From an uncultured Anaerolineales bacterium (lineage in GTDB: Bacteria > Chloroflexota > Anaerolineae > UBA2200): a DNA stretch of 64,000 nt. This document shows, piece after piece, positions 1 to 64,000 of the stretch. Both the position numbers and the translations under genes were made by a program. The stretch is taken from assembly GCA_964478075.1 (NCBI GenBank), contig CAYZGO010000007.1, positions 22,975 to 86,974 on the forward strand, in the 5' to 3' direction. Numbering within the stretch: the stretch's first letter is position 1; each line of letters begins with the position of its first letter. The notes beneath the pieces are model-generated. The model ran no database searches and was not told where the DNA came from. It saw only the letters and a list, made by a program, of their open reading frames with translations.

Positions 1-576
1 GAGAGCGATGGAGGCCGCAATGGGAGTCATCCCTAACAGCAACAAGGCCAGCCATAGATTGATGCTGAACAGCCAGACGGAGAGAATGGCTACCAGCATC
101 ACCTGACTGAGCAGGTCCATAGTCAGGGTCACGATCTGGGCAAAGTCCTGCGTGTCGGACGTTACCCGGCTGACGACCTTGCCGGAGGGGTGCTGGTCGA
201 AGAAGGAGAGGTCGTGCTGGATAGTGGCGTTGAATACATCTTCACGCAACTTCAATACCACGTTCCCCACCACCTCGGCAGAGAACAACTGCCGAACATA
301 GTTGAACGTCCAGGCTGCCACTCCCAGCAGAAGCACACCGCCCGCCAGGAGCCAGAGGCCCTCTGCAGATGGCTCCTGCGCCAGGATGTCAATTGCGTTA
401 GAGATGAGGATCGGACCAGCGGTCCCCGCCACCGATCTCAGCGAGATCATGATGCCAACCAGGATCATCTGCCGGGTGTAGGGACGGAAATAGCCGATGA
501 TGCGGCCGAGTAGCTCTCTGTCGCTATAACTGCGGTCATAGGCCTCGGTGTCGAGGCCATCCAGGACAAAGGGCAT
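1..576 (-). CDS. ABC exporter transmembrane/ATPase subunit, N-terminal part. The start codon is at complement(574..576) and the 3' end runs off the window.
   Basis: The minus-strand translation starts MPFVLDGLDTEAYDR... and has six-TM ABC exporter topology (LVGIMISL..., FDQHPSGKVVSRVTSDTQ). It lies in tandem with the next ABC exporter gene. Confidence 0.7.
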   Translation of the reverse strand, partial: MPFVLDGLDTEAYDRSYSDRELLGRIIGYFRPYTRQMILVGIMISLRSVAGTAGPILISNAIDILAQEPSAEGLWLLAGGVLLLGVAAWTFNYVRQLFSAEVVGNVVLKLREDVFNATIQHDLSFFDQHPSGKVVSRVTSDTQDFAQIVTLTMDLLSQVMLVAILSVWLFSINLWLALLLLGMTPIAASIAL

Positions 577-783
577 TGCTCTCCTTCTGTACTATTCCTC
601 TACTGGTTCGCTACAGCAAGAATGGTCGGTGCCATCCTGAGTCCTTCGCGTTTTGTCATTCTTCGTTGCGCTCAGAATCTTGTTGTTCCACCGGGACAAG
701 AGATTCTTCGGCCATCGCCTCTGGAGAGACTTCCAGCCTTCGGCCTCAGAATGACATGCTATCAAAATCACTGTAGCAGACCT

Positions 784-2538
784 CTATTCGTAGCGCGCGA
801 AGATGCGCCGGTACGCTTCGCAGCGCTCCATCAACTCTTCGTGCGTTCCTTGATCGACCAATTCACCCCGGCGCAGGACCAGGATGCGGTCGGCCCAACG
901 GATCTGGCTCAGGCGGTGGGTGATCAGGAACGTGGTCCGCTGGCTGCTGATGCGCCGCATTGCTCGCTGGATCTGATCCTCGGTGGCGCTGTCAATGGCA
1001 CTGGTACTGTCGTCCAGGATCAGAATGCGAGGATTGGTGAGAAAGGCGCGGGCGATGGCGATTCGCTGCCGTTCCCCGCCGGATAGGGTCACGCCCCGCT
1101 CGCCTACCTCAGCGTTGTAGCCGTCCGCAAAACCGGTGATGAATTTGTGCGCCTGTGCTTCACGGGCCGCCCGTTCGATCTCTTCATGGCTAGCATCGGC
1201 GCAGCCAAAGGCGATGTTCTCCGCCACTGGGCGGGAGAAGAGAAACACATCCTGCTCGATGGTTGAGATTTGCGAACGGAGCGACTCTAGATTCCAGTCG
1301 CGCACATCGATGCCATCCACCAGCACCCGCCCGCTGTCGGCGTCGAATATGCGGTTGATGAGCTGTGTGAGGGTCGTTTTGCCAGATCCCGTTTGTCCAA
1401 CAATGGCAATCGTCTCTCCTCGCCGCGCGGAGAAGCTGATGTCCTTTAATACCAGTTTGCCATCATAGCTGAAGCTGACGCTTTCAAAGGCCACTTCTCC
1501 ACGGATCGGCTGGGCAACGCCCAACTTGTTCTCGTCCAGCTCAGTTTCCGTGCTGATCAGTTCCAAGATGCGTTCAGCGGACGCAATTCCCAACTGCACC
1601 TGGTTGAAGGTGAAGATGGAGATAAAGGTCGGAAAGCGGAGCGCGCCCATCAATCCCATAAAGGTGACCACTTGCCCCAGACTGATGCCGCCCCCGCGCC
1701 AGAGCCACAGTGAGTGCAGCAAGGCACCAGCCCAGGCCGCACTGAAGGCCAGCATCGGCAGGTAGCGAGCCTGGATCTTCCCCTGTTGCACAAAGTAGTC
1801 GCGGTACACTCGCGCGTCACGGGCAAATTTGTTCCATTCTTGCCGCTCCTGGACGTTCGCTTTGACGACTTCAATCCCAGCGATGGCTTCGGCCAGCCCG
1901 GCATTCATCACCCCGAATTGGTCCCGCAGGGCGATGCTGACCGGCTTGAGTCTGCGGTTGTAATCGGCCACCGTGAGGGCAAGCAGGATGACAAAGATGC
2001 ATGGGACAGGCAGCAGCTCGGACTTGAGCCGGCCGATCAGGATGATCGGGACGACAGCGGACATGAGGGAATCCATAATCAGCATCACGCCCGGGCTGAA
2101 CATCAAGTTGAGCATGTGCACATCGTTGGTGGCACGTGCCATGATATCCCCGATCCGCTGCCGTCCGTGAAACGTCTGGCTCTTGCCCAGCAGGCTGATG
2201 TACAGCTCCTCGCGAGCGTCCCGCTCAATGTGCTGGGCCAAGAACTCCATGGTATAGTTGCGTACCAGGCCTGTCAACCCTTGGCCAGCAGCACATGCCA
2301 CGGCGCTCAGCGCCAGGCCCACCAACGCGGCTGTGCGCCAGCCAGGTGTGATAATGAGGTCGAATGCCCGCCCGACAAAGATCTGGATGTAGCTGTAGAA
2401 CCCGTTGTTCAGGACAGTAGCGAGAATTGCGGCCAGAGGGAAAAGTGGGTAGCGCACCAGGTGGGACATGATCCAGCGTACTGGCCCAGAGTGGTTGTAA
2501 TGGTATTCATCTGCAATGGTGAACTCGCGTTTCTCCAC
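784..2538 (-). CDS. ABC transporter ATP-binding/permease protein (type I exporter half-transporter). It is probably the heterodimer partner of the downstream gene.
   Basis: 584 aa. N-terminal TM domain, Walker A GQTGSGKTT, ABC signature LSGGERQRIAIARA, Walker B ILILDD. Confidence 0.9.
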   Translation of the reverse strand: MEKREFTIADEYHYNHSGPVRWIMSHLVRYPLFPLAAILATVLNNGFYSYIQIFVGRAFDLIITPGWRTAALVGLALSAVACAAGQGLTGLVRNYTMEFLAQHIERDAREELYISLLGKSQTFHGRQRIGDIMARATNDVHMLNLMFSPGVMLIMDSLMSAVVPIILIGRLKSELLPVPCIFVILLALTVADYNRRLKPVSIALRDQFGVMNAGLAEAIAGIEVVKANVQERQEWNKFARDARVYRDYFVQQGKIQARYLPMLAFSAAWAGALLHSLWLWRGGGISLGQVVTFMGLMGALRFPTFISIFTFNQVQLGIASAERILELISTETELDENKLGVAQPIRGEVAFESVSFSYDGKLVLKDISFSARRGETIAIVGQTGSGKTTLTQLINRIFDADSGRVLVDGIDVRDWNLESLRSQISTIEQDVFLFSRPVAENIAFGCADASHEEIERAAREAQAHKFITGFADGYNAEVGERGVTLSGGERQRIAIARAFLTNPRILILDDSTSAIDSATEDQIQRAMRRISSQRTTFLITHRLSQIRWADRILVLRRGELVDQGTHEELMERCEAYRRIFARYE

Positions 2539-2981
2539 AGGTTACTCCAGCCAGGGGACAACAGCGGTTTCTATGGAAGAGCAGGGGTATCGTAGCGCTA
2601 TTGTACTGCGAGATCGCTCGCACGCAAAGTGAAGCGGGAGCGCGATAGCTCAGATGCTGGGTCGCTTGGAGGCGGAAAGCCCGGTGCAGTGAACCCAGGG
2701 TCTTCTGGGGGATAGAAATGGGCATCCACCCCTGGTCGTACGCTTCGCGCTTGCTGGTCGCCATCTTCTGCAGTACAATACAAATGCCCACTGGGGGTGC
2801 TCAGCTGCTGCCGCAAGCGTACGTCCAGTCGGCTCCCTGCATGCCCATTCATGAAATGCTGCGTGAGAGCGAAGCTTACCTATGATTGACCAGGCAAACC
2901 AGAGCCGACGTCAGCGATGGCAATTGCAGAGCCCCGGTTGGCTTTTAGCTCCGTCGCATAGCCCACGTAAAGGAGCGCATC

Positions 2982-3785
2982 ATGGACGCCATCACTGTCG
3001 CCATCGAAGCCGCACACAAAGCAGGCGAGCTGATCCTGCAACACTTCCGCCAGCCGCAGGAAATCCGCATGAAAGGACCTGCGGATATCGTTACTCAAGT
3101 GGATCACGATGCTGAAGACGTCATCGTCCGCACTATCCGGCAGGCCTTCCCCGACCACCAATTCCTGGCCGAAGAAGGGCACTCGGCAAGCTGTGACGCG
3201 GACTTTCTGTGGGTCATTGACCCGCTGGACGGAACCCGCAACTACACCGCAGGCATCCCTTTCTTCTGCACGTCCATTGCCCTCACCGTGAAGAGGCGGA
3301 CGGTTCTGGGCGTGATCTACGACCCACTGCGTGAGGAGACCTTTTCTGCAGAAGCAGGGGAAGGCACGTATCTAAACGGTGCAAAGGTCGACTACGTCAA
3401 GAAGACGAGCATGGAGCAGGCAATTGCCTACGTCGGTTTCCTGCCTGCCCGACACGCCGATGACGCCGGTCTGGCGCTCCCCATGTTCACGCGCCTGCGC
3501 CCTGCAGTCTTAGCTATGCGCAAAATGGGCTCGGCTGCACTGAGCCTGGCCTACGTCGCCTGTGGACGATTTGACATTGCTTACCATGACCGGCTGGATG
3601 CCTGGGACATGCTGGCCGGCGCACTGCTCGTGGAGGAGATTGGTGGCGTCGCCACTGACTTCGGAGGCAGGCCCATATCCGTGACCTCGCGGGACATCAT
3701 TGCTGCAAATGCCCCGGCTTTTCATGCTGCCACTTTACGTATTGCCCGACAAGTGCTCGCAGAGGTTGATTCGCCGACTTTGTAG
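2982..3785 (+). CDS. Inositol monophosphatase family protein (IMPase/SuhB-like)
   Basis: 267 aa. Carries the WVIDPLDGTRNY metal-binding motif and the FLAEEG region typical of the IMPase/FBPase fold. Confidence 0.8.
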   Translation: MDAITVAIEAAHKAGELILQHFRQPQEIRMKGPADIVTQVDHDAEDVIVRTIRQAFPDHQFLAEEGHSASCDADFLWVIDPLDGTRNYTAGIPFFCTSIALTVKRRTVLGVIYDPLREETFSAEAGEGTYLNGAKVDYVKKTSMEQAIAYVGFLPARHADDAGLALPMFTRLRPAVLAMRKMGSAALSLAYVACGRFDIAYHDRLDAWDMLAGALLVEEIGGVATDFGGRPISVTSRDIIAANAPAFHAATLRIARQVLAEVDSPTL

Positions 3786-4094
3786 ATACTCTCTTCTCTT
3801 CCTCTGCACGAATCGCGCGTTAATCGACATAACTACTGCATGGCCTGTGCTGGAACCGATTGCAGCTTCTCAAGTGGTGAGCAGAACCGGGCGACTTGTA
3901 GATAACACACCGAAAGGAATGGGCGGGCATCTAGCGATACATCGAGGCGCGCATAAAACGCAACTTTGCCACGTGTGCGGGCGCGAAGGAGGATCTGCGG
4001 GTAGTCCTGGCGGCCTGCCCCGCGCCATCGGCCTGTTGCGCGAAGCCCCAAGCAGTGAAATGGGGCATCCGTACATGCATCACACGGTGTAACC

Positions 4095-6011
4095 ATGACT
4101 CAGGGAAAGCAACAGCTGATCGTCAAGGCGGACTGGGTCTACGCGGTCATCCTAACCGTGCTGGCCGCCATTCCCCGTCTCTGCTGCCTGAACCTGGCCG
4201 AGTTCAAGCTGGACGAGGCCACCCACTACCAGATGGCCTATTATCTTACGCGCGGTGACTGGCGCTGGGTCGGCTCCACAGCATCAATGGGTTTCCCCAA
4301 GCCGCCGCTTTTCGTCTACACACTGGCCCTGCCCATGCAGTTAAGCCACGACCCGCGTGTCGTCACTGGCTTTCTGGGCGTACTGGCAGCGTTAGCGACG
4401 GGCGGCTTCTACTTGATTCTGCGTCGCTTCCTAGGCAAGGGTGCTGCCTTCGGTGCCGCCTTACTCTTTGCCCTGAACCCACAAGCCATACTACACGCCC
4501 GCAAGCTCTTCACGGCAGACCTGATTCCCCCCCTGTGCACGCTATTCCTGGGTGCGGCGGTGGCATTCCTGGAGAGTTCCCCAAAGCGGATTCGGCGGTT
4601 TGCGATGCTGACAGCGTTCACCTTTGGCCTGCTGCTGCTGAACACATTCTCCCCCGTCCTGCTGTTCCCCGCTGTAGGCCTGCTCTTTTGGCAACGACGC
4701 CAGGATCTCAAAGTGCTTGATTGTATGGGAGCGATGGTTGCTTTCAGCTTACCCTTCGTGCCCTACCTCATCCAGGTAGCACCACTTATTCGCAACGCCA
4801 TTGCCAGCACCGGTGGTTCACCCACAAGCCGCCCACCCTTGCTAACATGGATCTGGAGCCTGCTGTATGGAGGCCCGTGGCCCTCGAATGCGTTCAGCAT
4901 AGCCGGTATTACGGCGATAACCATTGGCCTACTTTCACTAGGAGGAATAGCGTGGCTCCTGAATGCAGCACGCAAGCGGGAGACCAGAGCCTGGGCGGCC
5001 TTTTTCCTGGCCTGGTTAGGTCTGGCGCCACTAGTGGCCCTCGTCGTCCCGATTGGAGTCAGACTGCACTACCTGGTTATCCTCTACCCACTGCTGTTCG
5101 TGCTGCCTGGTGCGGGCGTGGAACTGGCGTTCCGCCGGGCAAGATGGCTGGGCTGGAGTGCACTGGCTCTTCTGATCGTGGCCACCGGCTGGCAAGCACA
5201 GATTTGGGTCAACAGCCTGACAGACGTGAGCCGGGGCGTCGAAGGCTATGGCACCCCATTGGGCTACTGGTGGCGTGCGACCGAGCAAGCCCGGGACTTT
5301 GCCGCAGAGCACGAGGCAGCCGAGGTGCTGCTGCTGATGCCAGGAGACCAGCCCTGGGACGAAAAAGCGCACGTCTTAGATGCATTGCTGAGCGATACGC
5401 CGCACCGTGTGATCAACGGACATACCACTGTCCTGTACCCGCCACATACGGCCGTGCTCCTCATTGCCTCCGAAGTGGAAGACGCGATGGCGTTTATCGT
5501 CCCCTGTACTCAGAATCTGGGCAGCCCCCTGAAGGCATCCCCCTTTGGAGGGGCCTACCACTACCGTCTGTGGCCCTCGGATACGTCCGCAGCATCCGCG
5601 TGTACGGCGGGGCTGCAACCGGCATCCGCGCGGTGGGCCTCGGGCGCCCGGCTCCTGGGATACAGCGTGAAAGGGCGCCCCCAACCGGGGGAAACGCTTC
5701 ACGTCATTCTCTACTGGGAAACGACGCAAGGCCCCCTCGGTGAAGACATCCACTGGTTCAATCACCTGCTGGATCAAGAGGAGCGCAAGTGGGGGCAGTT
5801 TGACACTGTAGGCTGGCCCGCTGTGCGCTGGCGGCCCGGAGACCGGGTGATGACCTACTTTGACATCACTATTAGCCCTGAGGCGGAGCCTGGTCCCTAC
5901 CTGCTGCGCGTGGGACAGTACACCTATCCATACCTTGAAAATATCCCGGTCGTAGATGCGGCCGGGAATCCAGTAGATTATGCTGCGGAACTCCCCCTCC
6001 CGACGCCGTAA
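4095..6011 (+). CDS. GT-C fold membrane glycosyltransferase (GT39/ArnT/PMT-like) with a C-terminal soluble domain
   Basis: 638 aa. Multi-TM N-terminal half with the loop-1 acidic motif KLDEATHYQMAYY typical of polyprenyl-phosphate-sugar-dependent GT-C enzymes. Confidence 0.65.
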   Translation: MTQGKQQLIVKADWVYAVILTVLAAIPRLCCLNLAEFKLDEATHYQMAYYLTRGDWRWVGSTASMGFPKPPLFVYTLALPMQLSHDPRVVTGFLGVLAALATGGFYLILRRFLGKGAAFGAALLFALNPQAILHARKLFTADLIPPLCTLFLGAAVAFLESSPKRIRRFAMLTAFTFGLLLLNTFSPVLLFPAVGLLFWQRRQDLKVLDCMGAMVAFSLPFVPYLIQVAPLIRNAIASTGGSPTSRPPLLTWIWSLLYGGPWPSNAFSIAGITAITIGLLSLGGIAWLLNAARKRETRAWAAFFLAWLGLAPLVALVVPIGVRLHYLVILYPLLFVLPGAGVELAFRRARWLGWSALALLIVATGWQAQIWVNSLTDVSRGVEGYGTPLGYWWRATEQARDFAAEHEAAEVLLLMPGDQPWDEKAHVLDALLSDTPHRVINGHTTVLYPPHTAVLLIASEVEDAMAFIVPCTQNLGSPLKASPFGGAYHYRLWPSDTSAASACTAGLQPASARWASGARLLGYSVKGRPQPGETLHVILYWETTQGPLGEDIHWFNHLLDQEERKWGQFDTVGWPAVRWRPGDRVMTYFDITISPEAEPGPYLLRVGQYTYPYLENIPVVDAAGNPVDYAAELPLPTP

Positions 6012-6317
6012 GCAATGAGTGCGCTGTTCAGGGCTTTTCCAGAGGCTGGTTATATTCATCGTGTTCAGCGGCAGTTGCACTGCCGCGGCTCCTGGCGATG
6101 CTACGCCGCTGGTGCAAAGGCCGTGTAGACAACCCCGCAGTGCAACTGCGGGGGAACGTGGGGAAGTCGGCTGACTTTGGAAAGCCCTAGTCTGCTGTTA
6201 CGGACGCTTGGAGTTGTATGGACATTTTGATACAATTCTGGTTCAGACGGCGTATAGCCAAGTCCGACCTCGGACAGGATCACACTGCTGGTGAGGGATT
6301 GAGAAAGGAGTTGGAAG

Positions 6318-6833
6318 ATGAGTGAGGAGACAAAAGAAGGCATGGCTGGGGAAGCAAAGGGTCAGGATGCTCAGACCCAAAAGTCGAGTCAGGAGGAATG
6401 GGCGAACATTGGGCAGCGCATCGAGGCTCAAATAAAACGGGACTTTGCCATGTGGGCGGGCGCAGAAGGGAGCGATAGCTGGGAGGTCATCGGCCGCAAA
6501 TCGGAGGCGAAAATCCGGAGCAAGATGGCCGGCGGCTTGGGCGCTGCCCCTGACGCGAGTTGGGAAGAAATTGGGCGCACAATGGAACAGAAGGTCAGAG
6601 CCGAAATAGCCGGTGGCGTCGGTGCGGAGGAAGGAGCAGAATGGGATGAGATTGGGCGGCGCGTCGAATTCCAGGTCAAGACAGGGCTCGGCAAGTGGGC
6701 TGGTGCCTCTCCCGAAGACGATTGGGCAACCGTCGGTGACAAGATCGGAGCCAAGATCCAGAGAATCCTGGACGATGTCCTGAAGACGGAGAAGAAACCC
6801 GAGGGGACGCAGGGGGCTCCCGAAAGCCCTTGA
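6318..6833 (+). CDS. Small acidic repeat protein of unknown function, with five repeats of about 27 aa each starting W-x-x-I/V-G
   Basis: Strong RBS AAAGGAG 8 nt upstream of the ATG. The protein contains WANIGQRIEAQIKRD, WEVIGRKSEAKIRSK, WEEIGRTMEQKVRAE, WDEIGRRVEFQVKTG and WATVGDKIGAKIQRI. Confidence 0.6.
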   Translation: MSEETKEGMAGEAKGQDAQTQKSSQEEWANIGQRIEAQIKRDFAMWAGAEGSDSWEVIGRKSEAKIRSKMAGGLGAAPDASWEEIGRTMEQKVRAEIAGGVGAEEGAEWDEIGRRVEFQVKTGLGKWAGASPEDDWATVGDKIGAKIQRILDDVLKTEKKPEGTQGAPESP

Positions 6834-6859
6834 GCCCAGGGTGACGAGAGCTAGTGGTC

Positions 6860-7340
6860 TGTCAGTGTTGAAGCAATTGCTTCGTAGTACATTGTTACCT
6901 TAGTTCCGGTAACCTGTCATTCTGAGCTGCGCCATGGCGCATTCGCACCACTCGTTGTGCAAGAAACGGTGATGTGTCATTGCCTTTGGTCCTGGGCTAC
7001 CTTTGTCCCTGGGTCTTTGTCCCTGGGGCCAAAGACCCAGGGGAAGACCCAGGGGAAGACCCAGGGCGAGCGCAGCGAAGCAATCTCCCTCTCACCGACA
7101 GGTGCAGATTGCTTCGTCGCTACGCTCCTCGCAATGACACCACCCGCCCTTGTTTCTTAGTGGCGACCGGAGGGAGCGAAGAATCTCTATTACGTGATAC
7201 AAACGATTTCCATTGAGTAATCGGAGATTCCCTTCGGCCCGGCTCCCTTCGACTTTGCTCAGGGCAGGCAGGGCGGGCTTCGCCTTCGCTGAGCTCCGGC
7301 TCAGAATGACATAACCGTCGAAACTTCGGTAACGCTGTAG
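6860..7340. repeat. Copy A of a structured intergenic repeat element with nested inverted repeats around a GAAGCAATCT...AGATTGCTTC hairpin core
   Basis: The outer inverted repeat is GTCATTCTGAGC (about 6915) paired with GCTCAGAATGAC (about 7300). The inner inverted repeat is GTGTCATTGC paired with GCAATGACAC. The core hairpin is CGAAGCAATCT-N19-AGATTGCTTCG. A tandem GGGGAAGACCCAG tract and a GAAGCAATTGCTTC palindrome (about 6871) are also present. The sequence recurs at 11296-11970 and, degenerate, at 20640-20950. Confidence 0.75.
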
Positions 7341-7453
7341 TGGTGGCGACTCTAGTCGCTCTTCCCGCCTGTTGGGTCACTGAAGTCGCTGCTACGAACC
7401 CTCAATTCAAGTGTGACGGAGCACTAGGTGTTTATCGCTTAGAACGCCAGGCC

Positions 7454-8338
7454 TCAGGTCGTCGCGCCGAGCAGGAACGGCGCGACGACCTGGTTCACCT
7501 GCTCAGCCTGACGCTCGAGCAGAGCGTGCTTCACTCCCTGAATACATGCGTAGCGCGCATTGGGCATGATCCGAATGGCTTCCCTGACTCTCGCTTCGCC
7601 CACCGTGGGGTCATGCTCACCAAAGATGATCAATGTCTCAGTTAGCACGCTGCTCAACAGTTGCTTGATGTTGATCTGCAGCAGGCTGTGGATGACACCA
7701 AAGAAGACCCGTTCATCGTAGCCCTCAGAACTCCTCTCGAGCTCTCCAGCGATCATCCTGGTGTAGTTTCCATATCCTCCTAGCAGCCTGGTGACGTGCG
7801 TATAGAGCGCATTGTTATTGACAAACTTGGCTAGCTTGCGCGTCAATCTGCTGACGTTTATGACCGCATACAGCCCGCTCGCGGCTGTTCCTCGCCTTGT
7901 ACTGTAGGCTGCGAGGGGAGGCGCCACCGGGATGATCTTCCCCACACGATGCGGATAGTCAGCGGCGTACTTGAGAGCGACTAGAGCCCCTACGCACTTG
8001 CCCATGATGTCCACCTTTTCATAACCCATGGAGTCCTGTAACGCGTCTATAATGCTCAGGAACTGATCCACGTGAGTAATGGCCTGCCCAGTCACCTTGT
8101 TGTAAAAGCCTGGAATATCGAGCGTGATCACTTTGTAGCTGGCACTGGCCGGCAGAAAGTTGAGCAGCGACTTGGCATAGCGATGCGGTGTGTGGACGAG
8201 AAGCAGCGGCGAACCCTTGCCTGCGCTCTTAAAGTGCAACTCCTGACCAGCGATGGACAGCATGTGCTCTTCGACGGAGACTTGCCTGGACACAATATCA
8301 TTGCAAGGCCTACATATATCCGTATCTACGAGAGTCAC
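7454..8338 (-). CDS. Alpha/beta hydrolase fold protein whose nucleophile elbow carries Cys (G-K-C-V-G)
   Basis: 294 aa. HTPHRYAKS... then IMGKCVGALVALKYAADYP in the position of GxSxG. C-terminal conserved H (GVKHALL). Confidence 0.6.
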   Translation of the reverse strand: MTLVDTDICRPCNDIVSRQVSVEEHMLSIAGQELHFKSAGKGSPLLLVHTPHRYAKSLLNFLPASASYKVITLDIPGFYNKVTGQAITHVDQFLSIIDALQDSMGYEKVDIMGKCVGALVALKYAADYPHRVGKIIPVAPPLAAYSTRRGTAASGLYAVINVSRLTRKLAKFVNNNALYTHVTRLLGGYGNYTRMIAGELERSSEGYDERVFFGVIHSLLQINIKQLLSSVLTETLIIFGEHDPTVGEARVREAIRIMPNARYACIQGVKHALLERQAEQVNQVVAPFLLGATT

Positions 8339-8471
8339 CTCTTTAGTCCCTATCCGGGAGATAGCGGGCCATCCTCTGCGGAAAACCTCTTACTGAATGA
8401 AACACCACGTCCACACTTTCGTTGCTCCACAGCCGTAGCCCCATGAGTCTTTCAGAGCGGGCATATGTAAA

Positions 8472-8500
8472 CTTGCTAGTAGTGTTGGCCTCCAGTATAA
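8472..8500 (+). promoter_or_regulatory. Sigma70-like promoter TTGCTA-N17-TATAAT upstream of the thiolase gene
   Basis: TTGCTA at 8472-8477, 17-nt spacer, TATAAT at 8495-8500, about 100 nt upstream of the start at 8599. Confidence 0.5.
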
Positions 8501-8598
8501 TGCCTTGCAGGTGTTTCTCAAAACGCCATGACCCAGACACACGTCATGGTCCAATCACATGGTGGGCTGATTGCCCCCACCACCCACGGAGTTAGTCC

Positions 8599-9765
8599 AT
8601 GCGCGAAGCAGTCATTGTCGAGGCAGTTCGCACACCAACAGGCAAGCGCAACGGCCTGCTGCGAGAGTACCACCCGGTCGAACTTGGAGCGATTGTCTTA
8701 CGCGAACTCTTGGTGCGCACCGGGTTGCAAGCTCACCAGATTGACCAGGTTATCATGGGCTGCGTCGGTCAGGTAGGCGAGCAAGGCGCTAACGTAGCAC
8801 GCAACATACTGCTACAAGCCGGATTCCCTGCAAAAGTGCCGGGGACGACGGTAGACTTTCAATGCGGGTCAAGCCAACAGGCCGTGCACCTGGCCGCTTC
8901 CATTATCCAGACCGGAGTGGCCAACATCATCATCGCTGGAGGCGTGGAGAACATGAGCAGGGTGCCCATGGGCAGCCACTTCATGAACGGGCCAGGCACG
9001 CCTTTCACACCAGAAATCATGGAGCGCTACGACATTATCTCACAGGGCCTCTCCGCAGAAGTCATCGCCGAACGCTGGAAGGTCAGCCGAAGGGAACTGG
9101 ACGAAATCGGTTTCCGCAGCCACACGCTGGCCGCACGCGCAACCAAAGCCGGTTGGTTCAAGCGCGAGATCATACCGCTGCAAGCCACGCTGGAAGACGG
9201 CAGCCAGGTAACAGTGGACCGTGACGAAGGCATTCGCTATAACCCATCCCTGGAGAAGATGGCTAACCTGAAGCCAGCTTTCAAAGAAGACGGGGTCGTG
9301 ACTGCGGGGAACTCTAGCCAGATTTTGGATGGAGCGGCAGCTCTGCTGGTGATGGGTCGAGACACAGCTCAATCCCTGGGCCTGTCTCCTCGAATGCGCA
9401 TTGTGGCGCAGTACGTTGTGGGAGTGGATCCGCACAGCATGCTGACCGGCCCTATACCGGCCACGCGGCAGGTTCTGAAGAGAGCAGGCCTGACACTGGA
9501 ACAGATGGACCTTGTCGAAGTCAACGAGGCCTTTGCCTCCGTGGTGGCTGCGTGGCAGCGCGAGCTGCAGCCAGATATGGCACGGGTCAACGTGCAGGGA
9601 AGCGCCATTGCTCTCGGCCATCCGCTTGGCGCGACGGGAGCCAGGATCATGGTCACACTGATACACGCCCTCGAACGCACTGGCGGACGGTATGGCCTGC
9701 AGACCATGTGCTGCGGCGGCGGTCTGGGCACCGCAACCGTTCTGGAGCGAGAGGGCAGCGCCTGA
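8599..9765 (+). CDS. Acetyl-CoA C-acetyltransferase (thiolase)
   Basis: 388 aa. Thiolase N-terminal region with the active-site Cys region (FQCGSSQQA), C-terminal NVQGSAIALGHPLGATGAR and catalytic CCGGGLG. Confidence 0.85.
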   Translation: MREAVIVEAVRTPTGKRNGLLREYHPVELGAIVLRELLVRTGLQAHQIDQVIMGCVGQVGEQGANVARNILLQAGFPAKVPGTTVDFQCGSSQQAVHLAASIIQTGVANIIIAGGVENMSRVPMGSHFMNGPGTPFTPEIMERYDIISQGLSAEVIAERWKVSRRELDEIGFRSHTLAARATKAGWFKREIIPLQATLEDGSQVTVDRDEGIRYNPSLEKMANLKPAFKEDGVVTAGNSSQILDGAAALLVMGRDTAQSLGLSPRMRIVAQYVVGVDPHSMLTGPIPATRQVLKRAGLTLEQMDLVEVNEAFASVVAAWQRELQPDMARVNVQGSAIALGHPLGATGARIMVTLIHALERTGGRYGLQTMCCGGGLGTATVLEREGSA

Positions 9766-9776
9766 AGGTTGGGATG

Positions 9777-11091
9777 TCAGGAGGCCATCATAGCCGGCAG
9801 GGTCGAGCCGGCGTGGGGCATGACAGCCAGCAAAGCTGCCTGCCCCATTTCACTTTGTGCAGCAGCCGGCGCTTCTTGAGCTGAGGCATAAGGCTCAAAA
9901 CCCATGGCCCGCACTAGCCCGGCATCCAGCGAAGAGACGAGAAAGATGCGCACACGCCGTCTTCGTATCTTGGCGATAGCTGCAGCCTTGTGACCGCCAA
10001 GCACAAATCGCTCCTGCAAGCGCCGGAGCAATTCATCGGGCGAATCCGCGCACGTCATCCACTCAGCGAAGCGGGAATGGCCAATGCCCTCTCCACACTC
10101 TGCCACGAGGATGATGATTCCGCCATCCCGAACAGCGTGAGCCGCATTCTCCAACGACTTATGTGCCTGGTACAGGTTAAGGTCCTTAGGCCATCCACCT
10201 GCACTGGCCAGCACAATGCCGGCCTGTTCAGCAAGCGGTACACGGTACAATTCATCAACTTTGCGGCAGCCCTGACGGTGTGCCAGAGTCACATCGCCAG
10301 CCGCAGGTTCCACGATGCGCTGATGGCCATCCAGCACCACGTCGAGAAGAAACGACGGGCCAACGAGTGCTGCGGCTTCCTCAATGTCTTCACGCACAGG
10401 GTTGCCTTCTATGCGTCCAGCAGCCGCGCTGTCCCGCACCATCCAGGAGTGATTGGCGCTGATCGTCTCCAGGCTGCAAACGCAGGGCAGCAGCGCCTTG
10501 GCGCCGCCTGTGTAGCCCGCAAAGTAATGGTATTCGATATTGCCTACGTACACGCGCCAGTCCGCCTCGACAACAGGACGGAACACCTGTACCGGTGTGC
10601 CTCGCCTGGTGTGTCCCACCTCGACAGACTGCTCACGGTTTACGTCCCCACAGCGTATTCGCCTGAAGAGCGCTTTGCCGACCAAGCGGGCCTGTTCTCC
10701 GGCAGTGTGCGGGCGGTGGCTGCCGAGGGCAAAGACGACACGGATGTCCTTTTCACACACGCCCGCTTGTGCAAGCTCGGACAGGAGAAGCGGGAGCAGG
10801 CGAGCGGTAGGGCAGGGTAATATCGCTGACCACGATGGCAACTCGTTGACCACGACGCACCAGCCGGCTCAAGCGAGCCATGCCATAGGGCACCTCGAGC
10901 GCACGGCGGATCAACGCCTCCTCGGAGGCTCGCGCTGAAGACGGCTGCCGTTCAGTGAGCAGCATCACGTCACGTTTCGGCAGCGACACTGTAAGCGTCG
11001 AGTTGCCATAGGCCAAGTTTATGCGGTTCAAGTACACCTCCAGAGTTGTCCTGACCAGGAGTAGTGCCGGCAAGCACATGCCTTGGCACAC
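9777..11091 (-). pseudogene. LarA-like (lactate racemase / DUF2088 family) gene split by a single frameshift near 10825. It is either a pseudogene or a sequencing error.
   Basis: The N-terminal 112 aa (10753..11091) ends ...RGQRVAIVVSDITLPYR. The C-terminal 358 aa (9777..10853) continues ILPCPTARLL...FALGSHRPHTAGEQ and contains the NIEYHYFAGYTGGAKALLPGV motif of the LarA family. The two frames overlap over 10753-10853. Confidence 0.6.
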
Positions 11092-11295
11092 CCATTATAC
11101 GGCGCTATGACTTAGGAACAAGCTGCCCCCCACATCGTGCGCTTTGGCGTTTGCTGCTGCATCTGCTATGCTTGGAAACGGGAGAACGGTAATGGGCAAT
11201 GAGGAGTACACCCCAAGGGTGCAAATCACGACCACGCTGTCCTCCGACACCACACCCGAGGCGGAGCGAGTGCTGATCAACCTGGCCCGACGCAT

Positions 11296-11970
11296 GCCGC
11301 CCTGGCGCATTCGCATCACTCGTTATGCAAGAGCCGGTGATCTGTCACTGCTTTTGGTTCTGGGCCACCTTTGTCCCTGGGGCCACCTTTGTCCCCGGGG
11401 CCAAAGACCCAGGGGAAGACCCAGGGCGAGCGCAGCAACCAAGGGGGGTCCCCGAAGCGAAGCGGAGTGGGGCGAAGCAATCCCCTCTCACCGACAGGTG
11501 CAGATTGGTTCGTCGCTGCGCTCCTACTAAGAAGGTCCAGTGTCGTTGCCTTTGGTCCTGGGGCCAAAGACCCAGGGGAAGACCCAGGGCGAGCGCAGCA
11601 ACCAACGGGAGTCCCCGAAGGGAAGCGGAGTGGGGCGAAGCAATCTCCCTCTCAGCCATAGGTGGAGATTGCTTCCTCGCTGCGCTCGTCGCAATGACAG
11701 ATCGGATGTTCTTACACAATGAGTGGCGCGGATGCGTCATGGAAAACCTCGCAGTGACATCACCCGCCTTTGTTTCTTGGTAGCGACACTTGCATCTGCG
11801 CTGCAAGTTCAGATGAGCGAAGGATCTCAGTCGTAGGGAAGCGAGATTCCCTTCCGCGTAGCGTCTCCCCCGTCAGGGAGTCTTCGCCTCCCTGCGGGGC
11901 GAACGGCGCCGCTCGCGGCGGACGGCGGACGGGCTCAGTGCGGGCTTCACTGCGTTCAGAATGAGAGCCT
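11296..11970. repeat. Copy B of the same structured repeat element, with a duplicated hairpin core and a 3' extension
   Basis: GGCGCATTCGCATCACTCGTTATGCAAGAGCCGGTGATCTGTCACTGC aligns to copy A at 6935-6990. There are two GCGAAGCAATC...AGATTG(G/C)TTC units (about 11470-11510 and 11640-11680), and the tail ACATCACCCGCCTTTGTTTCTTGGTAGCGAC ... GAGATTCCCTTC ... TTCAGAATGAGAGC matches A at 7135-7305. The six-frame ORFs in this region are artefacts of the repeats. Confidence 0.7.
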
Positions 11971-12013
11971 TGTGACTTTTTCAACACAGCCGCCATCTCT
12001 GATTTGACGAAGA

Positions 12014-12042
12014 TGGCATCCAGGCGTATATTATCGAGTAGC
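12014..12042 (+). promoter_or_regulatory. Putative promoter (TTGACG-N17-TATATT) for padR, overlapping an ATCG...CGAT inverted repeat
   Basis: TTGACGAAGATGGCATCCAGGCGTATATTATCGAGTAGCGATAACGAT lies immediately upstream of padR. The ATCGAGTAGCGATAACGAT dyad is a possible operator. Confidence 0.35.
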
Positions 12043-12083
12043 GATAACGATGTCCGATAATAAAATCAGCGAGGAAGGTGTTA

Positions 12084-12448
12084 CTATGTTGCAAGAATTC
12101 TTCCGCGGCTTTATCAAGATTCGCATCCTGCACCACGCCGAAGAAGCGCCGGTATACGGCCTGCAGATGGCCGCGGAACTGGAGCGCCACGGCTACAAGA
12201 ACCTCAGCCCCGGCACGCTCTATCCCGCCCTGCACAGCCTGGAAAGCGCAGGATACCTGACTTCGCAGCGCAGGCTGGCCGCGGGACGGTGGCGCAAGTA
12301 CTATACACTCACGCCCAAGGGGCAAGAAAGGCTGCAACAAATGCGCGTCAAACTGCGCGAACTGGCTGATGAAGTGCTACAGAGTACTGCGCAAAAAGCC
12401 AAACCAAGATCGCCTTTTTTGCGCAATAATCCGGTGCGAGGCGTTTAG
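12084..12448 (+). CDS. PadR family transcriptional regulator
   Basis: Winged-helix PadR signature IRILHHAEEAPVYGLQMAAELERHGY...SPGTLYPALHSLESAGYL...RKYYTLTPKG. RBS AGGAAGG before the ATG at 12084. The longer ORF from 12050 is probably an N-terminal overcall. Confidence 0.8.
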
Positions 12449-12495
12449 CAATCCGTGCACGACGCGGTAGAGCACAAGGAGAACAGGAGGTAACC

Positions 12496-13752
12496 ATGCC
12501 CACGACAACGAACAAGCAAGACGCAGTACCCTGGTGGCGCAAACTAGACCGCAACATCTGGGCGACCAGCCTGACGAGCTTTTTCATGGACATCTCCAGC
12601 GAGATGGTCATCAATCTCGTGCCACTGTTCCTGTCGAACGTACTGGGCGTCAAGACGAACATCATTGGACTCATCGAGGGCGTAGCTGAAGCGACTGCCA
12701 GCCTGCTCAAGGTCTTTTCCGGGTGGCTCTCCGACAAGCTGCGCCAGCGCAAGTGGCTGGCTGTCGCCGGGTACGGCATCTCGACTCTGGCCAAACCCTT
12801 CTTCTACGTGGCCAATTCCTGGCTGGCTGTCGCTGGGGTGCGCTGGGCCGACCGCTTCGGCAAGGGCATTCGCACTGCACCACGCGACGCACTGGTCGCC
12901 GACTCGGTCAGCGAGGAACAGCGCGGCCTGGCCTTTGGCTTCCATCGCGCCGCTGACACTGGCGGTGCGCTGCTGGGCATCCTCATCGCGCTCTTTGTGG
13001 TTTGGTCCAGCCAGACGACGAGTCTGGGCCTGGCCGAAACGAGTTTCCGCACTGTGGTGCTGGTCAGCCTCATTCCGGCCGTGTTGGCAGTGCTCTCGCT
13101 GGCGCTTGGCGCACGAGACGTACCTGTCACCAAGCAGCGTGCCGCACCAAAGTTCGCCTTCCGCAGCCTGGGCAAGCCCTTCATGATCTTTATGCTCATC
13201 GTGGGCCTGTTCGACCTGGGCAACTCCTCAGATGCCTTCCTGATCTTGCGTGCACAGGAGCGCGGCCTGAACGTATTGGGCGTCCTCGGCATGTTGGCCA
13301 CATTCAACCTGGTCTACGCTTTGGTGTCTACGCCCGCAGGGTCACTCTCAGACCGGATCGGGAGACGCAGGCTGCTCGTCGGCGGCTGGCTCATCTACGC
13401 ACTGATCTACTTCGGTTTTGCGCTGGCAGGGCGGGGCTGGCAGGTATGGGCGCTGTATGCCATGTACGGCGTCTACTATGGCCTGACCTATGGCACGGCC
13501 AAAGCCATGGTAGCGGACATTGTGCCACAGGCCCTGCGCGGCACGGCATACGGCACCTATAATGCCATGTTGGGGCTGCTTGATTTCCCGGCCTCACTCA
13601 TCGCGGGGCTGCTGTGGGATGGCCTACCGGCCCTGGGCTGGACGGGGTTCGGCGCGCCAGCGCCGTTCTTCTTCGGTGCAACAATGGCCCTGCTCGCCAC
13701 CATCGCCATGTGGCTGTGGAAGCCGCAGGCAGACGCGAAGGCAACAGCGTGA
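12496..13752 (+). CDS. MFS transporter
   Basis: 418 aa with 12 predicted TM helices and the MFS loop motif GWLSDKLRQRKW. RBS GGAGG present. Confidence 0.8.
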   Translation: MPTTTNKQDAVPWWRKLDRNIWATSLTSFFMDISSEMVINLVPLFLSNVLGVKTNIIGLIEGVAEATASLLKVFSGWLSDKLRQRKWLAVAGYGISTLAKPFFYVANSWLAVAGVRWADRFGKGIRTAPRDALVADSVSEEQRGLAFGFHRAADTGGALLGILIALFVVWSSQTTSLGLAETSFRTVVLVSLIPAVLAVLSLALGARDVPVTKQRAAPKFAFRSLGKPFMIFMLIVGLFDLGNSSDAFLILRAQERGLNVLGVLGMLATFNLVYALVSTPAGSLSDRIGRRRLLVGGWLIYALIYFGFALAGRGWQVWALYAMYGVYYGLTYGTAKAMVADIVPQALRGTAYGTYNAMLGLLDFPASLIAGLLWDGLPALGWTGFGAPAPFFFGATMALLATIAMWLWKPQADAKATA

Positions 13753-13833
13753 TCTAAAGTCCACGGGGACGACAAACCTGCTTTCTGCCAGAAATCGGGT
13801 CTGTAATCTGGGGCAGAGGATACTCTCTCCCCC

Positions 13834-15195
13834 TTGTGCTTGTGCCATCATCTTTATCGAACGTCACGAACAGGTGACGGCTGCGCTCATTGCAACTCTG
13901 TGAAAGGCAGCAATAGAACTGTGCTTCCATCCAAGGCGCTGGGATACATCCGAAATACGTATGAAGAGTACCCTTTGCGGTTCTGGATACTCCTCCTGGG
14001 AACCTTCATAGACCGGCTTGGCGCGGCGCTTGTGTTCCCCTTCCTTACACTGTACATCACGGACAAGTTCGGGGTAGGCATGACCGAGGTTGGATTGGGC
14101 ATTGGCGTCTTTTCGCTGACCAACATGCTAGGCGCTATGCTTGGCGGCGCACTGACGGACCGCGTGGGACGGAAGGTGACCTTGGTCTTTGGACTGGTGG
14201 TCAGCGCCCTGACCAGCTTGCTCCTGGGGATGGCGGACTCGGTCGGAGCCTTGTTTGCCAGCCTATGTATCGTGGGATTGTTCGCCAACGTCGGAGGTCC
14301 CGCGCAGCAAGCGATGGTCGCCGATTTGCTGCCGGACGAGAAACGGGCCCAGGGCTTCAGTCTTCTGCGCGTCGTGGCAAACCTGTCTTTCGCCATCGGT
14401 GCCGCGATTGGAGGGCTGCTGGCTGTCCGGTCCTATCTGTTGCTGTTCATTGCTGATGCTGTGACGAGCTTGATCACTGCCGCCATCGCGTATGCTTTCC
14501 TTGTCGAGACAAAGCCTGCGTCACGTGGCGACGCACGGCACGAGACCATTCTCCAGACACTGCGCGGCTATAGAGTCGTGGCCAGAGACGCCAAGTTCGT
14601 GGCGTTTGGACTCGTCACCATCCTGCCGATAATCGTGTCCCTGCAGATGAACACTACCCTGGGCGTCTACCTGCGGAATACTCGTGGTGTGTCCGCGCAG
14701 AGATTCGGATACATCTTAAGCCTCAACGCAACCATGGTTGTGCTGCTGCAGTTCTACATCACTCGCCGCCTCCAAGGCTGGCCGCCATTCATTGTGATGG
14801 CGGTCGGCTGTCTCCTGTACGGATTGGGGTTCAGTCTGTACGGATTCGTGACAGCCTATGGCCTCTTCTTGCTGGCGATGGCGATCATCACGATTGGGGA
14901 GATGCTGACCTTTCCAACAGCTCAGGCTCTGGTTGCTCGGATGGCACCAGAGGACATGCGCGGGCGGTACATGGCGTCCTTTGGGTTCACCTGGACTATT
15001 GCTGCAGCCGTTGGACCTCTCCTCGCGGGGCTGATCATGGACAGGGCTGATCCGCGTTGGGTCTGGTATTGTGCCGGCCTGGTGGACTTGGTGGCAACCC
15101 TGGGATTCAGCCTGCTGCATCGCTGGATCGGTGTTTCGGTCACCGATGGAGGAACTAGGACGGCTGGCGCCGTGGATGATGCGCGCGCCCTGTAG
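13834..15195 (+). CDS. MFS transporter. The start codon is uncertain and may be downstream.
   Basis: 453 aa with 12-14 TM helices and the MFS motifs LTDRVGRK and GRYMASFG. Confidence 0.75.
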   Translation: MCLCHHLYRTSRTGDGCAHCNSVKGSNRTVLPSKALGYIRNTYEEYPLRFWILLLGTFIDRLGAALVFPFLTLYITDKFGVGMTEVGLGIGVFSLTNMLGAMLGGALTDRVGRKVTLVFGLVVSALTSLLLGMADSVGALFASLCIVGLFANVGGPAQQAMVADLLPDEKRAQGFSLLRVVANLSFAIGAAIGGLLAVRSYLLLFIADAVTSLITAAIAYAFLVETKPASRGDARHETILQTLRGYRVVARDAKFVAFGLVTILPIIVSLQMNTTLGVYLRNTRGVSAQRFGYILSLNATMVVLLQFYITRRLQGWPPFIVMAVGCLLYGLGFSLYGFVTAYGLFLLAMAIITIGEMLTFPTAQALVARMAPEDMRGRYMASFGFTWTIAAAVGPLLAGLIMDRADPRWVWYCAGLVDLVATLGFSLLHRWIGVSVTDGGTRTAGAVDDARAL

Positions 15196-15381
15196 CTCCG
15201 AACGTAACCTGAGCCCTGCAGCCGGGGGCTTCACGGTCTAGTCCCGTAGATAGGCTCACTGACAGGCGATTGCTTGCAGGAGTTCCCGCTTCCCCGGGCG
15301 GCCTTGTGGCGGAGAAGCGGAAGCCTGACCCGATGCTCCCAGCGTATTGTCCCCGAGTTGTGTAGAGTTCTGCGAGCGGTC

Positions 15382-15409
15382 GTAGAGACGTAGCATGCTA
15401 CGTCTCTAC
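15382..15409. terminator. Perfect 28-bp palindrome between the convergent MFS and recQ genes. It is a candidate bidirectional terminator but has no U-tract.
   Basis: GTAGAGACGTAGCATGCTACGTCTCTAC. Confidence 0.4.
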
Positions 15410-15459
15410 AGCTTTGGAATGGACCCAGTCGATACTGTGACGCTCTTGCCAAAGTGTAC

Positions 15460-18400
15460 CTACTGTGCCGTCTTCTTTCGTACTAACGCCAGCAGGTCCG
15501 CCCCATATTTCTCCAGCGTGCGCTTACCTATGCCCTTGATAGCGAGCAACTCGCGTTCGGTACGAGGGCACAGTGCGGCAATGCGTTGCAGCACCGAATC
15601 GTGCGCAATCACGAAGGCTGGCATACTTGCCGCACGGGCCGTCTCTCGCCGCCAGGTACGCAGTCGTTGGAACACCTCGTCATCATCGGCAACGGGTGGA
15701 GCGTCCTCTGATGCGTCTACGCTCTTCTTTTTCCGGCGCGAGGTCGTCTTTCGCTGCGCTGGTGGTCTGGCCGCAGGCTTGGGAGCCAGTGCGTGCAACA
15801 CAGCAGGCTTGCGCAGCGCCTGGTGACCAGCGGAGGTGAGTTCAAGCATCACGCCGCCATGCTCCAGTCGGCGTGTGCGCAGCAGCCTGGCCGTGAGCAG
15901 ACGCTCCAGCATGCGCTTGATCGCCGCGTCGGAGCGAAAGGCCAGCGCCCCGAAAGCAGGCTGTTGGTGCGAAGACTCTGGCGCTTCCGGATGCCCGCGC
16001 AAGATACGTATCAGATTGCCCCGCCCCCAGCCATGGGACGCTGCCAGGCAATGCAGGATAGTCTGGAACTGCTCCCATTCGTCTGGCAGGCCGTGATCCA
16101 GGGGCAGCGGGGCCAGATCCAGACAATTGTCGCAGGCAGTGCATTGTGTGATAGTCCGTCCGCCGAGGTAGGCGCTGATGTGTCCGTGGCGACAGCGCTG
16201 CGTCTTGGCGTAGGCCACGATTTCGGCTACGCGCTGGCCTTGCACCTTCTCGTACTGTTCCAGCAAAACGCTGAGCCGCTCGTGAGCGTCTTCGGGAGGT
16301 GGCAGCACTTCCAGCAGAGGATCGCGCCCCGAAGATCGGCACTCTAACCAGCCAGCATCGGCCCAGGCCAGCAGGCGGCGCTCCAGAATCCTTACATCCA
16401 GATGTGCCTGGCGTCCCACCTCGAACAGATCCAGCCCCAGTGGCTGGCCGGGCCGCAGACGGGCGGCGTGGCAGAACGCTGCCAACTCTGGCTCATCATT
16501 CGGTAGGGCGCTTGTCAGGCGCACGGTTGTCCTTCGCGGCGCATCTTGCCAGCGCCGCAAGAGGCCTACTTGCTGCAGCAAACTGATTGCTACCCGCACC
16601 GGTGTCTCTTCGGCCTGCACGTCGCGCCGCAGGTCGTCAATGGCCACGCGACCAGGCGATGCCCCGTGCAAGTGCCGTTTCACAGAAGCGTAGACCTGAC
16701 GAAGAAAGTCCTCTGGCAGCGCATCTTGCCGTGCGTGCCTGGTAAGAGTGGCCCGATCTGATGAGGCGTACATCAGCACACAGCGGGCAGGCAGTCCATC
16801 GCGCCCGGCACGTCCCGCCTCTTGGTAGTACGACTCTAACGAAGGCGGTGGCACAAAATGCACAATGAAGCGGATATCGGGTTTGTCAATACCCAGGCCA
16901 AAGGCAACGGTGGCCACGATAACACGCACGCGGCCGCTCATAAATTCGTCCTGTACAGCAGCCCGGTTAGGGACGCCAGCGTGGTAGTGGGTTGCGGAGA
17001 TTCCCTGACTGCGCAGCAAAGCTGCCAGTTCCTCGCATCGCACGCGGGTACCAGCATAGACAATCCCTCCGCCAGGCTCACTGCGGCAGAAGGCCAGCAG
17101 GTAGCGCAATTTGTGGTCACTGTTACGCGCGATAAAGACCTCCAGACGCAGGTTGGGCCGCAGCACATCGCCCGCGATGACACGCATATCTCCCATGCGG
17201 CGGATGATGTCACGACGCACTCTGGGCGCGGCAGTGGCTGTCATGGCCAGAAGGGGAGGATTGCCCAACGCCTGGCGAGCTTCAGCGATGTACAGATAAT
17301 CAGGCCGAAAATCGTGGCCCCACATGCTGACGCAGTGCACTTCATCAATCACCAGGCGATTCACGCCAGCACAGCGCAAAGCGTGCAAGAACAATGGCTG
17401 GCGCAGCCGCTCCGGAGCAGCGTAGACCAGCCGGTAGCCGCCAGCTCTGATCCTGCGCAAGCGGCGACATAGTTCGTCACCTCTCAGGGTAGAGTTGATC
17501 GTCGTCGCCAGCCGGCTTGCCTGAGACGGCAGTTTGTCCACTTGATCTTTCATCAAGGCGATAAGTGGAGAGATGACGAGTGTTGTCCCTGATTCGGCCA
17601 ACAGTGCTGGCAGTTGGTAGCACAGCGATTTGCCGCCGCCGGTAGGTAGCACCGCTAACACGTCCTCCCCGCGCATAGCACAGGCCATGATCTCAGCCTG
17701 GCCAGGCAAAAAGTCCTCATGGCCAAAAAAGCGCCTGGCAGCAGCCAGCAGTTGGGCCCTCTCTTGCGACGAGACCGAAACGGTCTCGAAGGAGTCGAGC
17801 GGTTTGGCGGGGGCCTTTGCTCGCTGCGCCACTTGGATTGGCTCTGGCTCTACCTGCCCTGGTAAGTGACGTCCAAACTCAGTCGCTATCGCTTCCTGAA
17901 GGTCGGCCAACTCTGCAGCGTAACGCGTTGCCAGTTCCGTCTCGATGTCGGCAGCGCGGTTTGTCTCTCCGCTGGCCTCAAAATAGGCGTGCAGCCGCCG
18001 TAGGTGGGTCACTGCCAAGGGCTTCTCCGCAGCCGCCGCTTCCTGCAAGCGCACGGCATAGGCGCTGGCGGCTACCCAGTTGCCCTGAACCTGGTGGATG
18101 GCCATCGTACCCAGAAGGTAAGCGCGGCTGTCCGGGCGTATCTCGTTCAGGCGGCGGTATGCGGCGCGGGCGGCTGCGTGATCACCCGCTGCCAATTGAA
18201 CTTCGCCAAGCAGACTCCAGGGCGCAGCTTTGTCTCCTGCTTCTGTAACCAGTGTCCGTGCGATCTCCAGTGCAGCCTGTACGTCATGCCGCGCCAGATG
18301 GATGCGTGCGACGAATGCTTGAGATGACATGGAGGTTCTCAACTGATGCCGTTTGCGCATCGTGTCCAACGCAGCGTCTGGCAAGCCCTCGTTAAGGAAC

Positions 18401-18591
18401 ATCCGTGCCTGCACGTCCAGTAACGAGACCAGACTTGGATTGGCCGGAAGCAGCTCGTCCAGAGAGGCGGCAAGGGCCGCATGGTGCTTCCAGCGCAGAA
18501 GAAAGTACACCAGATGGCTGCGTAGGCGGCCTGGCAACTGCAGCGTTTGTCCTGGAGTCAGGCCGAGTTCGAGCAGAACATCAGCGGGCAT
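15460..18591 (-). CDS. recQ: RecQ-family DNA helicase with an N-terminal helical/TPR-like extension of about 270 aa
   Basis: 1043 aa. Helicase motifs LPTGGGKSLCYQLPALL, DEVHCVSMWGHDFRPDY and the RecQ Zn-binding Cys cluster (CRHGH...CTACDNC). C-terminal HRDC domain (DEVFQRLRTWRRETA...IKGIGKRTLEKYG). Residues 1-270 are helical repeats with no helicase motifs. Confidence 0.85.
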   Translation of the reverse strand: MPADVLLELGLTPGQTLQLPGRLRSHLVYFLLRWKHHAALAASLDELLPANPSLVSLLDVQARMFLNEGLPDAALDTMRKRHQLRTSMSSQAFVARIHLARHDVQAALEIARTLVTEAGDKAAPWSLLGEVQLAAGDHAAARAAYRRLNEIRPDSRAYLLGTMAIHQVQGNWVAASAYAVRLQEAAAAEKPLAVTHLRRLHAYFEASGETNRAADIETELATRYAAELADLQEAIATEFGRHLPGQVEPEPIQVAQRAKAPAKPLDSFETVSVSSQERAQLLAAARRFFGHEDFLPGQAEIMACAMRGEDVLAVLPTGGGKSLCYQLPALLAESGTTLVISPLIALMKDQVDKLPSQASRLATTINSTLRGDELCRRLRRIRAGGYRLVYAAPERLRQPLFLHALRCAGVNRLVIDEVHCVSMWGHDFRPDYLYIAEARQALGNPPLLAMTATAAPRVRRDIIRRMGDMRVIAGDVLRPNLRLEVFIARNSDHKLRYLLAFCRSEPGGGIVYAGTRVRCEELAALLRSQGISATHYHAGVPNRAAVQDEFMSGRVRVIVATVAFGLGIDKPDIRFIVHFVPPPSLESYYQEAGRAGRDGLPARCVLMYASSDRATLTRHARQDALPEDFLRQVYASVKRHLHGASPGRVAIDDLRRDVQAEETPVRVAISLLQQVGLLRRWQDAPRRTTVRLTSALPNDEPELAAFCHAARLRPGQPLGLDLFEVGRQAHLDVRILERRLLAWADAGWLECRSSGRDPLLEVLPPPEDAHERLSVLLEQYEKVQGQRVAEIVAYAKTQRCRHGHISAYLGGRTITQCTACDNCLDLAPLPLDHGLPDEWEQFQTILHCLAASHGWGRGNLIRILRGHPEAPESSHQQPAFGALAFRSDAAIKRMLERLLTARLLRTRRLEHGGVMLELTSAGHQALRKPAVLHALAPKPAARPPAQRKTTSRRKKKSVDASEDAPPVADDDEVFQRLRTWRRETARAASMPAFVIAHDSVLQRIAALCPRTERELLAIKGIGKRTLEKYGADLLALVRKKTAQ

Positions 18592-18615
18592 CGCGGTTCC
18601 TCCTTGGGTAGTACT

Positions 18616-19341
18616 TCACAGATTGTCATAATCCACAGCCACCTCATAGTCTGGCACGACGTGTACACCGACTATCAGCGGCCAATATCGGCCCCGGTAT
18701 CTACGGCCCAGGCCCAGCGCCAGGTATATGTCCGTGGCTTGCAAACGGGCGGCCAATTCAGAGCCGTCGAGCACCAGTTCGCTTCCAGATGCGGCTAACC
18801 AAGCGCGTCCCAGAGCACGCCACTTGATGTCAGTCACGGGGACACCTCGTGCGGAGTTGGCACGCTTGAGTCGCAGGTCGCCCAATCTGAAGCCTATGCG
18901 TGCTTCGTACTTGCCGGAGTAAGGGTCTATTGAAAACAGCGCGTGCACTTCATCGGGGCGGACCAGGCAAAGTGAGCGACTGTGGTGGATAAGCACGTCC
19001 TCTGGGGCACGATCGAGGTGGGTGGCAAAGAAACGGGCGCGCCGCTCGCCTTCCAGGCGGCGCAACAGGCGGGGGCGTTGGTAGATGAAATCGGTGAGCC
19101 AGTCCTCTGTATGCGGCGGGTCAGGGCGGGGCTTCTTGAGGTCCAACGCCACCACGTCGCTGCACTCCACGACGCGCCCCGTCTGGTCGGTCATGTCGCC
19201 CAAGAGCACTGTGTCGTGCTCCTTGACTGGACGCACCCAGCGCAGGCCCGTGGTCGCATCTGGCTGTCGAGTGAATCCGGCCGTGCAAATGCCACTTTGC
19301 ATGCGGGTCATGGCTAGAATCAGGACTTCCTCTGTAGGCAT
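18616..19341 (-). CDS. Hypothetical protein (about 242 aa from the RBS-supported start; the ORF extends to 19428), cotranscribed with recQ
   Basis: RBS GGGAGA before the ATG (MPTEEVLILAMTRMQSGICTAGF...). A 24-nt gap separates it from recQ. No motif I can name. Confidence 0.5.
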   Translation of the reverse strand: MPTEEVLILAMTRMQSGICTAGFTRQPDATTGLRWVRPVKEHDTVLLGDMTDQTGRVVECSDVVALDLKKPRPDPPHTEDWLTDFIYQRPRLLRRLEGERRARFFATHLDRAPEDVLIHHSRSLCLVRPDEVHALFSIDPYSGKYEARIGFRLGDLRLKRANSARGVPVTDIKWRALGRAWLAASGSELVLDGSELAARLQATDIYLALGLGRRYRGRYWPLIVGVHVVPDYEVAVDYDNL

Positions 19342-19447
19342 GGCGCTCTCCCATAAGCACCCAACCTCCCGCAGGTTCAGTTTGCGGTAGAGAATCAGGC
19401 AACTTTGTTGGCCAGCCTCTCGACCCAAACCAACGTGCGGGAGGGTT

Positions 19448-19888
19448 TCACAAGTGTACTACAACTAATTCCGCTATGTGAGCGGCCCAGAACTCGGCCA
19501 CAAGACGGCGGTGGCACTGTTCAGGCGTGGCTTCGTAGCACAGCAGGCAGGGGGCACGGTAACGGGCCAGGATATCGCGCCCCACAGCTTCAGCTTGACG
19601 TTCGGCCAGCAACTCCGTGAAACGGGCTACATAACCCGGCCAATCATGATCCTCACTGTAGGTATCCAGAATCTCAGGTGTGGGTGCCAGTTCCGGGTGA
19701 TGCTCGTAAGCGATAGCAAAACCTTGGCGCAGCAGGAAGGCCAGGTCATCGCGCTTGGTATAGCCGGCCAGGTGAGAGGTGTTGCGCAAGCGGACGTCAA
19801 TGACGGCGTCCACTCCCGCTTTCTGCAGCAGACTGATGAACTCCGCCAGAGGACGGCGTTCGTAGCCAATGGTGTATAATGTAGGCAT
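19448..19888 (-). CDS. DUF488 (YeaO-like) family protein
   Basis: MPTLYTIGYERRPLAEFISLLQKAGVDAVIDVRLRNTSH...GFAIAYEHHPELAP fits the DUF488 N-terminal signature. 146 aa. Confidence 0.7.
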   Translation of the reverse strand: MPTLYTIGYERRPLAEFISLLQKAGVDAVIDVRLRNTSHLAGYTKRDDLAFLLRQGFAIAYEHHPELAPTPEILDTYSEDHDWPGYVARFTELLAERQAEAVGRDILARYRAPCLLCYEATPEQCHRRLVAEFWAAHIAELVVVHL

Positions 19889-19898
19889 GGGCGTCTCC

Positions 19899-20495
19899 CT
19901 AGAGGGGAAGAGTGAGCTGCTGCGCTTCCGGTTTCGCTTCAGTCACTGTCCCATTGGGACGGATGTGAAACACACGGGCTCCGCGTTCCAGCAGAGTCGG
20001 TGTGATGAGCTTGGTGCGGTGACATTTGCGATAGTCACCCTCGCTGCACATCATGGCTACGCGCTCTGACTCGGCCAGTTTGAGGAGCCGTTCGATGCCA
20101 GTCTGATAGGCCGGAGTTTGCGCCAGGCGTTCATAGTTGGGATGCTCCTGACCTGCATCGTAGAGCGCAGGATCAGCAGGCCGCCCGCCGAGGGAATCAC
20201 CCGTGAAGACGTAGCGTATGCCAGCAGCCTCAAGGTCACGACGCAGGCTCTCGCGGTTGAACTGTGGTGCCCACTGACTATACGGCTGGCTGCGCACGTC
20301 CACGACGACGGTGATCCTCTGTCGGCGCAGCAGATCTAGGAAGGCTTCGATTGTGTGATCGCTGTGGCCGATGGAACATATCTGCACGCGGCCTATCGCT
20401 GACTCTTCTGTGATCACGTCCGTGCTCATCGCATTTCCAGCCTCTGGCGCACTCAGTCGTGAACGCATTCTAGCCTGAAAGCGTGCAACCTGCAA
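19899..20495 (-). CDS. DUF488 family protein (second paralog; N-terminal start uncertain)
   Basis: VQICSIGHSDHTIEAFLDLLRRQRITVVVDVRSQPYS...GIRYVFTGDSLGG matches the DUF488 core. A 10-nt gap separates it from the downstream paralog. Confidence 0.65.
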   Translation of the reverse strand: MQVARFQARMRSRLSAPEAGNAMSTDVITEESAIGRVQICSIGHSDHTIEAFLDLLRRQRITVVVDVRSQPYSQWAPQFNRESLRRDLEAAGIRYVFTGDSLGGRPADPALYDAGQEHPNYERLAQTPAYQTGIERLLKLAESERVAMMCSEGDYRKCHRTKLITPTLLERGARVFHIRPNGTVTEAKPEAQQLTLPL

Positions 20496-20639
20496 GTTAC
20501 CGACGTGGTAGCTTCCCTCTCTGGTGTTGGTGCCCTTTCTTCACCGCTGAGCACGCAGCCTCTTACGCTTGAAGCGAAAGAGACGCAGAGTGCGCAGAGG
20601 CTTTGTCCCAAAGGACTCAAGTCCGAAGGATTTCTCGAG

Positions 20640-20950
20640 TTCTCTCAGAGCGTGTCTGAAATTAGCCAGAGTGCCGACTACGGGATACCGCCAAGCATGA
20701 AAATGTCATTGCGAGGAGCGCTTTTTGCGACGAAGCAATCTCGTAGACGGGGGAGATTGCTCACCTGCACTTGCAGCGCAGGTGCAAGCGTCGCTCCGCT
20801 CGCCCTCTTTCTGGCGAGGCTGCGAAGCGTCCCCCGTCAAGCGGTCGCCCGCAGGGCATGCAGAGCACGAACGGCCGGCATCTCTTCGACGGGGCGGCGG
20901 TCTCTGCGGTGAAAGTGAACCGGCTTTCAATTCAACGCAATTGGGGAGAC
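20640..20950. repeat. Degenerate copy C of the structured repeat element, in reverse orientation
   Basis: TGTCATTGCGAGGAGCG...CGACGAAGCAATCTCGTAGACGGGGGAGATTGCT (about 20706-20765) is the reverse complement of the copy A/B core (GCGAAGCAATCT...AGATTGCTTCGTCGCT-CGCTCCTCGCAATGACA). Confidence 0.55.
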
Positions 20951-20966
20951 TGCCGCTGACCTGGAG

Positions 20967-20995
20967 TTGCTAATAGTGTGAATCTGTGTTATAAT
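20967..20995 (+). promoter_or_regulatory. Sigma70-like promoter TTGCTA-N17-TATAAT upstream of the DUF4013 gene
   Basis: TTGCTA at 20967-20972, 17-nt spacer, TATAAT at 20990-20995. GAGGAGGG RBS before the ATG at 21129. Confidence 0.5.
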
Positions 20996-21128
20996 AGCAC
21001 TGAGAAACGCAAAAAGAATCGTTGGTCTTGGACCCACGGAAAGGGGGGATGCAGGGACTCTAGCATTTGATATAGAAGTACTCATCTTTGGCCAGATACG
21101 CGAATTAATTCCTGAGGAGGGATACACA

Positions 21129-21785
21129 ATGGACTTTGGGAAAGCATTTACTTACCTTTTTGATGACGAGGAGTGGGTCACCAAGCTGCTTATTGGGGGC
21201 ATTGTGGCCTTTATCCCTATTGTCAACCTGGCCGTCATTGGCTACGCGGTTAAGGTGCTGAAGAACGTTGCAGATGGTGTGGAACGCCCCCTACCCGCGT
21301 GGAGTGATTTCGGGGATTTCTTTGTGAAGGGGCTCATAGGCTTCCTAGGAGCCCTGCTCTGGGCCCTCCCCATAATTGTCGTGAGCGGCCTGAGCATGAT
21401 GCTCAGCTTTGCACTATACGACACGAGCGCTGAATACGGCGGTCTGCTTGATGTCTGCCTTTGGGGGCTGAACTGTCTGTCGGGGCTTTATGGCTTGTTC
21501 CTGGCCATAGTGCTGCCTGCGGCCTTTGCCAACTATGCTATCAGCAACGAGTTTGGGGCCCTGTTCCGCTTCGGCCAGATAGTCAAGTACATCACATCCA
21601 ACCTGGGTAACTATGTCATCGCTATTCTGCTTGGCTGGGTTGCTCAATTCATTGCTGGTTTCGGTGTGATCTTGTGCCTCATTGGAGTGATCTTTACACA
21701 ATTCTGGGCCAGCCTCGTCAACGCCCACCTCTTGGGTCAAGTATGCCGTCTTAGTGAGATACCAAGCCCGGAGCCAGCAGCCTGA
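21129..21785 (+). CDS. DUF4013 family membrane protein
   Basis: MDFGKAFTYLFDDEEWVTKLLIGGIVAFIPIVNL... with 4-5 TM helices matches the DUF4013 N-terminal signature. Confidence 0.65.
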   Translation: MDFGKAFTYLFDDEEWVTKLLIGGIVAFIPIVNLAVIGYAVKVLKNVADGVERPLPAWSDFGDFFVKGLIGFLGALLWALPIIVVSGLSMMLSFALYDTSAEYGGLLDVCLWGLNCLSGLYGLFLAIVLPAAFANYAISNEFGALFRFGQIVKYITSNLGNYVIAILLGWVAQFIAGFGVILCLIGVIFTQFWASLVNAHLLGQVCRLSEIPSPEPAA

Positions 21786-21877
21786 ACGGTTCTGTGTGAC
21801 TTGACAGGAGACACGGCTCAGGCGAGGACGTCCGCGTCCTCGCCTGTGCCATTTCTAGTGGAGGAGCAAAAGCGACT

Positions 21878-22396
21878 ATGGTTGGCGGGCTACGCACAGT
21901 GGCGGAACTGATGTGCATCGCGGCGCGGACCGCGCCCAAGTCGGCGGGCCAGGACTTTGTAGTGACCAGGATCATTGAGGGAGAGGCCTGCCAAGAGCTT
22001 GGGGAGGCGATGATTCGCTTTGGGGAGCGAACAGGTAAGCGCAACTTTGATCGGGATGGGAACAATGTGAAGAATTCTCCCGTCGTCGTGCTCATTGGCA
22101 TCAAGGATGCCAGATCTCTGGGCCTCAATTGCAGCGCCTGTGGTTCGGAGACGTGCATCAAGCCCAACACTTTTGAGGGAGAATTCCTGGGCCCACAGTG
22201 CGCTTTCCGGCTGCTGGACATGGGCATTGCCCTGGGGTCGGCGGTCAAGACGGCGGGGCTGCTGAATGTGGATAATCGCATCATGTACCGCGCCGGTGTA
22301 GTGGCACGTGAGATGGGCCTCATTGACGCCGATTACGTGATGGGCATTCCCCTGTCCGTGACTGGCAAGAATATCTATTTTGACCGCAAAGCGTAA
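21878..22396 (+). CDS. Ferredoxin-domain-like uncharacterized protein (DUF2148-like)
   Basis: 172 aa with a Cys cluster CSACGSETC...C and the AARTAPKSAGQDF motif. The assignment is from memory of the family and is unverified. Confidence 0.45.
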   Translation: MVGGLRTVAELMCIAARTAPKSAGQDFVVTRIIEGEACQELGEAMIRFGERTGKRNFDRDGNNVKNSPVVVLIGIKDARSLGLNCSACGSETCIKPNTFEGEFLGPQCAFRLLDMGIALGSAVKTAGLLNVDNRIMYRAGVVAREMGLIDADYVMGIPLSVTGKNIYFDRKA

Positions 22397-22409
22397 ACGT
22401 CCAACGAAG

Positions 22410-22438
22410 ATTGACGAAACGTGGCAAATAGGCTATAC
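22410..22438 (+). promoter_or_regulatory. Putative promoter TTGACG-N17-TATACT for the tRNA pair
   Basis: TTGACGAAACGTGGCAAATAGGCTATACT about 10 nt upstream of tRNA-Pro. Confidence 0.45.
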
Positions 22439-22446
22439 TATCTTTA

Positions 22447-22521
22447 GCGGGGTGTGGCGCAGCCTGGTAGCGCGCAGCGTTTGGGACGCTGAAGTCGGAG
22501 GTTCAAGTCCTCTCACCCCGA
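22447..22521 (+). tRNA. tRNA-Pro (anticodon TGG)
   Basis: Cloverleaf folded by hand: acceptor CGGGGTG/CACCCCG, D-arm GCGC-AGCCTGGTA-GCGC, anticodon stem CAGCG/CGCTG with loop TTTGGGA, T-arm GGAGG-TTCAAGT-CCTCT. No encoded CCA. Confidence 0.8.
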
Positions 22522-22562
22522 CAGCAATAGCGGTCGAGCATTTGTGACCGCAGCCTGTGTTT

Positions 22563-22635
22563 GCGGGTGTAGCTCAGTTGGCAGAGCTCCTGCCTTCCAA
22601 GCAGGTTGTCACGGGTTCGAGTCCCGTCGCCCGCT
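22563..22635 (+). tRNA. tRNA-Gly (anticodon TCC)
   Basis: Acceptor GCGGGTG/CGCCCGC, D-arm GCTC-AGTTGGCA-GAGC, anticodon stem CCTGC/GCAGG with loop CTTCCAA, T-arm ACGGG-TTCGAGT-CCCGT. Confidence 0.8.
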
Positions 22636-22703
22636 CCTACTATGTGGAATACGCCTCCAGGCAAGATGCCAGAGCAGGTTGTGGTGGTGAACCCCCAACG
22701 TGC

Positions 22704-24860
22704 TCATGCCCCCTTTGCTCGGCCTCGCCGCAGAAGTTCGTCCGGCACATTCGCCAGGAAGCAGGAGGGCTGGCCCTGAGAGTAGCTCAGATAGAGCAGG
22801 TCTCGAGCACGGGTCATGGCCACGTACAAGCGTCTCCGTTCTCGATCCAGGTAGTCTTCCAGCTCCTCGTTCTGCAATGTAGGGTTATCCCTGGGCACAT
22901 ATAGGCCATCTGTTACACCAAGTACAAACACTACTGTGAATGTCAGCCCTTTTGCGCTGTCAAAGGTGCCATATTTAACAGCGCTCCCCCAATATGAGCT
23001 TGTCGCCTTCTGCAGATCGGACAACTCCACGTGGGGCGACAAGTAGAGTTTGATGAGGTCTGCATAGGGTCGCTGCCAGCGGTAGATGAGGGCAAAATCA
23101 GAATCTGCATACCCTCGCTCTTTCTTCAGGCGAGCGATTTCGCTCATAACCCAACATACTTCGGCGTATGGGGTAGCAAAGCCGTGCAGCCTTGGCACAT
23201 CACCACGCCGCTCGGAGAACTCTGGTTCGGGAGCTTCTCCGTCTGCATCGTCCATGTTGTCGAGACGCACACCCGCCACCATAGCATGCGCCGCGCGCAG
23301 GATTTCCCGCGTATTGCGAAAGCTCTGGGACAGCAGGGCGCCCCGCCCAATGATGTCAATACCCAGCGACTTTAGCGCATAGCCACCGGGATAGATACGC
23401 TGCAGCCCATCCCCGACGAGAAAAAGGTCGTTTGGCCCCGGGGGAACAATCCGACGGATCAGGTGCATGGCGGCCTGGGTCAAGTCTTGGATTTCATCCA
23501 CCACAGCAGCTACGTATGGTACTGGCAGCAGTTCAGGCCGGAACAACCGCAAGGTTTCCAGCACGAAATCGCCATAATCCCACAACCCCCGGCGTTTCAG
23601 ATCTGTCTGATACGCCTTGTACACCGCGTAGACAGCACGACGGTGCGCGTCCCGTAGGGGAGTGCCGCGGCCGCTGCGATCCAGAGCCAAGTACTCGTCT
23701 ATGGTCCGTACGTCTCGTCCCTTAATAGCGTAGCTGATCTCCGAGTAGAAGAACGACCATGGACGAGCCCAAAGGCTCAATCCGGGATAGTGTGGGACGA
23801 TCTGGAAGATCGCATGCTGCACAGCCTGCTGGACAGCCTCCTTGTCCACCACAGGATTCTTGCCTTGACTCACCAGGAAGCGATAGCACCACTGAGCCAC
23901 ACCACTACAATCCACAGCCTCGAGTTCAGGAGCCCCTTCGCCAGCCAGACCTTGCAGCTGATGCCAGGCGACGCCCGCCAGGCGATCGTCGTACGTCAGG
24001 AAAAGGACTTTGCCCCCCGTTTTCAGCGCCTGACGGGCCAGGTTGCGAGCACGGTGAATGGCTACCACGGTCTTGCCGGAACCCACGACCCCTTTCACAC
24101 GGGCTGGGCCGCTGTACGAGCGGGTGGCCAAGGCACGTTGGCGAGGGGTGAGAAAGAGCATCCACTCCTCCATGTTTCCGGCCAAGGCCCGCTGAAACTC
24201 GTCGCCATTGATGAACCGATGTAGATGATAGCCCCCTTGGTGGTGCTCCAGTCTCTGCTGCAGCTGTTTGTCCGGCACGGTCGGCTTTTCCACAACACTC
24301 AGCGCGATTTCCAGTAACTGACCGTACGCTTCGCCAGACAAGAGGCGTTTTACCCATGTTAGCTGCTTGGGATTATCCAGTAGACGCACATTGGGCAGCA
24401 CATACTCTGGTACACCGATGTCCAGCAACTGTTCATCACTATAGTCCGCGAAAAGCGTCCTCGGTTCCCCTTGCACGCCGCGAAGCCGACCGACCAGTCC
24501 GCGCTTCCCTTCCACGGGCTTGGCGCTCACGTGGAGCAGGTCCACCACTTTGACCATGCCGTCCTGAAGTCTGAAGCTCGTTCGCGCTGCGCGCCGGTAC
24601 GCCTCAACCTGCCGATCCACCAGGCACAGCACCATGTCGTAGGGCTCGATGTGCTTCCAGATCAGGCAGTAGGACTCATCCACACGACATGAATAGACTG
24701 CGCGCTCTGCTTGAGGCACCTTCTCGCAATGCAACCCATCAGCCCAGGGATTGTCGAGCATCTGTTCAACGGTGCGCACCAGACTCGTGGAGACAGCAGG
24801 CGGCAATTTGCCCAGGTCTCGCAAGGAATCACGGGTCATGGTCGGTTTCCAGGATTCCAT
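22704..24860 (-). CDS. SF1 (UvrD/PcrA-like) helicase with an N-terminal RelE/ParE-toxin-like domain
   Basis: 718 aa. The N-terminal region (about residues 15-90), LRDLGKLPP...AVYSCRVDESYCLIWKHIEPYDMVLCLVDRQVEAY, has the RelE/ParE pattern (yRvg-dYRiiY...v.vl.v.hR..vY). The helicase core has Walker A GVVGSGKT, DEIQD, VGDGLQRIY, LSQSFRNT, FDSAKGLTFTVVFVLG and LYVAMTRARDLLYL. Confidence 0.8.
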   Translation of the reverse strand: MESWKPTMTRDSLRDLGKLPPAVSTSLVRTVEQMLDNPWADGLHCEKVPQAERAVYSCRVDESYCLIWKHIEPYDMVLCLVDRQVEAYRRAARTSFRLQDGMVKVVDLLHVSAKPVEGKRGLVGRLRGVQGEPRTLFADYSDEQLLDIGVPEYVLPNVRLLDNPKQLTWVKRLLSGEAYGQLLEIALSVVEKPTVPDKQLQQRLEHHQGGYHLHRFINGDEFQRALAGNMEEWMLFLTPRQRALATRSYSGPARVKGVVGSGKTVVAIHRARNLARQALKTGGKVLFLTYDDRLAGVAWHQLQGLAGEGAPELEAVDCSGVAQWCYRFLVSQGKNPVVDKEAVQQAVQHAIFQIVPHYPGLSLWARPWSFFYSEISYAIKGRDVRTIDEYLALDRSGRGTPLRDAHRRAVYAVYKAYQTDLKRRGLWDYGDFVLETLRLFRPELLPVPYVAAVVDEIQDLTQAAMHLIRRIVPPGPNDLFLVGDGLQRIYPGGYALKSLGIDIIGRGALLSQSFRNTREILRAAHAMVAGVRLDNMDDADGEAPEPEFSERRGDVPRLHGFATPYAEVCWVMSEIARLKKERGYADSDFALIYRWQRPYADLIKLYLSPHVELSDLQKATSSYWGSAVKYGTFDSAKGLTFTVVFVLGVTDGLYVPRDNPTLQNEELEDYLDRERRRLYVAMTRARDLLYLSYSQGQPSCFLANVPDELLRRGRAKGA

Positions 24861-25234
24861 ACCGGCGATAGCCTCCTAGTGTAGCAGAAAACGTCCGCCG
24901 CGACTTGAGACACCCGTTCCATTTGACAATCCCGCAGCCAGTCGATGGCCCGACATCTCATGGGATCTGCGGGCTGCACATGATGCTATTATACTGTCCA
25001 GGACTCATCTGGGCAAATCCTCGCGTTCTGGTGATTACCTATATTCCGGTTTTGGGTCCGTCGAGCTTCAATGGGCATCTCTTTGCGGAGCCTTGTTCGC
25101 CTCAGTCAGAGGCCGAAGCCGCCGTTTCGCACTGAAAGGCGATGGCTTACCTAGATTGAGACTGGCGCCAGACTGTAAGAGTCGCTGGATCTGCAGCTCC
25201 GAAAAGATGTGGGTAATCACCGCACAACGGTCTC

Positions 25235-25262
25235 TTGACATTTGTGGTGAACTGGCTATAAT
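25235..25262 (+). promoter_or_regulatory. Consensus sigma70 promoter (TTGACA-N16-TATAAT) heading the glycan supercluster
   Basis: TTGACA at 25235-25240 and TATAAT at 25257-25262, about 80 nt upstream of the NusG-paralog ORF. Confidence 0.6.
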
Positions 25263-25340
25263 CGATCATACACGCGTTATCTATGCGGTTGCTGGGGACA
25301 CTTGGCCCAGTGCTAGCCACGCAGCTCTCACGGTGTACGG

Positions 25341-25970
25341 ATGATCCAGGCCATTTCAATCAGGAAAGCGGTGCTGCATGCTTGGGCGTGTCTCACTCAG
25401 CTCTTGGTCACGTCACACGTAGACTGGAGTGCGAAGGGACCAGGACGTCAGGAGAGGCGAGACGTGGAAGTCTGGTACGCACTGCATACCAAACCACGCA
25501 AAGAGTACCAGGTGCGTGATCTCCTGGAGAGCCGGGGAATGGAGACGTATCTGCCGGTGCTCAAGGTGACCTGTAAAGGACATCTGCGAAAGAGACGCGA
25601 AAAACCTTTCTTCGCTCGCTATCTCTTTGCGCGCATGGACCTCACCAGCGTGCCGCTCTCCTCCCTAAACTGGGCTCCCGGTGTGACCCGCGTGGTCAGT
25701 TTCGGTGGCCAGCCAGCCGTGGTGCAGGATGAGATACTGCAGTGGCTGAAAGACCGGCTGGCGCGGATAGACTCGAGAGATTACCACCAGGGGCTGCCCC
25801 TTCGGCGCGGTGACCGGCTGCGGGTGAAGACCGGGCCGCTGAAGGACATGGAGGTCATCTTCGAGCGGCCACTGTCTTCAGAAGATCGAGCGCAGGTGCT
25901 CATCGAAATGTTGGGTCGCCTCACCGCCTGCCAGATTGATCTACATTGCCTCGAACGGATGGAAAGATAG
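25341..25970 (+). CDS. NusG-paralog transcription antiterminator-like protein (UpxY/LoaP/TaA-type; NGN plus KOW domains). The start may be the GTG near 25453.
   Basis: NGN domain VEVWYALHTKPRKEYQVRDLLESRGMETYLPV...KPFFARYLFARMDL. KOW motif LRRGDRLRVKTGPLKDMEVIFER. It sits at the head of a co-directional polysaccharide cluster rather than in a secE-nusG-rplK context. Confidence 0.75.
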   Translation: MIQAISIRKAVLHAWACLTQLLVTSHVDWSAKGPGRQERRDVEVWYALHTKPRKEYQVRDLLESRGMETYLPVLKVTCKGHLRKRREKPFFARYLFARMDLTSVPLSSLNWAPGVTRVVSFGGQPAVVQDEILQWLKDRLARIDSRDYHQGLPLRRGDRLRVKTGPLKDMEVIFERPLSSEDRAQVLIEMLGRLTACQIDLHCLERMER

Positions 25971-26302
25971 CAGGCCGGGCTGCCACGCCCGGCTGTCCGG
26001 CGGCGTGCCCACTCCGCTTCACGCCGTGGATGCTGCGCGAGCAGCCGCCTCTGCTGACCTTTCGTAGAAGCTCGTGGGCAGTTGAAGGACGCTAACAGCC
26101 GCCCTCTCGCAGATGGGCGGACATACGGCGGGTTGCTTCGATTGGGTCTTTGTTGGGGGCAAACGTGACCCAATGGCGGAGCGTGCCTGACTATCGTTCT
26201 GGTGCCACCTGAGAGAAGGTACCGGAACGGCGGAGCCTGCCTGGGCAACGTGAAGCGTGAAACGTGATGAGGGGCGGGTAGCGAGTGGCGAGGCGGGAGG
26301 AA

Positions 26303-27067
26303 ATGACACAGCCGGTGGGCCGAATGCGGGCCCCCGGCGGCACGTGGGGCAACCTGCGGCTGTACATGGAACGGCAGGCCGCGAGCCCGGCGCGCTACCT
26401 CCTCGAGCAACTCCTGTTCGCCCTTGTGGGCTGGATCCCCACGGTGCTGGGCATCGGACTCAGGGCGCTTGTGTATCGGCTGATCCTCCACATGGACGGA
26501 CTGGCAGCTATCGAGAACGGCGTGCGGCTGCGCTTTTGCAGCCACATCCGTCTGGGCCGCGGCGTGTACATAGACAATGGCGTCTATCTACATGCCTGCC
26601 TGGGCGGCATCGAAATCGGTGAAGGCACCTTTGTGATGCATCACGCCGAGCTCCACGTGTACAATTTCCGCAGCATCCCCCATTCGCACATTCGAATAGG
26701 TCGCAACTGCTTGATCAGCGAGTACAACGTCCTGCGCGGGCAGGGCGGCATCACGATTGGCGACAATGTCTACACCGCCCCTCTGGTGCAGATGCTGGCC
26801 GTTGACCACGTTTATGACGACCCGACGCGGCCCATCATCGAACAGGGGATCACGGCGAACGGGATTGTGATTGAGGACAATGCCTGGATCGGGGCCGGGG
26901 CCATCATCCTCGACGGGGTGCGGGTAGGGAAAGGGGCCGTGGTAGGAGCGGGGGCGGTCGTGACTGAGGATGTGCCACCACACACGGTGGTGGCAGGAGT
27001 TCCAGCCGAGGTGGTGGAACAGATTGAGGGCGCCCCTACATCGGCACGAGGGACGGTGTACTTCTGA
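26303..27067 (+). CDS. Hexapeptide-repeat (left-handed beta-helix) acetyltransferase
   Basis: Repeated [LIV]GxxxxI hexapeptides ([43 protein letters not shown]). RBS GGGAGGAA before the ATG at 26303. Confidence 0.75.
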
Positions 27068-27140
27068 AGGCGAAGGATAGGCGGAGAACTATCGAGAACT
27101 GCTCAGGGAATTGCGCAACCCACGGGAGCTGTGAGCCAAC

Positions 27141-28349
27141 GTGAGCACGCTGTCAGTGGTGATCCCAGCCTACAATGAAGAAGACGGCATTGCCGCCATC
27201 ATAGAGCGCGTGCTGGCGGTGCGGGCGCGGCTGGCTGCGGTCGGTATGGACCTGGAACTGATCGTCGTGGACGATGGCTCCAGCGACCGCACAGTGGAGA
27301 TCGTGCGTCGCTACGACGGTGTCACCCTGGTGTGCCACGAGCGCAACGCTGGCTACGGCGCTGCCCTCAAGACCGGCTTCGCCTCGGCGCACGGCGAGTG
27401 GCTGGGCTTTCTCGATGCCGACGGCACTTATCCGCCGGAACATTTCCCTCAACTGTGCCAGACGGCATTGGAGCAGAGCGGCGATCTTGTGATCGGCTCG
27501 CGTCGCTCAGGTGCCCAGAGCGAGATGCCCCTGCTGCGGCGGATAGGCAATCTCTTGTGGTCTAATCTGGTCAGCCTGGTGGGCAACCATCGGGTCAGTG
27601 ACCCGGCCAGCGGGATGCGGGTCATCCGGCGGACCGCATTGCCCCTGCTCTATCCCCTGCCCGATGGGTTGAACTTTACGCCGGTGATGAGCACGCGGGC
27701 CATTCACGAAGGGCTGAAGATGGTCGAGGTGCCCATCCCCTATCACGAGCGGATGGGTCGTTCCAAGCTGAACGTGGTGAGTGACGGCACCCGCTTCCTG
27801 CAATCCATCGTCTGGACAGCCCTCACCTACAACCCAGTGCGAATCTTCGGCGGCCTGGGGGTGCTCGCGGTCGTGGCCGCGCTGCTGGTGGGGGCCACCA
27901 TGCTTCTCTTTGGAGTGCGCGGCGGCGCACAGCCCTGGCCGGCTTTCCGATTGTACGTGATCTTGGTGCTGGTGGTCGGTGGGGTCAACCTCTTCTCGGT
28001 GGGCACGCTGTTCAACTACCTGGTTTCCCTGTTCCACAAGAGGCCGGTCCGCCAGGGACTGCTGGGCAAACCGCTGTTCAAGACGCCTGTGGAGCGAAAC
28101 TTTATCTGGATGGGGCTGGCAGCGGGTGCCCTTGGCGGGTTGTTCGCCCTGGCAGCCATACGGGAGGGGCTTACGCTGCCCCCTTCGCCTGCCTACCCCT
28201 TCTACCTGTTGACCAGCGGCATGTTGCTCCTGACCGGCTTGCAGCTCATCCTCTCGTGGATCCTGGTGCTGGTTCTGGCTGAGCTGAGCGAGCGCGAAGT
28301 GCAGGTGCAGGACGACATGGAAGGTACGGTGAGGCAAGGCGAGGGATGA
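27141..28349 (+). CDS. GT2 polyprenyl-phosphate sugar synthase-like glycosyltransferase (GtrB/ArnC/DPM1-like) with C-terminal TM helices
   Basis: GTG start. VVIPAYNEEDGI...VVDDGSSDRT...DADGTYPPE (DXD), then four C-terminal TM segments. Confidence 0.75.
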   Translation: MSTLSVVIPAYNEEDGIAAIIERVLAVRARLAAVGMDLELIVVDDGSSDRTVEIVRRYDGVTLVCHERNAGYGAALKTGFASAHGEWLGFLDADGTYPPEHFPQLCQTALEQSGDLVIGSRRSGAQSEMPLLRRIGNLLWSNLVSLVGNHRVSDPASGMRVIRRTALPLLYPLPDGLNFTPVMSTRAIHEGLKMVEVPIPYHERMGRSKLNVVSDGTRFLQSIVWTALTYNPVRIFGGLGVLAVVAALLVGATMLLFGVRGGAQPWPAFRLYVILVLVVGGVNLFSVGTLFNYLVSLFHKRPVRQGLLGKPLFKTPVERNFIWMGLAAGALGGLFALAAIREGLTLPPSPAYPFYLLTSGMLLLTGLQLILSWILVLVLAELSEREVQVQDDMEGTVRQGEG

Positions 28350-29971
28350 CCACGCGGACAAATCTGGAGCCCCAGCCCGGGTTCTCCGAGGTAGATGAGA
28401 TGCCTGGGGAGCCAGCAGCGGAAGCACGGCCAGCGGGGGCGGTGGATGTGCTGCTGGTCAATCCCCCGGCACCCGATGGCGGCATCTGGATCCGCAGTCA
28501 GCACCGCGTCGGCCGGCGCAGCCGGGAAGGAATGATCTGGCCACAGGTGTCGCTGGCGCAGATGGCGGCGCTGTTAGCTCCCGACTACTCCGTCGAGATC
28601 GTGGACGCCATCGCCGAGCGGACGAGCTGGCCGCAGTTCGAGGCGCTTCTGCGACAGAAGCACCCTCGCTATTACGTGACCCAGGTGACGGCGCCAACGC
28701 TGCAGAACGACATGTACGGCACCTTCCTGGCTCGCTCCCTGGGCGCTCGTACCATCGCCTTTGGCACGCACGTCACCCCCATGACGCGGGAGACAATGGG
28801 GCCTTATCCCAGCCTGGACTTTGTGCTGCGCGGTGAGCCAGAGTTGACACTGCTGGAGCTGCTGGGCACTCTCGAGGGGCAAGGCCTGGGGCGCTGGAGC
28901 AAACTGTTTGAGGGCGCGGATGCGGACTGGTCAGAGATTCCGCAGGACGGTCCAGGATCAGGAAGCCCGCGTCTGGAGCCCATCAAGGGGCTCGCCTGGA
29001 GGCGGGATGGCGAGATCGTCATCAACCAAGACCGGCCCTTGATCAAGAATCTGGACCATCTACCCCTGCCCCGCCATGACCTGCTGCCGCTGGATCGCTA
29101 TCGCGTCCCCATGATCAAGGGGCCGTACAGCTTTGTCGTCACGAGCCGCGGCTGTCCCGCTGGGTGCCGTTTCTGCATCAAGCACGTCAGCTACGGCCGC
29201 ACGGTGCGGGTCCGGTCGCCAGAGAACGTGATCGCCGAGCTGAGATTGCTGCGCGACCTGGGGCTGCGCAACGTCCACATGTATGCCGACCTGTTCACCG
29301 TGAATCGGGATCAGGTTATGGGCATTTGCGAGCTGATGCTGGAGGAGGAACTCGATTTCCGCTGGATGTGCAACAGCCGGGTGGACTTTGTGGACGAGGA
29401 GATGCTGCGCCTGATGGCGCGAGCCGGCTGCTGGATGATCGCGTGGGGCATCGAGTCGGCCAACGAAGGGATTCTGCGACGGGTGCGCAAGGGCTACCGG
29501 CCCGGGCGGGCAGCGCAGGCGCTAAGCTGGGCCAGGGCGGCGGGCATCAAGAATTGGGGCTATTTTATCATCGGTCTGCCGGGCGAGACTGACGAGACGG
29601 CGCAGCAGACCATCGAGCTGGCCAAGAGGCTGCCTCTCGACGTGGCCCTGTTCCACATCGCTGCGCCCTATCCAGGCACGCCCTTTTACCAGGAGGCGGT
29701 GGAGAAGGGCTGGTTCCGGGAGGGGACGCGCTGGGAAGATGTGGATATGGACCGCTCCACCGTGCTGGATTACCCAGAGATGCCGGGGGAGCGCATCGAG
29801 TACTGGGCACGGCGGGCGTTTCGGGAGTGGGCCTTCCGGCCGGGGCCGCTCTGGACGTACCTGACCAGCATGGCCAGTCCCGCGACGTTCCGCGCAGCAG
29901 TAAGGATCGGACTGGAGAGCCTGGGGTGGATAAGGGAGACGGAGGAACGGAGGCGGACAGACAGCAAGTGA
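28346..29971 (+). CDS. B12-binding-domain radical SAM protein (class B)
   Basis: The N-terminal cobalamin-binding domain starts at VDVLLVNPPAP. The radical SAM core has CxxxCxxC (SRGCPAGCRFC). 541 aa. ATGA overlap with the upstream gene. Confidence 0.8.
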   Translation: MTTRTNLEPQPGFSEVDEMPGEPAAEARPAGAVDVLLVNPPAPDGGIWIRSQHRVGRRSREGMIWPQVSLAQMAALLAPDYSVEIVDAIAERTSWPQFEALLRQKHPRYYVTQVTAPTLQNDMYGTFLARSLGARTIAFGTHVTPMTRETMGPYPSLDFVLRGEPELTLLELLGTLEGQGLGRWSKLFEGADADWSEIPQDGPGSGSPRLEPIKGLAWRRDGEIVINQDRPLIKNLDHLPLPRHDLLPLDRYRVPMIKGPYSFVVTSRGCPAGCRFCIKHVSYGRTVRVRSPENVIAELRLLRDLGLRNVHMYADLFTVNRDQVMGICELMLEEELDFRWMCNSRVDFVDEEMLRLMARAGCWMIAWGIESANEGILRRVRKGYRPGRAAQALSWARAAGIKNWGYFIIGLPGETDETAQQTIELAKRLPLDVALFHIAAPYPGTPFYQEAVEKGWFREGTRWEDVDMDRSTVLDYPEMPGERIEYWARRAFREWAFRPGPLWTYLTSMASPATFRAAVRIGLESLGWIRETEERRRTDSK

Positions 29972-30684
29972 CTGAGCCGCAACCATCACCGTGGCCGGAG
30001 TATCGCTTCCGTTTCCCCCGCTACAATCGTTGGCTGGCGAACCGCCTGCGGCCGTTCATGGGACAGCGGGTTCTGGAGGTGCAGTGCGGCCTGGGGCACA
30101 TGACGGGGCTGCTGCTGGATCGGGAGTTCCTGGTGGCCGTGGATTCTGTCGCTGAGCACGTGGCCGCTGTGCAGGCCAGGTACGGAGAGCGAGAGGATTT
30201 CGGCGCCGCAGTGCAGGACATGTGCAGCCCGGACGCGCTCAGCTTACGACAATATGGCATTGACACGATCCTGTGTGCCAATCTCCTGGAACATCTGGAC
30301 GACGACCGGGCTCTGGATACAATGGTGGCTATCCTGCCACCTGGAGGAAGGCTGATCACTTTGGTTGCTGCTTTTGAGAGCCTGTTCAATGCGCTGGACC
30401 GGGGTGCAGGGCATCTACGGCGCTATGACAAGGGAGCGTTCGTCGCCCAGCTTGCCAGGCACGAGCTGAGCGTGAACGAGGCTTTCTACGTCAACAGCCT
30501 GGGTCTGCTGGGGTGGTGGGTACGGGGCAGCCTGCTGAGACGGGAGATGCCCTCCGTGAGCCAGTTGCGTCTCTTCGACCGCCTGGTGCCGCTCTGGGGG
30601 GCGGTGGAGAGGCGGATTCCTCCGCCGTTTGGGTTATCCCTGGTCTGTGTGGCAGACAAGCGGCGCGCAGGCATTGGAGGGTAG
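29968..30684 (+). CDS. Class I SAM-dependent methyltransferase
   Basis: GTG start overlapping the upstream TGA. Motif I VLEVQCGLGHMTGLL, motif post-II ILPPGGRLI. Confidence 0.7.
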   Translation: MTEPQPSPWPEYRFRFPRYNRWLANRLRPFMGQRVLEVQCGLGHMTGLLLDREFLVAVDSVAEHVAAVQARYGEREDFGAAVQDMCSPDALSLRQYGIDTILCANLLEHLDDDRALDTMVAILPPGGRLITLVAAFESLFNALDRGAGHLRRYDKGAFVAQLARHELSVNEAFYVNSLGLLGWWVRGSLLRREMPSVSQLRLFDRLVPLWGAVERRIPPPFGLSLVCVADKRRAGIGG

Positions 30685-30687
30685 CGG

Positions 30688-31584
30688 ATGCGCATTCTGG
30701 TGACTGGAGCAACCGGATTCATCGGCAATCACCTGCTGCCAGCCCTGATCCGGGCTGGGCACGAGGTCGTGTGTCTGGTACGGCGCACCAGTGACCTCTC
30801 CGGACTGCAGGGCGTGGACGTCGAGCGGGTGCAAGGGGACATCACCGACAAGGACGCGCTGCTGGCCGCCCTGGACGGTGCAAACGCGGTGGTGCACCTG
30901 GCCGGGGTCAACGTGCCCGAGCTGGAGGCCTGCCGTCAGGTCAATGTAGAGGGCGTGCGGATGCTTATCAAGGCCTGCCGTGAGCGGGGCGTGCGGCGCG
31001 TGGTGGCCAACAGCACTGTCTCGGCCACGCGTGAGCACCTGGGAGCCTACGGGCTGACCAAGAGGCAAGGGGAGGACCTGTGGCAGGCCTCGGGGCTGGA
31101 TGTGACCATCTTGCGCTTGTCCCTGGTTTACGGCCCGGGGGCCAAAGGGATCTTCGCCAAGCTTCTCGGTTACGTGAAGACGCTTCCCGTGGTGCCGCTC
31201 ATCGGGCCTGGGACCTTTGAGGTGCAGCCAGTGTACGTGGGCGACGTGGTGGATGCCATCCTGAGGTGCCTCGAAAGCGGCAAGACAATCGGCAGGACCT
31301 ACGTCCTGGCCGGCCGGGAGGCCACCACGATGAACCAACTCATTGACGCGATGCTGGCCGAGCTGGGGAAACGGAAGCCGAAGCTGCACGTGCCAGTGCC
31401 TGTGGCTACGCTGATGGCCCGGGCGATGGCGCTGGTGCTGCCCAATCCCCCTGTGACGGTGGACAATATCCTGGGCATGAATCAGCCGACAGACTATGAC
31501 ATCTCGGCGGCGGAGCGGGATTTTGGGTTTGAGCCCATGCCGCTGCGAGAAGGGTTGCGAAGGACGGTGGGGGGTGGGCGATAA
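30688..31584 (+). CDS. NAD-dependent epimerase/dehydratase family protein (SDR)
   Basis: MRILVTGATGFIGNHL Rossmann motif and the YGLTK catalytic YxxxK. Confidence 0.8.
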   Translation: MRILVTGATGFIGNHLLPALIRAGHEVVCLVRRTSDLSGLQGVDVERVQGDITDKDALLAALDGANAVVHLAGVNVPELEACRQVNVEGVRMLIKACRERGVRRVVANSTVSATREHLGAYGLTKRQGEDLWQASGLDVTILRLSLVYGPGAKGIFAKLLGYVKTLPVVPLIGPGTFEVQPVYVGDVVDAILRCLESGKTIGRTYVLAGREATTMNQLIDAMLAELGKRKPKLHVPVPVATLMARAMALVLPNPPVTVDNILGMNQPTDYDISAAERDFGFEPMPLREGLRRTVGGGR

Positions 31585-31604
31585 TTGATAATCGATTATC
31601 GATT

Positions 31605-32693
31605 ATGACTTACCAGTCATCACTCATGAATCCACACCACTCACCCTTCAAACACCAACACATTGCCATCATCGGCCTCGGGCGGATGGGCATCGCTCAC
31701 GCAGCACTCCTGAACACCATCGCCAGGGCAAAGCTAGTGGGCTTTTGCGACCTGAGCCGGCGGTTGGGGCGGCAGGCGCGCGGGATGGGCTTTCGTGACG
31801 TGCCTTTCTACACCGATGTGGAGCGCTTGCTGGATGAGACTCAGCCGGATGGCGTTTTCATCTGCACGCCACCCCATACGCACCTGCCCATCGCCCGGCA
31901 GTGCGTGCCGCGGGTGGAGGGGGTCTTTGTGGAGAAGCCGCTGGCGCAGTCACTGGCGGCGGCCCAGGAGATGGTGGCGCTGGTGGAAGGACGGGGGCTG
32001 GTCCATGCCGTTGGCTATCACTATGCCTACGTTCCCATCTTCCAGCGGGCCGGGGAGCTGTTAGGCCAGGGGGTCATTGGCGGGCCAACGGAGGTACGTG
32101 CCTCCATGTTCCTCACCCAGGTGATGGGGCCCAAACGAGCGAGCTGGTGGTACGACCCGGCCAAAGCCGGGGGCGGGGTGGTGATCAGCATCACCTCACA
32201 CCTGCTGGCTTTGCTGCAGGAGTACTTTGGCGCGGTGGCCTGGGCGGAGGCACAAACCCGGCGGCTGCACTCCAAACTGGTCGAGGACGAAGCGACCATC
32301 CGGCTGGGCTTTGCCAGTGACCTGCAAGCAGTGGTGGAAACCTCGTGGAGCGTGCCCGGCTACGAGCGTTCGGCGATAGAGATTGGCATAGAGGGAGAGA
32401 ACGGCACGTTGACGGTGACCGATGGGGAGATTCGCCTCTCGCTGCAGCAGGCTACGAGCGGCTTCCCTGCAGGGGAAAGCCATGTCCCCGTCTCCGACGT
32501 ACCCGACCCGGCCGAGTTTGAGCTGGGTGGGCCGGGTTTCTGGGCCGAGGATGCGGACTTGATAGCGTGCCTGGGCGATGCAGCGGAGCGGGCCCCGCGC
32601 GTGACTTGGCACCAGGCATTGGCGACACAGGCCGTGCTGGACGCGGTGTACGGGTCGGCTGAGAGAGTCGAGAAGGTGGGGCTGGATGGCTGA
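31605..32693 (+). CDS. Gfo/Idh/MocA family oxidoreductase (sugar-nucleotide dehydrogenase-like, WbpB-like)
   Basis: N-terminal Rossmann HIAIIGLGRMG and the EKP motif FVEKPLA. 362 aa. Confidence 0.75.
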   Translation: MTYQSSLMNPHHSPFKHQHIAIIGLGRMGIAHAALLNTIARAKLVGFCDLSRRLGRQARGMGFRDVPFYTDVERLLDETQPDGVFICTPPHTHLPIARQCVPRVEGVFVEKPLAQSLAAAQEMVALVEGRGLVHAVGYHYAYVPIFQRAGELLGQGVIGGPTEVRASMFLTQVMGPKRASWWYDPAKAGGGVVISITSHLLALLQEYFGAVAWAEAQTRRLHSKLVEDEATIRLGFASDLQAVVETSWSVPGYERSAIEIGIEGENGTLTVTDGEIRLSLQQATSGFPAGESHVPVSDVPDPAEFELGGPGFWAEDADLIACLGDAAERAPRVTWHQALATQAVLDAVYGSAERVEKVGLDG

Positions 32694-33471
32694 GTTGGCC
32701 GGATGGATACTCAACGCCGACGGCGCTTCGACCGATGAACTGCGCCGCGGGCTAAGGACCGGGGCGGATGCAGTGATGGGGACATACCGCCCGGAGCTGT
32801 TAGGCGCACTGCGCCAGCTGCGCCGCGAGTTCGACTTTGAGGTCTACCCCGTGGTGCCCAACGCACCAGCCTACGTGCGAGACCTGGCCGACCTGGGGAT
32901 GATGGGAGCGGCTCTGAAGCGGCTCCGGCGGCTGCCGCCGGCCGGCTGGCTGCGACTGGCGGCTTATGGGCTGCGGAATGTGCGCGGCCTGCTGGCGCAG
33001 GACTTTGCGGGGATGCTGGGGGTGATGGTGCTGATGGAGTTGCCGATCTTCTCACCCTTCCAGCCACGGGTGATCTTCCTGCATGCCCAGATGACCGACC
33101 TGATGCTGGCCTGCGGCAACGCGGCCGGCTTCCGGGCCTTCGCCGATCTGGTGCGGGACTACGGGGCGGAACCAGGGCTGGAGACGCGCAACTTTGGACA
33201 CCTGGTGGCGAAGTTGGGCGAGTGGATGGTAGATGTGCCAGTAATCGCTGCGCCGTTCAACCTGAGGGGGTACGGGATGCGCCCGTCGCAGGCGGCATGC
33301 GAGGCGCTGCTGGATCAGGAGAGGACGACAGTGGCGGCGAAGGACGTGCTGGCGAGTGGGGCTGTCACGGGGAGTGAAGCGGCGGAGTACGTGAGAATGC
33401 ATTCCCTGAGTTCGATGGTGCTGGAGCCCGATAACGCGGCTGGTCTCGCCGCCGTCTGGCGGGGGGAGTAA
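32686..33471 (+). CDS. Hypothetical protein (261 aa), translationally coupled inside the glycan operon
   Basis: 8-nt overlap with the upstream stop. No motif I can name. High GC and uniform codon bias. Confidence 0.5.
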   Translation: MAELAGWILNADGASTDELRRGLRTGADAVMGTYRPELLGALRQLRREFDFEVYPVVPNAPAYVRDLADLGMMGAALKRLRRLPPAGWLRLAAYGLRNVRGLLAQDFAGMLGVMVLMELPIFSPFQPRVIFLHAQMTDLMLACGNAAGFRAFADLVRDYGAEPGLETRNFGHLVAKLGEWMVDVPVIAAPFNLRGYGMRPSQAACEALLDQERTTVAAKDVLASGAVTGSEAAEYVRMHSLSSMVLEPDNAAGLAAVWRGE

Positions 33472-33475
33472 CCGT

Positions 33476-34963
33476 ATGCGGTCATATCTGCACGTGAGGT
33501 TGTTACTCACTGGCGGCCTGGTGGGGGCCTTGGCTTGGGCTGTCGTAGTATCGTTCCTGTGCACCGGCCCTGCGGTGGCCCAGAGCGGCGGGTGGAGTGA
33601 GCCCATCAACATCTCCAACACGCCGGGCAACTCCCGTTACCCGGAGATTGCGGCCGATGCGTGGGGCAACGTGCACGTAGTGTGGAGTGAGGATGAGGAC
33701 GGCCAGGGGTGGGGAGAATCCATCTACTACACGATGTGGAATGGCGAGGCATGGACCGAGTCGGTGGACATCTTCTACACCCCGCCAGCGGCTCACATCC
33801 CAGCCGTTGCAGCGGATAGCCTGGGATACGTGCACGTCGTGTGGAACGCGAACAACACGACGAGGTACAGCCGGGCCCGCATCGGCGATGGGCCCTGGTC
33901 GGCGGCTGCCTGGTCAAGGCCCCAAATCCTCAGTACACAGTCCGCTTTTACTACCTATTGGACCGACATCGCTGTTGACGACCAGGGGAACCTACACGTA
34001 GTTTGGACCGAACGGAGCGCGGAGGATGAACTCGAAGATTTGTACTACAGTCGCTCAGTGGATGGTGGACAGTCTTGGTCGCTGCCAATCAACCTTTCCA
34101 GTACTCCTGAGCAACAATCATCTTTTGAACAGATAATCACTGATGCTGAGGGCAATCCACATGTAGTTTGGCTGGAGCTGTCCAGGAGTCGTGCTGGCTG
34201 GGACGAGGGTGACGTTGGGGTTTTCCATAGCTGGTCTAGCGACGGTGGAGAGTCTTGGTTTGCCCCGGAGGAGATGTCGCAGCCAGGGCCGGAGGGGTTT
34301 AGTGGTGCCTATCCGGCAATCATTGCTGACGACCAATACGTTTACACTATCTGGAACGAGCGACGTAATGATCCTAGAAGAGATACCATTTTTGCTAGGC
34401 GATGGGAGGATGGTTGGTGGTCCGACATTGCGGTGGTGACGGACGACTCCGGCATGATAGGGACTAGTGGTATATGGACACGGGTTCGGGGCGTAGCGGA
34501 CGGGGCAGGCAACCTACATCTCGTGTGGGAGACGTGGGATGGCGAGGCTATCACCGTACAGTATGTGTGGTCCGAGGATGGAGGGCAGACCTGGTCGGTG
34601 CCGGTGGCGATCTCGAACCCGTCACCGCCGAGTGAACTCTGGCGAACCGACATTGCAGTCAGCGAGGAGAATCGGTTACATGTGGTGTGGTTTGGGGGCG
34701 GTGACATCTACTACGCCACCTATCAAACTACGGCACGGGCAGAGACGCCGCTTCCCTATGTGGCGAGTACCTCAGCTCCACCTACTGCCACGACCCCAGC
34801 AACGATGCCGTCTCCTACCGCCGTAATAGGCTCAACACCCAATCCAGCCATGGTGCAAGGAGGTGTGCTTCAGAGTTCCTGGTTCCCTTTGCTTGCTGGC
34901 ATTGTTCCGGTGATAGCGCTTGTGTTGCTGGTGATCGCTGTGCGGGGCAGGGCCCGACAGTGA
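33476..34963 (+). CDS. BNR/Asp-box repeat beta-propeller protein (sialidase-like fold) with a signal peptide and a C-terminal TM anchor
   Basis: N-terminal signal/TM. Seven blades marked by h-V-V-W motifs (NVHVVWSE, YVHVVWNA, NLHVVWTE, NPHVVWLE, YVYTIWNE, NLHLVWET, RLHVVWFG). Asp-box SxDxGxTW-like motifs SVDGGQSWS, SSDGGESWF, SEDGGQTWS. A Pro/Thr-rich linker, then WFPLLAGIVPVIALVLLVIAVRGRARQ. Confidence 0.7.
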   Translation: MRSYLHVRLLLTGGLVGALAWAVVVSFLCTGPAVAQSGGWSEPINISNTPGNSRYPEIAADAWGNVHVVWSEDEDGQGWGESIYYTMWNGEAWTESVDIFYTPPAAHIPAVAADSLGYVHVVWNANNTTRYSRARIGDGPWSAAAWSRPQILSTQSAFTTYWTDIAVDDQGNLHVVWTERSAEDELEDLYYSRSVDGGQSWSLPINLSSTPEQQSSFEQIITDAEGNPHVVWLELSRSRAGWDEGDVGVFHSWSSDGGESWFAPEEMSQPGPEGFSGAYPAIIADDQYVYTIWNERRNDPRRDTIFARRWEDGWWSDIAVVTDDSGMIGTSGIWTRVRGVADGAGNLHLVWETWDGEAITVQYVWSEDGGQTWSVPVAISNPSPPSELWRTDIAVSEENRLHVVWFGGGDIYYATYQTTARAETPLPYVASTSAPPTATTPATMPSPTAVIGSTPNPAMVQGGVLQSSWFPLLAGIVPVIALVLLVIAVRGRARQ

Positions 34964-35005
34964 TTCGTAGCGCAATAATGTAGAGACTATTACTGGGAGA
35001 GCAAG

Positions 35006-35647
35006 ATGCCTTCGATTTGGTATTACCATCCTCTTTTGTACGAATTTGGCGCAATCCTCCTCCAGGGGAATCGTTACAACAGAATGCTGTCCCGTGTTGC
35101 AGAGATGATAGGAAAGAACAAGTCAGTGCTTGATCTTGGGGCTGGGACGTGCAGACTTGCTTCAATGCTGGATAGCACGTGCACATATGAGGGCTGGGAC
35201 CTGAACCAAAGGTTCGTGAGTTACTATCAGCGTAAAGGGATAAACGTGAAGTTGATGGACGTGTTTCAGTATAGCTCATACCCGCCTGTTGATTGTATCG
35301 TGTTGTTGAATGTATTCCACCATGTAGCACCGAGGCAGTCAGTCCTGTTGAGACAATGCCTAGAGCACGCGGGAGAGAAGGTTATCGTCTGCGAGCTATT
35401 TCGTAATGTGGAATCTCGCCCAATATATTGGCGGCTGGTCAGGCTTCGCGAGATCCTGGGCTTGGAGAAGCTGATAGGAGATTGGGATGGTGTAAACAGG
35501 GAGTTCGATCGCTATCCGCTAATGAGCAAGGATGAACTCAGAGCTTTCTTGGATAAGCATGGACGGTGCAAAATCACCGAGCTAGATAACATGTCAATGC
35601 TGCTTGTAGTGTACCAAGTTGGCAGAGAAGGAGGGCAGTCGAAATGA
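35006..35647 (+). CDS. Class I SAM-dependent methyltransferase
   Basis: Motif I VLDLGAGTCRLASML. The region has lower GC. 213 aa. Confidence 0.65.
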   Translation: MPSIWYYHPLLYEFGAILLQGNRYNRMLSRVAEMIGKNKSVLDLGAGTCRLASMLDSTCTYEGWDLNQRFVSYYQRKGINVKLMDVFQYSSYPPVDCIVLLNVFHHVAPRQSVLLRQCLEHAGEKVIVCELFRNVESRPIYWRLVRLREILGLEKLIGDWDGVNREFDRYPLMSKDELRAFLDKHGRCKITELDNMSMLLVVYQVGREGGQSK

Positions 35648-37290
35648 GCAAGCGGAACGCCGTTCTTCTCGTATGGCGATACAAGATTCTCCTGGTGGTC
35701 CTTCTGGTTGGTGTTGTTCACATCCTTTCGCTAACAACACAAATCGGAGGTCATGATCAGTCACAATACGTTATGCTGGCGCAGTCCATTGCTGGTGGTC
35801 AGGGGTTTCGACAGCTAAATCTGCCCGGCAACCCACCAGAAAAACTCCGTGTTCCCGGATTCCCCTTGCTCCTTGCTCCGATTGCTTACCTCTGGCCTGG
35901 CTTTCCTGAGAATCTCCTTGGGTTCAGGTTGGTTTCCATTCTGTTCAGCTTGCTTTCTCTGGTAGCTGCATATTACTACTTTGTAAAACGCAAGGGCATC
36001 CAGCCACATATTGCCAGCCTCATGGTTCTACTTCTGGGGTTGAATCCCCTCATGGTCGTGTTTTCCTCGCAGGCAACTTTTTCCGAGATTCCTTACCTCT
36101 TCTTTTCGGTATTAGCTCTCTCGCTGCTGGAGGGGATTGGCGCCAAAAAAGGTGCCCGATATCTTGTAATAGCAGCCTTCGCGATATTGGCGAGCTATTT
36201 CATTCGAGTGGTGGGAATAGCCTTGTTGGCTGCCGGCGTGAGCAACTTTCTTTTAAGAAAAAGGTGGAAAGAGGCTGCAATCATCTTCCTGGTATTGGTC
36301 TTGTTTGTGCTGCCCTGGGCATACCGTAATTCCTCAGCAGGCACTTCGGCATTAACTACGGAACATGTTTGGTATATCCTGCAAAAGGATTATCAGAGAC
36401 CGCATCTTGGGACCATCGGCTTGCAAGACATGGCCCATCGCTTGCTCAACAACATCTGGGGGCATACAACAGAAACTATCTCATGGCTCTTTATCCCTTG
36501 GGCGGTAAATGGTTGGTGGCCAGCTTTTCTGGCCCGTCTTCATTTACAACAACTGGCGTGGACGTCGGCAGCTCTTGGTCTTGCCGTGTCTGGCCCGTGC
36601 ATCCTGGGGTACATTCTGACTTTGAAAGAGAAGTTGACCGTCACTCATCTCTATGTCTTCTTCCTCATAGGCATTATCCTGTTGGCCCCCTGGTACGTGG
36701 AGCGAAACCTGTGGCCGCTGCTGCCTTTCCTGCTCTACTACTTTGCCGTGGGCCTGCGTTGGTTTGTTGAGAGGGCATCGCTTTTGCGGCGCAAGTCGCT
36801 TTCTCTGGCTGCGGCGGCCACTGTGGTCGCTTTGTGTATTATCCTGTTCGGTTTTGCGGCGAGCGACAGACATCTGTTGGCAGCGGGGGCGGCGTATCGA
36901 GCTGGAGAGATTGATGAGTCGGAGAGGGTCTTTGGCGAGATGTGCGAATGGATTCGCAACAATACTTCCCCCGACGATTTGCTCCTTTACCGCTTTCCGG
37001 TCAAAACTTATCTCTACACCAGGCGTAAAGTGATGGGCATTCCCATGATCATAGACCACGACGCGTTCCTCTCTGAGCTGAATCATGCTGGTGTGGACTA
37101 CGTCGTGCTGGAACCTGATCGGCAACAAGGGTATGAGTATGGGTGGTTCGATCAGGTCTACTTGCAGCCAGCCGTGACTGCCTATCCTCAATCTTTTGTC
37201 CCTGTGCACCAGATCGGCACCGATCCCGACCATCCTGCGCTCGTGATATATCGTTTTGAGAGCCTGCCAGCGCTGGGCGAGGAGCAATAA
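35644..37290 (+). CDS. GT-C fold membrane glycosyltransferase (GT39/ArnT-like)
   Basis: 548 aa with about 11 TM helices in the N-terminal 400 aa and a C-terminal soluble domain. ATGA coupling with the upstream gene. Confidence 0.6.
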   Translation: MSKRNAVLLVWRYKILLVVLLVGVVHILSLTTQIGGHDQSQYVMLAQSIAGGQGFRQLNLPGNPPEKLRVPGFPLLLAPIAYLWPGFPENLLGFRLVSILFSLLSLVAAYYYFVKRKGIQPHIASLMVLLLGLNPLMVVFSSQATFSEIPYLFFSVLALSLLEGIGAKKGARYLVIAAFAILASYFIRVVGIALLAAGVSNFLLRKRWKEAAIIFLVLVLFVLPWAYRNSSAGTSALTTEHVWYILQKDYQRPHLGTIGLQDMAHRLLNNIWGHTTETISWLFIPWAVNGWWPAFLARLHLQQLAWTSAALGLAVSGPCILGYILTLKEKLTVTHLYVFFLIGIILLAPWYVERNLWPLLPFLLYYFAVGLRWFVERASLLRRKSLSLAAAATVVALCIILFGFAASDRHLLAAGAAYRAGEIDESERVFGEMCEWIRNNTSPDDLLLYRFPVKTYLYTRRKVMGIPMIIDHDAFLSELNHAGVDYVVLEPDRQQGYEYGWFDQVYLQPAVTAYPQSFVPVHQIGTDPDHPALVIYRFESLPALGEEQ

Positions 37291-37291
37291 C

Positions 37292-38905
37292 GTGGAAGCG
37301 ACAAGCGGCGAAACCGAGGCCACCGATGCCGGTTTGCAGGATGGGGGAGAGAGGAAAGCTCCCGCAGCCCTCTCGGTCAAAATCCTGCGCAACGCCATCG
37401 CCAACTATGGTGGCGTGTTTGTGACCAGGCTGGTGGGCTTCTTGCTGACCCCTTTCATCGTCCACCGGCTGGGCGATACGGCATATGGTATCTGGGCATT
37501 GACGGGGGGCATCGTCGCCTACCTCGGCTTGCTGGACTTGGGTATGTCTGCTTCAGTGGCAAAGTACGTCGCGGAGTATAGGGCCAAGAACCAGCCGCAG
37601 AGCGTGAATGAGATTGTTAGCACCGTCTTCATGCTCTATTGCTTGCTTAGCCTGCTTGTCCTGTTCGCTATACTGGTTCTCTCGCTGTATTTCCCTGCAA
37701 TCTTCAACGTTGAGGGAGGGTATGGCCAAATAGGCCGGGTTGCGCTCTTCCTGGTTGGGATTGACTTTGTGATTATGCTGCCCACCAGCATACTCAACGC
37801 CATCCTGGTGGGCTATCAGCGGTTCGACCTCAACTACCTTGCTGGCATTCTCGCGTTGCTTGTGAAGAGTGTGCTGATTGTTGTTCTGTTGAACCTGGGC
37901 CTTGGCCTTGTTGGGCTGGCGACTACGAGCATTGTGTCAACGTTGCTTCTCACAGCGGCGCGGTTCTGGGCTACGAAGAGGACTGCTCCAAAACTACGCA
38001 TTCATCCCAAGCTCTTCAGACGTGACATTGTGCCATCAGTGGGGAAGTTCAGTCTTGTGGTTTTTGGTCTGCAAGTCACGGGATTGGTAATCTATCACAC
38101 AGACAACATCGTCATTGGGCTGTTTCTCCCTGTGGCGGCCATTACCCCTTTTGCTATTGCTTATAAGCTGGGTATTCTTGTTCGAGACGCTATTGCCCAA
38201 CCTCTAGGTTCGGTCCTTATGCCCGCTTTCTCTGAGCTGGATGGGATGGGCAGGGCCGAGGACAGGGAGAGAATCAGGCGGCTGCTTATTCAAGGGACAA
38301 AGGCCACCTCCGTTTTGGTATTGCCGATTACTGCCTTTCTGATCGTCATGGGAGAACATATCATCCGTTTGTGGGTGGGAAAGGAGTACGTAGGCACAAG
38401 CACACCCGTGCTGTATGCTCTGACTGTCTTCTTCCTCAGTAACGCCCTTTTCAGAACCGGGGCGAATCTGCTTTTTGGCCTCGGCAGACTGAGGCGGTAT
38501 TTGTACGTGTGCACCGGCATGGCTTTAGGCAATCTCCTGCTCAGCACGCTTTTGGTTCAGTTTCTTGGCATAACGGGTGTGGCGATAGGAAGCGCCATTC
38601 CTATGGCTATAGGTTGTGGACTGTTTCTTTTTCCACACGCATGCGAGGTCGTAGGATTGCCCATAAAGAGGTTCTTCGGGGAATCGTTTGTGCCTGCTGC
38701 AATCCCAATCATCCCCACCGTTGTCATCACACTTCTGCTATCCAGATACTGGCCCCCTGTCAACTTGGCTGTTCTGGCCCTTCAGTTCATGATATGTGTC
38801 TCCTCCTATGGACTGATTTATCTGATGTGCATAAGCAAAGAGGAGAGGACCAGCTATGCCGCACGAATGAGGGGATTGAGGCGCATAACGCACGAGAGAA
38901 CGTAG
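37292..38905 (+). CDS. Wzx-like oligosaccharide flippase (MOP/polysaccharide biosynthesis protein family)
   Basis: About 12-14 TM helices and an N-terminal region like flippase helix 1: LRNAIANYGGVFVTRLVGFLLTPFIVHRLGDTAYGIW. GTG start just after the upstream stop. Confidence 0.7.
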   Translation: MEATSGETEATDAGLQDGGERKAPAALSVKILRNAIANYGGVFVTRLVGFLLTPFIVHRLGDTAYGIWALTGGIVAYLGLLDLGMSASVAKYVAEYRAKNQPQSVNEIVSTVFMLYCLLSLLVLFAILVLSLYFPAIFNVEGGYGQIGRVALFLVGIDFVIMLPTSILNAILVGYQRFDLNYLAGILALLVKSVLIVVLLNLGLGLVGLATTSIVSTLLLTAARFWATKRTAPKLRIHPKLFRRDIVPSVGKFSLVVFGLQVTGLVIYHTDNIVIGLFLPVAAITPFAIAYKLGILVRDAIAQPLGSVLMPAFSELDGMGRAEDRERIRRLLIQGTKATSVLVLPITAFLIVMGEHIIRLWVGKEYVGTSTPVLYALTVFFLSNALFRTGANLLFGLGRLRRYLYVCTGMALGNLLLSTLLVQFLGITGVAIGSAIPMAIGCGLFLFPHACEVVGLPIKRFFGESFVPAAIPIIPTVVITLLLSRYWPPVNLAVLALQFMICVSSYGLIYLMCISKEERTSYAARMRGLRRITHERT

Positions 38906-38942
38906 CGCATCATGGAATGCGAGGAGGCGAAGCGAGGAGTAA

Positions 38943-39848
38943 ATGGTTGAGCCAATACGGGAATTGAGGGCCATCTGTCAAAGCAAGGATGAGGAGGAGA
39001 CAGGGTATCTCAAGGTTGTAGCTAGAAGGGCGTCAATACAGGTTACTAGACTACTGCTGCATACGCCTATCACTGGCAACCAAGCGACTTTGCTCTACAT
39101 TGTGACCGGGCTGGTTGCCGGCATATTCTTTGTTCCGGGTAATACGTGGTGCACGATAATTGGGGTCTTTCTCCTCCAATTGTGGTTCGTTATGGACTGC
39201 GTTGATGGAGAAGTGGCGCGCTATCGAAAGACAGCGAGCTTGACTGGCATATACCTTGATGAGTTGTCTCATCACATCGTGCACCCTTATGTCTTCGCTT
39301 GTGTGAGTTTTGGTGTATACAATAGTCTTCATGATGTGAGAGCATTCATGTTTGGTTTCTTGGTCGTCTTGTCCATGAGTTTGTATGCTGCGGTGCAAGA
39401 TTGTCGTGCCAAGGCGATTCTTGACAACTTTCGCAGGGGCTACCTTTTTACCGGAGAGGAGATTTCCAGCGAAAGGACAGGGGACTCGAGCACCTTGCTC
39501 CGCGAGGACTGGCCAGGAAAGGGCAGCTGGGATGCGTCAATTGCAAGGCGCATTGCGAAGAAACTAGGCCTGCTTGTGCTATACAGGCTTGACTTTTTGT
39601 ATCGAGCTCCGGCTTTCAGCAACATCATCACTGCGGCAGCGCTGACGGATTGGTTTGTGCCAGATGTTAGTGCCGGTCCCATCACAATTAACAATGTGTA
39701 TGCGGTGCTCATAGCTTATGCTCTGGTTCTACCCATCGTTGTTGCGGGGACTGCCTATTTGGCTGTTCGAGATAGAACCACCGAATGGGAGTATGGTGTG
39801 TTGTCGTATTGGTTGAGGGAATCGTCGAGAAAGAATAAACATGCCTGA
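38943..39848 (+). CDS. CDP-alcohol phosphatidyltransferase family protein
   Basis: Signature D-x2-DG-x2-AR...G-x3-D-x3-D: DCVDGEVARYRKTASLTGIYLDELSHHIVH. Multi-TM. RBS GAGGAG present. Confidence 0.8.
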   Translation: MVEPIRELRAICQSKDEEETGYLKVVARRASIQVTRLLLHTPITGNQATLLYIVTGLVAGIFFVPGNTWCTIIGVFLLQLWFVMDCVDGEVARYRKTASLTGIYLDELSHHIVHPYVFACVSFGVYNSLHDVRAFMFGFLVVLSMSLYAAVQDCRAKAILDNFRRGYLFTGEEISSERTGDSSTLLREDWPGKGSWDASIARRIAKKLGLLVLYRLDFLYRAPAFSNIITAAALTDWFVPDVSAGPITINNVYAVLIAYALVLPIVVAGTAYLAVRDRTTEWEYGVLSYWLRESSRKNKHA

Positions 39849-40091
39849 AAATAGCCCATACTTGACTGCCCCTGCAGCTATCAACAGGCTTGGAGTGCCG
39901 CCTTGACGGTTGACTGATCGCCAGAGTGTCATGCTTGCGTCTTGAGGAATTGTGTGAGACGCATACTTGAAATCGGTGGCAGTTGAAGAAATGCGCGTGA
40001 GCGGGGGCGCTGGCTTCCACCGGGCGGCCCATTTTTGCGGCAATAGGGAGGCCACGGAGACCTTGCAGGCATATCGGGAGGCAGCGCGCGC

Positions 40092-41375
40092 GTGAATGCC
40101 CTTTTGATTGGGTACGGGGACTTTGAATACGCCGGCATGAAACACGTCTACCACTTTGCCAACGGGCTGGCAGCGCTGGGGCTGCGGGTGATGGTGCTTG
40201 TCCCCGGCGACCCGGGTACAGCGGCGTTGATGGCCGACCCGCCCCGCTTCGAGTTGGTGCCTGTCGGATTTGTCGGCCCTTTCCTGGCGGCGGCCACGCG
40301 CCGGGCGGCCACGCGCTTTGCCCCGGACATCATTCACGCCTGGACGCCACGAAACATCCCGGCCCGCGTGGCCTGGGAACTCAAACGGCGCACCGGGGCC
40401 AGACTGGTGGTGGATTACGAGGACGACGAGGATATGCATTACGAGGCGCACGTCCGGGCGATGGGGAAACGTCTTTCTTCAGCGCTGCGTCGGTTACTCT
40501 GGCCACTGCTGAAGGCACGTCTGATGCTCAAGCCGCTGCTGTGGCCGATGAACTGGAAGGGCGGCGAGCCCTATGGCCCTAAACACCCGCTGACGTACCG
40601 GTTGGTGAACCGGGCCGCCGACGCCTTCACGGCCATCTGCACGCCGCTGAAACAGCGGCTGGAGCGGGAGTGGCCGGGCAAGCCGACCTATTTGCTCTAC
40701 CCCGGCGCCGACCTGCAACGCTTCAGCCCCCAGGCTCATGGCCAACAGGTGCGGCGACGATATGGGCTCAGTGGCCGGAAAGTGCTCCTTTACTCTGGCA
40801 CCGCGAACACGACTATCCTGGATTCTTTACTCGAGGTTCTGCAACAGGTCAGAGCAAGGCATCCAGAAGCCGCGCTGATGCATGTGGGCAACGACGATTT
40901 CCGGGAGGAGGTTGATGCTCTTGTGGACAGTCGAGGGCTCCAGGGGCACATAGTGCTGACCGGCTCGGTGCCCCATCGACAAATACACCTTTACCTTGCT
41001 GCCAGCGATGTCCTCCTGCAGCACAATTACGACCTTTCCAACGAGTACCGGCTGCCCGCCAAACTGCCGGAATACCTGGCCATGGGCCGGCCGGTGGTCA
41101 CCTTCAGCGCGGGAATTGGCCGCCTTCTGCAAGATGGCATAGATGTGCTCAAGGTCAGCACAGACAGGCCGGAGGAAATGGCGGAGAAGGTGCTGCGCAT
41201 ACTGGATGATGAGCAACTGGCCCGCAGGCTGGGGGCCAATGCCCGCCGCAAGGCCGAGGAACTCTTTGACTGGCAGAAGAATGCGCGCACCCTGGCAAGG
41301 ATATATGAAGAAGTTCTGGCCCGGCCCGTTGAAGGGGTGCCCACGCGAGAGCGGCACGAGCGGGGGCTTCGTTGA
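40092..41375 (+). CDS. GT4 (group 1) glycosyltransferase
   Basis: C-terminal GT-B motif with E-x7-E (EYLAMGRPVV) and LLYSGTANT. 427 aa. Confidence 0.75.
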   Translation: MNALLIGYGDFEYAGMKHVYHFANGLAALGLRVMVLVPGDPGTAALMADPPRFELVPVGFVGPFLAAATRRAATRFAPDIIHAWTPRNIPARVAWELKRRTGARLVVDYEDDEDMHYEAHVRAMGKRLSSALRRLLWPLLKARLMLKPLLWPMNWKGGEPYGPKHPLTYRLVNRAADAFTAICTPLKQRLEREWPGKPTYLLYPGADLQRFSPQAHGQQVRRRYGLSGRKVLLYSGTANTTILDSLLEVLQQVRARHPEAALMHVGNDDFREEVDALVDSRGLQGHIVLTGSVPHRQIHLYLAASDVLLQHNYDLSNEYRLPAKLPEYLAMGRPVVTFSAGIGRLLQDGIDVLKVSTDRPEEMAEKVLRILDDEQLARRLGANARRKAEELFDWQKNARTLARIYEEVLARPVEGVPTRERHERGLR

Positions 41376-42127
41376 CCGAACCATCACCGGCTGCCTGGGA
41401 TACGTATTGGCAGGAACTCCAGAAATCGGGCTACGTCAACTACACGCCCGAACTGCTGCGTGCCCTCGAAGCCGTCACCGACCTGCGAGGACAAAGGGTG
41501 CTGGAAATCGGCGGGGGAACGGGGGGCAACAGCAGCCTGCTGGCCCGGAAAGGGGCCGAGGTCTATGTCTTGGACTTTTCTCCCACGGCGCTGAGCATCG
41601 CCTCTCAGACGGCAGAACACGCGGGGGTCCGGTTTCGCTTGATGGAGGCGGATGCGCGGCATATGCCCTTTTCCGACCGATTCTTCAACCTGATCTTCCA
41701 CCAGGGCTTTCTGGAACACTTCCGCAATCCGCTTCCTCTGCTGCAGGAGCAATGGCGCGTGCTGCGAGAGGGGGGACACCTGCTGGTTGATGTGCCCCAG
41801 AAGTTGAATCTGTTCACTGTGAAGAAGCATGTCTTAATGGCGATGCGCAGGTGGGAGTACGGGTGGGAGAGTGAGTTCAGTTACGGCCGCCTGTGCGGGC
41901 TGCTAACGGACGCGGGGTTCGATGTCGTCGAGGCCTACGGACGCGGGTACTATCCCCGTCCCTTCCACAGGCTGCGCCACCTGCACAAGATCGAGGATCG
42001 GCTGGGGCGGAACGGCCTTTTGCCCAGGCGGTTTTGGGAGTGGTACGAGTCCCAATGGCGCCGGTTCGAGGCCGGGCGGGCGCCCCTGTACCTGCTGCAG
42101 TGCATCGGGGTCGTGGCACGGAAATGA
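41372..42127 (+). CDS. Class I SAM-dependent methyltransferase
   Basis: Motif I VLEIGGGTGGNSSLLARKGAEV and motif post-II LREGGHLLV. A TTG or other alternative start overlaps the upstream stop. Confidence 0.7.
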   Translation: MTEPSPAAWDTYWQELQKSGYVNYTPELLRALEAVTDLRGQRVLEIGGGTGGNSSLLARKGAEVYVLDFSPTALSIASQTAEHAGVRFRLMEADARHMPFSDRFFNLIFHQGFLEHFRNPLPLLQEQWRVLREGGHLLVDVPQKLNLFTVKKHVLMAMRRWEYGWESEFSYGRLCGLLTDAGFDVVEAYGRGYYPRPFHRLRHLHKIEDRLGRNGLLPRRFWEWYESQWRRFEAGRAPLYLLQCIGVVARK

Positions 42128-42153
42128 GATTGACTTGATGGAGGAGAAGCGCG

Positions 42154-43359
42154 GTGCGCATCCTGGCGACCAGTTCGTGGTTCCCTTATCCACCCGACAA
42201 CGGGATCAAGCTGCGCATGTACAATCTGTTGAAGCGCTGGGCGCACAACCACGAGATCGCGCTGCTGGCCTTTGCTTCATCCGAGGTAACGGCCAGTCAG
42301 TTGGAAGCGCTTGAGCCATACTGTACCTGGGTGCAGGCTGTTCCCCGCCGATCCTTCCGGCCGCACAGCCTCCGGGCCTGCCTGGGCTTGCTGTCGCCCT
42401 ACCCGCGTTCCTGGGTGGATACCTACAGCCCGGAGATGCGGCGACTGCTGAACACCGTGGTCCAGAACCAGGGATTCGACCTGCTCCTGGCGTTCGAGTT
42501 CGGCACAGCCCCCTACGCCGCGAGGATGGGCAGCGCAACGCCGAAAGTGCTGGACGACCTGGAAATGGGTGTGCTGCGCGACCAATATCGTCACGCCCCC
42601 AACTGGCTCAGACGACTGCGATACGGCCTCACTTGGCTCAAAACAAGGCGTTTCGTCCGGCGCACCCTCGCTCGCTTCGACGGCTGCACCACGGTGTCTG
42701 AGGTGGAACGTAGCATTGTTTTGGAGGTTGCACCAGGTTTCTCGCCCATCGAGGTGGTTCCCAACGGCGTGGATGTGTCGTGGTACCAAGGTGAGTTTGG
42801 CCCCCCGGAGCGAGACACTCTCGTATTCTGCGGCTCATTGACGTGGAGCGCCAACCTGGACGCCATGCGGTTCTTCCTGGAACAGGTATATCCTCTCGTA
42901 AAGCACCGAGTCCCCGAGGTCCGGGTGCGCATCACCGGCCCCTCGGACAGGGCACAGCGAGATAGCCTGCCTGCCGACGAGAGCGTCGAGTTCACAGGCT
43001 GTCTGGATGACGTCCGTGCGGCAGTCGCCCGGAGCTGGGTGAGCATCGCACCGATGCGCGTCGGAGGTGGCACCCGGCTGAAGATTCTCGAGGCTATGGC
43101 CTTGGGGACGCCTGTTGTAGCAACGTACAAAGGCGCCGAGGGACTGAACGTGACCGCTGGTGCGAATATCCTGCTGGCCGATGCTCCGGCGATGCTTGCC
43201 GACCACATTGTCACTCTGTTGCGCGACGTCGAGTTGCGGGAACGGCTGGCGGTGGCAGGACAGCGATTGGTGACTGCACAATACGATTGGGACGTCATCG
43301 CGGCCAGGGCGGAAGCCTTCTTAACGCAGGTTGCAAGGTTAAAAGCACGGCATGATTAG
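42154..43359 (+). CDS. GT4 (group 1) glycosyltransferase
   Basis: KILEAMALGTPVVAT and FCGSLTWSAN motifs of retaining GT-B enzymes. Confidence 0.75.
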   Translation: MRILATSSWFPYPPDNGIKLRMYNLLKRWAHNHEIALLAFASSEVTASQLEALEPYCTWVQAVPRRSFRPHSLRACLGLLSPYPRSWVDTYSPEMRRLLNTVVQNQGFDLLLAFEFGTAPYAARMGSATPKVLDDLEMGVLRDQYRHAPNWLRRLRYGLTWLKTRRFVRRTLARFDGCTTVSEVERSIVLEVAPGFSPIEVVPNGVDVSWYQGEFGPPERDTLVFCGSLTWSANLDAMRFFLEQVYPLVKHRVPEVRVRITGPSDRAQRDSLPADESVEFTGCLDDVRAAVARSWVSIAPMRVGGGTRLKILEAMALGTPVVATYKGAEGLNVTAGANILLADAPAMLADHIVTLLRDVELRERLAVAGQRLVTAQYDWDVIAARAEAFLTQVARLKARHD

Positions 43360-44692
43360 CACCATCCGGCGCAGGCTGCAACATTATGACCGCTACCTGA
43401 CCACCGCTGCAGTGGTGGTGGGCTTGTTGCTGGCCGAGGTGGTAGTGGTACGGCGCATATTGGCCTTCGGGCCTGGCTTCGTCGCAGCGGCAGCGCTTTC
43501 CCTGGTGGGAGCCATAGCCATCTTGTGGAGATTAGAGTTGGGCTTTGCCCTGCTCGGCGGCCTTTCTATGTATGCTAACCCTGCGATCTTCGATGTGCGG
43601 GGGCGGGAGATTGACGTGATCCACCTGGTGGGCGCACTTGTCGTCGTGGTCTGGCTCCTGCGCCGCCTGGTGGTGCAGCGGGACCTGCGCCCGCCCCGCT
43701 CCAGGCTCAATACCCCCCTGCTGACGCTGGTGCTCGTATGGCTTATCACCTGGATCGCCGGCTACACCTTCTGGGACATGCGCGTGCCCACGGCGCAGCG
43801 CCAGCCGCTTTTCTTCGTGACCGAATTTGGCCAGTTGCTCATGTTTATCGGCGTCTTCTGGGCCGTGGCGGATACGGTGAAGGACGAGCGGTGGGCCAAG
43901 CCCATCTGTGCCACGATCACTATCGTCAACGCCTCGACGGCTCTCACGGGCGGCCTGGGCTGGAACCAAACACCGGTCGCACTGGCACTCACCTGCTCGC
44001 TGCTGGCTTTTGGCGAAGCGGACTTCCGCGTGAAGGCAGGATTATGGCTGGTACTTGGCATTTTCCTGTGGGGTCTGATCCGGGTGAATCGCATCCCGGT
44101 CTACCTGGCTAGCATGGCGGTGGTGCTCGTGGTTGCCTTGTTCAAATCCAGGCAGCTCTTCGCACTGTTGCTTATCATCTTCGTCATCCTGGGCGTGGCG
44201 TTCATCAGGCCGCTTTGGGAGGTCGAGACCAGCGTGTTCAGCCGCCTGGAACTGGTCAAGGCGGCTTTGTCCATCTTCCGGGATCATCCTATCCTGGGTA
44301 TCGGGCCGACGCACTATCGCTCCTACGCCATTCTCTACCATCGTGGTCTGGGCTGGCATACGGTAGAGCGTGGGCTATTGTTGCCTCACGACGTGTGGCT
44401 CTACTTCCTGGCGAACGTGGGAATAGTAGGCCTGATTGGAATACTCTGGGTCGTAGGTTCGATGTTGTGGGGTCCTTTTTCCACCTATCGCCGGACAGAG
44501 GACGCCTTCTCCAAAGTCCTGGCAGTGGGTGCCCTGGCCTGCGTGAGTGGTGTGTTGGTTCAGAGTATAGGAGGGCATATGGGCTTCTTGCCGGACTACA
44601 GTCTGTCGTCATTTTACATGGCGCCGGTGTGGATTCTGATGGGGCTGATGGTTGCGAGGAGGCAAGGGACGGTCGAGGAGCAGAATGATTGA
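43352..44692 (+). CDS. O-antigen ligase / Wzy-like polymerase family membrane protein
   Basis: 446 aa with 10-12 TM helices and a periplasmic loop motif (LGIGPTHYRSY). It overlaps the upstream stop. Confidence 0.6.
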   Translation: MISTIRRRLQHYDRYLTTAAVVVGLLLAEVVVVRRILAFGPGFVAAAALSLVGAIAILWRLELGFALLGGLSMYANPAIFDVRGREIDVIHLVGALVVVVWLLRRLVVQRDLRPPRSRLNTPLLTLVLVWLITWIAGYTFWDMRVPTAQRQPLFFVTEFGQLLMFIGVFWAVADTVKDERWAKPICATITIVNASTALTGGLGWNQTPVALALTCSLLAFGEADFRVKAGLWLVLGIFLWGLIRVNRIPVYLASMAVVLVVALFKSRQLFALLLIIFVILGVAFIRPLWEVETSVFSRLELVKAALSIFRDHPILGIGPTHYRSYAILYHRGLGWHTVERGLLLPHDVWLYFLANVGIVGLIGILWVVGSMLWGPFSTYRRTEDAFSKVLAVGALACVSGVLVQSIGGHMGFLPDYSLSSFYMAPVWILMGLMVARRQGTVEEQND

Positions 44693-45623
44693 CCTCTCCA
44701 TTGTCATCGTGAATTGGAACACGCGCGATCTGCTGGCGCAGTGCTTGCAGTCGGTGTACGAGACGGTGCGAGAACTGGAGTTCGAGGTATTCGTGGTGGA
44801 CAATGCTTCGAGCGATGGCAGTACGACGATGGTGAAGAAGGAGTTTCCGCAGGTCAAGCTAATCGAGAACAATGAGAATGTGGGATTTGCCAGAGCGAAC
44901 AACCAGGCAATTGCCCAGAGCCAGGGACGGTACGTCTTGCTCCTGAACAGCGATACGTTGGTGTTGCCAGGCGCAATTGACAGAGTCGTGGCGTTTATGG
45001 ATCAGCATTGGGAGGTAGGCGCAGCCGGTTGTGCGGTGTTGAATCCCGATGGCACGTTGCAACTTTCCCACAAAACCGCCTTTAGCATAGGCAACGAACT
45101 TGTGTATGCAACGTTCCTGGGTCGCTTTGTTGCACAACGGATGCCGTTTCCCAAAGACGTGCTTCAGCACGGGCAGAAGCCTTTCGTCTCTGAATACCTT
45201 GCTGTGGACGCGGTATCTGGTGCCTTCCTGCTGGTCCGCCGTGAGGTGATGGACGAAGTAGGGTTGTTGGACGAACGCTTTTTCATCTACTCCGAAGACG
45301 ATGATTGGTGTTTTCGCATCAGACAGGCGGGGTGGCAAATCTGCTACCTACTGAATGTTCGGATCATCCACTATGGTGGGCAAAGCACGCGTCAAGAAAG
45401 TGCCGAGATGTTCCTCCAACTCTACAAGAATCGGTTTCTGTTCTACCGGAAAAACTATGGGCAGCTCAAAGCGTCTTTCCTGAAATGGGTATTCATTGCT
45501 GAGGCGTGGGTAAAACTGGCTGCGTGGGCCGGAGTATATCTCTCAAGATTGGGCAGGCGTGCAGTAGCCAGGGAGAGGATTTGGGCCCTCTGGAGACTTG
45601 CAACCAAAGGCGTGTGGCTTTGA
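44685..45623 (+). CDS. GT2 glycosyltransferase (rhamnosyl/glycosyl transferase WbbL-like)
   Basis: MIDLSIVIVNWNTRDLLAQCLQS...VVDNASSDGS...DAVSGAFLLVRREV. Confidence 0.75.
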   Translation: MIDLSIVIVNWNTRDLLAQCLQSVYETVRELEFEVFVVDNASSDGSTTMVKKEFPQVKLIENNENVGFARANNQAIAQSQGRYVLLLNSDTLVLPGAIDRVVAFMDQHWEVGAAGCAVLNPDGTLQLSHKTAFSIGNELVYATFLGRFVAQRMPFPKDVLQHGQKPFVSEYLAVDAVSGAFLLVRREVMDEVGLLDERFFIYSEDDDWCFRIRQAGWQICYLLNVRIIHYGGQSTRQESAEMFLQLYKNRFLFYRKNYGQLKASFLKWVFIAEAWVKLAAWAGVYLSRLGRRAVARERIWALWRLATKGVWL

Positions 45624-45687
45624 CATCCCCAAGAGGAAGTGCCCGATATGGAACTTGTGCGCTGCGAATTATGCGGCAGTGATAAGC

Positions 45688-46701
45688 ATGACACGGAATG
45701 AGTGCAAGAAACTGGATCTAGCGGTTGTTATCGTTAACTGGAACACGGGCCAACTCCTACAGCAGTGTGTAGCCTCAATCTATGCCTACGCCCCCCATTG
45801 CAGTTTTGGCGTTTGGGTGGTTGACAATGGCTCCCACGATGGTAGTGCGGAGATGGTGAGGGCAAACTTCCCCAACGTGCATCTCGTCGTTAAGGAAGCC
45901 AATCTAGGGTTTACAAAAGCCTTCAATGATGTTCTTCGTCATACACGTGCCGAGTATGTTGTGTCGTTGCATCCCGATACCGAGGTAATGGCGGGTGCCT
46001 TGCAGGCCATGATCGACTATATGGAGAGTCATCCAGAAGTGGCGACAATAGGCGCCAAGCTGGTATATCCTGATGGAGAATGGAACAAATCGTGGTTCGA
46101 CTTCCCAACGTTAGCGACAGAGCTTTCTAAAGCTCTACTGCTGCACAGGTTGTTTCCTGCAAGCCAGACCCTAAACAGAACTGCTATGACGCCAGGAATT
46201 GCTTCTCAGCGTTGGGCTCACCATGTACTACAATCTGTCGGCTGGGTGTCTTCCGCGTGCCTACTCCTGCGCAGAGAGATCATTCAAACCATTGGTCTAC
46301 TCGATGAGCATTATCTCGTGTGGTGGGCGGATGTTGACTGGTGTTATCAAGTGCACAAAGCTGGCTGGTGCGTACACTACTTGCCTCAAGCCAAAGTCGT
46401 GCACTACGAGAGACGAAGTTTCCGAAGCGGCGCGCAGCATTTTGACCCCCATCTGGCCTATAAAGAGAAGGACTATCTACCAACAGAAATGACATGCCGG
46501 AATATCATTTATTTCTTTCGAAAGAACTATGGACGCCGGGAAGCGGTCTTGTTGCGGGCGATACTGGCCGTCGGATACTTTACTAGAGTGGTTGCCTGTT
46601 GCGCGGCGTTGGCGCTGTTGCCTCCGAGGAGAGTTGAAGCTAGAGAGAGACTCCTGAACTATTGGCAAGGGCTGAGAGTAGCGTTAGCTTATGGTGGATG
46701 A
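45688..46701 (+). CDS. GT2 glycosyltransferase, a tandem paralog of the previous gene
   Basis: LAVVIVNWNTGQLLQQCVASI...VVDNGSHDGS has the same architecture as the upstream GT2. Lower GC. Confidence 0.75.
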   Translation: MTRNECKKLDLAVVIVNWNTGQLLQQCVASIYAYAPHCSFGVWVVDNGSHDGSAEMVRANFPNVHLVVKEANLGFTKAFNDVLRHTRAEYVVSLHPDTEVMAGALQAMIDYMESHPEVATIGAKLVYPDGEWNKSWFDFPTLATELSKALLLHRLFPASQTLNRTAMTPGIASQRWAHHVLQSVGWVSSACLLLRREIIQTIGLLDEHYLVWWADVDWCYQVHKAGWCVHYLPQAKVVHYERRSFRSGAQHFDPHLAYKEKDYLPTEMTCRNIIYFFRKNYGRREAVLLRAILAVGYFTRVVACCAALALLPPRRVEARERLLNYWQGLRVALAYGG

Positions 46702-46827
46702 TGCGGGATTTCTCGTATTCCCCCCAGGCTGACCCAAAAATCGTGCCTACTACGTATTGTGTTCCTTGGCCGCTCAGCATGAGGTGACTTGGTCAGCTTC
46801 GCCCTACGAACGAAGGTGGTGTAATTC

Positions 46828-47640
46828 ATGAACCAGACTGTGCGGACGTTTCTCAAAGAGCGACTGCCTGCTGGCGTAATAGACCAGGTCAGATTGGCCA
46901 GAAACGCTTTGCGCTTACTTTGCTGGCAACTACGACCACCTGATAGCGGTGGCCCCGTCCTGCTGAGCCAGCCGGATCGTCAGTTTGATGTCCTTTTGTG
47001 GAGTTCTTGTGATCAGTTTGAGGTGATTGTACGACCCTTCGTCGAAGAATGCCGTTGGCCTTTGCCTGAGGTATACAATGGTTTCTTTGAAGCTATTGAC
47101 GCTGAATTCTACTATTGTGCGGTTCGAGCCTGGCGTCCCGAAACGATTATTGAGATCGGTTCAGGTTGGGCCACGCGATTTGCTGTACGTGCCCTGGCTA
47201 GAAACGGAGGGGGGCAGATTATCAGTATTGATCCTGAACCACGTCGTGTCTTACCAGCCCAAGTAACTCATATCCAATCAAGGGTGGAGGAAGTCGAGCT
47301 TGGTGCATTTGACCAACTTCAGGCAGGTGACATTCTCTTTATAGATTCCAGTCATAGCAGGCAAGAGGCCGAGTATCATGCAACGCACATTCTTGAGCGT
47401 CTCAAGCCAGGTGTCTTTGTTCATTATCATGACATTATGTATCCTTATCAACGTTGGTCTGATGAGGAAGAGGTGATACTGGATTTTTACCACCATCACC
47501 AGGCATCGTTTGAGGTCCTGACTGGTCTTGCTTTTGTTCGTCACATGTGTCCAGACCTCTGTCTATCGCTTGTGCCATCTTTCCGACGTATGGTGAATCG
47601 TGTGCCAGGCTCGCTTTGGGCGCGTAGGAAGACAGATTAG
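46828..47640 (+). CDS. CmcI/TylF-like class I methyltransferase-fold protein (sugar O-methyltransferase candidate)
   Basis: TIIEIGSGWATRFAVRA...ILFIDSSHSRQE resembles the CmcI-family motif (tIiEiG...GGS; lfiDsdH). Confidence 0.5.
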   Translation: MNQTVRTFLKERLPAGVIDQVRLARNALRLLCWQLRPPDSGGPVLLSQPDRQFDVLLWSSCDQFEVIVRPFVEECRWPLPEVYNGFFEAIDAEFYYCAVRAWRPETIIEIGSGWATRFAVRALARNGGGQIISIDPEPRRVLPAQVTHIQSRVEEVELGAFDQLQAGDILFIDSSHSRQEAEYHATHILERLKPGVFVHYHDIMYPYQRWSDEEEVILDFYHHHQASFEVLTGLAFVRHMCPDLCLSLVPSFRRMVNRVPGSLWARRKTD

Positions 47641-48839
47641 TGCGCATTCTCTTCCTTACCCAGGTCCTTCCTTATTCCCTGGACGCTGGTCCCAAAATCC
47701 GCGCCTACTACGTTCTGCGCTACCTGGCGCAACAGGACGAGGTGACGCTGCTCTCACTCGTGCGGGGAAGCGACAAGCCGGAGCACATCGACCACCTGCG
47801 GCAGTTCTGCCGCGAGGTGCATACCATCCTTATCCACCGGTCCAGAGCCAGAGACGCCGTTTACCTGCTCGGCAGCCTGGTCACAAACCAGCCATTCCTC
47901 ATCCTACGCGATGGCGTCCCGGAGATGTGGGAGCGCGTGCACGAACTGCTAGCAGGAGGCCAATTCGATGTTGTGCACGCCGACCAATTGTGGATGGCTC
48001 AGTATGCCCTACGGGCTAAATGCCGAATCCCAAAGTTGGTGCTGGACGAGCACAACGCCGTCTACACCATCCCCCAGCGCCTGGCCGAGCAAGAACGGAA
48101 CCCGTTCAAACGCCTGCTGCTGGAGCTCGAATGGCGCAAACTGGCTCGTTATGAGGGAGAAGTGTGCCGGCGATTCGACCACGTGATAACGGTGACAGAG
48201 GAAGACAGACAAGCCTTCTCTCGACTCGGGGTTTCCAGTTCTCAGCTCACCACCATCCCCATTTGCATCGACCCTCAGGAAATCGCAGTCGTAAGACGCA
48301 ATGCCGGGGCTCAAGACATCATCCATATCGGCACCATGTTCTGGCCGCCTAACATAGATGGCGTCCTGTGGTTCGCAAAGGAGGTCTTCCCTCTGGTCAG
48401 GCGGCAAATACCTGGGGCCAGATTCTACGTTGTGGGCAAGAATCCGCCCAAGGAAGTTCGCCAATTGTCACACTCATCTTCCATCATCGTCACCGGCTAC
48501 GTGGAAGACCCCACTCCCCACTTTGCCGACAGCGCCGTCTTCATCGTCCCCCTGCGGGCTGGCGGTGGCATGCGGGTGAAGATCCTGAACGCCTGGGCCA
48601 GGGGGGTTCCCATCGTCTCCACCACCATTGGCTGTGAGGGGATAGAGGTCCGGGATGGCCAAGACATCGTGATAGCCGACACGCCCCCAGATTTCGCCCA
48701 GGCGGTGGTCAGGGTGATACGGGATAAGGCATTGGCCCAGCGCCTGGCACAGGCCGGCCGGCAGTGGGTGGAGCAGAGGTACGATTGGCGGACGGTGTAC
48801 CGGAAGCTGGACGAAGTGTATGCAAATCTGGCGAAGTAG
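47640..48839 (+). CDS. GT4 (group 1) glycosyltransferase
   Basis: MRILFLTQVLPYSLDAGPKIRAYYVLRYL... then GT-B C-terminal motifs FIVPLRAGGGMRVKILNAWARGVPIVST. Confidence 0.75.
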   Translation: MRILFLTQVLPYSLDAGPKIRAYYVLRYLAQQDEVTLLSLVRGSDKPEHIDHLRQFCREVHTILIHRSRARDAVYLLGSLVTNQPFLILRDGVPEMWERVHELLAGGQFDVVHADQLWMAQYALRAKCRIPKLVLDEHNAVYTIPQRLAEQERNPFKRLLLELEWRKLARYEGEVCRRFDHVITVTEEDRQAFSRLGVSSSQLTTIPICIDPQEIAVVRRNAGAQDIIHIGTMFWPPNIDGVLWFAKEVFPLVRRQIPGARFYVVGKNPPKEVRQLSHSSSIIVTGYVEDPTPHFADSAVFIVPLRAGGGMRVKILNAWARGVPIVSTTIGCEGIEVRDGQDIVIADTPPDFAQAVVRVIRDKALAQRLAQAGRQWVEQRYDWRTVYRKLDEVYANLAK

Positions 48840-48861
48840 GGTATAGCACACACAAATCGGC

Positions 48862-49815
48862 ATGGCAAAGACTGTGAACTGCAATCTCTGTGGCACGAAC
48901 GATGCTCGGGTCCTCTTTCGACCATCGCGGTCTCCAGGACCTGTTGTCAGGTGCCGGGACTGTGGCCTGGTCTATGTCAGCCCCCGCAAGAATACCAGGG
49001 CGATAATCTTTGAGGGGCCTGAGATTGGGAACTATGCCCCCAGAATGCTTATCAGCTCAGATCTTGGTGATCTGACAGGGTGTTGGGAAAGATCTGCGAT
49101 TGAGGAAGACGAGGCAGAACTGTCAGCTAAGGTAGTCAACGCTCATCGGGCTCTAGACCGCATTGAGCAACTGATGTCTCACAAGGGAACCATGCTCGAT
49201 CTCGGGTGCTTCTGTGGCACGTTTCTCCATGTGGCGGCGGAACGGGGTTGGCGCAGCTACGGGATAGAGCCCCTTGTCGGCCCGGCGATCTACGCGCGTG
49301 GAGAGTTCGGGCTCAACGTCATCACGGACACGCTGCGGGATGACAGCTTCCCGCCAGAGTTCTTCGATGTGGTAACCGCATTTCAGGTCTTTGAGCACCT
49401 TCCTGATCCACTGGGAGAGTTGACAAAGATTCGGCGCATTCTCAAGCCCGGGGGGCTGGTCGTGGTTGAGGTGCCGAACATTGACACCGTTTGGGTGAGA
49501 TTACTGGGCAAGTACCACAGACACTTTGTCCCGGATCACATATACTTCTTTTCGCCACAAACCCTGGAGGCGCTTCTGGCGAAGGCGGGATTCACAGTAA
49601 TGCAGATTCAAGCCTGGCCACGGACACTCAGTCTTCGGAAAGTTGCTCGCTGGACCGGGCGAGTTGGGGGTGTGCCATTCGGCAAAGTCGTTGCGACGGC
49701 CGTGCGTTGCCTTCACCTCCAAAACAGCATGATTACTGTGGATCTTGGAGACGTCATATGCGCCTTTGCTCGCAAGAGTGTAGTTCCTGAAGGAATGTCC
49801 TCGCTTGCCGGGTAA
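48862..49815 (+). CDS. Class I SAM-dependent methyltransferase with an N-terminal Cys4 zinc ribbon
   Basis: CNLCGT...CRDCGLVY zinc ribbon, motif I MLDLGCFCGTFLH and LKPGGLVVVEVPN. Confidence 0.7.
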   Translation: MAKTVNCNLCGTNDARVLFRPSRSPGPVVRCRDCGLVYVSPRKNTRAIIFEGPEIGNYAPRMLISSDLGDLTGCWERSAIEEDEAELSAKVVNAHRALDRIEQLMSHKGTMLDLGCFCGTFLHVAAERGWRSYGIEPLVGPAIYARGEFGLNVITDTLRDDSFPPEFFDVVTAFQVFEHLPDPLGELTKIRRILKPGGLVVVEVPNIDTVWVRLLGKYHRHFVPDHIYFFSPQTLEALLAKAGFTVMQIQAWPRTLSLRKVARWTGRVGGVPFGKVVATAVRCLHLQNSMITVDLGDVICAFARKSVVPEGMSSLAG

Positions 49816-49828
49816 CGGCCGGCGCTAA

Positions 49829-49912
49829 GTGGAGGAGAAGTACGATTGGCACACTGTGTACAGGCGGCTCGGCGTTGTCTACGATACGCTGATGAGGGCG
49901 AGTAGCATGTGA
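49829..49912 (+). pseudogene. Remnant of a GT4 glycosyltransferase 3' end
   Basis: EEKYDWHTVYRRLGVVYDTLMRASSM aligns to the C-termini of the GT4 genes (…VEQRYDWRTVYRKLDEVYANLAK at 48839 and …HHDWRDVTQRLEEVYQEV at 60577). Confidence 0.55.
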
Positions 49913-49954
49913 CTCTGTGCCTGATTCCGGCAGGTCTGACAGAAGGCCATATAT

Positions 49955-50266
49955 ATGCACAGCATCAAAGGTATACGAGGATCAATTCGCTGCCACTCTG
50001 CTTGGCTGTTCCCCACTGGTCTTGTGATTGGGGTACTGGTCCTGTATGGACTCTTTCCCACGACCAATTCCTACTACACCCGTGATCCAATTGACATAGC
50101 TATGCGTCTGAATCAGCACAACTGGACAGCGCTGTTCGACCCGCACCACGTATTGTATGGCCCCCTTGTCATCGCGGCCAACCGATTCGCTTTGGCTCTC
50201 GGGCTGGACAACCTGCTGCGTGTGAATCGGGCTATAAACGAGCCTGTGTCAATAGTCGAGGCATGA
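49955..50266 (+). pseudogene. N-terminal fragment paralogous to the following membrane protein (TM helix plus a Y-x-TRDPID motif)
   Basis: LVIGVLVLYGLFPTTNSYYTRDPIDIAMRL compared with the downstream LIFAAIFLLYIAFLTHGAYITRDPIDYAYAA. It is only 103 aa and ends at the start of the full-length paralog. Confidence 0.5.
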
Positions 50267-51969
50267 TGCGAGAGAAGTTGATTCAGAGCACGGCTTGGAT
50301 TCGGGGTGGGATTGAACGGCGGTTGTTGATGCCAACCCTGATCTTTGCTGCTATCTTCTTACTCTATATCGCCTTCCTCACCCATGGGGCTTACATCACC
50401 CGGGACCCCATCGATTATGCCTATGCTGCCGAAAGCTCCTTGCACTCAGCCCACTCGCCATTCCACTTGCTTTACCAGCCGGTAGGCCGCCTGTTCTATC
50501 TTTTGTGGGGTGTTCTTGGCTATCAAGGCGGGGCAATGTTGCCGATGCAGGTTCTGAATGCTTTGCTGGGGGCATTGGGGGTCGCGCTGTTCTATGTTGT
50601 GCTAAACAAGATCGTTGAAGATCGTTTTGTCGCGCTGGCGACGTCCCTTATGCTAGCCTTCAGTTACAGTTATTGGCGCTACTCCGTGGAAGCGATGCCC
50701 TATGTTCCCATGGTGCTGATTCTGGTGATTTCTCTTGCTCTAATGCTCAGGATATCTCGAATCAACTCCAAGCGAGAGGCTTGCCTCCTGGGGATGGCAA
50801 ACGGCGTGGCAGCTCTTTTCAATGTGGGTTGCGTTTTGCTGTTGCCCGCCGTTGCCGTTGCCATCTGGGCCAGGCGCAAAGGAGTCCGAGATCTCTGCCA
50901 ACGTCTTGCCCTGTATTCCCTGGGTTTGCTTCTGGTAGGCGTGGTTCCATACGTGATCTTTGGGGTCGCAATGCTAGGTATCCGCTCTCCACAAGACGTA
51001 TTGACACAATATGGTCGTGGCACGAGATATTGGCTTGGCGGAGTTAGCCCCCTGTTATCTCTTGTCGGATTAGCAAGCTTGTTTGTAGGTGAGAGCTTTG
51101 CGTTGAGGTTCTTCTCATCGAACCCGACCGCTCGTGCCGGGATTGTTTCCAGCCTTCCTTCTCTTCCCCTGGCCCCTCCAGAGGTCAGCAGGATTTCGAA
51201 CTTGCAGATTATCGCTATTCTTGGGTTCTTGGTGGTAGTGGCACTGGGTCTCCTGGCTTGTGTCGTACATGTAATCAGATTCAGCAAGAGGATTTGGCAC
51301 AATCAACGCCTCCTTCTGATGATATGTGTTTCATGGCTGGCACCGTTTGCGGTCTTTACGGTTTGGGTATCTCCCATGAAGTCACATCACTGGATTGCCA
51401 ACCTGATCCCAATTTGGACAGTGTTTGCCCTGGTCCTCAAAGACATCAAGGATAACGTGTCACATAGGTGGGCCGCTCGTGTGCACTTGCAGTGCCTTAC
51501 GGTGATGTTTGTCTTCTCGCTGTTCCTTGTTAATTTCTTTGGGTCGATCTTGCCTGATCATGATCCCAAAGCCAACTGGAACATGGAACTAGCTTTGCTC
51601 CTGAGCAACTACGTGGGTGAACAGGATTTGATCATGCCTCTCGAAGCCGGTGATTACAAGCATGCTCCTCCGTACATCCGGTACTATGTGCGCTGCGAGG
51701 TGATCCCCGTGCGAGCCTATCTCTTCGACGAAGGGTTGGGGCCCTATATCCGTGGACAAATCGAAGGCAGGCTGTCGGGGGGCGCGCATGTCTATGTTCT
51801 CTTTGACGCTTTTGATTCCGATCAGGGCTATCGCCAAGTATCCAGAGCAACGGGGCTGAGTCACGAGGAGATCCGACGAAGGATTGACGATCTCTTTACT
51901 GGTTATGTTCGCAGGATGGCATTGCAGCAGGATGGAGAGCCATTGCTGTACGAACTCATCCCACAGTGA
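50263..51969 (+). CDS. Polytopic membrane protein, probably a GT-C-like glycosyltransferase/polymerase
   Basis: 568 aa with at least 11 TM helices, a first-loop motif ITRDPIDYAYAAE and a C-terminal soluble domain. Low GC. Confidence 0.5.
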   Translation: MMREKLIQSTAWIRGGIERRLLMPTLIFAAIFLLYIAFLTHGAYITRDPIDYAYAAESSLHSAHSPFHLLYQPVGRLFYLLWGVLGYQGGAMLPMQVLNALLGALGVALFYVVLNKIVEDRFVALATSLMLAFSYSYWRYSVEAMPYVPMVLILVISLALMLRISRINSKREACLLGMANGVAALFNVGCVLLLPAVAVAIWARRKGVRDLCQRLALYSLGLLLVGVVPYVIFGVAMLGIRSPQDVLTQYGRGTRYWLGGVSPLLSLVGLASLFVGESFALRFFSSNPTARAGIVSSLPSLPLAPPEVSRISNLQIIAILGFLVVVALGLLACVVHVIRFSKRIWHNQRLLLMICVSWLAPFAVFTVWVSPMKSHHWIANLIPIWTVFALVLKDIKDNVSHRWAARVHLQCLTVMFVFSLFLVNFFGSILPDHDPKANWNMELALLLSNYVGEQDLIMPLEAGDYKHAPPYIRYYVRCEVIPVRAYLFDEGLGPYIRGQIEGRLSGGAHVYVLFDAFDSDQGYRQVSRATGLSHEEIRRRIDDLFTGYVRRMALQQDGEPLLYELIPQ

Positions 51970-52078
51970 AGGGGGCAGTGTGATCAACGTCGCAGTAGTC
52001 GGCTGTGGCCATTGGATCCTTAAGCGGCTCGGTCACCCTTCGGTCATTTGTGCGCTCAGGGAACAACGGAGGCAGTGA

Positions 52079-53356
52079 GTGAAGCGTACCATAGACGATT
52101 TAGCGATTTTGGGCGGCACGCCCGCTTTCCAAGAGGAGCTGCATGTCGGCCGTCCCAACATCGGCGACCGCGAACGCCTGCTGGAGCGGATCAATGACAT
52201 CCTTGATCGGCGTTGGTTGACCAACAATGGCGTCTACGTCCAAGAGTTTGAGCGCAAGATCGCTGACATGCTCGGCGTCAAGCATTGCATTGCCATGTGC
52301 AACGGCACTGTGGCTTTGGAGATTGCCATTCGCGCTGCCGGACTTGCTGGCGAGGTTATCGTTCCTTCGTTCACCTTTGTCGCTACGGCTCACGCCCTGC
52401 AGTGGCAAGAGATCACCCCTGTCTTTTGCGACATAGACGCCAAGACGTACAATCTGGATCCCTGCCAGGTGGAGCACATGATTACGCCGCGCACCACGGG
52501 CATCATCGGCGTGCACGTGTTCGGCCGGCCTTGCGACGTCGATGCATTGGCGCACGTTGCCCGGCGCCACAACCTGAAGCTGTTGTTCGACGCCGCCCAT
52601 GCCTTCGCTTGCTCGCACAAAGGACAGATGATCGGCGGATTTGGTGATGCTGAAGTGTTCAGCTTTCATGCGACCAAGTTCTTCAACACGTTTGAAGGCG
52701 GAGCTGTCGTAACGAACGACGATGACTTGGCGACGAAGGTGCGGTTGATGAAGAACTTTGGGTTCTGCGGCTATGACAATGTCATCCACATCGGCACTAA
52801 TGGGAAGATGAGCGAAGTGTCGGCCGCTATGGGACTGACCTCACTCGAGAGCTTGGACGAGTTTGTAGCTGCCAATCATCGCAACTATAAGCAGTATCAA
52901 CGTCAACTCGCTGGCATTCCGGGTGTTCATATGGCACCCTACGATGAGAGTGAGCGGTGCAATTATCAGTACATCGTTGTGGAGATTGATGACACAGTCA
53001 CCAAGGTGAGCCGGGATGAGTTACTCGAAGTCCTGCACGCCGAGAACGTCCTGGCCCGCCGGTATTTCTATCCTGGCTGCCATCAGATGGAGCCGTATCG
53101 CTCTTGTTTCCCCCACGCTGGCCTACTGCTGCCCAATACGGAGCGCCTTGTTACACGAGTGATGAGTTTGCCTACGGGTACAGCAGTTGGGCAGGACGAG
53201 GTTAGTCAGATTTGCCAGATTCTGACGCTCGTTCTGGAGAACGGTCCGGCGGTGCATCAACGGATGAACATGTTAGCGCAGGCTGAGCCCTTGAGGCAGC
53301 CCATCTCGTTTGGAGCTTGCGACAATCCGGCACTTGGGCCGGAAACAGGTATCTGA
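52079..53356 (+). CDS. DegT/DnrJ/EryC1/StrS family PLP-dependent sugar aminotransferase
   Basis: PLP-lysine region SFHATKFFNTFEGGAVV and the N-terminal motif of the family. GTG start with RBS GGAGG. Confidence 0.85.
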   Translation: MKRTIDDLAILGGTPAFQEELHVGRPNIGDRERLLERINDILDRRWLTNNGVYVQEFERKIADMLGVKHCIAMCNGTVALEIAIRAAGLAGEVIVPSFTFVATAHALQWQEITPVFCDIDAKTYNLDPCQVEHMITPRTTGIIGVHVFGRPCDVDALAHVARRHNLKLLFDAAHAFACSHKGQMIGGFGDAEVFSFHATKFFNTFEGGAVVTNDDDLATKVRLMKNFGFCGYDNVIHIGTNGKMSEVSAAMGLTSLESLDEFVAANHRNYKQYQRQLAGIPGVHMAPYDESERCNYQYIVVEIDDTVTKVSRDELLEVLHAENVLARRYFYPGCHQMEPYRSCFPHAGLLLPNTERLVTRVMSLPTGTAVGQDEVSQICQILTLVLENGPAVHQRMNMLAQAEPLRQPISFGACDNPALGPETGI

Positions 53357-53374
53357 GGCCGCGGAGGCGAGTCC

Positions 53375-54031
53375 GTGACTGCCACACGAAAACTGGTCAT
53401 CTGGGGCGCTTCAGGCCATGCTTTGGTTGTTGCAGACATCGTTCGTTTGCGGGCAGAGTACGAGCTTGTTGGGTTCTTGGATGATGTGAATCCTGATCGC
53501 ACCAGCGCCGCATTCTGCGGAAGCCGGATCCTTGGGGGCCAAGAACAGCTGGTTCATCTTCGGGAACAGGGAGTTGATTACATAATCTTCGGATTCGGCG
53601 ACTGTAGTGCAAGGTTAGAGTTATCCAAACTGGTGCGAGAGTTGGGGTTCTCACTGGCGACAGCCATTCATCCCAAGGCAACTGTGGCAGCTGATGTATC
53701 AGTCGGGGCAGGGACTGTGATCATGGCAGGGAGTGTTGTCAATCCTGGGGCACAGATCGGAGAGAATGTTATCATCAACACTTGTGCAAGCGTTGATCAT
53801 GAGTGTGTTATAGAGGACGGGGTTCACATTGGTCCAGGTGTTCGGTTGGGGGGGCACGTCAGGGTGGGACGAGCAGCTTGGATAGGGATTGGGGTGACGA
53901 TTAAGGATGCCGTGCACATAGGTCCAGGTTCAGTGATAGGTGCTGGTGCAGTTGTGTTGAGTGATATCCCTGGTGGCGTTGTGGCCCATGGAACGCCAGC
54001 CAGAGTAGTGCGAGAAATCTCGTGCGAATGA
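53375..54031 (+). CDS. NeuD/PglD/WbpD-family sugar N-acetyltransferase (hexapeptide)
   Basis: The N-terminal domain KLVIWGASGHALVVADIVRL...YELVGFLDD is typical of PglD/NeuD. A C-terminal left-handed beta-helix follows. Confidence 0.75.
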   Translation: MTATRKLVIWGASGHALVVADIVRLRAEYELVGFLDDVNPDRTSAAFCGSRILGGQEQLVHLREQGVDYIIFGFGDCSARLELSKLVRELGFSLATAIHPKATVAADVSVGAGTVIMAGSVVNPGAQIGENVIINTCASVDHECVIEDGVHIGPGVRLGGHVRVGRAAWIGIGVTIKDAVHIGPGSVIGAGAVVLSDIPGGVVAHGTPARVVREISCE

Positions 54032-54055
54032 CAACCGTTGATTGGGGGAGCATCA

Positions 54056-55063
54056 ATGACCACAGCCTCTGATTCAGTGGTAGACTATTCAATTGTTATC
54101 CCTGTCTACTTCAATGAGGGGACCTTGACAGAAACCATGTCGTCTATCAAGGACGATGTCCTTGCCCGCAATCCCAATCTTCGTTGCGAGGTCATTTTCG
54201 TTGACGATGGCTCGGGTGATGGCTCGTTGGAGGAGCTGCTCCGACTTTACGAGGAGGATCCGGGGATCGTAAAGGTTATCAAGCTAACGCGAAACTTTGG
54301 GCAGGTTAATGCCCTACTGGCTGGCTTCTCTCACGCCAAGGGAGAGTGTGCTATAGCAATGTCAGCAGACGGCCAAGATCCTGCAGTTCTGATCAATGAC
54401 ATGCTCAGGGCGTATTTTGAGGAACAATGCGAGATTGTGGTCTGCGCCCGGCAGGGGCGTGACGAGTCATGGTATAGAGTTCTGACTTCAAGACTGTTCT
54501 ATGCACTGGTTAGGAAGCTGAGCTTCCCTAATATGCCTGCGGGAGGGTTTGATTTTGTCCTGCTTGGGCGACGGGCCCTGGACGTTCTGCTGAGCAGTCG
54601 AGAGGCGTATCCCTTTCTTCAGGGGCAGATCTTGTGGACTGGGTTCAAAACGAAATTCCTTAAGTATCACAGACTGGAGCGAAAAGCTGGTCAGTCGCGC
54701 TGGACTTTTGGCAAGAAGATCACTTATTTGATTGATGGTGTAATGAGCTACTCATTTCTTCCCATACGCTTGATGTCAGCAATGGGAATCCTGTTTGCGC
54801 TATTAGGACTTCTCTACGCTGTAATCATATTCGTCCTCAAAGTAGCTGGGGGCATACCAATAGAGGGCTGGGCACCGCTGATGATTGTAGTGCTCATAAT
54901 GGGGGGCATTCAGATGCTCATGTTGGGTGTCATTGGCGAATATCAGTGGCGGACGCTGGGCGAAGCGCGCCGCAGACCGCGCTACATCATTGATGAAGTG
55001 TTCGGCGAGGACGCACAGGAGCCGGCGGAACGTGATGAAGGTTCAACAAGCGACAGCGTGTAG
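54056..55063 (+). CDS. GT2 polyprenyl-phosphate sugar synthase-like glycosyltransferase (GtrB/ArnC-like) with C-terminal TM helices
   Basis: YSIVIPVYFNEGTL...FVDDGSGDGS...MSADGQDP, then two TM helices. The in-frame ATG at 54056 with a GGGGGAG RBS is preferred over the TTG at 54038. Confidence 0.75.
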   Translation: MTTASDSVVDYSIVIPVYFNEGTLTETMSSIKDDVLARNPNLRCEVIFVDDGSGDGSLEELLRLYEEDPGIVKVIKLTRNFGQVNALLAGFSHAKGECAIAMSADGQDPAVLINDMLRAYFEEQCEIVVCARQGRDESWYRVLTSRLFYALVRKLSFPNMPAGGFDFVLLGRRALDVLLSSREAYPFLQGQILWTGFKTKFLKYHRLERKAGQSRWTFGKKITYLIDGVMSYSFLPIRLMSAMGILFALLGLLYAVIIFVLKVAGGIPIEGWAPLMIVVLIMGGIQMLMLGVIGEYQWRTLGEARRRPRYIIDEVFGEDAQEPAERDEGSTSDSV

Positions 55064-55188
55064 TGCTATAGCGACAACCGTCCGCAGTGGCGCCCGCGCG
55101 TGTTGCTGTGTACAAACCGCCGCGAAGGCCAGGCGCATGACCGATAGGCGATGCTCTATGCCCCTTGGCTGCAAAGGGTGAGGTGTGA

Positions 55189-57549
55189 GTGAAACGCAAC
55201 ACAGGCAGGCTCCTCGACTTGATCATCAAACACCAGCTTGTGCTGCTTGCCGCCGCTGTCCCCGTGCTGGTCTTGCCGCGTTCCTACCTCTGGAAGTGGC
55301 AGCAGGGCCTTACAACCTATGCGCCCCTGGGGGACGAGGCGGCAGCGGGCCTGAGTCCCCTGACCTGGGCTGCGTTGGGGCTCGTCGCCCTGCCCTGGCT
55401 GCTGCGCCTGGTCCGCCAGCGCCGGTTCAGTCAGCGCACCCCCCTCGACTGGCCCATCGCGCTGACCCTGCTCAGTGCAGCCATCGGGATCTGGCCTTCG
55501 GTGGACCGCCTCTTCAGCGTGGAGCGCTTCCTGGGGCTGGTGGCAGGTGTGGCGCTGTGCTATGGCCTGGTCAACAGCATCAACACCGAAAGGCGACTGC
55601 AGGGGATGGTGGCGCTGTTCCTGGCCGGCGGGGTGGCGCTGGCCCTGCTGGGCTTCGCCCTGACCGACTGGACGGCGGTGAACTCACCGCTGGCGGCTGT
55701 CCTGGCACCGGTCTATGCGATGCTGGCCGGGCTGCCCAAACTGGGGGCCAAGCGACTCAACGACAGCCTCGTGGCCAGCACGCTGATCATCTTTGTGCCG
55801 CTGGCGCTGTGCCTGCTCCTGGCGCCCGTCCGGCGGCGCATCAAGCCGTTCCTGGCGCTGGTGGCTCTGCTGGCCGCTGGCTACACCGTTTTGGCTTGGT
55901 CCCGCGGCGAGCTGCTGGCGCTGGGACTGACGCTGCTGCTCCTGCCCGCCTTAGTCAGGCGCCGCTGGCGCATCCTGCTGCTGGCCATCGCTGGGGCAGC
56001 CGTTGTCGCTCTCGTCATCCTGTTGGCTGTGCAACCCGCTAACCTTTCGGTTAGCAGCCTGCTAGCCCAACTGCGTCCCAGTCGTTGGCAGGTCTGGACG
56101 CGGGCCCTGCTCATGATGCGCGACTATCCCTTGACCGGCATCGGGTTGGACACCTTCCGCATCATCGCCCAGAACGAGTATCCTTACTTCAACTATGCCT
56201 TTAACCAGAGCGAGCATGCCCACAACGTCTTCCTGCAGGCGGGCGTGGATCAGGGAATCCTGGGCCTTATCGCCCTCCTTTGGCTGGTCGTCGCCTTCTT
56301 TCGCATGGTTGCTCGGATCTCAAGTCCCAGGCTCGAGACGCTGGGCCAGTCGGACGATCAGTCATCAGTTATCAGCTATCAGTTATTAGTCATTGGCCTC
56401 TCCGCCGGCTTTACCGCCTTTCTCATCAGCGGCCTGTTCGATCTGCTGGGCGGTCCCCGCGCAGGCCTGGTCCTGTGGGCGCTGTTGGGGTTAGCGGCTG
56501 CAGCGTGCAAACTGTGCCCTGCGCCTGCCGTGAGCCCGTCGAAGGCCATCACGGCTCACGCTTCACGTTTCACGTTTCACGTCTCACGCCTGACGTCTCA
56601 CGCTTCACTCCTAGCGGCAGTCATCGTCCTGGTGCTCGTCGTCGCATTCCTGACCTATCCCATCGTCGCCAGTGCCTACTACGACAATCTCGGGTGCGTG
56701 GAGCGGGGGCGGGGCTGGCTGTGGCGGGAAGCGAGTGAAGAGCAGCGGCGCGCTTGTGCGCAGTCGGCGCTGGCCCACTTCCAGCAGGCGCTGGCGCTGT
56801 GGCCGGGCAACGCCGCTGCCCAACGCCACCTGGGAACCCTGTGCTACCACGCCCAACACCCGGAGGAAGCGGTCGTCCGGCTGCTGGGGATGCCTGGCGC
56901 TGAATACCATCCGGGCTTCCTGGCCTTCTACGATGAGGTGGCAAAGGCCGTGGGTGCCGAAGCTGCTTTGCCTCACCTGGAGCAGGCTGTGGCTCTGGCC
57001 CCCTACGATTTTCTGGCCCATTTGTTCCTGGCCGAGGCTTATCGGGCTGATGGGCGGGTGGCGGAGGCGGTGGATCAGTACGCGGCGGCCGGCATCGAAC
57101 TCGACAGGGTGCTCTGGGATGCGGGGCGAAGGTGCAGGGGCGATGCTTCAACCGAGGAGGCCATGGTGCACTACGAGATCGCCGCGCGCCTCTTTCCTGC
57201 GTCGCCCCTGCCTGGCTACGGCCGGGGAGACTGCCTGCGGGGGCGCGGCTCATACGACGAAGCGGTGGCCGCCTATCAGCAGGCCATCGCTCTGGACAAT
57301 GACAACTCCCTCCGCAAGCACCAGACCCTGCGCTGGATATGCAGCTACCAGCAGGAGTGGGATCGCGCCATCGCCGCCTACGAGCGGGCGGTCCGGCTGG
57401 ACCCCAATAATGCGTCCTACCAGGTGAGGCTGGGCGATCTGTACCGGGATGCCGGCCGGCCTGGTGACGCCAGGGCTGCCTACCAAGCTGCTCTGACCTT
57501 GCGTCCAGATGACGAGTACATCAAGCAGCAGCTTGCTCAGTTGCCGTGA
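55189..57549 (+). CDS. O-antigen ligase/Wzy-like membrane domain fused to a C-terminal TPR-repeat domain
   Basis: 786 aa. N-terminal 12 TM helices with a ligase-like loop (GIGLDTFRIIAQNEY...HAHNVFLQAGVDQG), and a C-terminal region of about 320 aa of TPR repeats (AYQQAIALDNDN, AYERAVRLDPNN, AYQAALTLRPDD). Confidence 0.7.
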   Translation: MKRNTGRLLDLIIKHQLVLLAAAVPVLVLPRSYLWKWQQGLTTYAPLGDEAAAGLSPLTWAALGLVALPWLLRLVRQRRFSQRTPLDWPIALTLLSAAIGIWPSVDRLFSVERFLGLVAGVALCYGLVNSINTERRLQGMVALFLAGGVALALLGFALTDWTAVNSPLAAVLAPVYAMLAGLPKLGAKRLNDSLVASTLIIFVPLALCLLLAPVRRRIKPFLALVALLAAGYTVLAWSRGELLALGLTLLLLPALVRRRWRILLLAIAGAAVVALVILLAVQPANLSVSSLLAQLRPSRWQVWTRALLMMRDYPLTGIGLDTFRIIAQNEYPYFNYAFNQSEHAHNVFLQAGVDQGILGLIALLWLVVAFFRMVARISSPRLETLGQSDDQSSVISYQLLVIGLSAGFTAFLISGLFDLLGGPRAGLVLWALLGLAAAACKLCPAPAVSPSKAITAHASRFTFHVSRLTSHASLLAAVIVLVLVVAFLTYPIVASAYYDNLGCVERGRGWLWREASEEQRRACAQSALAHFQQALALWPGNAAAQRHLGTLCYHAQHPEEAVVRLLGMPGAEYHPGFLAFYDEVAKAVGAEAALPHLEQAVALAPYDFLAHLFLAEAYRADGRVAEAVDQYAAAGIELDRVLWDAGRRCRGDASTEEAMVHYEIAARLFPASPLPGYGRGDCLRGRGSYDEAVAAYQQAIALDNDNSLRKHQTLRWICSYQQEWDRAIAAYERAVRLDPNNASYQVRLGDLYRDAGRPGDARAAYQAALTLRPDDEYIKQQLAQLP

Positions 57550-57649
57550 GAGCCGGAGCTGTTCCCCTCTCCCGAGCTTGGGAGAGGGGCCAGGGGTGAG
57601 GGCCACAGCGGCAAACTCCCCCCAGGTATGCAGCAACCCAAAAACCATC

Positions 57650-58021
57650 ATGCGTGTGCTATTCATCGTCCCTTACGTCCCGAACCTGATACGGGTGCGG
57701 CCCTACAACCTGATCCGGCACCTGGCGGCCCGCGGGCACGAGGTCACGGTTCTGACCTTGTGGTCCAGCGAAGAGGAGCGCGCCGACGGCGAGGCGTTGA
57801 AGCAGCACTGCCACAGCGTCGTCGCCCTGCCGCTGCCCCGCTGGCGCTCCCTGTGGAACTGCCGGCCGGCTTTGCGGACACACGTGGGGCTTCGGGCGAT
57901 CTATTGCCACGCACCAGAGCTTGCCGCCCTGCTCGGGCTCTTTCGCCCACGTACTTCTCCGTGCGCTTCGAGCCCCTTGACTCAGAGAGAGCAAAGGACT
58001 GAGTACCATGGTGATTGCTAA
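57650..58021 (+). pseudogene. Truncated 5' duplicate of the GT4 gene at 59291
   Basis: The first 214 nt (57650-57863) are about 93% identical to 59291-59504 (MRVLFIVPYVPNLIRVRPYNLIRHLAARGHEVTVLTLWSSEEERAD...). The sequence then diverges and runs into the next gene. Confidence 0.65.
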
Positions 58022-59294
58022 GCTTATCTCCTCTATCGCATGTCTAGCAGCCCGCAGACAAGTAATAGTTCTGTTTTGCGCAGCAGCTGTGATCAGGTTG
58101 GCCTATGTAGCTACGCTCCCAAGCAGTCTGCGCTTTGATGAGGCCTACTACCAGGATATGGCAGATCACTTGTTGGCCGGAGACGGTTTTACCTTTTCAT
58201 TCAGTGCGTGGCACACAGGTCTCCCCTGTCGACCCACCTCAGTTCAGGAACCACTGTTTCCAATGCTCCTAGCCGGGGTGTACCATGTATTTGGAATCCA
58301 CAATTATCTTGCGGCTCGCGTCGTTCAATGCATCATCAGCTCGTTTACAGTGATATGTGTCTATGCCATCAGTCTCTTGGCCTTTGATCGACCCAAAGCG
58401 CTACTAGCAGGCTCGTTCGCGGCAATTTACCCGCCTTTGGTATTCTTCAACGGCTACCTTATGACTGAGACGCTCTATATCGCGTTTCTGGCGGGCATGA
58501 TCCTATTTGCGGCTCTGACTGCCAACTCTCAATCAAGGTTGTCTGCTTGCGCCACGGGAGTGCTGTTCGGCCTGGCTTGCTTGACGCGGGGTCTTATCCA
58601 AGCCTTCTTGCCCGGGTTGTTGGTCTGGCTGTGGCTTGCGCTACGTTGCCAGTGGCGTGTTCGGATAGGTACATGCTTACTTGTCATGATAGGGGGCGTC
58701 TTGGCCATCGCCCCTTGGACAATCAGGAATTATGCGGTGCACAAGGCCTTCATTCCCGTCACAACCAAGGGGGGCTGGGTATTGTATTTCTATACCTATC
58801 CCGCTCCTAATCTGAATTTCAATGATAGATGGGACGAGATCCGTATCCCTAGTATGCCCTCTTCTTACACAGAGATACAGCGCAACCAGGAATTCACTCG
58901 CTTGGCAATGAAAAACATCAGAAACAATCCGAGACTGATGGTGCGCTTTGCTGTGGCCAAGCTGGCTGACTTCTGGAATCCGCTCCTGAAGGGTTGGCAT
59001 CCCGTCTTGTCCCTTCTAAACATATGTACGTTCGGCATCGCCACGGCCTTTGCCGCCTCTCGTCTGATACCTGCCTTGCGCCTGCGTCAAGTAGCGCCGA
59101 TTCCACTGCTTCTGTGGTTGATAATTGGGTACTATGCAGCGATGGCCACGCTGTTTACGGGAGGTGGAAAGGCACGTCTCCCTGTTGAGCCCTTCTTGAT
59201 CGTACTTGCAAGTGATGGGGTAGTCGCTTTGCTGCGGAAGAGTGGTTGGCGTTGCAACAGCTTGTCTCGGCATGCCGGGGTGGGCTCGCAATGA
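58008..59294 (+). CDS. GT-C fold membrane glycosyltransferase (GT39/ArnT-like)
   Basis: 428 aa and multi-TM. The first loop LRFDEAYYQDMADHL carries the DE motif of the family. Low GC. Confidence 0.65.
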   Translation: MVIAKLISSIACLAARRQVIVLFCAAAVIRLAYVATLPSSLRFDEAYYQDMADHLLAGDGFTFSFSAWHTGLPCRPTSVQEPLFPMLLAGVYHVFGIHNYLAARVVQCIISSFTVICVYAISLLAFDRPKALLAGSFAAIYPPLVFFNGYLMTETLYIAFLAGMILFAALTANSQSRLSACATGVLFGLACLTRGLIQAFLPGLLVWLWLALRCQWRVRIGTCLLVMIGGVLAIAPWTIRNYAVHKAFIPVTTKGGWVLYFYTYPAPNLNFNDRWDEIRIPSMPSSYTEIQRNQEFTRLAMKNIRNNPRLMVRFAVAKLADFWNPLLKGWHPVLSLLNICTFGIATAFAASRLIPALRLRQVAPIPLLLWLIIGYYAAMATLFTGGGKARLPVEPFLIVLASDGVVALLRKSGWRCNSLSRHAGVGSQ

Positions 59295-60577
59295 GGATAC
59301 TATTCGTCGTCCCTTACGTCCCTAACCTGATACGGGTGCGGCCCTACAACCTGATCCGGCACCTGGCGGCGCGCGGCCACGAGGTCACGGTTCTGACCTT
59401 GTGGTCCAGCGAAGAGGAGCGCGCGGATGCCGAGGCGTTGAAGCAGCACTGCCACAGCGTCGTCGCCTTGCCGCTGCCCCGCTGGCGCTCCCTGTGGAAC
59501 TGCCTGCGAGCACTGCCGACGCCTGTACCACTGCAGGCGGTCTACTGTTGGCAGCCAGCCCTGGCCGAGGAGATCGCTCGTCGTGTATCGCCCGTGCGGC
59601 CGACGCACAGGCAAACCGCAGATTGCATTTCCCCGTCAGGCACGCGTGATAAGCGATACGACGTCGTCCACGTGGAGCACCTGCGCGGCGCCCGCTACGG
59701 CCTTGCAGCCCGCAATGCGCAATCGGCCATCCCCGTCGTCTGGGACTCTGTGGACTGCATCAGCCTCCTGTTCGAGCAAACTCTGCAGAGAGGCCCCAGC
59801 CTGGGCAGCCGCTTGAAAGCCTGGCTGGATTTGGAGAGGACGAGGAGATATGAGGGCTGGCTCGTGAGGCAGTTTGACCGGGTGCTGGTCACCTCACAGG
59901 CAGACCGTCGCGCCCTGCAAGACCTGGCTTTGTGTTCCCTGCAGCCTGCAGCCTTGAGCCTTGAATCTGGGACCATCACCGTCCTCGCCAACGGCGTTGA
60001 CCTCGACCACTTCAAGCCGCTGGACGTCCCCCGGGACCCTGCCACTCTCATTCTGACCGGCAAGATGAGCTATCACGCCAACGTGGCTGCGGCCCTCTAC
60101 CTTGTGCGCGAGATCATGCCTCTGATATGGGCCAGACAGCCGGATGTCAAGCTCCACATCGTCGGCAAGGATCCAGCTAAGGAGATACGGGCAGTGGGCA
60201 GCGATCCACGGGTAACGGTAACGGGCTATGTCCCCGATATGCGGCCCTATCTGGCCCAGGCCACCGTCGCCGTCTGCCCGGTCCTTTACAGCGCGGGCAT
60301 CCAGAACAAGGTGCTGGAGGCGATGGCCATGGGCACACCGGTGGTTGCTACGCCGCAATCCTGTGCCGCCCTGGAGGTTGTCCATGGCGAGAACGTCCTC
60401 ATCGCGGGAGAGCCGGAGGCGTTTGCCCAGCGTGTGCTGGAGCTGCTGGATGATGAGGGGGTAAGGGAGACAATGGGGAGGAATGGCAGGAGGTACGTGG
60501 AGGAGCACCACGACTGGCGAGACGTGACACAGAGGCTAGAGGAGGTTTATCAAGAAGTGATCGGGAGGAGGCAGTGA
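59291..60577 (+). CDS. GT4 (group 1) glycosyltransferase
   Basis: GT-B C-terminal motifs ILTGKMSYHANVAA and VLEAMAMGTPVVAT. ATGA overlap with the upstream gene. Confidence 0.8.
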   Translation: MRILFVVPYVPNLIRVRPYNLIRHLAARGHEVTVLTLWSSEEERADAEALKQHCHSVVALPLPRWRSLWNCLRALPTPVPLQAVYCWQPALAEEIARRVSPVRPTHRQTADCISPSGTRDKRYDVVHVEHLRGARYGLAARNAQSAIPVVWDSVDCISLLFEQTLQRGPSLGSRLKAWLDLERTRRYEGWLVRQFDRVLVTSQADRRALQDLALCSLQPAALSLESGTITVLANGVDLDHFKPLDVPRDPATLILTGKMSYHANVAAALYLVREIMPLIWARQPDVKLHIVGKDPAKEIRAVGSDPRVTVTGYVPDMRPYLAQATVAVCPVLYSAGIQNKVLEAMAMGTPVVATPQSCAALEVVHGENVLIAGEPEAFAQRVLELLDDEGVRETMGRNGRRYVEEHHDWRDVTQRLEEVYQEVIGRRQ

Positions 60578-62046
60578 ACGCCGTAGCTGAATCATCCCCA
60601 CCGAAGACCAGGCCGAGCATATCCCGCAGAGCCCCAAGCCGCCTCCTTGTCGGCACCCTGCTCCTCGGCGACTCTGCAGCGATTGGAGCTGCCTTTGCTG
60701 TGGCTTACGCCGTGCGCTTCAAGACCAGTTTGCCGGTCTTCCAAGCGGTTGTGCCGTCCCTGCAGTTCTATTTCAGTTTGATTCTCATCTTGATCCCTTT
60801 CTGGCTTCTCATCTTCGCCGTATCCGGCCTGTACGACGAGCGCAACCTGTTGGGCGGAACTGGTGAATACGCCAGAGCCTTCAATGCCTGCACTGCGGCA
60901 ATGATGCTCATCATCACGGCCGGTTTCCTGGAGCCGACGTTTGTCATCGCCAGGGGCTGGCTGCTCCTCTCCTGGGGTCTCACATTTCTCTTCGTGGTCA
61001 CGACTCGTTTCTTCCTGCGGCGCGCATTCTACCGCCTGCGGAAGCGAGGTTACTTCCTCTATCGCACCCTGATCATCGGAGCCAATGAGGAGGGGAAGGC
61101 CCTGGCGGAGCAACTGCAGCACTGGCCCGCTTCTGGCCTGCAGTTGGTCGGCTTCGTGGATGACGCCCTGCGGCCAGGGACCGAGGTGCTGAACGGGCTG
61201 CGGGTGCTGGGGCCTACGGAGGAGCTGCAGGCGCTGGTTCAAGAGCACGGGGTGCGCGAGTTGGTCGTCGCTACCACGGCCCTGCCTCGCCGCACGCTGC
61301 TGGGCATATTCCAGCAGTATGGTACCTCGCCCCTCGTCAACATCCGCCTCTCCTCCGGCCTGTTTGAGATCATTACCACCGGCGTGCAGGTCAAGGAGAT
61401 AGCCAACGTTCCCCTTGTGAGCGTCAACCGGCTGCGCCTGACGGGGATCGAGGTGGCGCTGAAAACGATGTTGAACTATGCTATTGTCCTGCCAGGTCTG
61501 ATCGCCATCTCTCCCCTCCTATTGCTCCTCGCCGTGGCGGTCAAGTTGGATTCGCGCGGTCCGGTCCTCCACCGGCGTCGGGTGATGGGGATGGGTGGAC
61601 GGGAGTTTGACGCCTTCAAGTTCCGTACCATGCACATGGACGCCCATGCGATTCTGGAGGCCTACCCGGAGTTGAAGGCAGAGTTGCAGAGCAACTACAA
61701 GCTGAAGGACGATCCCCGGGTGACCCGGGTGGGGCGCTTTCTGCGTCGCTGGAGTCTGGACGAGCTGCCTCAGCTTTTCAACGTGCTCAAGCGGGACATG
61801 AACCTGGTAGGGCCGCGGATGATCTCGCCGCCGGAGGTCAAGGAATACGGCAAGTGGGGGATGAACCTGCTGACGCTGCGGCCGGGGCTCACCGGACTGT
61901 GGCAGGTATCGGGCCGCTCCGACGTGACTTATGAGGAGCGGGTGCGGCTTGACATGCAGTACATTCGCAATTATAGTATCTGGCTGGATCTGCACATTCT
62001 GATTCAGACGATCCCTGCGGTGCTGCACGGTAGGGGGGCACGCTAA
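60574..62046 (+). CDS. Polyprenyl-phosphate hexose-1-phosphate transferase (WbaP/CpsE-like initiating sugar transferase)
   Basis: 490 aa. N-terminal TM helices, a Rossmann-like linker (LIIGANEEG) and the C-terminal bacterial sugar transferase domain (KFRTMHMDA...RVTRVGRFLRRWSLDELPQLFNVLKRDMNLVGPR). Confidence 0.85.
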   Translation: MNAVAESSPPKTRPSISRRAPSRLLVGTLLLGDSAAIGAAFAVAYAVRFKTSLPVFQAVVPSLQFYFSLILILIPFWLLIFAVSGLYDERNLLGGTGEYARAFNACTAAMMLIITAGFLEPTFVIARGWLLLSWGLTFLFVVTTRFFLRRAFYRLRKRGYFLYRTLIIGANEEGKALAEQLQHWPASGLQLVGFVDDALRPGTEVLNGLRVLGPTEELQALVQEHGVRELVVATTALPRRTLLGIFQQYGTSPLVNIRLSSGLFEIITTGVQVKEIANVPLVSVNRLRLTGIEVALKTMLNYAIVLPGLIAISPLLLLLAVAVKLDSRGPVLHRRRVMGMGGREFDAFKFRTMHMDAHAILEAYPELKAELQSNYKLKDDPRVTRVGRFLRRWSLDELPQLFNVLKRDMNLVGPRMISPPEVKEYGKWGMNLLTLRPGLTGLWQVSGRSDVTYEERVRLDMQYIRNYSIWLDLHILIQTIPAVLHGRGAR

Positions 62047-62106
62047 TATCTCGCTGATTGGCCGCGTCGCTCTGTCGCCCATTCGTACAAGAAGGAGAAC
62101 GACTCA

Positions 62107-64000
62107 TGGAATTACGCCAATACTTCGCCGTGGTCTGGAAGTGGCTGTGGCTGATCCTGTTGGGGACAGCGGTGGCGACCAGCCTGAGCTACTACACCAG
62201 CCGCAGTATGCCCCGCATCTACCAGGCCTCTACCACGGTGATGGTGGGGCAGAGCCTGGGCAACACCAACCCCAGCACCGCTGACCTGTGGACCAGCGAG
62301 CAACTGGCGGAGACCTACGCGGAGATGGTGAAGCGGCAGCCCATCCTGCAGGCCACGGCGGATGCCCTGGGCCTCGGTATACCCTACCAATGGCTAAAAG
62401 GACAGGTGACCGTCAACCTGGTCTCAGGCACTCAACTGATGGAGATTCACGTACGGGATACCGACCCGACGCGCGCTGCCGTCATCGCTGACGAGATCGC
62501 GCACCAGCTTGTGCTGCAAAGTCCCACCGGGCCAGAGAAGGCGCAGGAGCAGTACCGGCAGTTTGCCCAGGCGCAGATTGAGGATCTCCAGAGCAGAATC
62601 CAGGAGACGCAGGCACAGATGATCGAGCTCCAGGACGCCATGGACGCCGAGACCAGCGCCACGGGGCTGGCCAACAAGCAGGCACAGATGGCGACCCTGC
62701 AGAACCAACTCAACACCTATCAAGCCAATCTGGCGCCGCTGCTCAACTTCTTCCGGGGCAGCGCCACCAACTACGTTGACGTCATTGAACCGGCCATAGT
62801 GCCCACCAGCCCCATCGGCCCCAGGACAATGCAGAACGTCCTCCTGGCAGCCACCGTAGGGCTGATCCTGGCTGTGGGCGCGGCCTTCCTCCTGGAGTAC
62901 TTGGACGACACCATCAAGACGCCGGACGACATCCAGCAGGCTCTGGGCCTCTTTACCATGGGGGCCATCACCCGCATCAGCGGCGACAGGATCGAGGACA
63001 AACTCGTCACGACTGCCCACCCCAGGTCGCCCATCGCCGAGGCTTACCGCGCCCTGCGCACCAACCTGCAGTTCTTCGCAGTGGACAAGCCATTGAAGAC
63101 TCTGTTGGTCACGAGTGCCAATCCCATTGAAGGCAAGAGCCTCACTGCCGCTAACCTGGGGGTGGTCATGGCCCAGGCGGGCATGTCAGTCATCCTCGTG
63201 GACTCTGATCTGCGGCGACCTGTCCTGCACAGGGTCTTCCAACTCACCAAAGAAGAGGGGCTGACCAACGCTCTTCTGCAAGGCATCTCTGTCTCCGATG
63301 GCTACCTTCAGGCAACCGAGGTAGAGAATCTGCGTGTGATGACCAGTGGCCCCGTGCCCCCCAACCCTTCGGAGCTCTTGGCGTCAGAGCGCATGAGCGG
63401 ACTGATCGAGCACCTCAAAAAACAGGCGGACGTGCTGCTTTTCGACAGCCCGCCCTGTCTGGCTGTGACCGACGCCGCCGTGCTGTCCAGCCAGGTAGAC
63501 GGAGTGCTGCTGGTGGTTGACGCCGGGGTCTGTCGGCGGGAGTTGGCCGTACGGGCGGTGGATGGGCTGAGCAAGATCGGGGGCAACATCCTGGGTGCGG
63601 TATTGAACAAGCTCTCCCCTCGTGGGGCAGGCTCCTATTACTATTACTACTACTACTCGGAGGAAGGTGACGAGACGAAGCGCCGCAAGAGCAAGGGCTT
63701 CCGCAGTCGCCTGGCGTCGTCGCCGCTGCTGCGGTCAGTGATCAGCTTGTTCCGTCGAGGCAAGAAGCCGTCTGCGGCCGGCATAGCTTCTTCAAGTCGC
63801 GCTGCCCCGCGTGCACCCAGGCCAGAAGCAGGCAAGAGCAGACAAGAGGTTGCCCTCGCCGGCCAGCCGGCCGGTGTAGAGTCTACTTACGCCCAGGGCA
63901 TGGCCCACTACTTCAGCCGCGAGTGGAAGCAGGCACGTGAGTGTCTCCTGCAGGCAAAGGAAATGAACCCGACGCTCCCGGGCATTGACGATCTCCTGGC
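62107..64000 (+). CDS. Wzc-like polysaccharide co-polymerase / BY-tyrosine kinase, 3'-partial (runs off the window)
   Basis: Wzz-like N-terminal TM plus periplasmic coiled-coil. Walker A SANPIEGKSLTAANLG, Walker A' VLLFDSPP, and a C-terminal tyrosine cluster GSYYYYYYYSEEG followed by a further extension of about 110 aa. RBS AAGGAG present. Confidence 0.85.

Follow-up and report, generated by a model that had tools for sequence, protein, structure and literature searches.

The intergenic segment at positions 6915-7311 of the window, that is of the whole stretch of 64,000 nucleotides that was analysed, is very probably a BIME-like cluster made up of non-coding hairpins of the Ssn-related motif (SRM) kind, alias CGTC/TGTC-tagged REPs. 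Three nested inverted-repeat layers occupy this non-coding segment (copy A). All are built from a single small palindromic unit in inverted pairs, one pair lying inside another, which bears out the proposal of a first-pass annotation that the element is REP/BIME-like and non-coding. The same annotation could match the element to no named family; the units can now be placed with the Ssn-related motifs (NTS/dRS3; Chenal et al., 2025, PMC11893778) and with the CGTC/TGTC-tagged REPs (Di Nocera et al., 2013, PMC3733652). The cluster is real but essentially ordinary, as the repeat family was already described in 2013 and 2025. The anatomy of the units, their enrichment and nesting, the paralogous relationship between copies A and B, the link of the family as a whole to ssn genes and the homology of the encoded protein to Neisseria SsnA are direct observations.

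Layout of copy A and the related loci

The nested inverted repeats, tandem tract and palindrome listed in the first-pass annotation were all found and exceed chance expectation. From the outside inwards, TGTCATTCTGAGC and GCTCAGAATGACA lie at 6915-6927 and 7299-7311 and are complementary at 13/13 positions, GTGTCATTGC and GCAATGACAC lie at 6974-6983 and 7131-7140, CGAAGCAATCT-N19-AGATTGCTTCG occupies 7076-7086 and 7106-7116, and three tandem AAGACCCAGGGG (7032-7067) pair with three CTTTGTCCCTGGG (6984-7027). Together with a map of the half-sites and the predicted fold of the single strand, these repeats delimit the composite, which has no strand of its own and consists of four units (A1-A4) in two inverted pairs, one pair within an arm of the other. 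The outer pair is made of inverted ATTCT-type units with their TGTC tags pointing outward and their CTC tails face-to-face, everything else being nested within it; the inner ATTGC-type pair (6975-7139) sits in its left arm.

Outer unit A1 begins on the plus strand with the 5' half TGTCATTCTGAG (6915-6926), an exact match to a motif found five times in the window, and ends with the 3' half GCGAAGAATCTC (7176-7188, plus strand, from the half-site map). The 249 nt between the two halves replace the usual inner hairpin of a unit. Just inside the 5' half lies GCGCCATGGCGC, a 12-nt perfect palindrome (6929-6940, no strand), which is probably incidental because its counterpart in copy B, GCCGCCCTGGCGC, is not palindromic. 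The left arm of the middle layer (6930-6974, plus strand), common to copy B (11298-11342) and delimited by that comparison and by the fold, carries AAGAAAC and GGTG, which pair with GTTTCTT and CACC in the right arm (7140-7167, plus strand). The latter is likewise common to copy B (11760-11787), with 88% identity between 7127-7167 and 11747-11787.

Between these arms lies the inner pair of A2 and A3 (6975-7139, no strand), inverted ATTGC-type units with a 16-nt spacer, which the first-pass annotation had called the GAAGCAATCT hairpin core and whose pair architecture recurs in many genomes. The first part of A2, TGTCATTGC (6975-6983, plus strand; compare the intact form TGTCATTGCGAGCGCAGCGAAGCAATCTC in other places), is severed from its remainder GAGCGCAGCGAAGCAATCTCC (7068-7088, plus strand, from the half-site map) by the innermost insertion, a third small hairpin of 84 nt of short tandem repeats (6984-7067, no strand), in which, by sequence and fold, the three CTTTGTCCCTGGG stand opposite the three AAGACCCAGGGG. 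The repeat copy number of this hairpin differs between copies A and B; as single-stranded DNA it is predicted to fold with -27.6 kcal/mol (z = -4.6), and it had 0 matches in IMG/VR. The spacer of the inner pair forms the loop (7089-7104, no strand), spacers varying in length and sequence throughout the family, and is followed by A3 (7105-7139, minus strand), an intact canonical unit reading TGTCATTGCGAGGAGCGTAGCGACGAAGCAATCT on the minus strand. The spacer of the outer pair (7189-7222, no strand) contains a small ATTAC/GTAAT inverted repeat of its own and leads to outer unit A4 (7223-7311, minus strand), which in the half-site map spans 89 nt and comprises TGTCATTCTGAG, a long inner segment and then CGAAGGGAATCTCC.

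Upstream of the composite lies a degenerate remnant (6860-6884, no strand), in which TGTCAGTGTT precedes the palindrome GAAGCAATTGCTTCG; it resembles two 3' halves of units joined tail to tail. TAACC stands directly to the left of the composite (6910-6914, plus strand) and again directly to its right (7312-7316), possibly a 5-bp target duplication; it is no feature of the family, as 253 pairs elsewhere lack one.

The first-pass annotation had counted two further copies in the window. Copy B (about 11298-11966, no strand) is, by alignment to copy A and by its half-site map, truly paralogous to the composite as a whole and has the same layers; identity is 79% over 6930-7129 of copy A, and 7127-7167 matches 11747-11787. 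Copy B is without the left outer 5' half and bears an extra 221-bp segment (11526-11746), which holds a second ATTGC-type pair in the right arm of the first, and copy A is empty at this site. Copy C, on the other hand, has in common with copy A only about 70 nt, namely one ATTGC-type unit pair mapped to 20704-20806 (no strand); here an intact unit (20704-20742, plus strand) is separated by 10 nt of spacer from an inverted one that is degenerate and broken by a 25-nt hairpin (20764-20788). A fourth locus had been overlooked, a simple inverted ATTCT-type pair at 654-756 (no strand; half-site map, ssDNA fold z = -2.5), of which only the right-hand unit (700-756, minus strand) is intact, the left-hand one being degenerate. 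Each of the four loci is intergenic, the flanking genes being convergent at copy A, divergent at copies B and C, and two co-directional ABC-transporter genes at the pair at 654-756.

Unit structure, covariation and spread

In all layers the unit reads 5'-TGTC, 5-bp stem, GA, variable inner hairpin, GA(A), return stem, CTC-3', the stem in the window being of the type ATTGC/GCAAT or ATTCT/AGAAT, and an ATTGC-type unit has the sequence TGTCATTGCGAG...CGAAGCAATCTC. TGTCATTSYGAG occurs five times in the window as compared to 0.03 expected, and CGAAGMAATCT four times as compared to 0.06. TGTC directly precedes the stem in window units A1-A4, B1, B2, B3, C1, D1 and D2, and in a set of 176 units 94% have T before GTC. 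At the other end, ...AAT-C is found in every window unit that possesses a 3' half; in the wider unit sets the C 3' of the stem was built into the search patterns. Several of the window units are degenerate or interrupted, and recognition may be lost in those that carry 84-249 nt of inserted sequence.

When 6905-7320 is folded as single-stranded DNA, the predicted structure is the nested one, with -106.9 kcal/mol as compared to -66.3 +/- 4.9 kcal/mol for shuffled sequences (z = -8.3; 0/100 shuffles equal). Single units folded with nearest-neighbour DNA parameters do no better than their shuffles (z about 0), and it is covariation that supports the structure of the single unit. Inner hairpins are highly diverse, 193 IMG/VR units bearing 135 different ones; the ATTGC/GCAAT stem is predicted to be kept in about 115 of these 135 variants and the GA/GAA internal loop in most of those. 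Among 208 distinct units, positions of the inner stem are paired in 52-78%, as compared to 30-45% when partners are shuffled, and all Watson-Crick pair types are present. The outer stem covaries as well in loci that were picked by protein similarity alone (ATTGC/GCAAT 228, ATCGC/GCGAT 9, ATCAC/GTGAT 5, ACTGC/GCAGT 4, ATTAC/GTAAT 3).

Additional copies turned out to be plentiful. At least 119 stretches, which come from more than 15 phyla, contain the exact 34-mer of A3. Solo units are common, and inverted pairs with variable spacers, 70-140 bp long and with termini TG...CA, occur in many genomes. In 253 distinct unit pairs from other genomes the length distribution of candidate target-site duplications equalled that of a shuffled control. 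Phage portal proteins have one hotspot at which units are likewise inserted in frame, the proteins measuring 458 aa without and 466-503 aa with the insert; alignment of filled with empty portal sites in DNA is not clean, the local sequence being too diverged, and the boundaries of insertion are therefore undefined at these sites. All-against-all clustering of 2026 ORFs from 119 genome loci revealed no recurrent protein family of at least 100 aa near the units. Two candidate ORFs between inverted units proved to be a phage HTH protein and a tail-like protein and were rejected.

The GIY-YIG partner and the rival readings

The one gene to which the unit type is linked encodes a small nuclease. 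Among 80 metagenomic loci chosen by similarity of the protein alone, 61 have the same unit type flanking a gene for a GIY-YIG protein of about 95 aa (on both sides in 42, downstream only in 14, upstream only in 5), and in Chryseobacterium oranimense DSM 19055 (L141) as well as two MAGs (L156, L212) the ssn gene is placed exactly between two units, the second of them inverted. The unit-flanked proteins measure 92-96 aa and contain PF01541 as their only domain. One of them shares 54% identity, over 94% of its length (E = 3e-24), with a 94-aa SsnA homologue of N. gonorrhoeae, around whose gene five canonical NTS repeats lie within 1070 bp. An SRM has as its partner a protein of about 94 aa with GIY-YIG as its single domain and with homology to Neisseria SsnA (CDD cd10448), and both the domain and the homology are found here. 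Sequence searches revealed no PDB relative and no NCBIfam model for the Ssn-like protein. This layout of repeat, ssn and inverted repeat holds for the unit type and not for the locus of copy A: a profile search over all ORFs of at least 50 aa detected no ssn homologue in the 64-kb window, so that the window copies may be relics without a partner enzyme.

SsnA binds NTS only as ssDNA and cuts upstream of it, GTC 5' of the palindrome being critical for cleavage and C 3' of it for binding in Neisseria (Chenal et al., 2025, PMC11893778). By analogy, it could be imagined that the strand with 5'-TGTC folds into a hairpin whenever the DNA becomes single-stranded, as during replication, repair or DNA uptake, and that an Ssn protein of about 95 aa with a single GIY-YIG domain, encoded elsewhere, would bind this hairpin and nick a few nucleotides upstream. 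The autonomous form looks like a unit, ssn and an inverted unit in a row, and gene-less inverted pairs such as those in the window look like its derivatives, which would have spread and become nested by an insertion process without target duplication. We infer that an Ssn enzyme of this organism may act on the window copies, that Ssn may drive the spread of the repeats, and that the repeats might affect neighbouring genes.

A broader proposal is that the units are the ends of a cross-phylum family of mobile elements that insert without target duplication and whose sole protein is the GIY-YIG Ssn, which would then be a new kind of ssDNA "transposase" or a homing nuclease; we consider this a serious possibility, albeit one that falls somewhat short of an even chance. 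Gene-less pairs and solo units would in that case derive from the autonomous arrangement and would have inserted often into hairpins of earlier copies, which would account for the triple nesting in copy A, and also in frame into phage portal genes. If this is true, the ATTGC-type unit would be among the most widely distributed bacterial repeats. That Ssn mobilises the repeats was raised in the original study only as an idea (PMC11893778), and the nesting, the comparison of filled and empty sites between copies A and B and the in-frame portal insertions all bear on the question posed there, whether the repeat-ssn-repeat arrangement is mobile now or was so formerly.

More conventional mobile elements fit less well. 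The first-pass annotation had thought of a MITE, and the inverted ends of the 70-140 bp pairs, their TG...CA termini, the TAACC direct repeat that flanks the outer pair of copy A and the existence of a gene-bearing form with the same ends could indeed be those of a classical MITE, that is an IS deletion derivative moved in trans by a DDE transposase acting at TGTCATT...AATGACA TIRs with target duplication. We nevertheless regard such an origin as very unlikely, as target duplications in the 253 distinct pairs do not exceed the shuffled control, no parental IS was found, the 119 genome loci have no other recurrent protein family near the units, and the gene between the ends encodes a 95-aa GIY-YIG nuclease and no transposase of a known IS family. 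Moreover, solo units are common, each "terminal repeat" is itself a hairpin, and the 34-mer spans many phyla, whereas a MITE is normally confined to one genus (PMC11602168). A REP/REPIN system served by a RAYT, an IS200/IS605-like Y1 HUH transposase, would share the entire organisation, with solo units, inverted pairs of variable spacing, clusters, lack of target duplication and a presumed ssDNA hairpin, and this analogy is made by the Ssn paper itself (PMC11893778). It is highly improbable all the same, given that the tag is TGTC and not GTAG, that the gene flanked by inverted units is GIY-YIG in 61 of 80 loci, and that no RAYT-like family recurs in the 119 genome loci.

A function at the level of RNA, as a family of sRNA genes or as cis-acting elements of mRNAs such as stabilisers, processing sites or terminators, was another suggestion of the first-pass annotation, at least as far as sRNAs are concerned. 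REPs influence mRNA stability. Conserved loop residues and covarying stems recall functional RNAs, many units on phage contigs stand just upstream of a ribosome-binding site, and the genes on either side of copy A converge, so that a hairpin there could affect 3' ends. We consider this reading very improbable, although a secondary side effect of the units at the RNA level is possible. At the gathering threshold Rfam matched only two tRNAs in the whole window, the region of copy A gave only sub-threshold noise from microRNA models, also at permissive thresholds, and a contig with five canonical units gave nothing. In addition, the orientation of units relative to co-directional flanking genes is balanced (30 same, 26 opposite), no intrinsic-terminator signature was found, and units are tolerated in frame within ORFs of protein genes. 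Triloops of the GNA type with a C-G closing pair are characteristic of stable DNA hairpins, a further point against an RNA. Finally, SsnA acts on ssDNA and does not bind RNA (PMC11893778). Two other kinds of candidates were rejected: hammerheads, other small ribozymes and k-turns, where GA...GAA next to GUC resembles half a hammerhead core but there is neither a CUGA turn nor a stem I, and Rfam detected nothing; and integron attC and dif/Xer sites, whose core sequences do not fit.

That the clusters are remnants of a disrupted protein-coding gene, or a local duplication without any family, is extremely unlikely. ORFs of 67-153 aa do cross the clusters, and the gene calls of the MAG include one of them (11192-11530); yet none of the seven such ORFs has a significant match in Pfam, the only match being GPHR_N on 20505-20912, weak and below the Pfam cut-off, so that no coding remnant is recognisable by Pfam. 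The "peptides" are six-frame shadows of the repeat, and the same units occur at hundreds of unrelated loci. ORFs called through repeats, such as 11192-11530, are probably spurious.

Family assignment and comparison with known systems

The published SRM string, HGTCWYN(0-2)YYVSBRHN(0-5)WNVSBRGN(0-2)RNCYNB, matches the Neisseria NTS and not the ATTGC or ATTCT units, with 0 matches in the window and 0 in the 80 ssn loci. As this string is a search aid built from 29 genomes and no definition, the ATTGC and ATTCT units are filed here as an SRM subtype that it does not catch, and, judged from sequence comparison, their membership rests on common architecture and protein homology and not on the published motif. 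Both subtypes have a very wide distribution among bacteria and among contigs called viral, and since the string misses them, surveys based on it probably undercount the family. Literature searches by unit sequence strings and by repeat-encoded peptides returned nothing relevant, and the unit strings are absent from REP surveys and from a large MITE census. For the window itself the assignment is of little import, in that it puts a name on a puzzling intergenic structure.

The closest published relative is the SRM/NTS/dRS3 repeat CGTCATTCCCGCGMAVGCGGGAATCYRG with its enzyme SsnA (Chenal et al., 2025, PMC11893778). Like the units described here it is a directional hairpin with GTC 5' of an ATT...AAT palindrome and C 3' of it, exists in hundreds of intergenic copies that tend to cluster, and is found in the layout repeat, ssn, inverted repeat, with a partner of about 94 aa and a single GIY-YIG domain. 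SRMs are imperfect palindromes of 20-50 nt predicted to form ssDNA hairpins, which is also the case for the present units. These units are, however, bipartite, with a 5-bp outer stem, a GA/GA(A) loop and a hypervariable inner hairpin, whereas NTS has one continuous stem of 8-9 bp; furthermore, the window is without an ssn gene and its units are missed by the published string.

CGTC-tagged REPs (Di Nocera et al., 2013, PMC3733652) are likewise short palindromes with a tag at one end that occur as singletons, inverted dimers and clusters, and that insert in frame into ORFs, coding there for 20-30 aa, as the units here do in phage portal genes. Their CGTC tag is often altered to TGTC, and dRS3 as well as Rickettsia RPE-4 and RPE-6 belong to the superfamily (PMC3733652). 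The present units carry TGTC and are found as singletons and dimers elsewhere and as clusters in the window. In contrast, the five phyla of that survey do not include Chloroflexota, ATTGCGAG and GAAGCAAT are absent from its main text, and its dimers are mostly in the opposite orientation to those found here (PMC3733652).

REP/BIME and REPIN-RAYT systems resemble the present units in their hairpins, spaced inverted pairs, mosaic clusters and lack of target duplication, as well as in having a small single-copy enzyme gene between repeats and a presumed ssDNA substrate; they differ in combining a GTAG tag with a Y1 HUH transposase, where these units combine TGTC with a GIY-YIG nuclease. Bacterial MITEs such as Correia/NEMIS and Nezha are similarly small, non-coding and intergenic, have inverted ends and nested copies, and are also present in contigs called viral. 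Unlike them, the units described here lack a target duplication and an IS parent with a DDE transposase and are common as solo half-elements, and their cross-phylum spread contrasts with the 97% of MITEs that are genus-specific (PMC11602168).

Nested hairpin units in copy A and its relatives

The feature at copy A (the composite at 6915–7311) is real and well described. All repeats listed in the first-pass annotation were located in the window sequence: the 13-nt arms TGTCATTCTGAGC and GCTCAGAATGACA at 6915–6927 and 7299–7311, the inverted arms GTGTCATTGC and GCAATGACAC at 6974–6983 and 7131–7140, CGAAGCAATCT-N19-AGATTGCTTCG at 7076–7116, three tandem copies of AAGACCCAGGGG at 7032–7067 opposite three of CTTTGTCCCTGGG at 6984–7027, and the palindrome GCGCCATGGCGC at 6929–6940. 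TGTCATTSYGAG occurs five times in the window with 0.03 occurrences expected, and CGAAGMAATCT four times with 0.06 expected. Folded as single-stranded DNA, 6905–7320 is predicted to adopt the nested arrangement described in the annotation (−106.9 kcal/mol versus −66.3 ± 4.9 for shuffled sequences; z = −8.3).

The recurrent object is a unit of 29–60 nt and not the 400-bp composite. Its 5′ flank consists of a G-poor pyrimidine tract at positions −11 to −3, then T and then GTC; its body reads ATTGC, GA, G, a variable hairpin, C, GAA, GCAAT and CTC, and units are named ATTGC-type or ATTCT-type after the stem. The outer pair of copy A is ATTCT-type and formed by A1, in halves at 6915–6926 and 7176–7188, and A4 on the minus strand (7223–7311). 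A middle palindromic layer (6930–6974 and 7140–7167) occupies the place of A1's inner hairpin and encloses an ATTGC-type inner pair, A2, which an 84-nt tandem-repeat hairpin (6984–7067) splits into 6975–6983 and 7068–7088, and A3 on the minus strand (7105–7139). This innermost hairpin is built of tandem 12–14-nt repeats (CTTTGTCCCTGGG/AAGACCCAGGGG), with arm copy numbers of 3+3 at 6984–7067, 3+2 at 11352–11427 and 1+2 at 11550–11590, and it looks lineage-specific since its repeats found no match in IMG/VR.

Two further copies in the window had been proposed. Copy B (about 11298–11966) is indeed paralogous to the whole composite, while copy C (20704–20806) shares only about 70 nt with it in a self-comparison; a fourth locus at 654–756 had been overlooked. 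Copy B has the layers of copy A and an extra 221-bp segment (11526–11746) holding a second inner pair, which sits in the right arm of the first, and copies A and B thus constitute an empty/filled pair within one genome. A small second hairpin, ACTTGCA(n)CTGCGCTGCAAGT, is present in copy B (11788–11808) and in copy C (20764–20788), where it breaks up the degenerate unit.

Several features of the surroundings were also recorded. The window comes from a metagenome-assembled genome, probably of an Anaerolineae bacterium, as its UvrD-like helicase has an Anaerolineae bacterium and a Leptolinea species as best named hits. An annotated gene of 112 aa without a Pfam match (11192–11530, plus strand) crosses from unique sequence into copy B; the gene call is probably spurious or truncated. 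Adjoining copy B, a lactate-racemase-like gene (9777–11091, minus strand) apparently consists of two overlapping ORFs, 9777–10853 and 10753–11091, with Lar_N on the shorter one, which may indicate a frameshift or a pseudogene. tRNA-Pro(TGG) and tRNA-Gly(TCC) are adjacent (22448–22522 and 22563–22637). Two blocks with strong AT skew, 34000–40000 and 44000–54000, have a G+C content of 0.51–0.54 versus 0.58–0.65 elsewhere, and may reflect horizontal acquisition or cell-envelope gene clusters.

Structure and spread of the unit

How widespread are such units? The 34-mer of A3, TGTCATTGCGAGGAGCGNAGCGACGAAGCAATCT, with one free position, was found in at least 119 stretches of a one-genome-per-species collection, and those listed come from more than 15 phyla, an identity over 34 nt that is unusual for a non-coding repeat. 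The matches listed include Chloroflexota, Planctomycetota, Omnitrophota, Patescibacteria, Desulfobacterota, Acidobacteriota, Fibrobacteria, Treponema, Alphaproteobacteria and Gammaproteobacteria as well as isolates of Chryseobacterium and Helicobacter sp. CLO-3. Further occurrences of the 34-mer are on plasmids (Methylosinus, Methylocystis, Calothrix, Aulosira and Halomonas) and in a small number of phage records in GenBank. The commonest form in genomes is an inverted pair of 70–140 bp with outward tags, facing tails and a variable spacer.

IMG/VR scans with the pattern TGTCATTGCGAG-N(8-38)-GAAGCAATCT and with its ATTCT version each returned at least 120 stretches. Among the matches listed, 193 units carried 135 different inner hairpins, and the outer stem was predicted in about 115 of these variants, usually with a GA/GAA internal loop. 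Inner-stem positions are paired in 52–78% of units versus 30–45% in partner shuffles, with every Watson-Crick pair type present and GNA triloops predominating (537 units, 235 distinct centres). Moreover, the outer stem covaries in loci chosen without reference to the repeat (ATTGC/GCAAT, ATCGC/GCGAT, ATCAC/GTGAT, ACTGC/GCAGT and ATTAC/GTAAT). Since nearest-neighbor DNA parameters fold single units no better than shuffles, the single-unit structure rests on covariation. In IMG/VR units and in the portal protein P0076, two to four stacked 5′ halves (tract plus TGTCATTGCGAG) precede one complete unit; these stacks and the G-depleted tract may reflect a cleavage or copying mechanism.

SPP1-type portal proteins (PF05133) from Dehalococcoidia-like phages have a hotspot of in-frame unit insertion at one surface position, which is vacant in 458-aa proteins and occupied in relatives of 466–503 aa (P0001–P0120; loci L084 528–2000, L008 3846–5330 on the minus strand, L089 488–1546, L123, L124 and L125). 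The inserts are single units (IASAAKQS), long-hairpin units (IASPDAIGTKQS), inverted pairs and stacked 5′ halves, and the surrounding DNA is too divergent to fix their boundaries.

A probable GIY-YIG partner and the competing explanations

At three genome loci a gene for a protein of about 95 aa is precisely framed by a unit on one side and an inverted unit on the other. The product is a single-domain GIY-YIG protein; a 94-aa ORF of N. gonorrhoeae amid five canonical NTS repeats is 54% identical to it (E = 3e-24), which establishes that the two proteins are homologous. The PLSDB entries NZ_CP119140.1 and NZ_CP119142.1, labelled plasmids, are 2.17-Mb Neisseria gonorrhoeae chromosomes with ssnA among NTS repeats. 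From an alignment of the proteins of about 95 aa, 80 metagenomic homologues were gathered by protein similarity alone; the motif, with at most two mismatches, stands on both sides of the gene in 42 of the 80, only downstream in 14 and only upstream in five, and their loci (108 kb) hold 228 ATTGC-type units. The 64-kb window itself encodes no ssn homologue. On the most likely reading, the units would serve as single-stranded DNA hairpin targets of an Ssn-type nuclease whose gene lies elsewhere, and their build-up and nesting would reflect insertion without duplication.

Each of the other explanations fails at least one direct test. A MITE was one of the initial proposals; against a DDE-type MITE, target-site duplications in 253 distinct pairs did not exceed the shuffled control, and the TAACC direct repeat that directly borders the outer pair in copy A on both sides (6910–6914 and 7312–7316) is therefore probably a coincidence. 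The REP/BIME-like reading was right in that the composite consists of nested inverted pairs of small hairpin units; against a REP served by a RAYT, no protein family of 100 aa or more recurs near units in the 119 genome loci listed. A structured RNA, or the suggested sRNA family, finds no match at the clusters in Rfam, which returned only two tRNAs in the window, both outside them, and the clusters carry no terminator signature. In addition, units run in the same direction as co-directional flanking genes in 30 cases and opposite in 26 by a crude gene call, which argues for a DNA-level element. As to a gene remnant, ORFs through the clusters gave no significant Pfam match, the sole hit being a weak one to GPHR_N, under Pfam's cut-off, in an ORF through copy C, in agreement with the non-coding character noted initially.

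Relation to named repeat families

No named family had been assigned initially; the units can now be placed with Ssn-related motifs (SRMs) and CGTC-tagged REPs, so that the cluster belongs to a repeat family already named, whose partner enzyme is already characterized. The remaining interest is at the level of the family, namely a pan-phylum ATTGC subtype outside the published motif and comparative hints of mobility. SsnA, a 94-aa GIY-YIG nuclease, binds the Neisseria NTS (CGTCATTCCCGCGMAVGCGGGAATCYRG), an extended reading of dRS3, as single-stranded DNA and cuts a few nucleotides 5′ to this repeat; cutting depends critically on the three nucleotides that precede the palindrome, and binding on the C that follows it (Chenal et al., 2025; PMC11893778). 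The same study found SRMs near 71% of ssnA homologues, flanking both sides in 42%, and described the repeat-ssnA-repeat layout as IS-like. Earlier, dRS3 and Rickettsia RPE-4 and RPE-6 had been grouped as CGTC-tagged REPs in a study that also recorded variants with TGTC, dimeric and clustered arrangements, and insertions in frame within ORFs (Di Nocera et al., 2013; PMC3733652). Since the degenerate SRM string as published matches NTS but no ATTGC or ATTCT unit, either in the window or in the 80 ssn loci, we place both unit types within the SRM kind as a subtype that escapes this string, and surveys built on it have probably overlooked them. The units have in common with SRM and NTS the GTC, the ATT...AAT stem ends, the C after the stem and the gene layout, and differ from them in their bipartite stem and hypervariable inner hairpin.

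Follow-up and report, generated by a model that had tools for sequence, protein, structure and literature searches.

Bacterial RecQ helicases partner with SSB, an OB-fold protein that binds single-stranded DNA, and the eukaryotic RecQ-family helicases BLM and Sgs1 have dedicated OB-fold subunits, RMI1 and RMI2. DUF488 was reportedly placed in the rhodanese-phosphatase superfamily by Burroughs and Aravind in 2023, and the same authors are said to have predicted that DUF488-clade enzymes take part in conflicts. A relative from the same clade, DUF4326, has been linked to ribose-phosphate or ADP-ribose chemistry (PMC9503650). PDC-M45 (genes A, B and C) is a phage-defence candidate listed in PADLOC by guilt-by-embedding, its defence function being a prediction (Payne et al. 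2024, bioRxiv 10.1101/2024.01.29.577857). Here, a four-gene cassette is described from a 64-kb window (the whole stretch of DNA analysed). Its three-gene core is already catalogued as candidate PDC-M45; the RecQ gene, its fourth conserved member, is not in the PDC-M45 definition. In the literature searched, whose reach did not extend to Burroughs and Aravind (2023), DUF488 and RecQ occur together in no paper. The cassette points to an uncharacterised DNA-processing machine in dozens of Chloroflexi genomes.

Organisation of the cassette

All four ORFs are present in the ORF list of the window, and the genes lie on the minus strand in the order DUF488-A, DUF488-B, DuOB and RecQ (Table 1). With refined starts they are separated by 10, 106 and 24 nt, and the neighbours on both sides are on the plus strand (an MFS transporter gene ending at 15195 and a DUF4013 gene starting at 21129), which bears out the tight four-gene unit claimed in the earlier note. 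A search of the minus strand of the block revealed no internal promoter-like site, and terminator-like sites are no more frequent in the block than in shuffled sequence. The start of DUF488-A is most likely the ATG at 20429, the TTG at 20495 being merely the end of the maximal ORF, and DuOB is assigned the ATG at 19341 because MPxxEVLILAMT opens all of its aligned homologues (29/29). Ribosome-binding-like sequences (GGAG, GGGAGAG and AAGGAGG) precede the starts, with GGAG ahead of DUF488-B, which begins 10 nt past the DUF488-A stop. The GC content of the cassette is that of its flanks, and around it in the window lie genes of metabolism or transport, those immediately beside it encoding transport and unrelated DUF proteins. 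A UvrD-like helicase gene matching GajB-type models is found 2 kb from the cassette.

Table 1. Features of the cassette and of its helicase, with positions in the 64-kb window
Feature	Position	Strand	Remarks
DUF488 paralogue A	19899..20429	-	176 aa from ATG 20429; Pfam DUF488 and PDC-M45B matches
DUF488 paralogue B, subclade DUF488-N3a	19448..19888	-	146 aa; Pfam and PDC-M45C matches
Spacer DUF488-B/DuOB, 106 nt	19342..19447	-	Gene-free in the window
DuOB protein	18616..19341	-	241 aa; Pfam DuOB, predicted two tandem beta-barrels
RecQ-family helicase	15460..18591	-	1043 aa; Pfam/TIGRFAM domains
RecQ residues 1-275, TPR-like N-terminal extension	17767..18591	-	TPR models
RecQ residues 276-640, SF2 helicase core, two RecA-like domains	16672..17766	-	Pfam, TIGR00614, motifs
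RecQ residues 641-777, ~140-aa insertion	16261..16671	-	Without family match
RecQ residues 778-1043, zinc-binding Cys cluster, RQC-like region, basic linker, HRDC, stop	15460..16260	-	Pfam

The DUF488 pair and the DuOB protein

DUF488-A matches Pfam DUF488 (E 5.9e-26) and the PADLOC model PDC-M45B (E 5.4e-55), and its score against DUF488-N3a is 19.2 bits, below the cut-off of 27. DUF488-B matches Pfam DUF488 (E 1.6e-21), DUF488-N3a (43.9 bits, cut-off 27) and PDC-M45C (E 4.5e-43). The A-type motifs IGHS, DVRSxPxS, LGG and MCxEGD..CHR are kept in 69 orthologues, and the B-type motifs TIGY, DVRLxNTSxLAG, LAP and LLCxE..CHR in 73. The two types are distinct, yet they are always paired, and in one locus (L092) they are fused into a single 334-aa protein. 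Across lineages, neither type varies at D31, R33, Y61, P69, Y86, C117, E119, C125, H126, R127 or H145, and DUF488-A retains every invariant DUF488 residue. Archaea possess a DUF488-HTH fusion with a ParB-type CTP-binding fold. The statement that DUF488 has no assigned function needs amending, since context does exist: gene 2 falls in a curated subclade, DUF488-N3a, and the trio is listed as PDC-M45.

The third protein, regarded in the earlier note as unrecognisable, belongs to Pfam DuOB (PF22557; dual OB-containing domain); a near-full-length match of 63 bits (cut-off 27) over profile positions 2-209 of 210 rules the former description out. Fold prediction, which had been proposed for this gene, gave a confident AlphaFold2 model (pLDDT 95.7, pTM 0.92) with two halves rich in beta strands. 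The nearest folds are all multi-OB DNA binders (RADX bound to ssDNA, HIN-200, CTC1 and baculovirus LEF-3), at a level of similarity that is weak (E 0.002-0.01, TM 0.26-0.37). Against the reading of DuOB as an ssDNA binder, its sequence suggests that it could be catalytic, because its best-conserved residues (E79, S123, D80, D171 and C19) have acidic, His, Ser or Cys side chains and do not include the aromatic and basic ones that ssDNA-binding OB folds typically carry.

The RecQ-family helicase

The helicase scores 350 bits against TIGR00614 recQ_fam (cut-off 219.8), with DEAD at residues 296-457, Helicase_C at 495-599, and the motifs GGGKS, DEVH, TATA and QEAGRAGRDG in its translation. Downstream of the core, RecQ_Zn_bind resumes at profile position 18 and covers residues 778-824 (32 bits, cut-off 25), RQC falls just below its cut-off of 23 at residues 840-929 (22.1 bits), and HRDC matches residues 971-1037 (76.7 bits). 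Residues 641-777 gave no match in a Pfam scan; this insertion is common to a DuOB-RecQ fusion protein, P0127, and absent from a canonical-type fusion, P0226 (both are treated below). The match to the RecQ model begins at residue 286, and there are therefore about 275-285 extra N-terminal residues. Within these, TPR_19 matches residues 99-158 (26.7 bits, cut-off 25), a PEP-CTERM TPR model matches residues 42-178, and weaker TPR models match as well. Together with the zinc-binding and HRDC matches, the TPR_19 match upholds the earlier description of a modified RecQ with a TPR-like N-terminal extension. The suspicion that the extension is an artefact of a missed start was also checked, and does not hold because the extension is in frame with the helicase core, in one ORF, in about 70 loci. 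It is the least conserved part of the helicase (median 48% identity). No second, canonical recQ is present within the 64-kb window.

Conservation, fusions and distant trios

A genome search yielded 80 loci, all in Chloroflexota and mostly in Anaerolineae; as every one of them (80/80) comes from an uncultured MAG, the distribution of the cassette may be patchy, outside the core gene set. Among the Anaerolineae loci with sufficient flanking DNA on both sides, 45 of 49 carry the four genes in the same order and on the same strand, so that the linkage to the modified RecQ is conserved and not unique to one genome. No flanking gene family is common to more than 9 of the 80 loci, and neither DuOB nor DUF488 was nearby in any of the 74 control loci centred on ordinary recQ genes (0/74). 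On the basis of this recurrence, the unshared flanks and the control, the four-gene arrangement is more than chance. The identities of the four proteins to their counterparts in the window co-vary (Spearman rho 0.69-0.90). Three loci (L014, L026 and L053) keep DuOB and RecQ without DUF488 genes, with the two 5 kb apart in L053. At the position of the DUF488-B/DuOB spacer, 12 related loci have a small inserted gene (PDDEXK_3, DUF3800, DUF6036 or NTP_transf_2 nucleotidyltransferase, or 23S_rRNA_IVP), of a toxin-antitoxin-like or selfish type.

In the fusion protein P0127, DuOB occupies the place of the TPR domain, and the RecQ part is an orthologue that aligns at 40% identity over 793 positions, the 140-aa insertion among them; in P0226 and six relatives DuOB is fused to a canonical-type RecQ. 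Both fusion types are encoded directly after a DUF488-A/DUF488-B pair and are independent events in two unrelated lineages. In a further locus (L056) a single ORF encodes both DuOB and the TPR-RecQ. More divergent DuOB genes usually occur in the trio only, in one case (L094) inside a nuo operon, and because most of these loci are without RecQ the trio does not need a dedicated helicase to work. The core across lineages is thus the trio of DUF488-A, DUF488-B and DuOB, and RecQ is a recurrent add-on that is near-constant in the Anaerolineae clade and the fusion clades only.

Proposed function and alternatives

The reading preferred here, at a likelihood a little short of even, is that a self-contained four-gene operon extends the trio with a helicase, and that helicase, tandem-OB protein and DUF488 heterodimer form a complex processing DNA ends or ssDNA. 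The RecQ-family helicase would unwind DNA 3'-to-5' from an end, gap or fork. DuOB would be its dedicated partner, gripping the exposed single strand or the DNA terminus, and in the Anaerolineae lineage may be recruited via the TPR-like N-terminal domain of the helicase, to which it is fused elsewhere. The DUF488 paralogues, both of which keep the invariant D-x-R, C-x-E and C-H-R residues, would act as a heteromer that chemically processes a group at the DNA terminus; a phosphate-linked group is suggested by the reported placement of DUF488 in the rhodanese-phosphatase superfamily. The earlier note had proposed DNA repair or processing, or defence, a reasonable reading given the conserved linkage to a modified RecQ. 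In this genome the likeliest role is chromosomal DNA-end repair or processing and not that of a mobile defence island, with defence as a close rival. The context that leans towards repair consists of the flank-like GC content, the metabolic and transport neighbours, the nuo operon in L094, the full RecQ architecture, and a search of plasmids, phages and IMG/VR in which no DuOB relative was found.

Anti-phage or anti-plasmid defence commands a sizeable minority of the likelihood: in a helicase-armed PDC-M45, DuOB would detect DNA ends or single-stranded replication intermediates of foreign origin, RecQ would translocate on or unwind the invader, and the DUF488 pair would modify or block its termini. 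This is consistent with the strong PDC-M45B and PDC-M45C matches and the partial PDC-M45A match, with the derivation of PDC candidates from genes that lie inside BREX, DISARM or type I RM systems, and with the conflict roles said to be predicted for DUF488-clade enzymes, but PDC-M45 is itself a computational prediction. RecQ-like helicases do occur in known systems, and DpdF and PsyrT models match the window helicase; these matches, however, reflect the generic RecQ core, to which TIGR01389 also gives 489 bits in the same region, and no known Dpd or Psyr partner is among the transport genes and unrelated DUF proteins next to the cassette, in a wider window that is metabolic. Conflict is also hinted at by one DuOB fused to a HEPN-like domain (a weak match), by an archaeal-looking fusion locus (L088) that adjoins genes for a HerA-like ATPase and a type II methyltransferase, by the selfish or toxin-antitoxin-type small genes inside the cassette in 12 loci, by the UvrD-like helicase with its GajB-type match 2 kb away, and by the variable genomic position of the cassette. 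Against these stand a GC content that is not atypical, contexts such as the nuo operon that are no defence islands, the lack of copies on the plasmids, phages and viral contigs searched, and a high sequence conservation with correlated divergence that looks like vertical descent.

It is improbable that RNA or a nucleotide-derived small molecule, and not DNA ends, is the target of the DUF488 pair and DuOB, with RecQ as a downstream effector or only co-regulated. DUF488 is without a demonstrated substrate, the DUF4326 chemistry and the CTP-binding fold of the archaeal fusion would suit such a ligand, a site for ligand binding or catalysis could be built from the invariant polar residues of DuOB, and most trios have no helicase; yet DuOB is directly tied to a DNA helicase by its covalent fusion to RecQ in two lineages, HRDC and the zinc/RQC region are DNA-binding modules, and the fold neighbours of DuOB bind DNA. 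Very unlikely indeed is an inherited gene order without functional coupling, in which RecQ would be a housekeeping helicase beside an unrelated trio in one clade. The restriction of all 80 genome loci to one group and the lack of RecQ from most of the distant trios would fit such an order, but the four genes are conserved while their flanks vary, the 74 ordinary recQ loci have neither DuOB nor DUF488, and it is largely refuted by the fusions of DuOB to RecQ that arose independently in other lineages, in one case with another type of RecQ.

Comparison with known systems

The operon resembles PDC-M45 in having the same three families, two DUF488 paralogues and a DuOB-type protein, adjacent on one strand. 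It differs in that the PDC-M45A model matches over only the first 86 of its 230 positions (E 3e-10), and in that PDC-M45 as defined has no helicase whereas the TPR-RecQ is a fourth conserved gene here. Of the Pfam families, DuOB is represented at full length by gene 3 and DUF488-N3a (PF22751) by gene 2, while gene 1 falls short of the N3a cut-off; the predicted DNA-end-processing theme of these families fits the link to RecQ. The PADLOC models of DpdF (Dpd 7-deazaguanine system) and PsyrT (PsyrTA) match the helicase core at E 1e-155 and 2.5e-107, in matches confined to about residues 276-677, and no Dpd or PsyrTA partner genes were found among the scanned neighbours in the window.

The window helicase shares its core, zinc-binding cluster, RQC-like region and HRDC with E. 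coli-type RecQ (TIGR01389), but at 488.8 it scores below the equivalog cut-off of 640.2 and adds the ~275-aa TPR-like domain and the ~140-aa insertion. The likeness to BLM/Sgs1 with RMI1/RMI2 is by analogy only, in that both would pair a RecQ-family helicase with dedicated OB-fold accessories, and the window operon has no adjacent topoisomerase gene. The pairing of DuOB with RecQ is likewise analogous to that of bacterial RecQ with SSB, except that the OB partner here is not a general SSB but a dedicated tandem-OB protein, encoded in the operon or fused to the helicase.

Conservation of the cassette in Chloroflexota

The four minus-strand genes of the window, which encode two DUF488 paralogues (DUF488-A and DUF488-B), the protein DuOB and a RecQ-family helicase with a TPR-like N-terminal extension (TPR-RecQ), form a cassette that is conserved as such while its surroundings are not. 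An alignment of DuOB proteins, scanned against one genome per species, recovered 80 loci, all from uncultured MAGs, by a pattern-based detection whose counts do not represent a prevalence within Chloroflexota. The labels of these loci are Chloroflexota or a subgroup in 76 cases (mostly Anaerolineae), "uncultured bacterium" only in three, and Poribacteria in one, and their DuOB proteins are 49 to 76% identical to that of the window. Six-frame ORFs of the loci were searched with the window's proteins, and the one-strand order DUF488-A, DUF488-B, DuOB, RecQ-with-extension was encountered nearly everywhere. Of the 49 loci at which sufficient flanking DNA is available on either side, 45 contain all four genes. 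RecQ is missing from L046, and the DUF488 genes are absent from L014, L026 and L053, where DuOB and RecQ are kept (5 kb apart in L053). Outside the cassette, any window ORF has relatives at 6 of the 80 loci at most (ORFs overlapping the four genes excepted), any one flanking family occurs in at most nine, and no fifth conserved gene was detected in the flanks. The identities of the four proteins to their window counterparts co-vary (Spearman 0.69-0.90), as would be expected of a cassette that is passed on whole. The conserved linkage to RecQ that the earlier note had raised from a single genome is thus borne out.

Small genes are inserted between DUF488-B and DuOB at 12 loci. They comprise PDDEXK_3 genes of the GxxExxY type, DUF3800 genes, DUF6036 or NTP_transf_2 nucleotidyltransferases, and 23S_rRNA_IVP four-helix-bundle genes, and this is one site repeatedly entered by different selfish or toxin-antitoxin-like genes.

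Organization of the cassette and its surroundings

With refined starts the cassette genes are separated by gaps of 10, 106 and 24 nt, and a purine-rich, ribosome-binding-like sequence precedes every start. The most likely start of gene 1 was identified from a reading of the sequence together with a homologue alignment, and that of gene 3 from the motif MPxxEVLILAMT, which opens 29 of 29 aligned homologues. The cassette is a discrete unit because plus-strand genes bound it on both sides; its immediate neighbours encode MFS transporters, DUF4013 and DUF2148 proteins, and the genes scanned at a greater distance serve metabolism or transport. A simple scan of the minus strand detected no promoter-like site inside the cassette, terminator-like sites are no more frequent in it than in shuffled sequence, and no RNA element was found within it by Rfam. 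Its GC content (0.60-0.61) is the same as that of the flanks. No second, canonical recQ is located within the 64-kb window. The DuOB and RecQ genes share a reading frame and are separated by one TGA and 24 nt, and the loss or read-through of this one stop would yield a DuOB-TPR-RecQ fusion in the window.

Coordinates of the cassette and associated features (positions in the window unless another locus is named)
Feature	Position	Strand	Remarks
Gene 1, DUF488-A	19899-20495	(-)	maximal ORF; likely start ATG 20429
Gene 2, DUF488-B	19448-19888	(-)	passes DUF488-N3a cut-off
Gene 3, DuOB	18616-19428	(-)	ORF; start ATG 19341
Gene 4, RecQ-family helicase	15460-18591	(-)	
Insertion within RecQ	16261-16671		residues 641-777
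DuOB-RecQ junction	18592-18618		shared reading frame
Site of inserted small genes	19342-19447		only a 106-nt spacer in the window; occupied in L008, L013, L015, L017, L024, L025, L032, L033, L039, L043, L074, L080
MFS transporter gene	ends 15195	(+)	
DUF4013 protein gene	starts 21129	(+)	
638-aa ORF	4095-6011	(+)	
tRNA-Pro	22448-22522	(+)	
tRNA-Gly	22563-22637	(+)	
UvrD-like helicase gene	22704-24860	(-)	718 aa
254-aa ORF	25781-26545	(-)	
L056, DuOB and TPR-RecQ in one ORF	1446-5339		putative fusion
L088, archaeal-looking fusion cassette and genes preceding it	1721-5974		on the same strand
L094, trio and 615-aa gene in nuo operon	6025-9617		

About 2 kb upstream of the cassette, directly beside two tRNA genes, lies a gene for a UvrD-like helicase in which some 230 residues precede the helicase domains. 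PADLOC models of the NERD+UvrD and GajB types match this protein, the first 100 residues of which have by eye the look of a RelE/ParE-type toxin and no Pfam match; it may be a separate defence-type gene. Elsewhere in the window the GC content shifts markedly, from 0.63-0.65 (26-34 kb) down to 0.51-0.54 (34-40 kb) and 0.52-0.57 (44-54 kb), and the GC skew stays positive from about 26 kb onward. The high-GC block holds glycosyltransferase, radical SAM, epimerase and oxidoreductase genes, and horizontal acquisition of a polysaccharide cluster may account for the low-GC blocks. Two ORFs, of 638 and 254 aa, have no Pfam match at E <= 1e-5.

The helicase

The product of gene 4 belongs to the RecQ family, as it scores 350.2 bits against TIGR00614 (recQ_fam; cut-off 219.8), and it possesses the SF2 helicase domains (DEAD 93.8 bits, Helicase_C 58.8 bits). 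These are followed by a RecQ_Zn_bind domain at residues 778-824 (32 bits, cut-off 25), with the four-cysteine cluster CRHG...C..C..C in the translation, a marginal match to the RQC winged-helix domain (22.1 bits, cut-off 23) and an HRDC domain at residues 971-1037 (76.7 bits, cut-off 23.8). It differs from the canonical bacterial RecQ of the E. coli type in falling below the equivalog cut-offs, by which sameness of function is judged (488.8 versus 640.2 for TIGR01389, 400 versus 1015 for NF008279), and in adding two segments, an N-terminal domain and an insertion of about 140 aa.

The RecQ model does not cover the first 275 or so residues, and it is here that TPR models match, TPR_19 marginally (26.7 bits, cut-off 25) and five others below their cut-offs; a close homologue, P0122, carries a TPR-protein name at NCBI. 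The extension is the least conserved part of the protein, with a median identity of 48% compared to 71% for the core. When the N-terminal 275 aa alone were searched against the protein collection, only two relatives were returned, the candidate list having been swamped by repeat words. The concern that the extension is an artefact of annotation or sequencing can be set aside, as it is in frame with the helicase core in one ORF at about 70 loci. The insertion, which has no family match, separates the second RecA-like domain from the zinc-binding motif; it is missing from canonical-type RecQ. A RecQ-like helicase beside a solitary DuOB gene (L091) likewise has a long gap ahead of its zinc-binding motif.

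DuOB, the third protein

The third protein, previously regarded as unrecognisable, is a full-length member of the Pfam family DuOB (PF22557, "dual OB-containing domain"), with 63 bits against a cut-off of 27 over profile positions 2-209 of 210. The family is small, as just 401 relatives were recovered when its profile was searched against 1.84 billion cluster representatives, and no DuOB was found on plasmids or phages by tblastn or in a scan of IMG/VR. A first AlphaFold2 run with 30 close homologues was poor (pLDDT 56.6), and a model from a diverse alignment of 55 sequences has a pLDDT of 95.7 and a pTM of 0.92 and consists of two strand-rich halves. Foldseek recovered no strong neighbour for this model (E 0.002-0.07, TM 0.26-0.37); every top match is a DNA-binding protein with multiple OB folds, namely RADX with ssDNA, HIN-200 domains and CTC1 in the PDB, and the baculovirus protein LEF-3 among viral models. 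LEF-3 is a single-strand-binding protein that is the partner of the viral helicase. Because the Foldseek scores are weak, the predicted tandem-OB fold is assigned mainly through the Pfam family.

The most conserved residues across the family are C19, R37, E79, D80, S123 and D171, with H77 and H227 invariant only among closer relatives. The near-invariant positions are mostly acidic, Ser or Cys and fall in the motifs PPHxED, RSL and TDLxWRAxGR. To judge from the alignment, these residues are more polar than would be expected of a passive single-strand binder, and they resemble a catalytic or metal site more than a typical ssDNA-binding OB surface; with its invariant Glu, Asp, His, Ser and Cys residues, DuOB may be an enzyme in its own right.

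The DUF488 pair

Both paralogues are members of DUF488 (PF04343, cut-off 22.2), with 91.9 bits for gene 1 (E 6e-26) and 77.6 bits for gene 2 (E 1.6e-21), and the two are distinguished by DUF488-N3a (PF22751, cut-off 27), to which gene 2 belongs (43.9 bits) and gene 1 does not (19.2 bits). The family signature, D-x-R, C-x-E and C-H-R with a C-terminal His, is invariant in both paralogue types among 17 sequences from nine loci, and its residues are conserved in 69 and 73 orthologues of the two paralogues. D31, R33, Y61, P69, Y86, C117, E119, C125, H126, R127 and H145 are kept by both types in each lineage examined. The A and B types are clearly distinct yet always paired, and at one locus (L092) they are fused as a single protein. 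As the conserved residues are kept in both of these distinct, paired types, both paralogues seem to be functional, probably as parts of a heteromer, a suggestion that is supported by the fused form. PDB sequence searches with DUF488-B, the DUF488 profile and the DuOB profile returned no significant match to a solved structure.

To our knowledge, DUF488 is an old and widespread family that includes E. coli YeaO and has no assigned function. Burroughs and Aravind reportedly placed it in the rhodanese-phosphatase superfamily in 2023, with a predicted role in DNA-end processing. No experimental data for DUF488 or DuOB were found in the literature, DuOB having been named solely from sequence analysis.

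Fusions of DuOB with RecQ and distant contexts

In a protein of 1047 aa, P0127, DuOB is fused to an orthologous RecQ (40% identity across 793 aligned positions, the 140-aa insertion among them) and occupies the position of the TPR domain. In a second fusion, P0226 (900 aa), the DuOB is a distant one and the RecQ is of canonical type, matching RQC strongly and lacking the insertion. Immediately upstream of each of the two are a DUF488 gene and one for a DUF488-N3a protein. Six more fusion loci came from a metagenome scan with P0226, and three of them have the DUF488 pair upstream; among the others, one contig ends first, and L099 and L101 have 1.2-2.3 kb of upstream sequence and no DUF488 match. 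As a control, neither DuOB nor DUF488 was found within 6 kb at any of 74 loci from the same scan that were anchored on ordinary recQ genes. An archaeal origin for the P0226 clade is suggested only by the FEN1-type nuclease and the THUMP methyltransferase encoded next to it. A putative fusion of DuOB and TPR-RecQ is encoded by one ORF of a MAG sequence (L056). At L088, genes for a HerA-like ATPase, a 535-aa protein of no family and a Dam-type (MethyltransfD12) methyltransferase lie ahead of an archaeal-looking fusion cassette, on its strand, and these genes could be an adjoining defence system or more parts of the system to which the fusion cassette belongs.

Distant DuOB genes were examined in eight further contexts. 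Six contain DUF488-A, DUF488-B and DuOB, hereafter the trio, without RecQ, one in permuted order, one with the fused DUF488s of L092 and one within an NADH dehydrogenase (nuo) operon; in the rest, one DuOB lies at a contig end and one is solitary, beside a convergent, split RecQ-like helicase. Judged by gene content, therefore, it is the trio that forms the conserved core; RecQ joins DuOB repeatedly but is obligatory in some lineages only. The four-gene unit of the earlier note is in this respect corrected, with RecQ added in certain lineages or by fusion and not part of the core.

In the nuo operon (L094) the trio is accompanied by a 615-aa helical protein of no family and is inserted between the genes for the 51-kDa subunit and a molybdopterin-type subunit. 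This protein, whose gene follows DuOB, and a TPR protein beside L095 were considered as relatives of the RecQ extension, and neither resembles it.

Proposed role and alternatives

Domain identities, conserved residues, linkage and fusions have been observed directly; the interaction, substrate and chemistry of the complex, as we infer them, would be as follows. RecQ would unwind DNA and DuOB would hold the exposed strand or terminus, being recruited through the TPR domain in the window lineage and through covalent fusion elsewhere, and the DUF488 heteromer would then modify or clean the terminus. Such a machine could serve chromosomal repair or processing, the role we tentatively prefer, or could act as a defence system, which is only somewhat less likely, the evidence being divided between the two. 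Defence would agree with the listing as a PADLOC candidate, with one DuOB fused to a HEPN-like domain, with the HerA-like and methyltransferase genes adjoining the archaeal-looking fusion locus, with the variable genomic position and with the small PD-(D/E)xK, DUF3800, nucleotidyltransferase and four-helix-bundle genes at 12 loci. The ordinary GC content, the metabolic neighbours, the trio inside the nuo operon, the lack of detected copies on plasmids, phages and viral contigs, the strong and correlated conservation and the complete RecQ architecture argue for repair or processing. That the cassette acts instead on RNA or a small molecule is improbable, and that its gene order is inherited synteny of no meaning is very improbable indeed.

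A further, more specific reading, rather unlikely to hold in full, is that DuOB is a dedicated and hitherto unrecognised partner subunit of a RecQ subfamily, either TPR-docked or fused, and that DUF488-A/B is a heterodimeric, new DNA-terminus-modifying enzyme delivered by the helicase-OB machine. If true, it would provide the first functional handle on DUF488 and a new RecQ-centred end-processing pathway. The operon linkage and the independent RecQ fusions lead to a bench-testable hypothesis of a helicase, a tandem-OB protein and a DUF488 heterodimer acting on DNA ends or ssDNA. With a repair function, RecQ would gain a new accessory pathway in Chloroflexi and some archaea, and a defence function would validate and extend the PADLOC candidate by adding a helicase-armed variant.

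Comparison with known systems

The helicase was considered as a homologue of DpdF or PsyrT in the sense of a shared system, and this was rejected as the matches reflect the generic RecQ core; the partner genes of Dpd and PsyrTA were not found next to the window helicase. The literature searched, which did not include the most relevant paper, held no paper on DUF488 together with RecQ and no mention of PDC-M45 by name. The near-constant TPR-RecQ with its insertion, the independent DuOB-RecQ fusions and the exchange of TPR domain for DuOB were not found described. The PDC set comprises 145 predicted candidates (Payne et al. 2024, bioRxiv 10.1101/2024.01.29.577857), taken from genes that lie within BREX, DISARM or type I RM systems. 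Gene 1 matches PDC-M45B (E 5.4e-55), gene 2 matches PDC-M45C (E 4.5e-43) and gene 3 partially matches PDC-M45A (E 3.3e-10, confined to 86 of the 230 model positions), with the order and strand of other trios. The trio is already catalogued, in PADLOC as the candidate PDC-M45 and in Pfam as families.

Follow-up and report, generated by a model that had tools for sequence, protein, structure and literature searches.

The locus examined here raises the question of whether a helicase that carries a toxin-like domain at its N-terminus, and that lies beside a tRNA gene, is a defence module in its own right. The gene occupies positions 22704..24860 on the minus strand of the window, by which we mean the whole 64-kb stretch of DNA that was analysed, and it is an intact open reading frame (ORF) of 718 aa with an ATG start, encoding a RelE/YoeB-like head, a helical module, and a UvrD/GajB-like SF1A helicase. 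The original prediction described a 718-aa minus-strand gene with several diagnostic motif strings, and the ORF list and translation bear this out: GSGKT, DEIQD, and VGDGLQRIY are all found in the translation, which also contains AVYSCRVDESYCLIWKHIEPYDMVLCLVDRQVEAY and LYVAMTRARDLLYL. With more than 116 homologues of full length, the ORF is no chance occurrence but a real gene; the N-terminal sequence of the protein is known from one assembly, the sole identical database entry being a C-terminal fragment (P0007). The gene starts at 24860, with a Shine-Dalgarno sequence (AGGAGG) 11 nt upstream and a promoter-like site (TTGCCC-17-TATAAT) at 24988..25016 on the minus strand, about 130 nt upstream of the ATG. 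Going by consensus matches only, the gene seems to be equipped with a promoter and a ribosome-binding site of its own.

Two tRNA genes lie beyond the other end of the gene on the plus strand, tRNA-Pro(tgg) at 22448-22522 and tRNA-Gly(tcc) at 22563..22637. The gene had been said to begin 69 bp from tRNA-Gly. The adjacency stands, but it is the stop end that faces the convergent tRNA gene, across a 66-nt gap, and the 69 nt are counted to the last sense codon. The adjacency had also been taken as a signature of phage-defence or abortive-infection genes, a view that finds no backing here. An att-like direct repeat of the tRNA is absent from positions 22400-27000, no integrase is found in the 64-kb window, and the tRNA-adjacent gene shows no compositional (GC) anomaly; an integrated island at the tRNA was rejected on these grounds. 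The neighbours of the gene are housekeeping genes. The flanking genes encode DUF2148, DUF4013, DUF488, DuOB, a NusG-like protein, and glycosyltransferases, and at a distance of 4 kb there is a RecQ helicase gene, whose 1043-aa product is the longest ORF in the window. As originally noted for the integrase and for an antitoxin-like small ORF, neither is present near the gene in the window.

The head domain comprises residues 1-92 (24585..24860, minus strand), and the RelE/ParE fold proposed for the N-terminus was recovered there by profile search, Pfam, AF2, and Foldseek alike. When the head was searched against PDB profiles, the five best matches were all YoeB/RelK, and the Pfam family YoeB_toxin matches 20/24 relatives. 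The AF2 model of the head (pLDDT 84-95) has the topology b-a-a-b-b-b-a, and Foldseek aligns it with YafQ, YoeB, RelE, and RelK over about 85 columns at a target TM of 0.75-0.80 and an rmsd of 2.2-2.6 A; Cami1, which was solved on the 70S ribosome, is also among the structural matches. As judged from the profiles and this confident structure model, the head is a member of the YoeB/RelE/YafQ group and not a NERD domain. A NERD or PD-(D/E)xK head, which had been named as the alternative to check, was rejected, as no such match was obtained and the top Foldseek structural matches are all of RelE/ParE type.

A beta-hairpin (residues 93-107, 24540..24584, minus strand) packs after the head, with AF2 strands at 94-99 and 102-107 and conserved F96 and L98. 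It is followed by a poorly conserved, disordered linker (residues 114-133, 24462..24521, minus strand), with pLDDT below 50 in both models and low column conservation. The conserved helical module (residues 134-235, 24156..24461, minus strand) is defined by AF2 helices at 142-226 and by invariant columns, and features the motif LF..Y.D.ELL..GVP, GG209-210, EF221-222, and W233. This module is also present in E. coli ArmD, as seen in the BLASTP alignment, and none of the best Foldseek PDB matches listed corresponds to it. The SF1A helicase core (residues 236-718, 22704..24155, minus strand) was identified with Pfam, PADLOC, and Foldseek. That the remainder of the protein is a complete SF1 helicase, as had been proposed, is confirmed by the Pfam domains UvrD-helicase (residues 239-490, 4e-16) and UvrD_C (618-695, 1e-16) and by Foldseek, where PcrA, UvrD, and Rep are the best matches (E 1e-22 to 1e-20). 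The PADLOC models GajB and NERD+UvrD match the helicase part only, spanning residues about 250-705. Walker A K263, Walker B D455/E456, motif III Q487, motif IV R515, and motif VI R684/R686 are all intact, and the ATPase core of the helicase is therefore probably still active. In motif IV (N513S/Y514F) and motif V (E640T/K642T), residues found in 115-116/116 members of the clade are replaced.

The fusion had been regarded as undescribed. It is in fact already described as ArmD of ARMADA type II (PMC12458937, September 2025; PMC13463889, 2026), and the window gene encodes an orphan homologue of this component, which combines a RelE-like head with a UvrD-like helicase. According to the first report, by Bell et al. 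(2025; PMC12458937), ArmD is preceded by ArmA, a BrxHII/SNF2 helicase, ArmB, a PglX-like methyltransferase, and ArmC, a YprA-like helicase-nuclease (a DEAD helicase with MZB/DUF1998), and is termed "GajB-like" by its authors. According to the later paper, it is also predicted by DefenseFinder (PMC13463889). Anti-phage activity is validated only for E. coli NCTC 12900 and EDL933 (armABCD z5899-z5902), and in these two systems loss of any of armA-D abolishes protection and defence is non-abortive (PMC12458937; PMC13463889); the Walker A lysine of ArmD is needed for defence in E. coli (PMC12458937). The window protein is collinear with ArmD from an armABCD operon on an E. coli plasmid (BLASTP, residues 16-702 versus 18-701, 30% identity, E 6e-77), an allele (L041) rather than the exact published accession WP_000218177.1. 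An E. coli chromosome and a plasmid of Aulosira carry the same operon. Canonical ARMADA type II has ArmA-C, whereas ArmA, ArmB, and ArmC are all absent from the 64-kb window; the partner genes could sit beyond it.

In E. coli YoeB the catalytic set is E46, R65, H83, and Y84, and the ArmD-family head keeps a YoeB-like set of E46, R65, H84, and Y88. E46 and R65 of the relatives align with the YoeB Glu and Arg in a profile alignment, and by inspection we infer that H84 and Y88 correspond to the C-terminal His-Tyr of YoeB, H84 being the equivalent of His83. The relatives retain all four residues, whereas the window head retains E46 and Y88 but has Cys in place of R65 and Gln in place of H84. Where the window protein has C65 and Q84, 116/116 clade members have R65 and H84; so do 17/17 diverse homologues, which span about eight phyla and include E. 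coli ArmD, and 141/141 of the best cluster representatives having a residue aligned there. C65 (TGC) and Q84 (CAG) are each one nucleotide from the consensus codon, and further head substitutions in the window copy are D85V and also E72. Because of R65C and H84Q plus D85V, the head of the window protein has most likely lost its catalytic activity and would serve for binding at most, as judged from the alignment with YoeB and from YoeB catalysis as generally understood. The criterion of an invariant R65 and H84 is drawn from conservation in the present set and is not stated in the ARMADA papers, where the published ArmD mutants affect Walker A and B only (PMC12458937).

The relatives place this copy in a wider setting. 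At 50% identity the family falls into hundreds of clusters, drawn from many phyla, and members of the Chloroflexota clade to which the window protein belongs occupy the ArmD position in YprA-SNF2-methylase operons. Two loci of this clade (L043 and L044) have the order YprA(MZB) - SNF2 - Eco57I-type methylase - X - homologue; elsewhere, SNF2 and an Eco57I-type methylase (L013) or a methylase and a YprA-type helicase (L025) lie upstream of the homologue. Homologues are also found beside other restriction-type operons, namely PLD-SNF2, a methylase with a PLD nuclease, and a BrxL-adjacent locus. The link to phage defence thus holds for the family, with homologues in restriction-like and ARMADA operons. 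Across 27 loci, the sole recurrent neighbour is an Eco57I/PglX-type methylase, and no conserved antitoxin or small partner was found by all-vs-all BLAST of the ORFs within 4 kb. Other homologues with intact heads stand alone, in two Leptolinea species syntenically among housekeeping genes, in Gemmatimonadota and Actinomycetota relatives in metabolic contexts, and in some cases in variable or defence-like regions. As for phages, a tblastn search of 50,697 phage records yielded just two matches, both partial and confined to the helicase, and the HEPN, EVE, and BREX-diversity literature holds nothing on a RelE-head/UvrD helicase fusion.

Taken together, we consider it likely, with a probability of roughly 0.7, that the window copy is an orphan ArmD homologue with a dead head and an ATPase-competent helicase, either left over from a defence system or exapted from one. 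With its partners and two invariant head residues lost, it is thus better seen as a relic or repurposed helicase than as a new defence module. Since E46, R65, H84, and Y88 are kept across the family, a typical head may cleave RNA or recognise RNA ends, and this activity would be coupled to DNA translocation, ATP-driven and in the 3'-5' direction. For any ArmD head, an RNase activity and a dependence on ribosomes are putative. In canonical systems, ArmD acts together with ArmA, ArmB, and ArmC. In the window copy, the head would no longer be catalytic and would at most bind, while the helicase ATPase would persist. Such a protein would be a stand-alone helicase that is not toxic and needs no antitoxin, and it would probably no longer give ARMADA-type immunity.

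A possible, though doubtful, alternative is that RelE-head/UvrD-type helicases are an autonomous unit, an RNA-recognising or RNA-cutting DNA translocase repeatedly recruited by ARMADA and other restriction-type operons, of which the window copy would be a head-dead variant keeping its binding and helicase functions. On invading or damaged DNA, such a protein might act on nascent transcripts, for example, or on mRNA bound by ribosomes, and many members of the family do stand alone in ordinary genomic contexts, some of them stably syntenic. Somewhat less probable is that the gene is in decay, a functionless pseudogene-to-be left after loss of an ARMADA system. The gene is an orphan in the 64-kb window, the protein is among the most divergent members (61% identity to its nearest neighbour, against a clade median of 74%), in each of the three modules it differs at some of the columns that the other members conserve to 90% or more (5/23, 4/26, and 15/152), and its altered residues in helicase motifs IV and V are the near-invariant ones given above. 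However, the 718-codon frame is fully open and is accompanied by the Shine-Dalgarno sequence and promoter-like site, the ATPase-critical residues are all kept, and at 61% identity to the nearest relative an unconstrained gene would be expected to show stops or frameshifts. Synonymous sites are saturated at this distance. The orphan state in itself does not indicate decay, because stand-alone homologues with intact heads are common. As the window ORF is intact over its full length and its expression signals are plausible, it may be under selection for a function.

A working single-gene defence or abortive-infection module, along the lines of the original prediction, is improbable for this copy; in such a module the helicase would sense phage nucleic acid and release a RelE-type mRNA interferase that stops translation. 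The RelE fold of the head is real, a RelE-fold effector can function when fused to a sensor domain, as Cami1 (CARF-RelE) shows, and the stand-alone homologues with intact heads are frequent, some of them in variable or defence-like regions. Against this, R65 and H84, invariant elsewhere, are missing from the window copy, its vicinity contains neither an antitoxin nor any other control element, and it sits among housekeeping genes; with R65C, H84Q, and no ARMADA partners in 64 kb, the protein is unlikely to be a toxin. Moreover, all of armA-D are needed in both E. coli systems and defence is non-abortive, and since deletion of armA, armB, or armC abolishes it, E. coli ArmD alone is insufficient (PMC12458937; PMC13463889). 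Still more improbable is that the protein serves DNA repair or replication restart as a housekeeping helicase like UvrD, PcrA, or Rep, with an extra domain at its N-terminus. PcrA, UvrD, and Rep are the best structural matches, the RecQ gene is 4 kb distant, and the gene is syntenic among housekeeping genes in the two Leptolinea species, but the protein scores 53-97 bits against cut-offs of 543-1144 with the curated NCBIfam equivalog models (PcrA 97 versus 911, UvrD 68-74 versus 965-1144, Rep 53 versus 951, and helicase IV 54 versus 543). In addition, a scan of 185,579 species with just two peptide patterns recovered only 32 loci, a figure to be read as a lower bound, and homologues recur within restriction-like and ARMADA operons. 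It is hardly credible that the head is a ParE-type gyrase poison rather than a RelE/YoeB-type RNase. Pfam ParE_like matches 20/24 relatives and ParE_toxin 12/24, the latter also matching the homologue at a further locus (L026), and ParE2 structures appear lower down the Foldseek list; the best sequence and structure matches, however, are YoeB, RelK, YafQ, and RelE, and the family keeps the polar set E46/R65/H84/Y88, whose E46 and R65 align with the catalytic Glu and Arg of YoeB. We know of no ParE toxin with a polar set of this kind.

For the window locus itself little is at stake, as the architecture is published and validated in two E. coli strains (PMC12458937; PMC13463889). The orphan ArmD homologue favoured here is of use as a natural double substitution of R65 and H84 in an otherwise intact protein, a convenient comparison point. 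Both residues are invariant in every homologue examined except the window copy, which makes them obvious mutagenesis targets for the role of the RelE-like domain in non-abortive defence. More broadly, genes resembling ArmD abound in Chloroflexota and elsewhere, as orphans, at the ends of operons in type I order, or in other restriction-type operons, all of which a YprA-anchored census would miss.

Several known systems share parts of this architecture. The YoeB, RelE, and YafQ toxins (PDB 2a6q, 7v5y, 3oei, and 9lew) have the same fold as the window head, but they are free proteins of about 85 aa with an adjacent antitoxin, whereas the window head is fused to a 600-aa helicase in a gene without one; YoeB also has a catalytic Arg and His, both of which are missing here. 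The helicase core resembles that of Gabija GajB (PADLOC GajB matches down to 1e-25). Gabija pairs GajB with GajA, an OLD/TOPRIM nuclease, whereas no OLD/TOPRIM-like gene occurs among the ten flanking genes annotated by Pfam, and, to our knowledge, GajB carries no RelE-like head. The best PADLOC match, the candidate system NERD-UvrD (C3a187, 6e-27), is made through the helicase at residues 449-705 only, and such fusions carry a NERD head in place of the RelE-fold head seen here. At a related locus (L027), a helicase of this kind seems by eye to have a NERD domain as its head. CnuH of CoCoNuT offers a defence precedent for a RelE-fold domain, termed RTL and detected by structure only, in an SF1 helicase, but one of the Upf1-like clade (PMC11090510). 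Cami1 (PDB 8phj) is likewise a precedent for a RelE-fold fusion, with a CARF sensor and no helicase. Within ARMADA, identity between the Chloroflexota clade and E. coli ArmD is only 28-31%, and the Chloroflexota operons have the gene order given for type I ARMADA (YprA first; PMC12458937), with ArmD appended. Where the ArmD family has R65, H84, and D85 in the head and GLEF in motif V, the window protein has C, Q, and V, and GLTF. Despite these differences, it shares with ArmD of E. coli NCTC 12900 (WP_000218177.1; 704 aa versus 718 aa) the same three-module architecture, the helical-module motif LF..Y...L..GVP, and equivalent Walker A and B residues, K263/D455 corresponding to K266/D454 of the E. 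coli plasmid-operon protein as numbered in PMC12458937.

The window gene encodes an unusual homologue of ArmD, the head-plus-helicase protein of the published four-gene anti-phage system ARMADA type II, and the fusion itself is already known. Its 718-aa ORF (22704..24860, minus strand) begins with ATG, and its translation contains each motif quoted in the original prediction. AGGAGG is located 11 nt upstream of the start (24860), and a promoter-like consensus match, TTGCCC-17-TATAAT, lies at 25016-24988 (-). ARAGORN places tRNA-Pro(tgg) at 22448-22522 (+) and tRNA-Gly(tcc) at 22563-22637 (+). While the proposed closeness to tRNA-Gly holds, the gene does not begin there; its stop end faces the tRNA across a 66-nt gap, and the two are thus convergent. 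Searching 22400-27000 for direct repeats derived from the tRNA gave nothing att-like, and the GC content around the gene is not anomalous.

The helicase had been described as a complete SF1 enzyme, which is supported by Pfam (UvrD-helicase, residues 239-490; UvrD_C, residues 618-695) and by structural matches of the full-length model to PcrA, UvrD, and Rep. The sole Pfam match of the head (residues 1-92) is to HigB-like and is sub-threshold (E 0.075). Among 5.8 billion proteins searched, over 100 full-length relatives came up (about 715 aa, 41-61% identity), several already carrying the JGI labels ‘SF1 helicase / RelE’ or ‘/ YoeB’, and Pfam scans of 24 single heads matched YoeB_toxin in 20 (best 8e-6), ParE_like in 20, and HigB-like in 16. 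When a profile built from 24 heads was searched against PDB sequences, the five best matches were RelK (Rv3358) and four YoeB entries (E about 0.003), and in the profile alignment E46 and R65 of the family line up with the YoeB ‘PE’ and ‘HRLVY’. For the full-length protein (76-sequence alignment; pLDDT 86, pTM 0.81), AlphaFold2 predicts a beta-alpha-alpha-beta-beta-beta-alpha head (pLDDT 84-95). After the head, the model has a hairpin (94-107), then a linker that is disordered (114-133), then a helical module (142-235), and finally the helicase. Residues 1-235 were modelled separately, and their 50 top Foldseek matches in the PDB are exclusively RelE/ParE-superfamily toxins, including YafQ, YoeB, RelE, RelK, HP0894, HigB, and ParE2 (target TM 0.75-0.80, rmsd 2.2-2.6 Å), plus the CARF-RelE protein Cami1. 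These profile, Pfam, and Foldseek matches bear out the proposed RelE/ParE fold, and the head is, as modelled, a domain of the YoeB-like type. A NERD or PD-(D/E)xK head, for which a structural check had been set in advance as the finding that would speak against this fold, is ruled out, as none is present among those 50 matches.

Searching representatives of 50%-identity clusters with a profile of head and helical module gave 1481 matches at E <= 1e-3 and 492 at E <= 1e-10. Nearly all complete family representatives are 680-740 aa long; four proteins (P0135, P0138, P0140, and P0159) reach 889-923 aa compared to the usual ~715 aa, which implies an additional domain in some of them. In a Candidatus Nanopelagicales MAG (L027, about 9155-11416), a relative with the same kind of helicase has, judged by eye, its RelE-like head replaced by a NERD-type nuclease head (NIDLILVGPPGVIILDAKNW), which hints at possible head-domain swapping.

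The window copy departs from its family at two residues of the YoeB-like set. In all 116 other members of its Chloroflexota clade, position 65 is Arg and position 84 is His; the window protein has Cys and Gln. Both residues are also kept in a diverse set of homologues spanning about eight phyla (17/17, E. coli ArmD included) and, among the best 148 cluster representatives, in all 141 with an aligned residue. Further changes are found at positions 85 (Asp in 110/116, Val here) and 72 (Lys in 109/116, Glu here), and the codons for R65C, H84Q, and D85V are each one nucleotide off the consensus codon. R65 aligns with YoeB Arg65 in the profile alignment, and H84 and Y88 were matched by inspection to the C-terminal His83-Tyr84 of YoeB, all three of which we take to be catalytic residues. 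The Foldseek matches include a crystallised YafQ H87Q mutant (4mmg), a related toxin in which a His is replaced by Gln; the equivalence of this His to H84 is putative. The strict conservation of this set argues that the ArmD head is likely catalytic across the family. With family-invariant residues replaced by R65C and H84Q, the toxin status proposed for this copy is not upheld, and we infer that its head is probably no longer catalytic, that it would not act as a toxin, and that it would not confer ARMADA-type defence on its own.

The helicase of this copy is mostly intact, keeping Walker A and B, Q487, R515, R684, and R686, with four changes in motifs IV and V (N513S, Y514F, E640T, and K642T) at positions conserved in 115-116/116 clade members. 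Overall, the copy sits on a long branch; its nearest neighbour is at 61% identity versus a clade median of 74%. The number of deviations at conserved positions points to relaxed constraint. A plain pseudogene is disfavoured by the uninterrupted full-length frame, by the expression signals, and by the retained ATPase residues. The window copy is best read as a remnant or as a stand-alone helicase that has been exapted.

It is also an orphan, its neighbours within 64 kb being other than ARMADA partners. On one side are DUF2148, DUF4013, DUF488, and DuOB proteins. The largest ORF of the window is a 1043-aa RecQ-type helicase with an N-terminal TPR (DEAD, RecQ_Zn_bind, RQC, HRDC). Upstream of it on the same strand lie the genes for the DuOB (‘dual OB’; 18616-19428, -) and DUF488 (19899-20495, -) proteins, and the group occupies 15460-20495 (-). 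On the other side, a 209-aa NusG paralogue (within 25235-25970, +), preceded by a promoter-like TTGACA-16-TATAAT that matches the consensus perfectly, heads a polysaccharide-type cluster with a hexapeptide acyltransferase, a GT2 glycosyltransferase, and a radical-SAM enzyme, and looks like a dedicated antiterminator of that operon.

Among relatives, the context is mixed, comprising ARMADA-like operons, other restriction-type sets, and ordinary genes. Two Chloroflexota metagenome contigs from the window's clade (L043, 1-12145; L044, 1-12151) encode a YprA-type helicase (about 1700 aa, MZB), SNF2, an Eco57I/PglX-type methylase, then either EVE plus a 263-aa unknown or, on the other contig, a single 376-aa unknown, and the homologue last. 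L025 has the type II gene order of methylase, 2157-aa YprA-like helicase, and homologue. In L013 (421-12136), an 869-aa STAND NTPase with TPR repeats lies between SNF2 and an Eco57I-type methylase upstream of the homologue, and on the short contig L011 an Eco57I-type methylase clustering with those of L004/L005/L013 is directly upstream. Elsewhere, the homologue follows a PLD-SNF2 helicase after 11 nt (L019, 1481-6977), follows an N6/N4 methylase, an unknown gene, and an NgoFVII-like PLD nuclease after 19 nt (L035, 2714-9233), or adjoins the BREX protease BrxL (L016, 6424-12115). This placement of the ArmD-like gene as the last member of restriction-type sets of other kinds suggests that such helicases are recruited by systems beyond ARMADA. 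Ordinary genes flank the homologue on both sides in Leptolinea sp. HRD-7 (L001) and an uncultured Leptolinea sp. (L014), which are syntenic with each other on both sides, and ordinary or metabolic genes surround it in L003 and in distant Gemmatimonadota and Actinomycetota relatives. The neighbourhood check thus gave defence-type operons (e.g., L043, L044, and L025) as well as ordinary contexts (L001, L014, and L003), and no conserved small partner ORF was present in any set of loci (27 loci, ORFs within 4 kb). In L008, an RNA 3'-phosphate cyclase (RtcA; 10800-12038) lies three genes downstream of the homologue, followed by a HerA-like ATPase; any connection with an RNA-cleaving head may be coincidental. 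The frames of L022, L031, and L033 are interrupted, with tblastn matches running past the break, and could be pseudogenes or assembly indel errors. Homologues in MAGs labelled Ignavibacteria (L009, 3.7-kb contig, 59% identity) and Sedimenticola (L016, 50%) have Chloroflexota-clade-like values although both MAGs are placed in unrelated phyla, likely through mis-binning or recent horizontal transfer.

ARMADA type II is defined by four genes: ArmA (BrxHII/SNF2-like helicase), ArmB (PglX-like methyltransferase), ArmC (YprA-like DEAD helicase), and ArmD, which is described for type II (Bell et al., bioRxiv, Sept 2025, PMC12458937). In E. coli NCTC 12900, loss of any single gene abolished protection, ArmD K266A abolished and D454N reduced defence, and protection was non-abortive (PMC12458937), which fits awkwardly with a classical mRNA-interferase role of the head. 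The armABCD genes were confirmed in EHEC EDL933, and the system is noted to be predicted by DefenseFinder (mBio 2026, PMC13463889). In neither text are head residues mutated or discussed, and the conserved YoeB-like set is the most useful lead for others. The published architecture and the need for every gene in E. coli speak against the undescribed fusion and the single-gene module of the original prediction, and its toxin status is not supported either; its fold and the family's association with phage defence stand, the latter through armABCD operons and the restriction-like contexts of relatives. An ArmD gene is present in 533/5426 complete E. coli genomes, and armABCD-type operons occur on an E. 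coli chromosome and an Aulosira plasmid. By tblastn, the window protein matches E. coli and Klebsiella plasmids, one bearing a textbook operon of SNF2, methyltransferase, 2113-aa DEAD helicase, and 704-aa helicase, the last with Walker residues at K266 and D454 as in the published numbering. Window residues 16-702 align with 18-701 of this ArmD (30% identity, E 6e-77), and homology is well supported. The L043/L044 order is that given for ARMADA type I in PMC12458937, here with an ArmD-like gene appended, and the window protein and the E. coli plasmid ArmD, at 718 and 704 aa, align through all three modules: head, helical module, and helicase.
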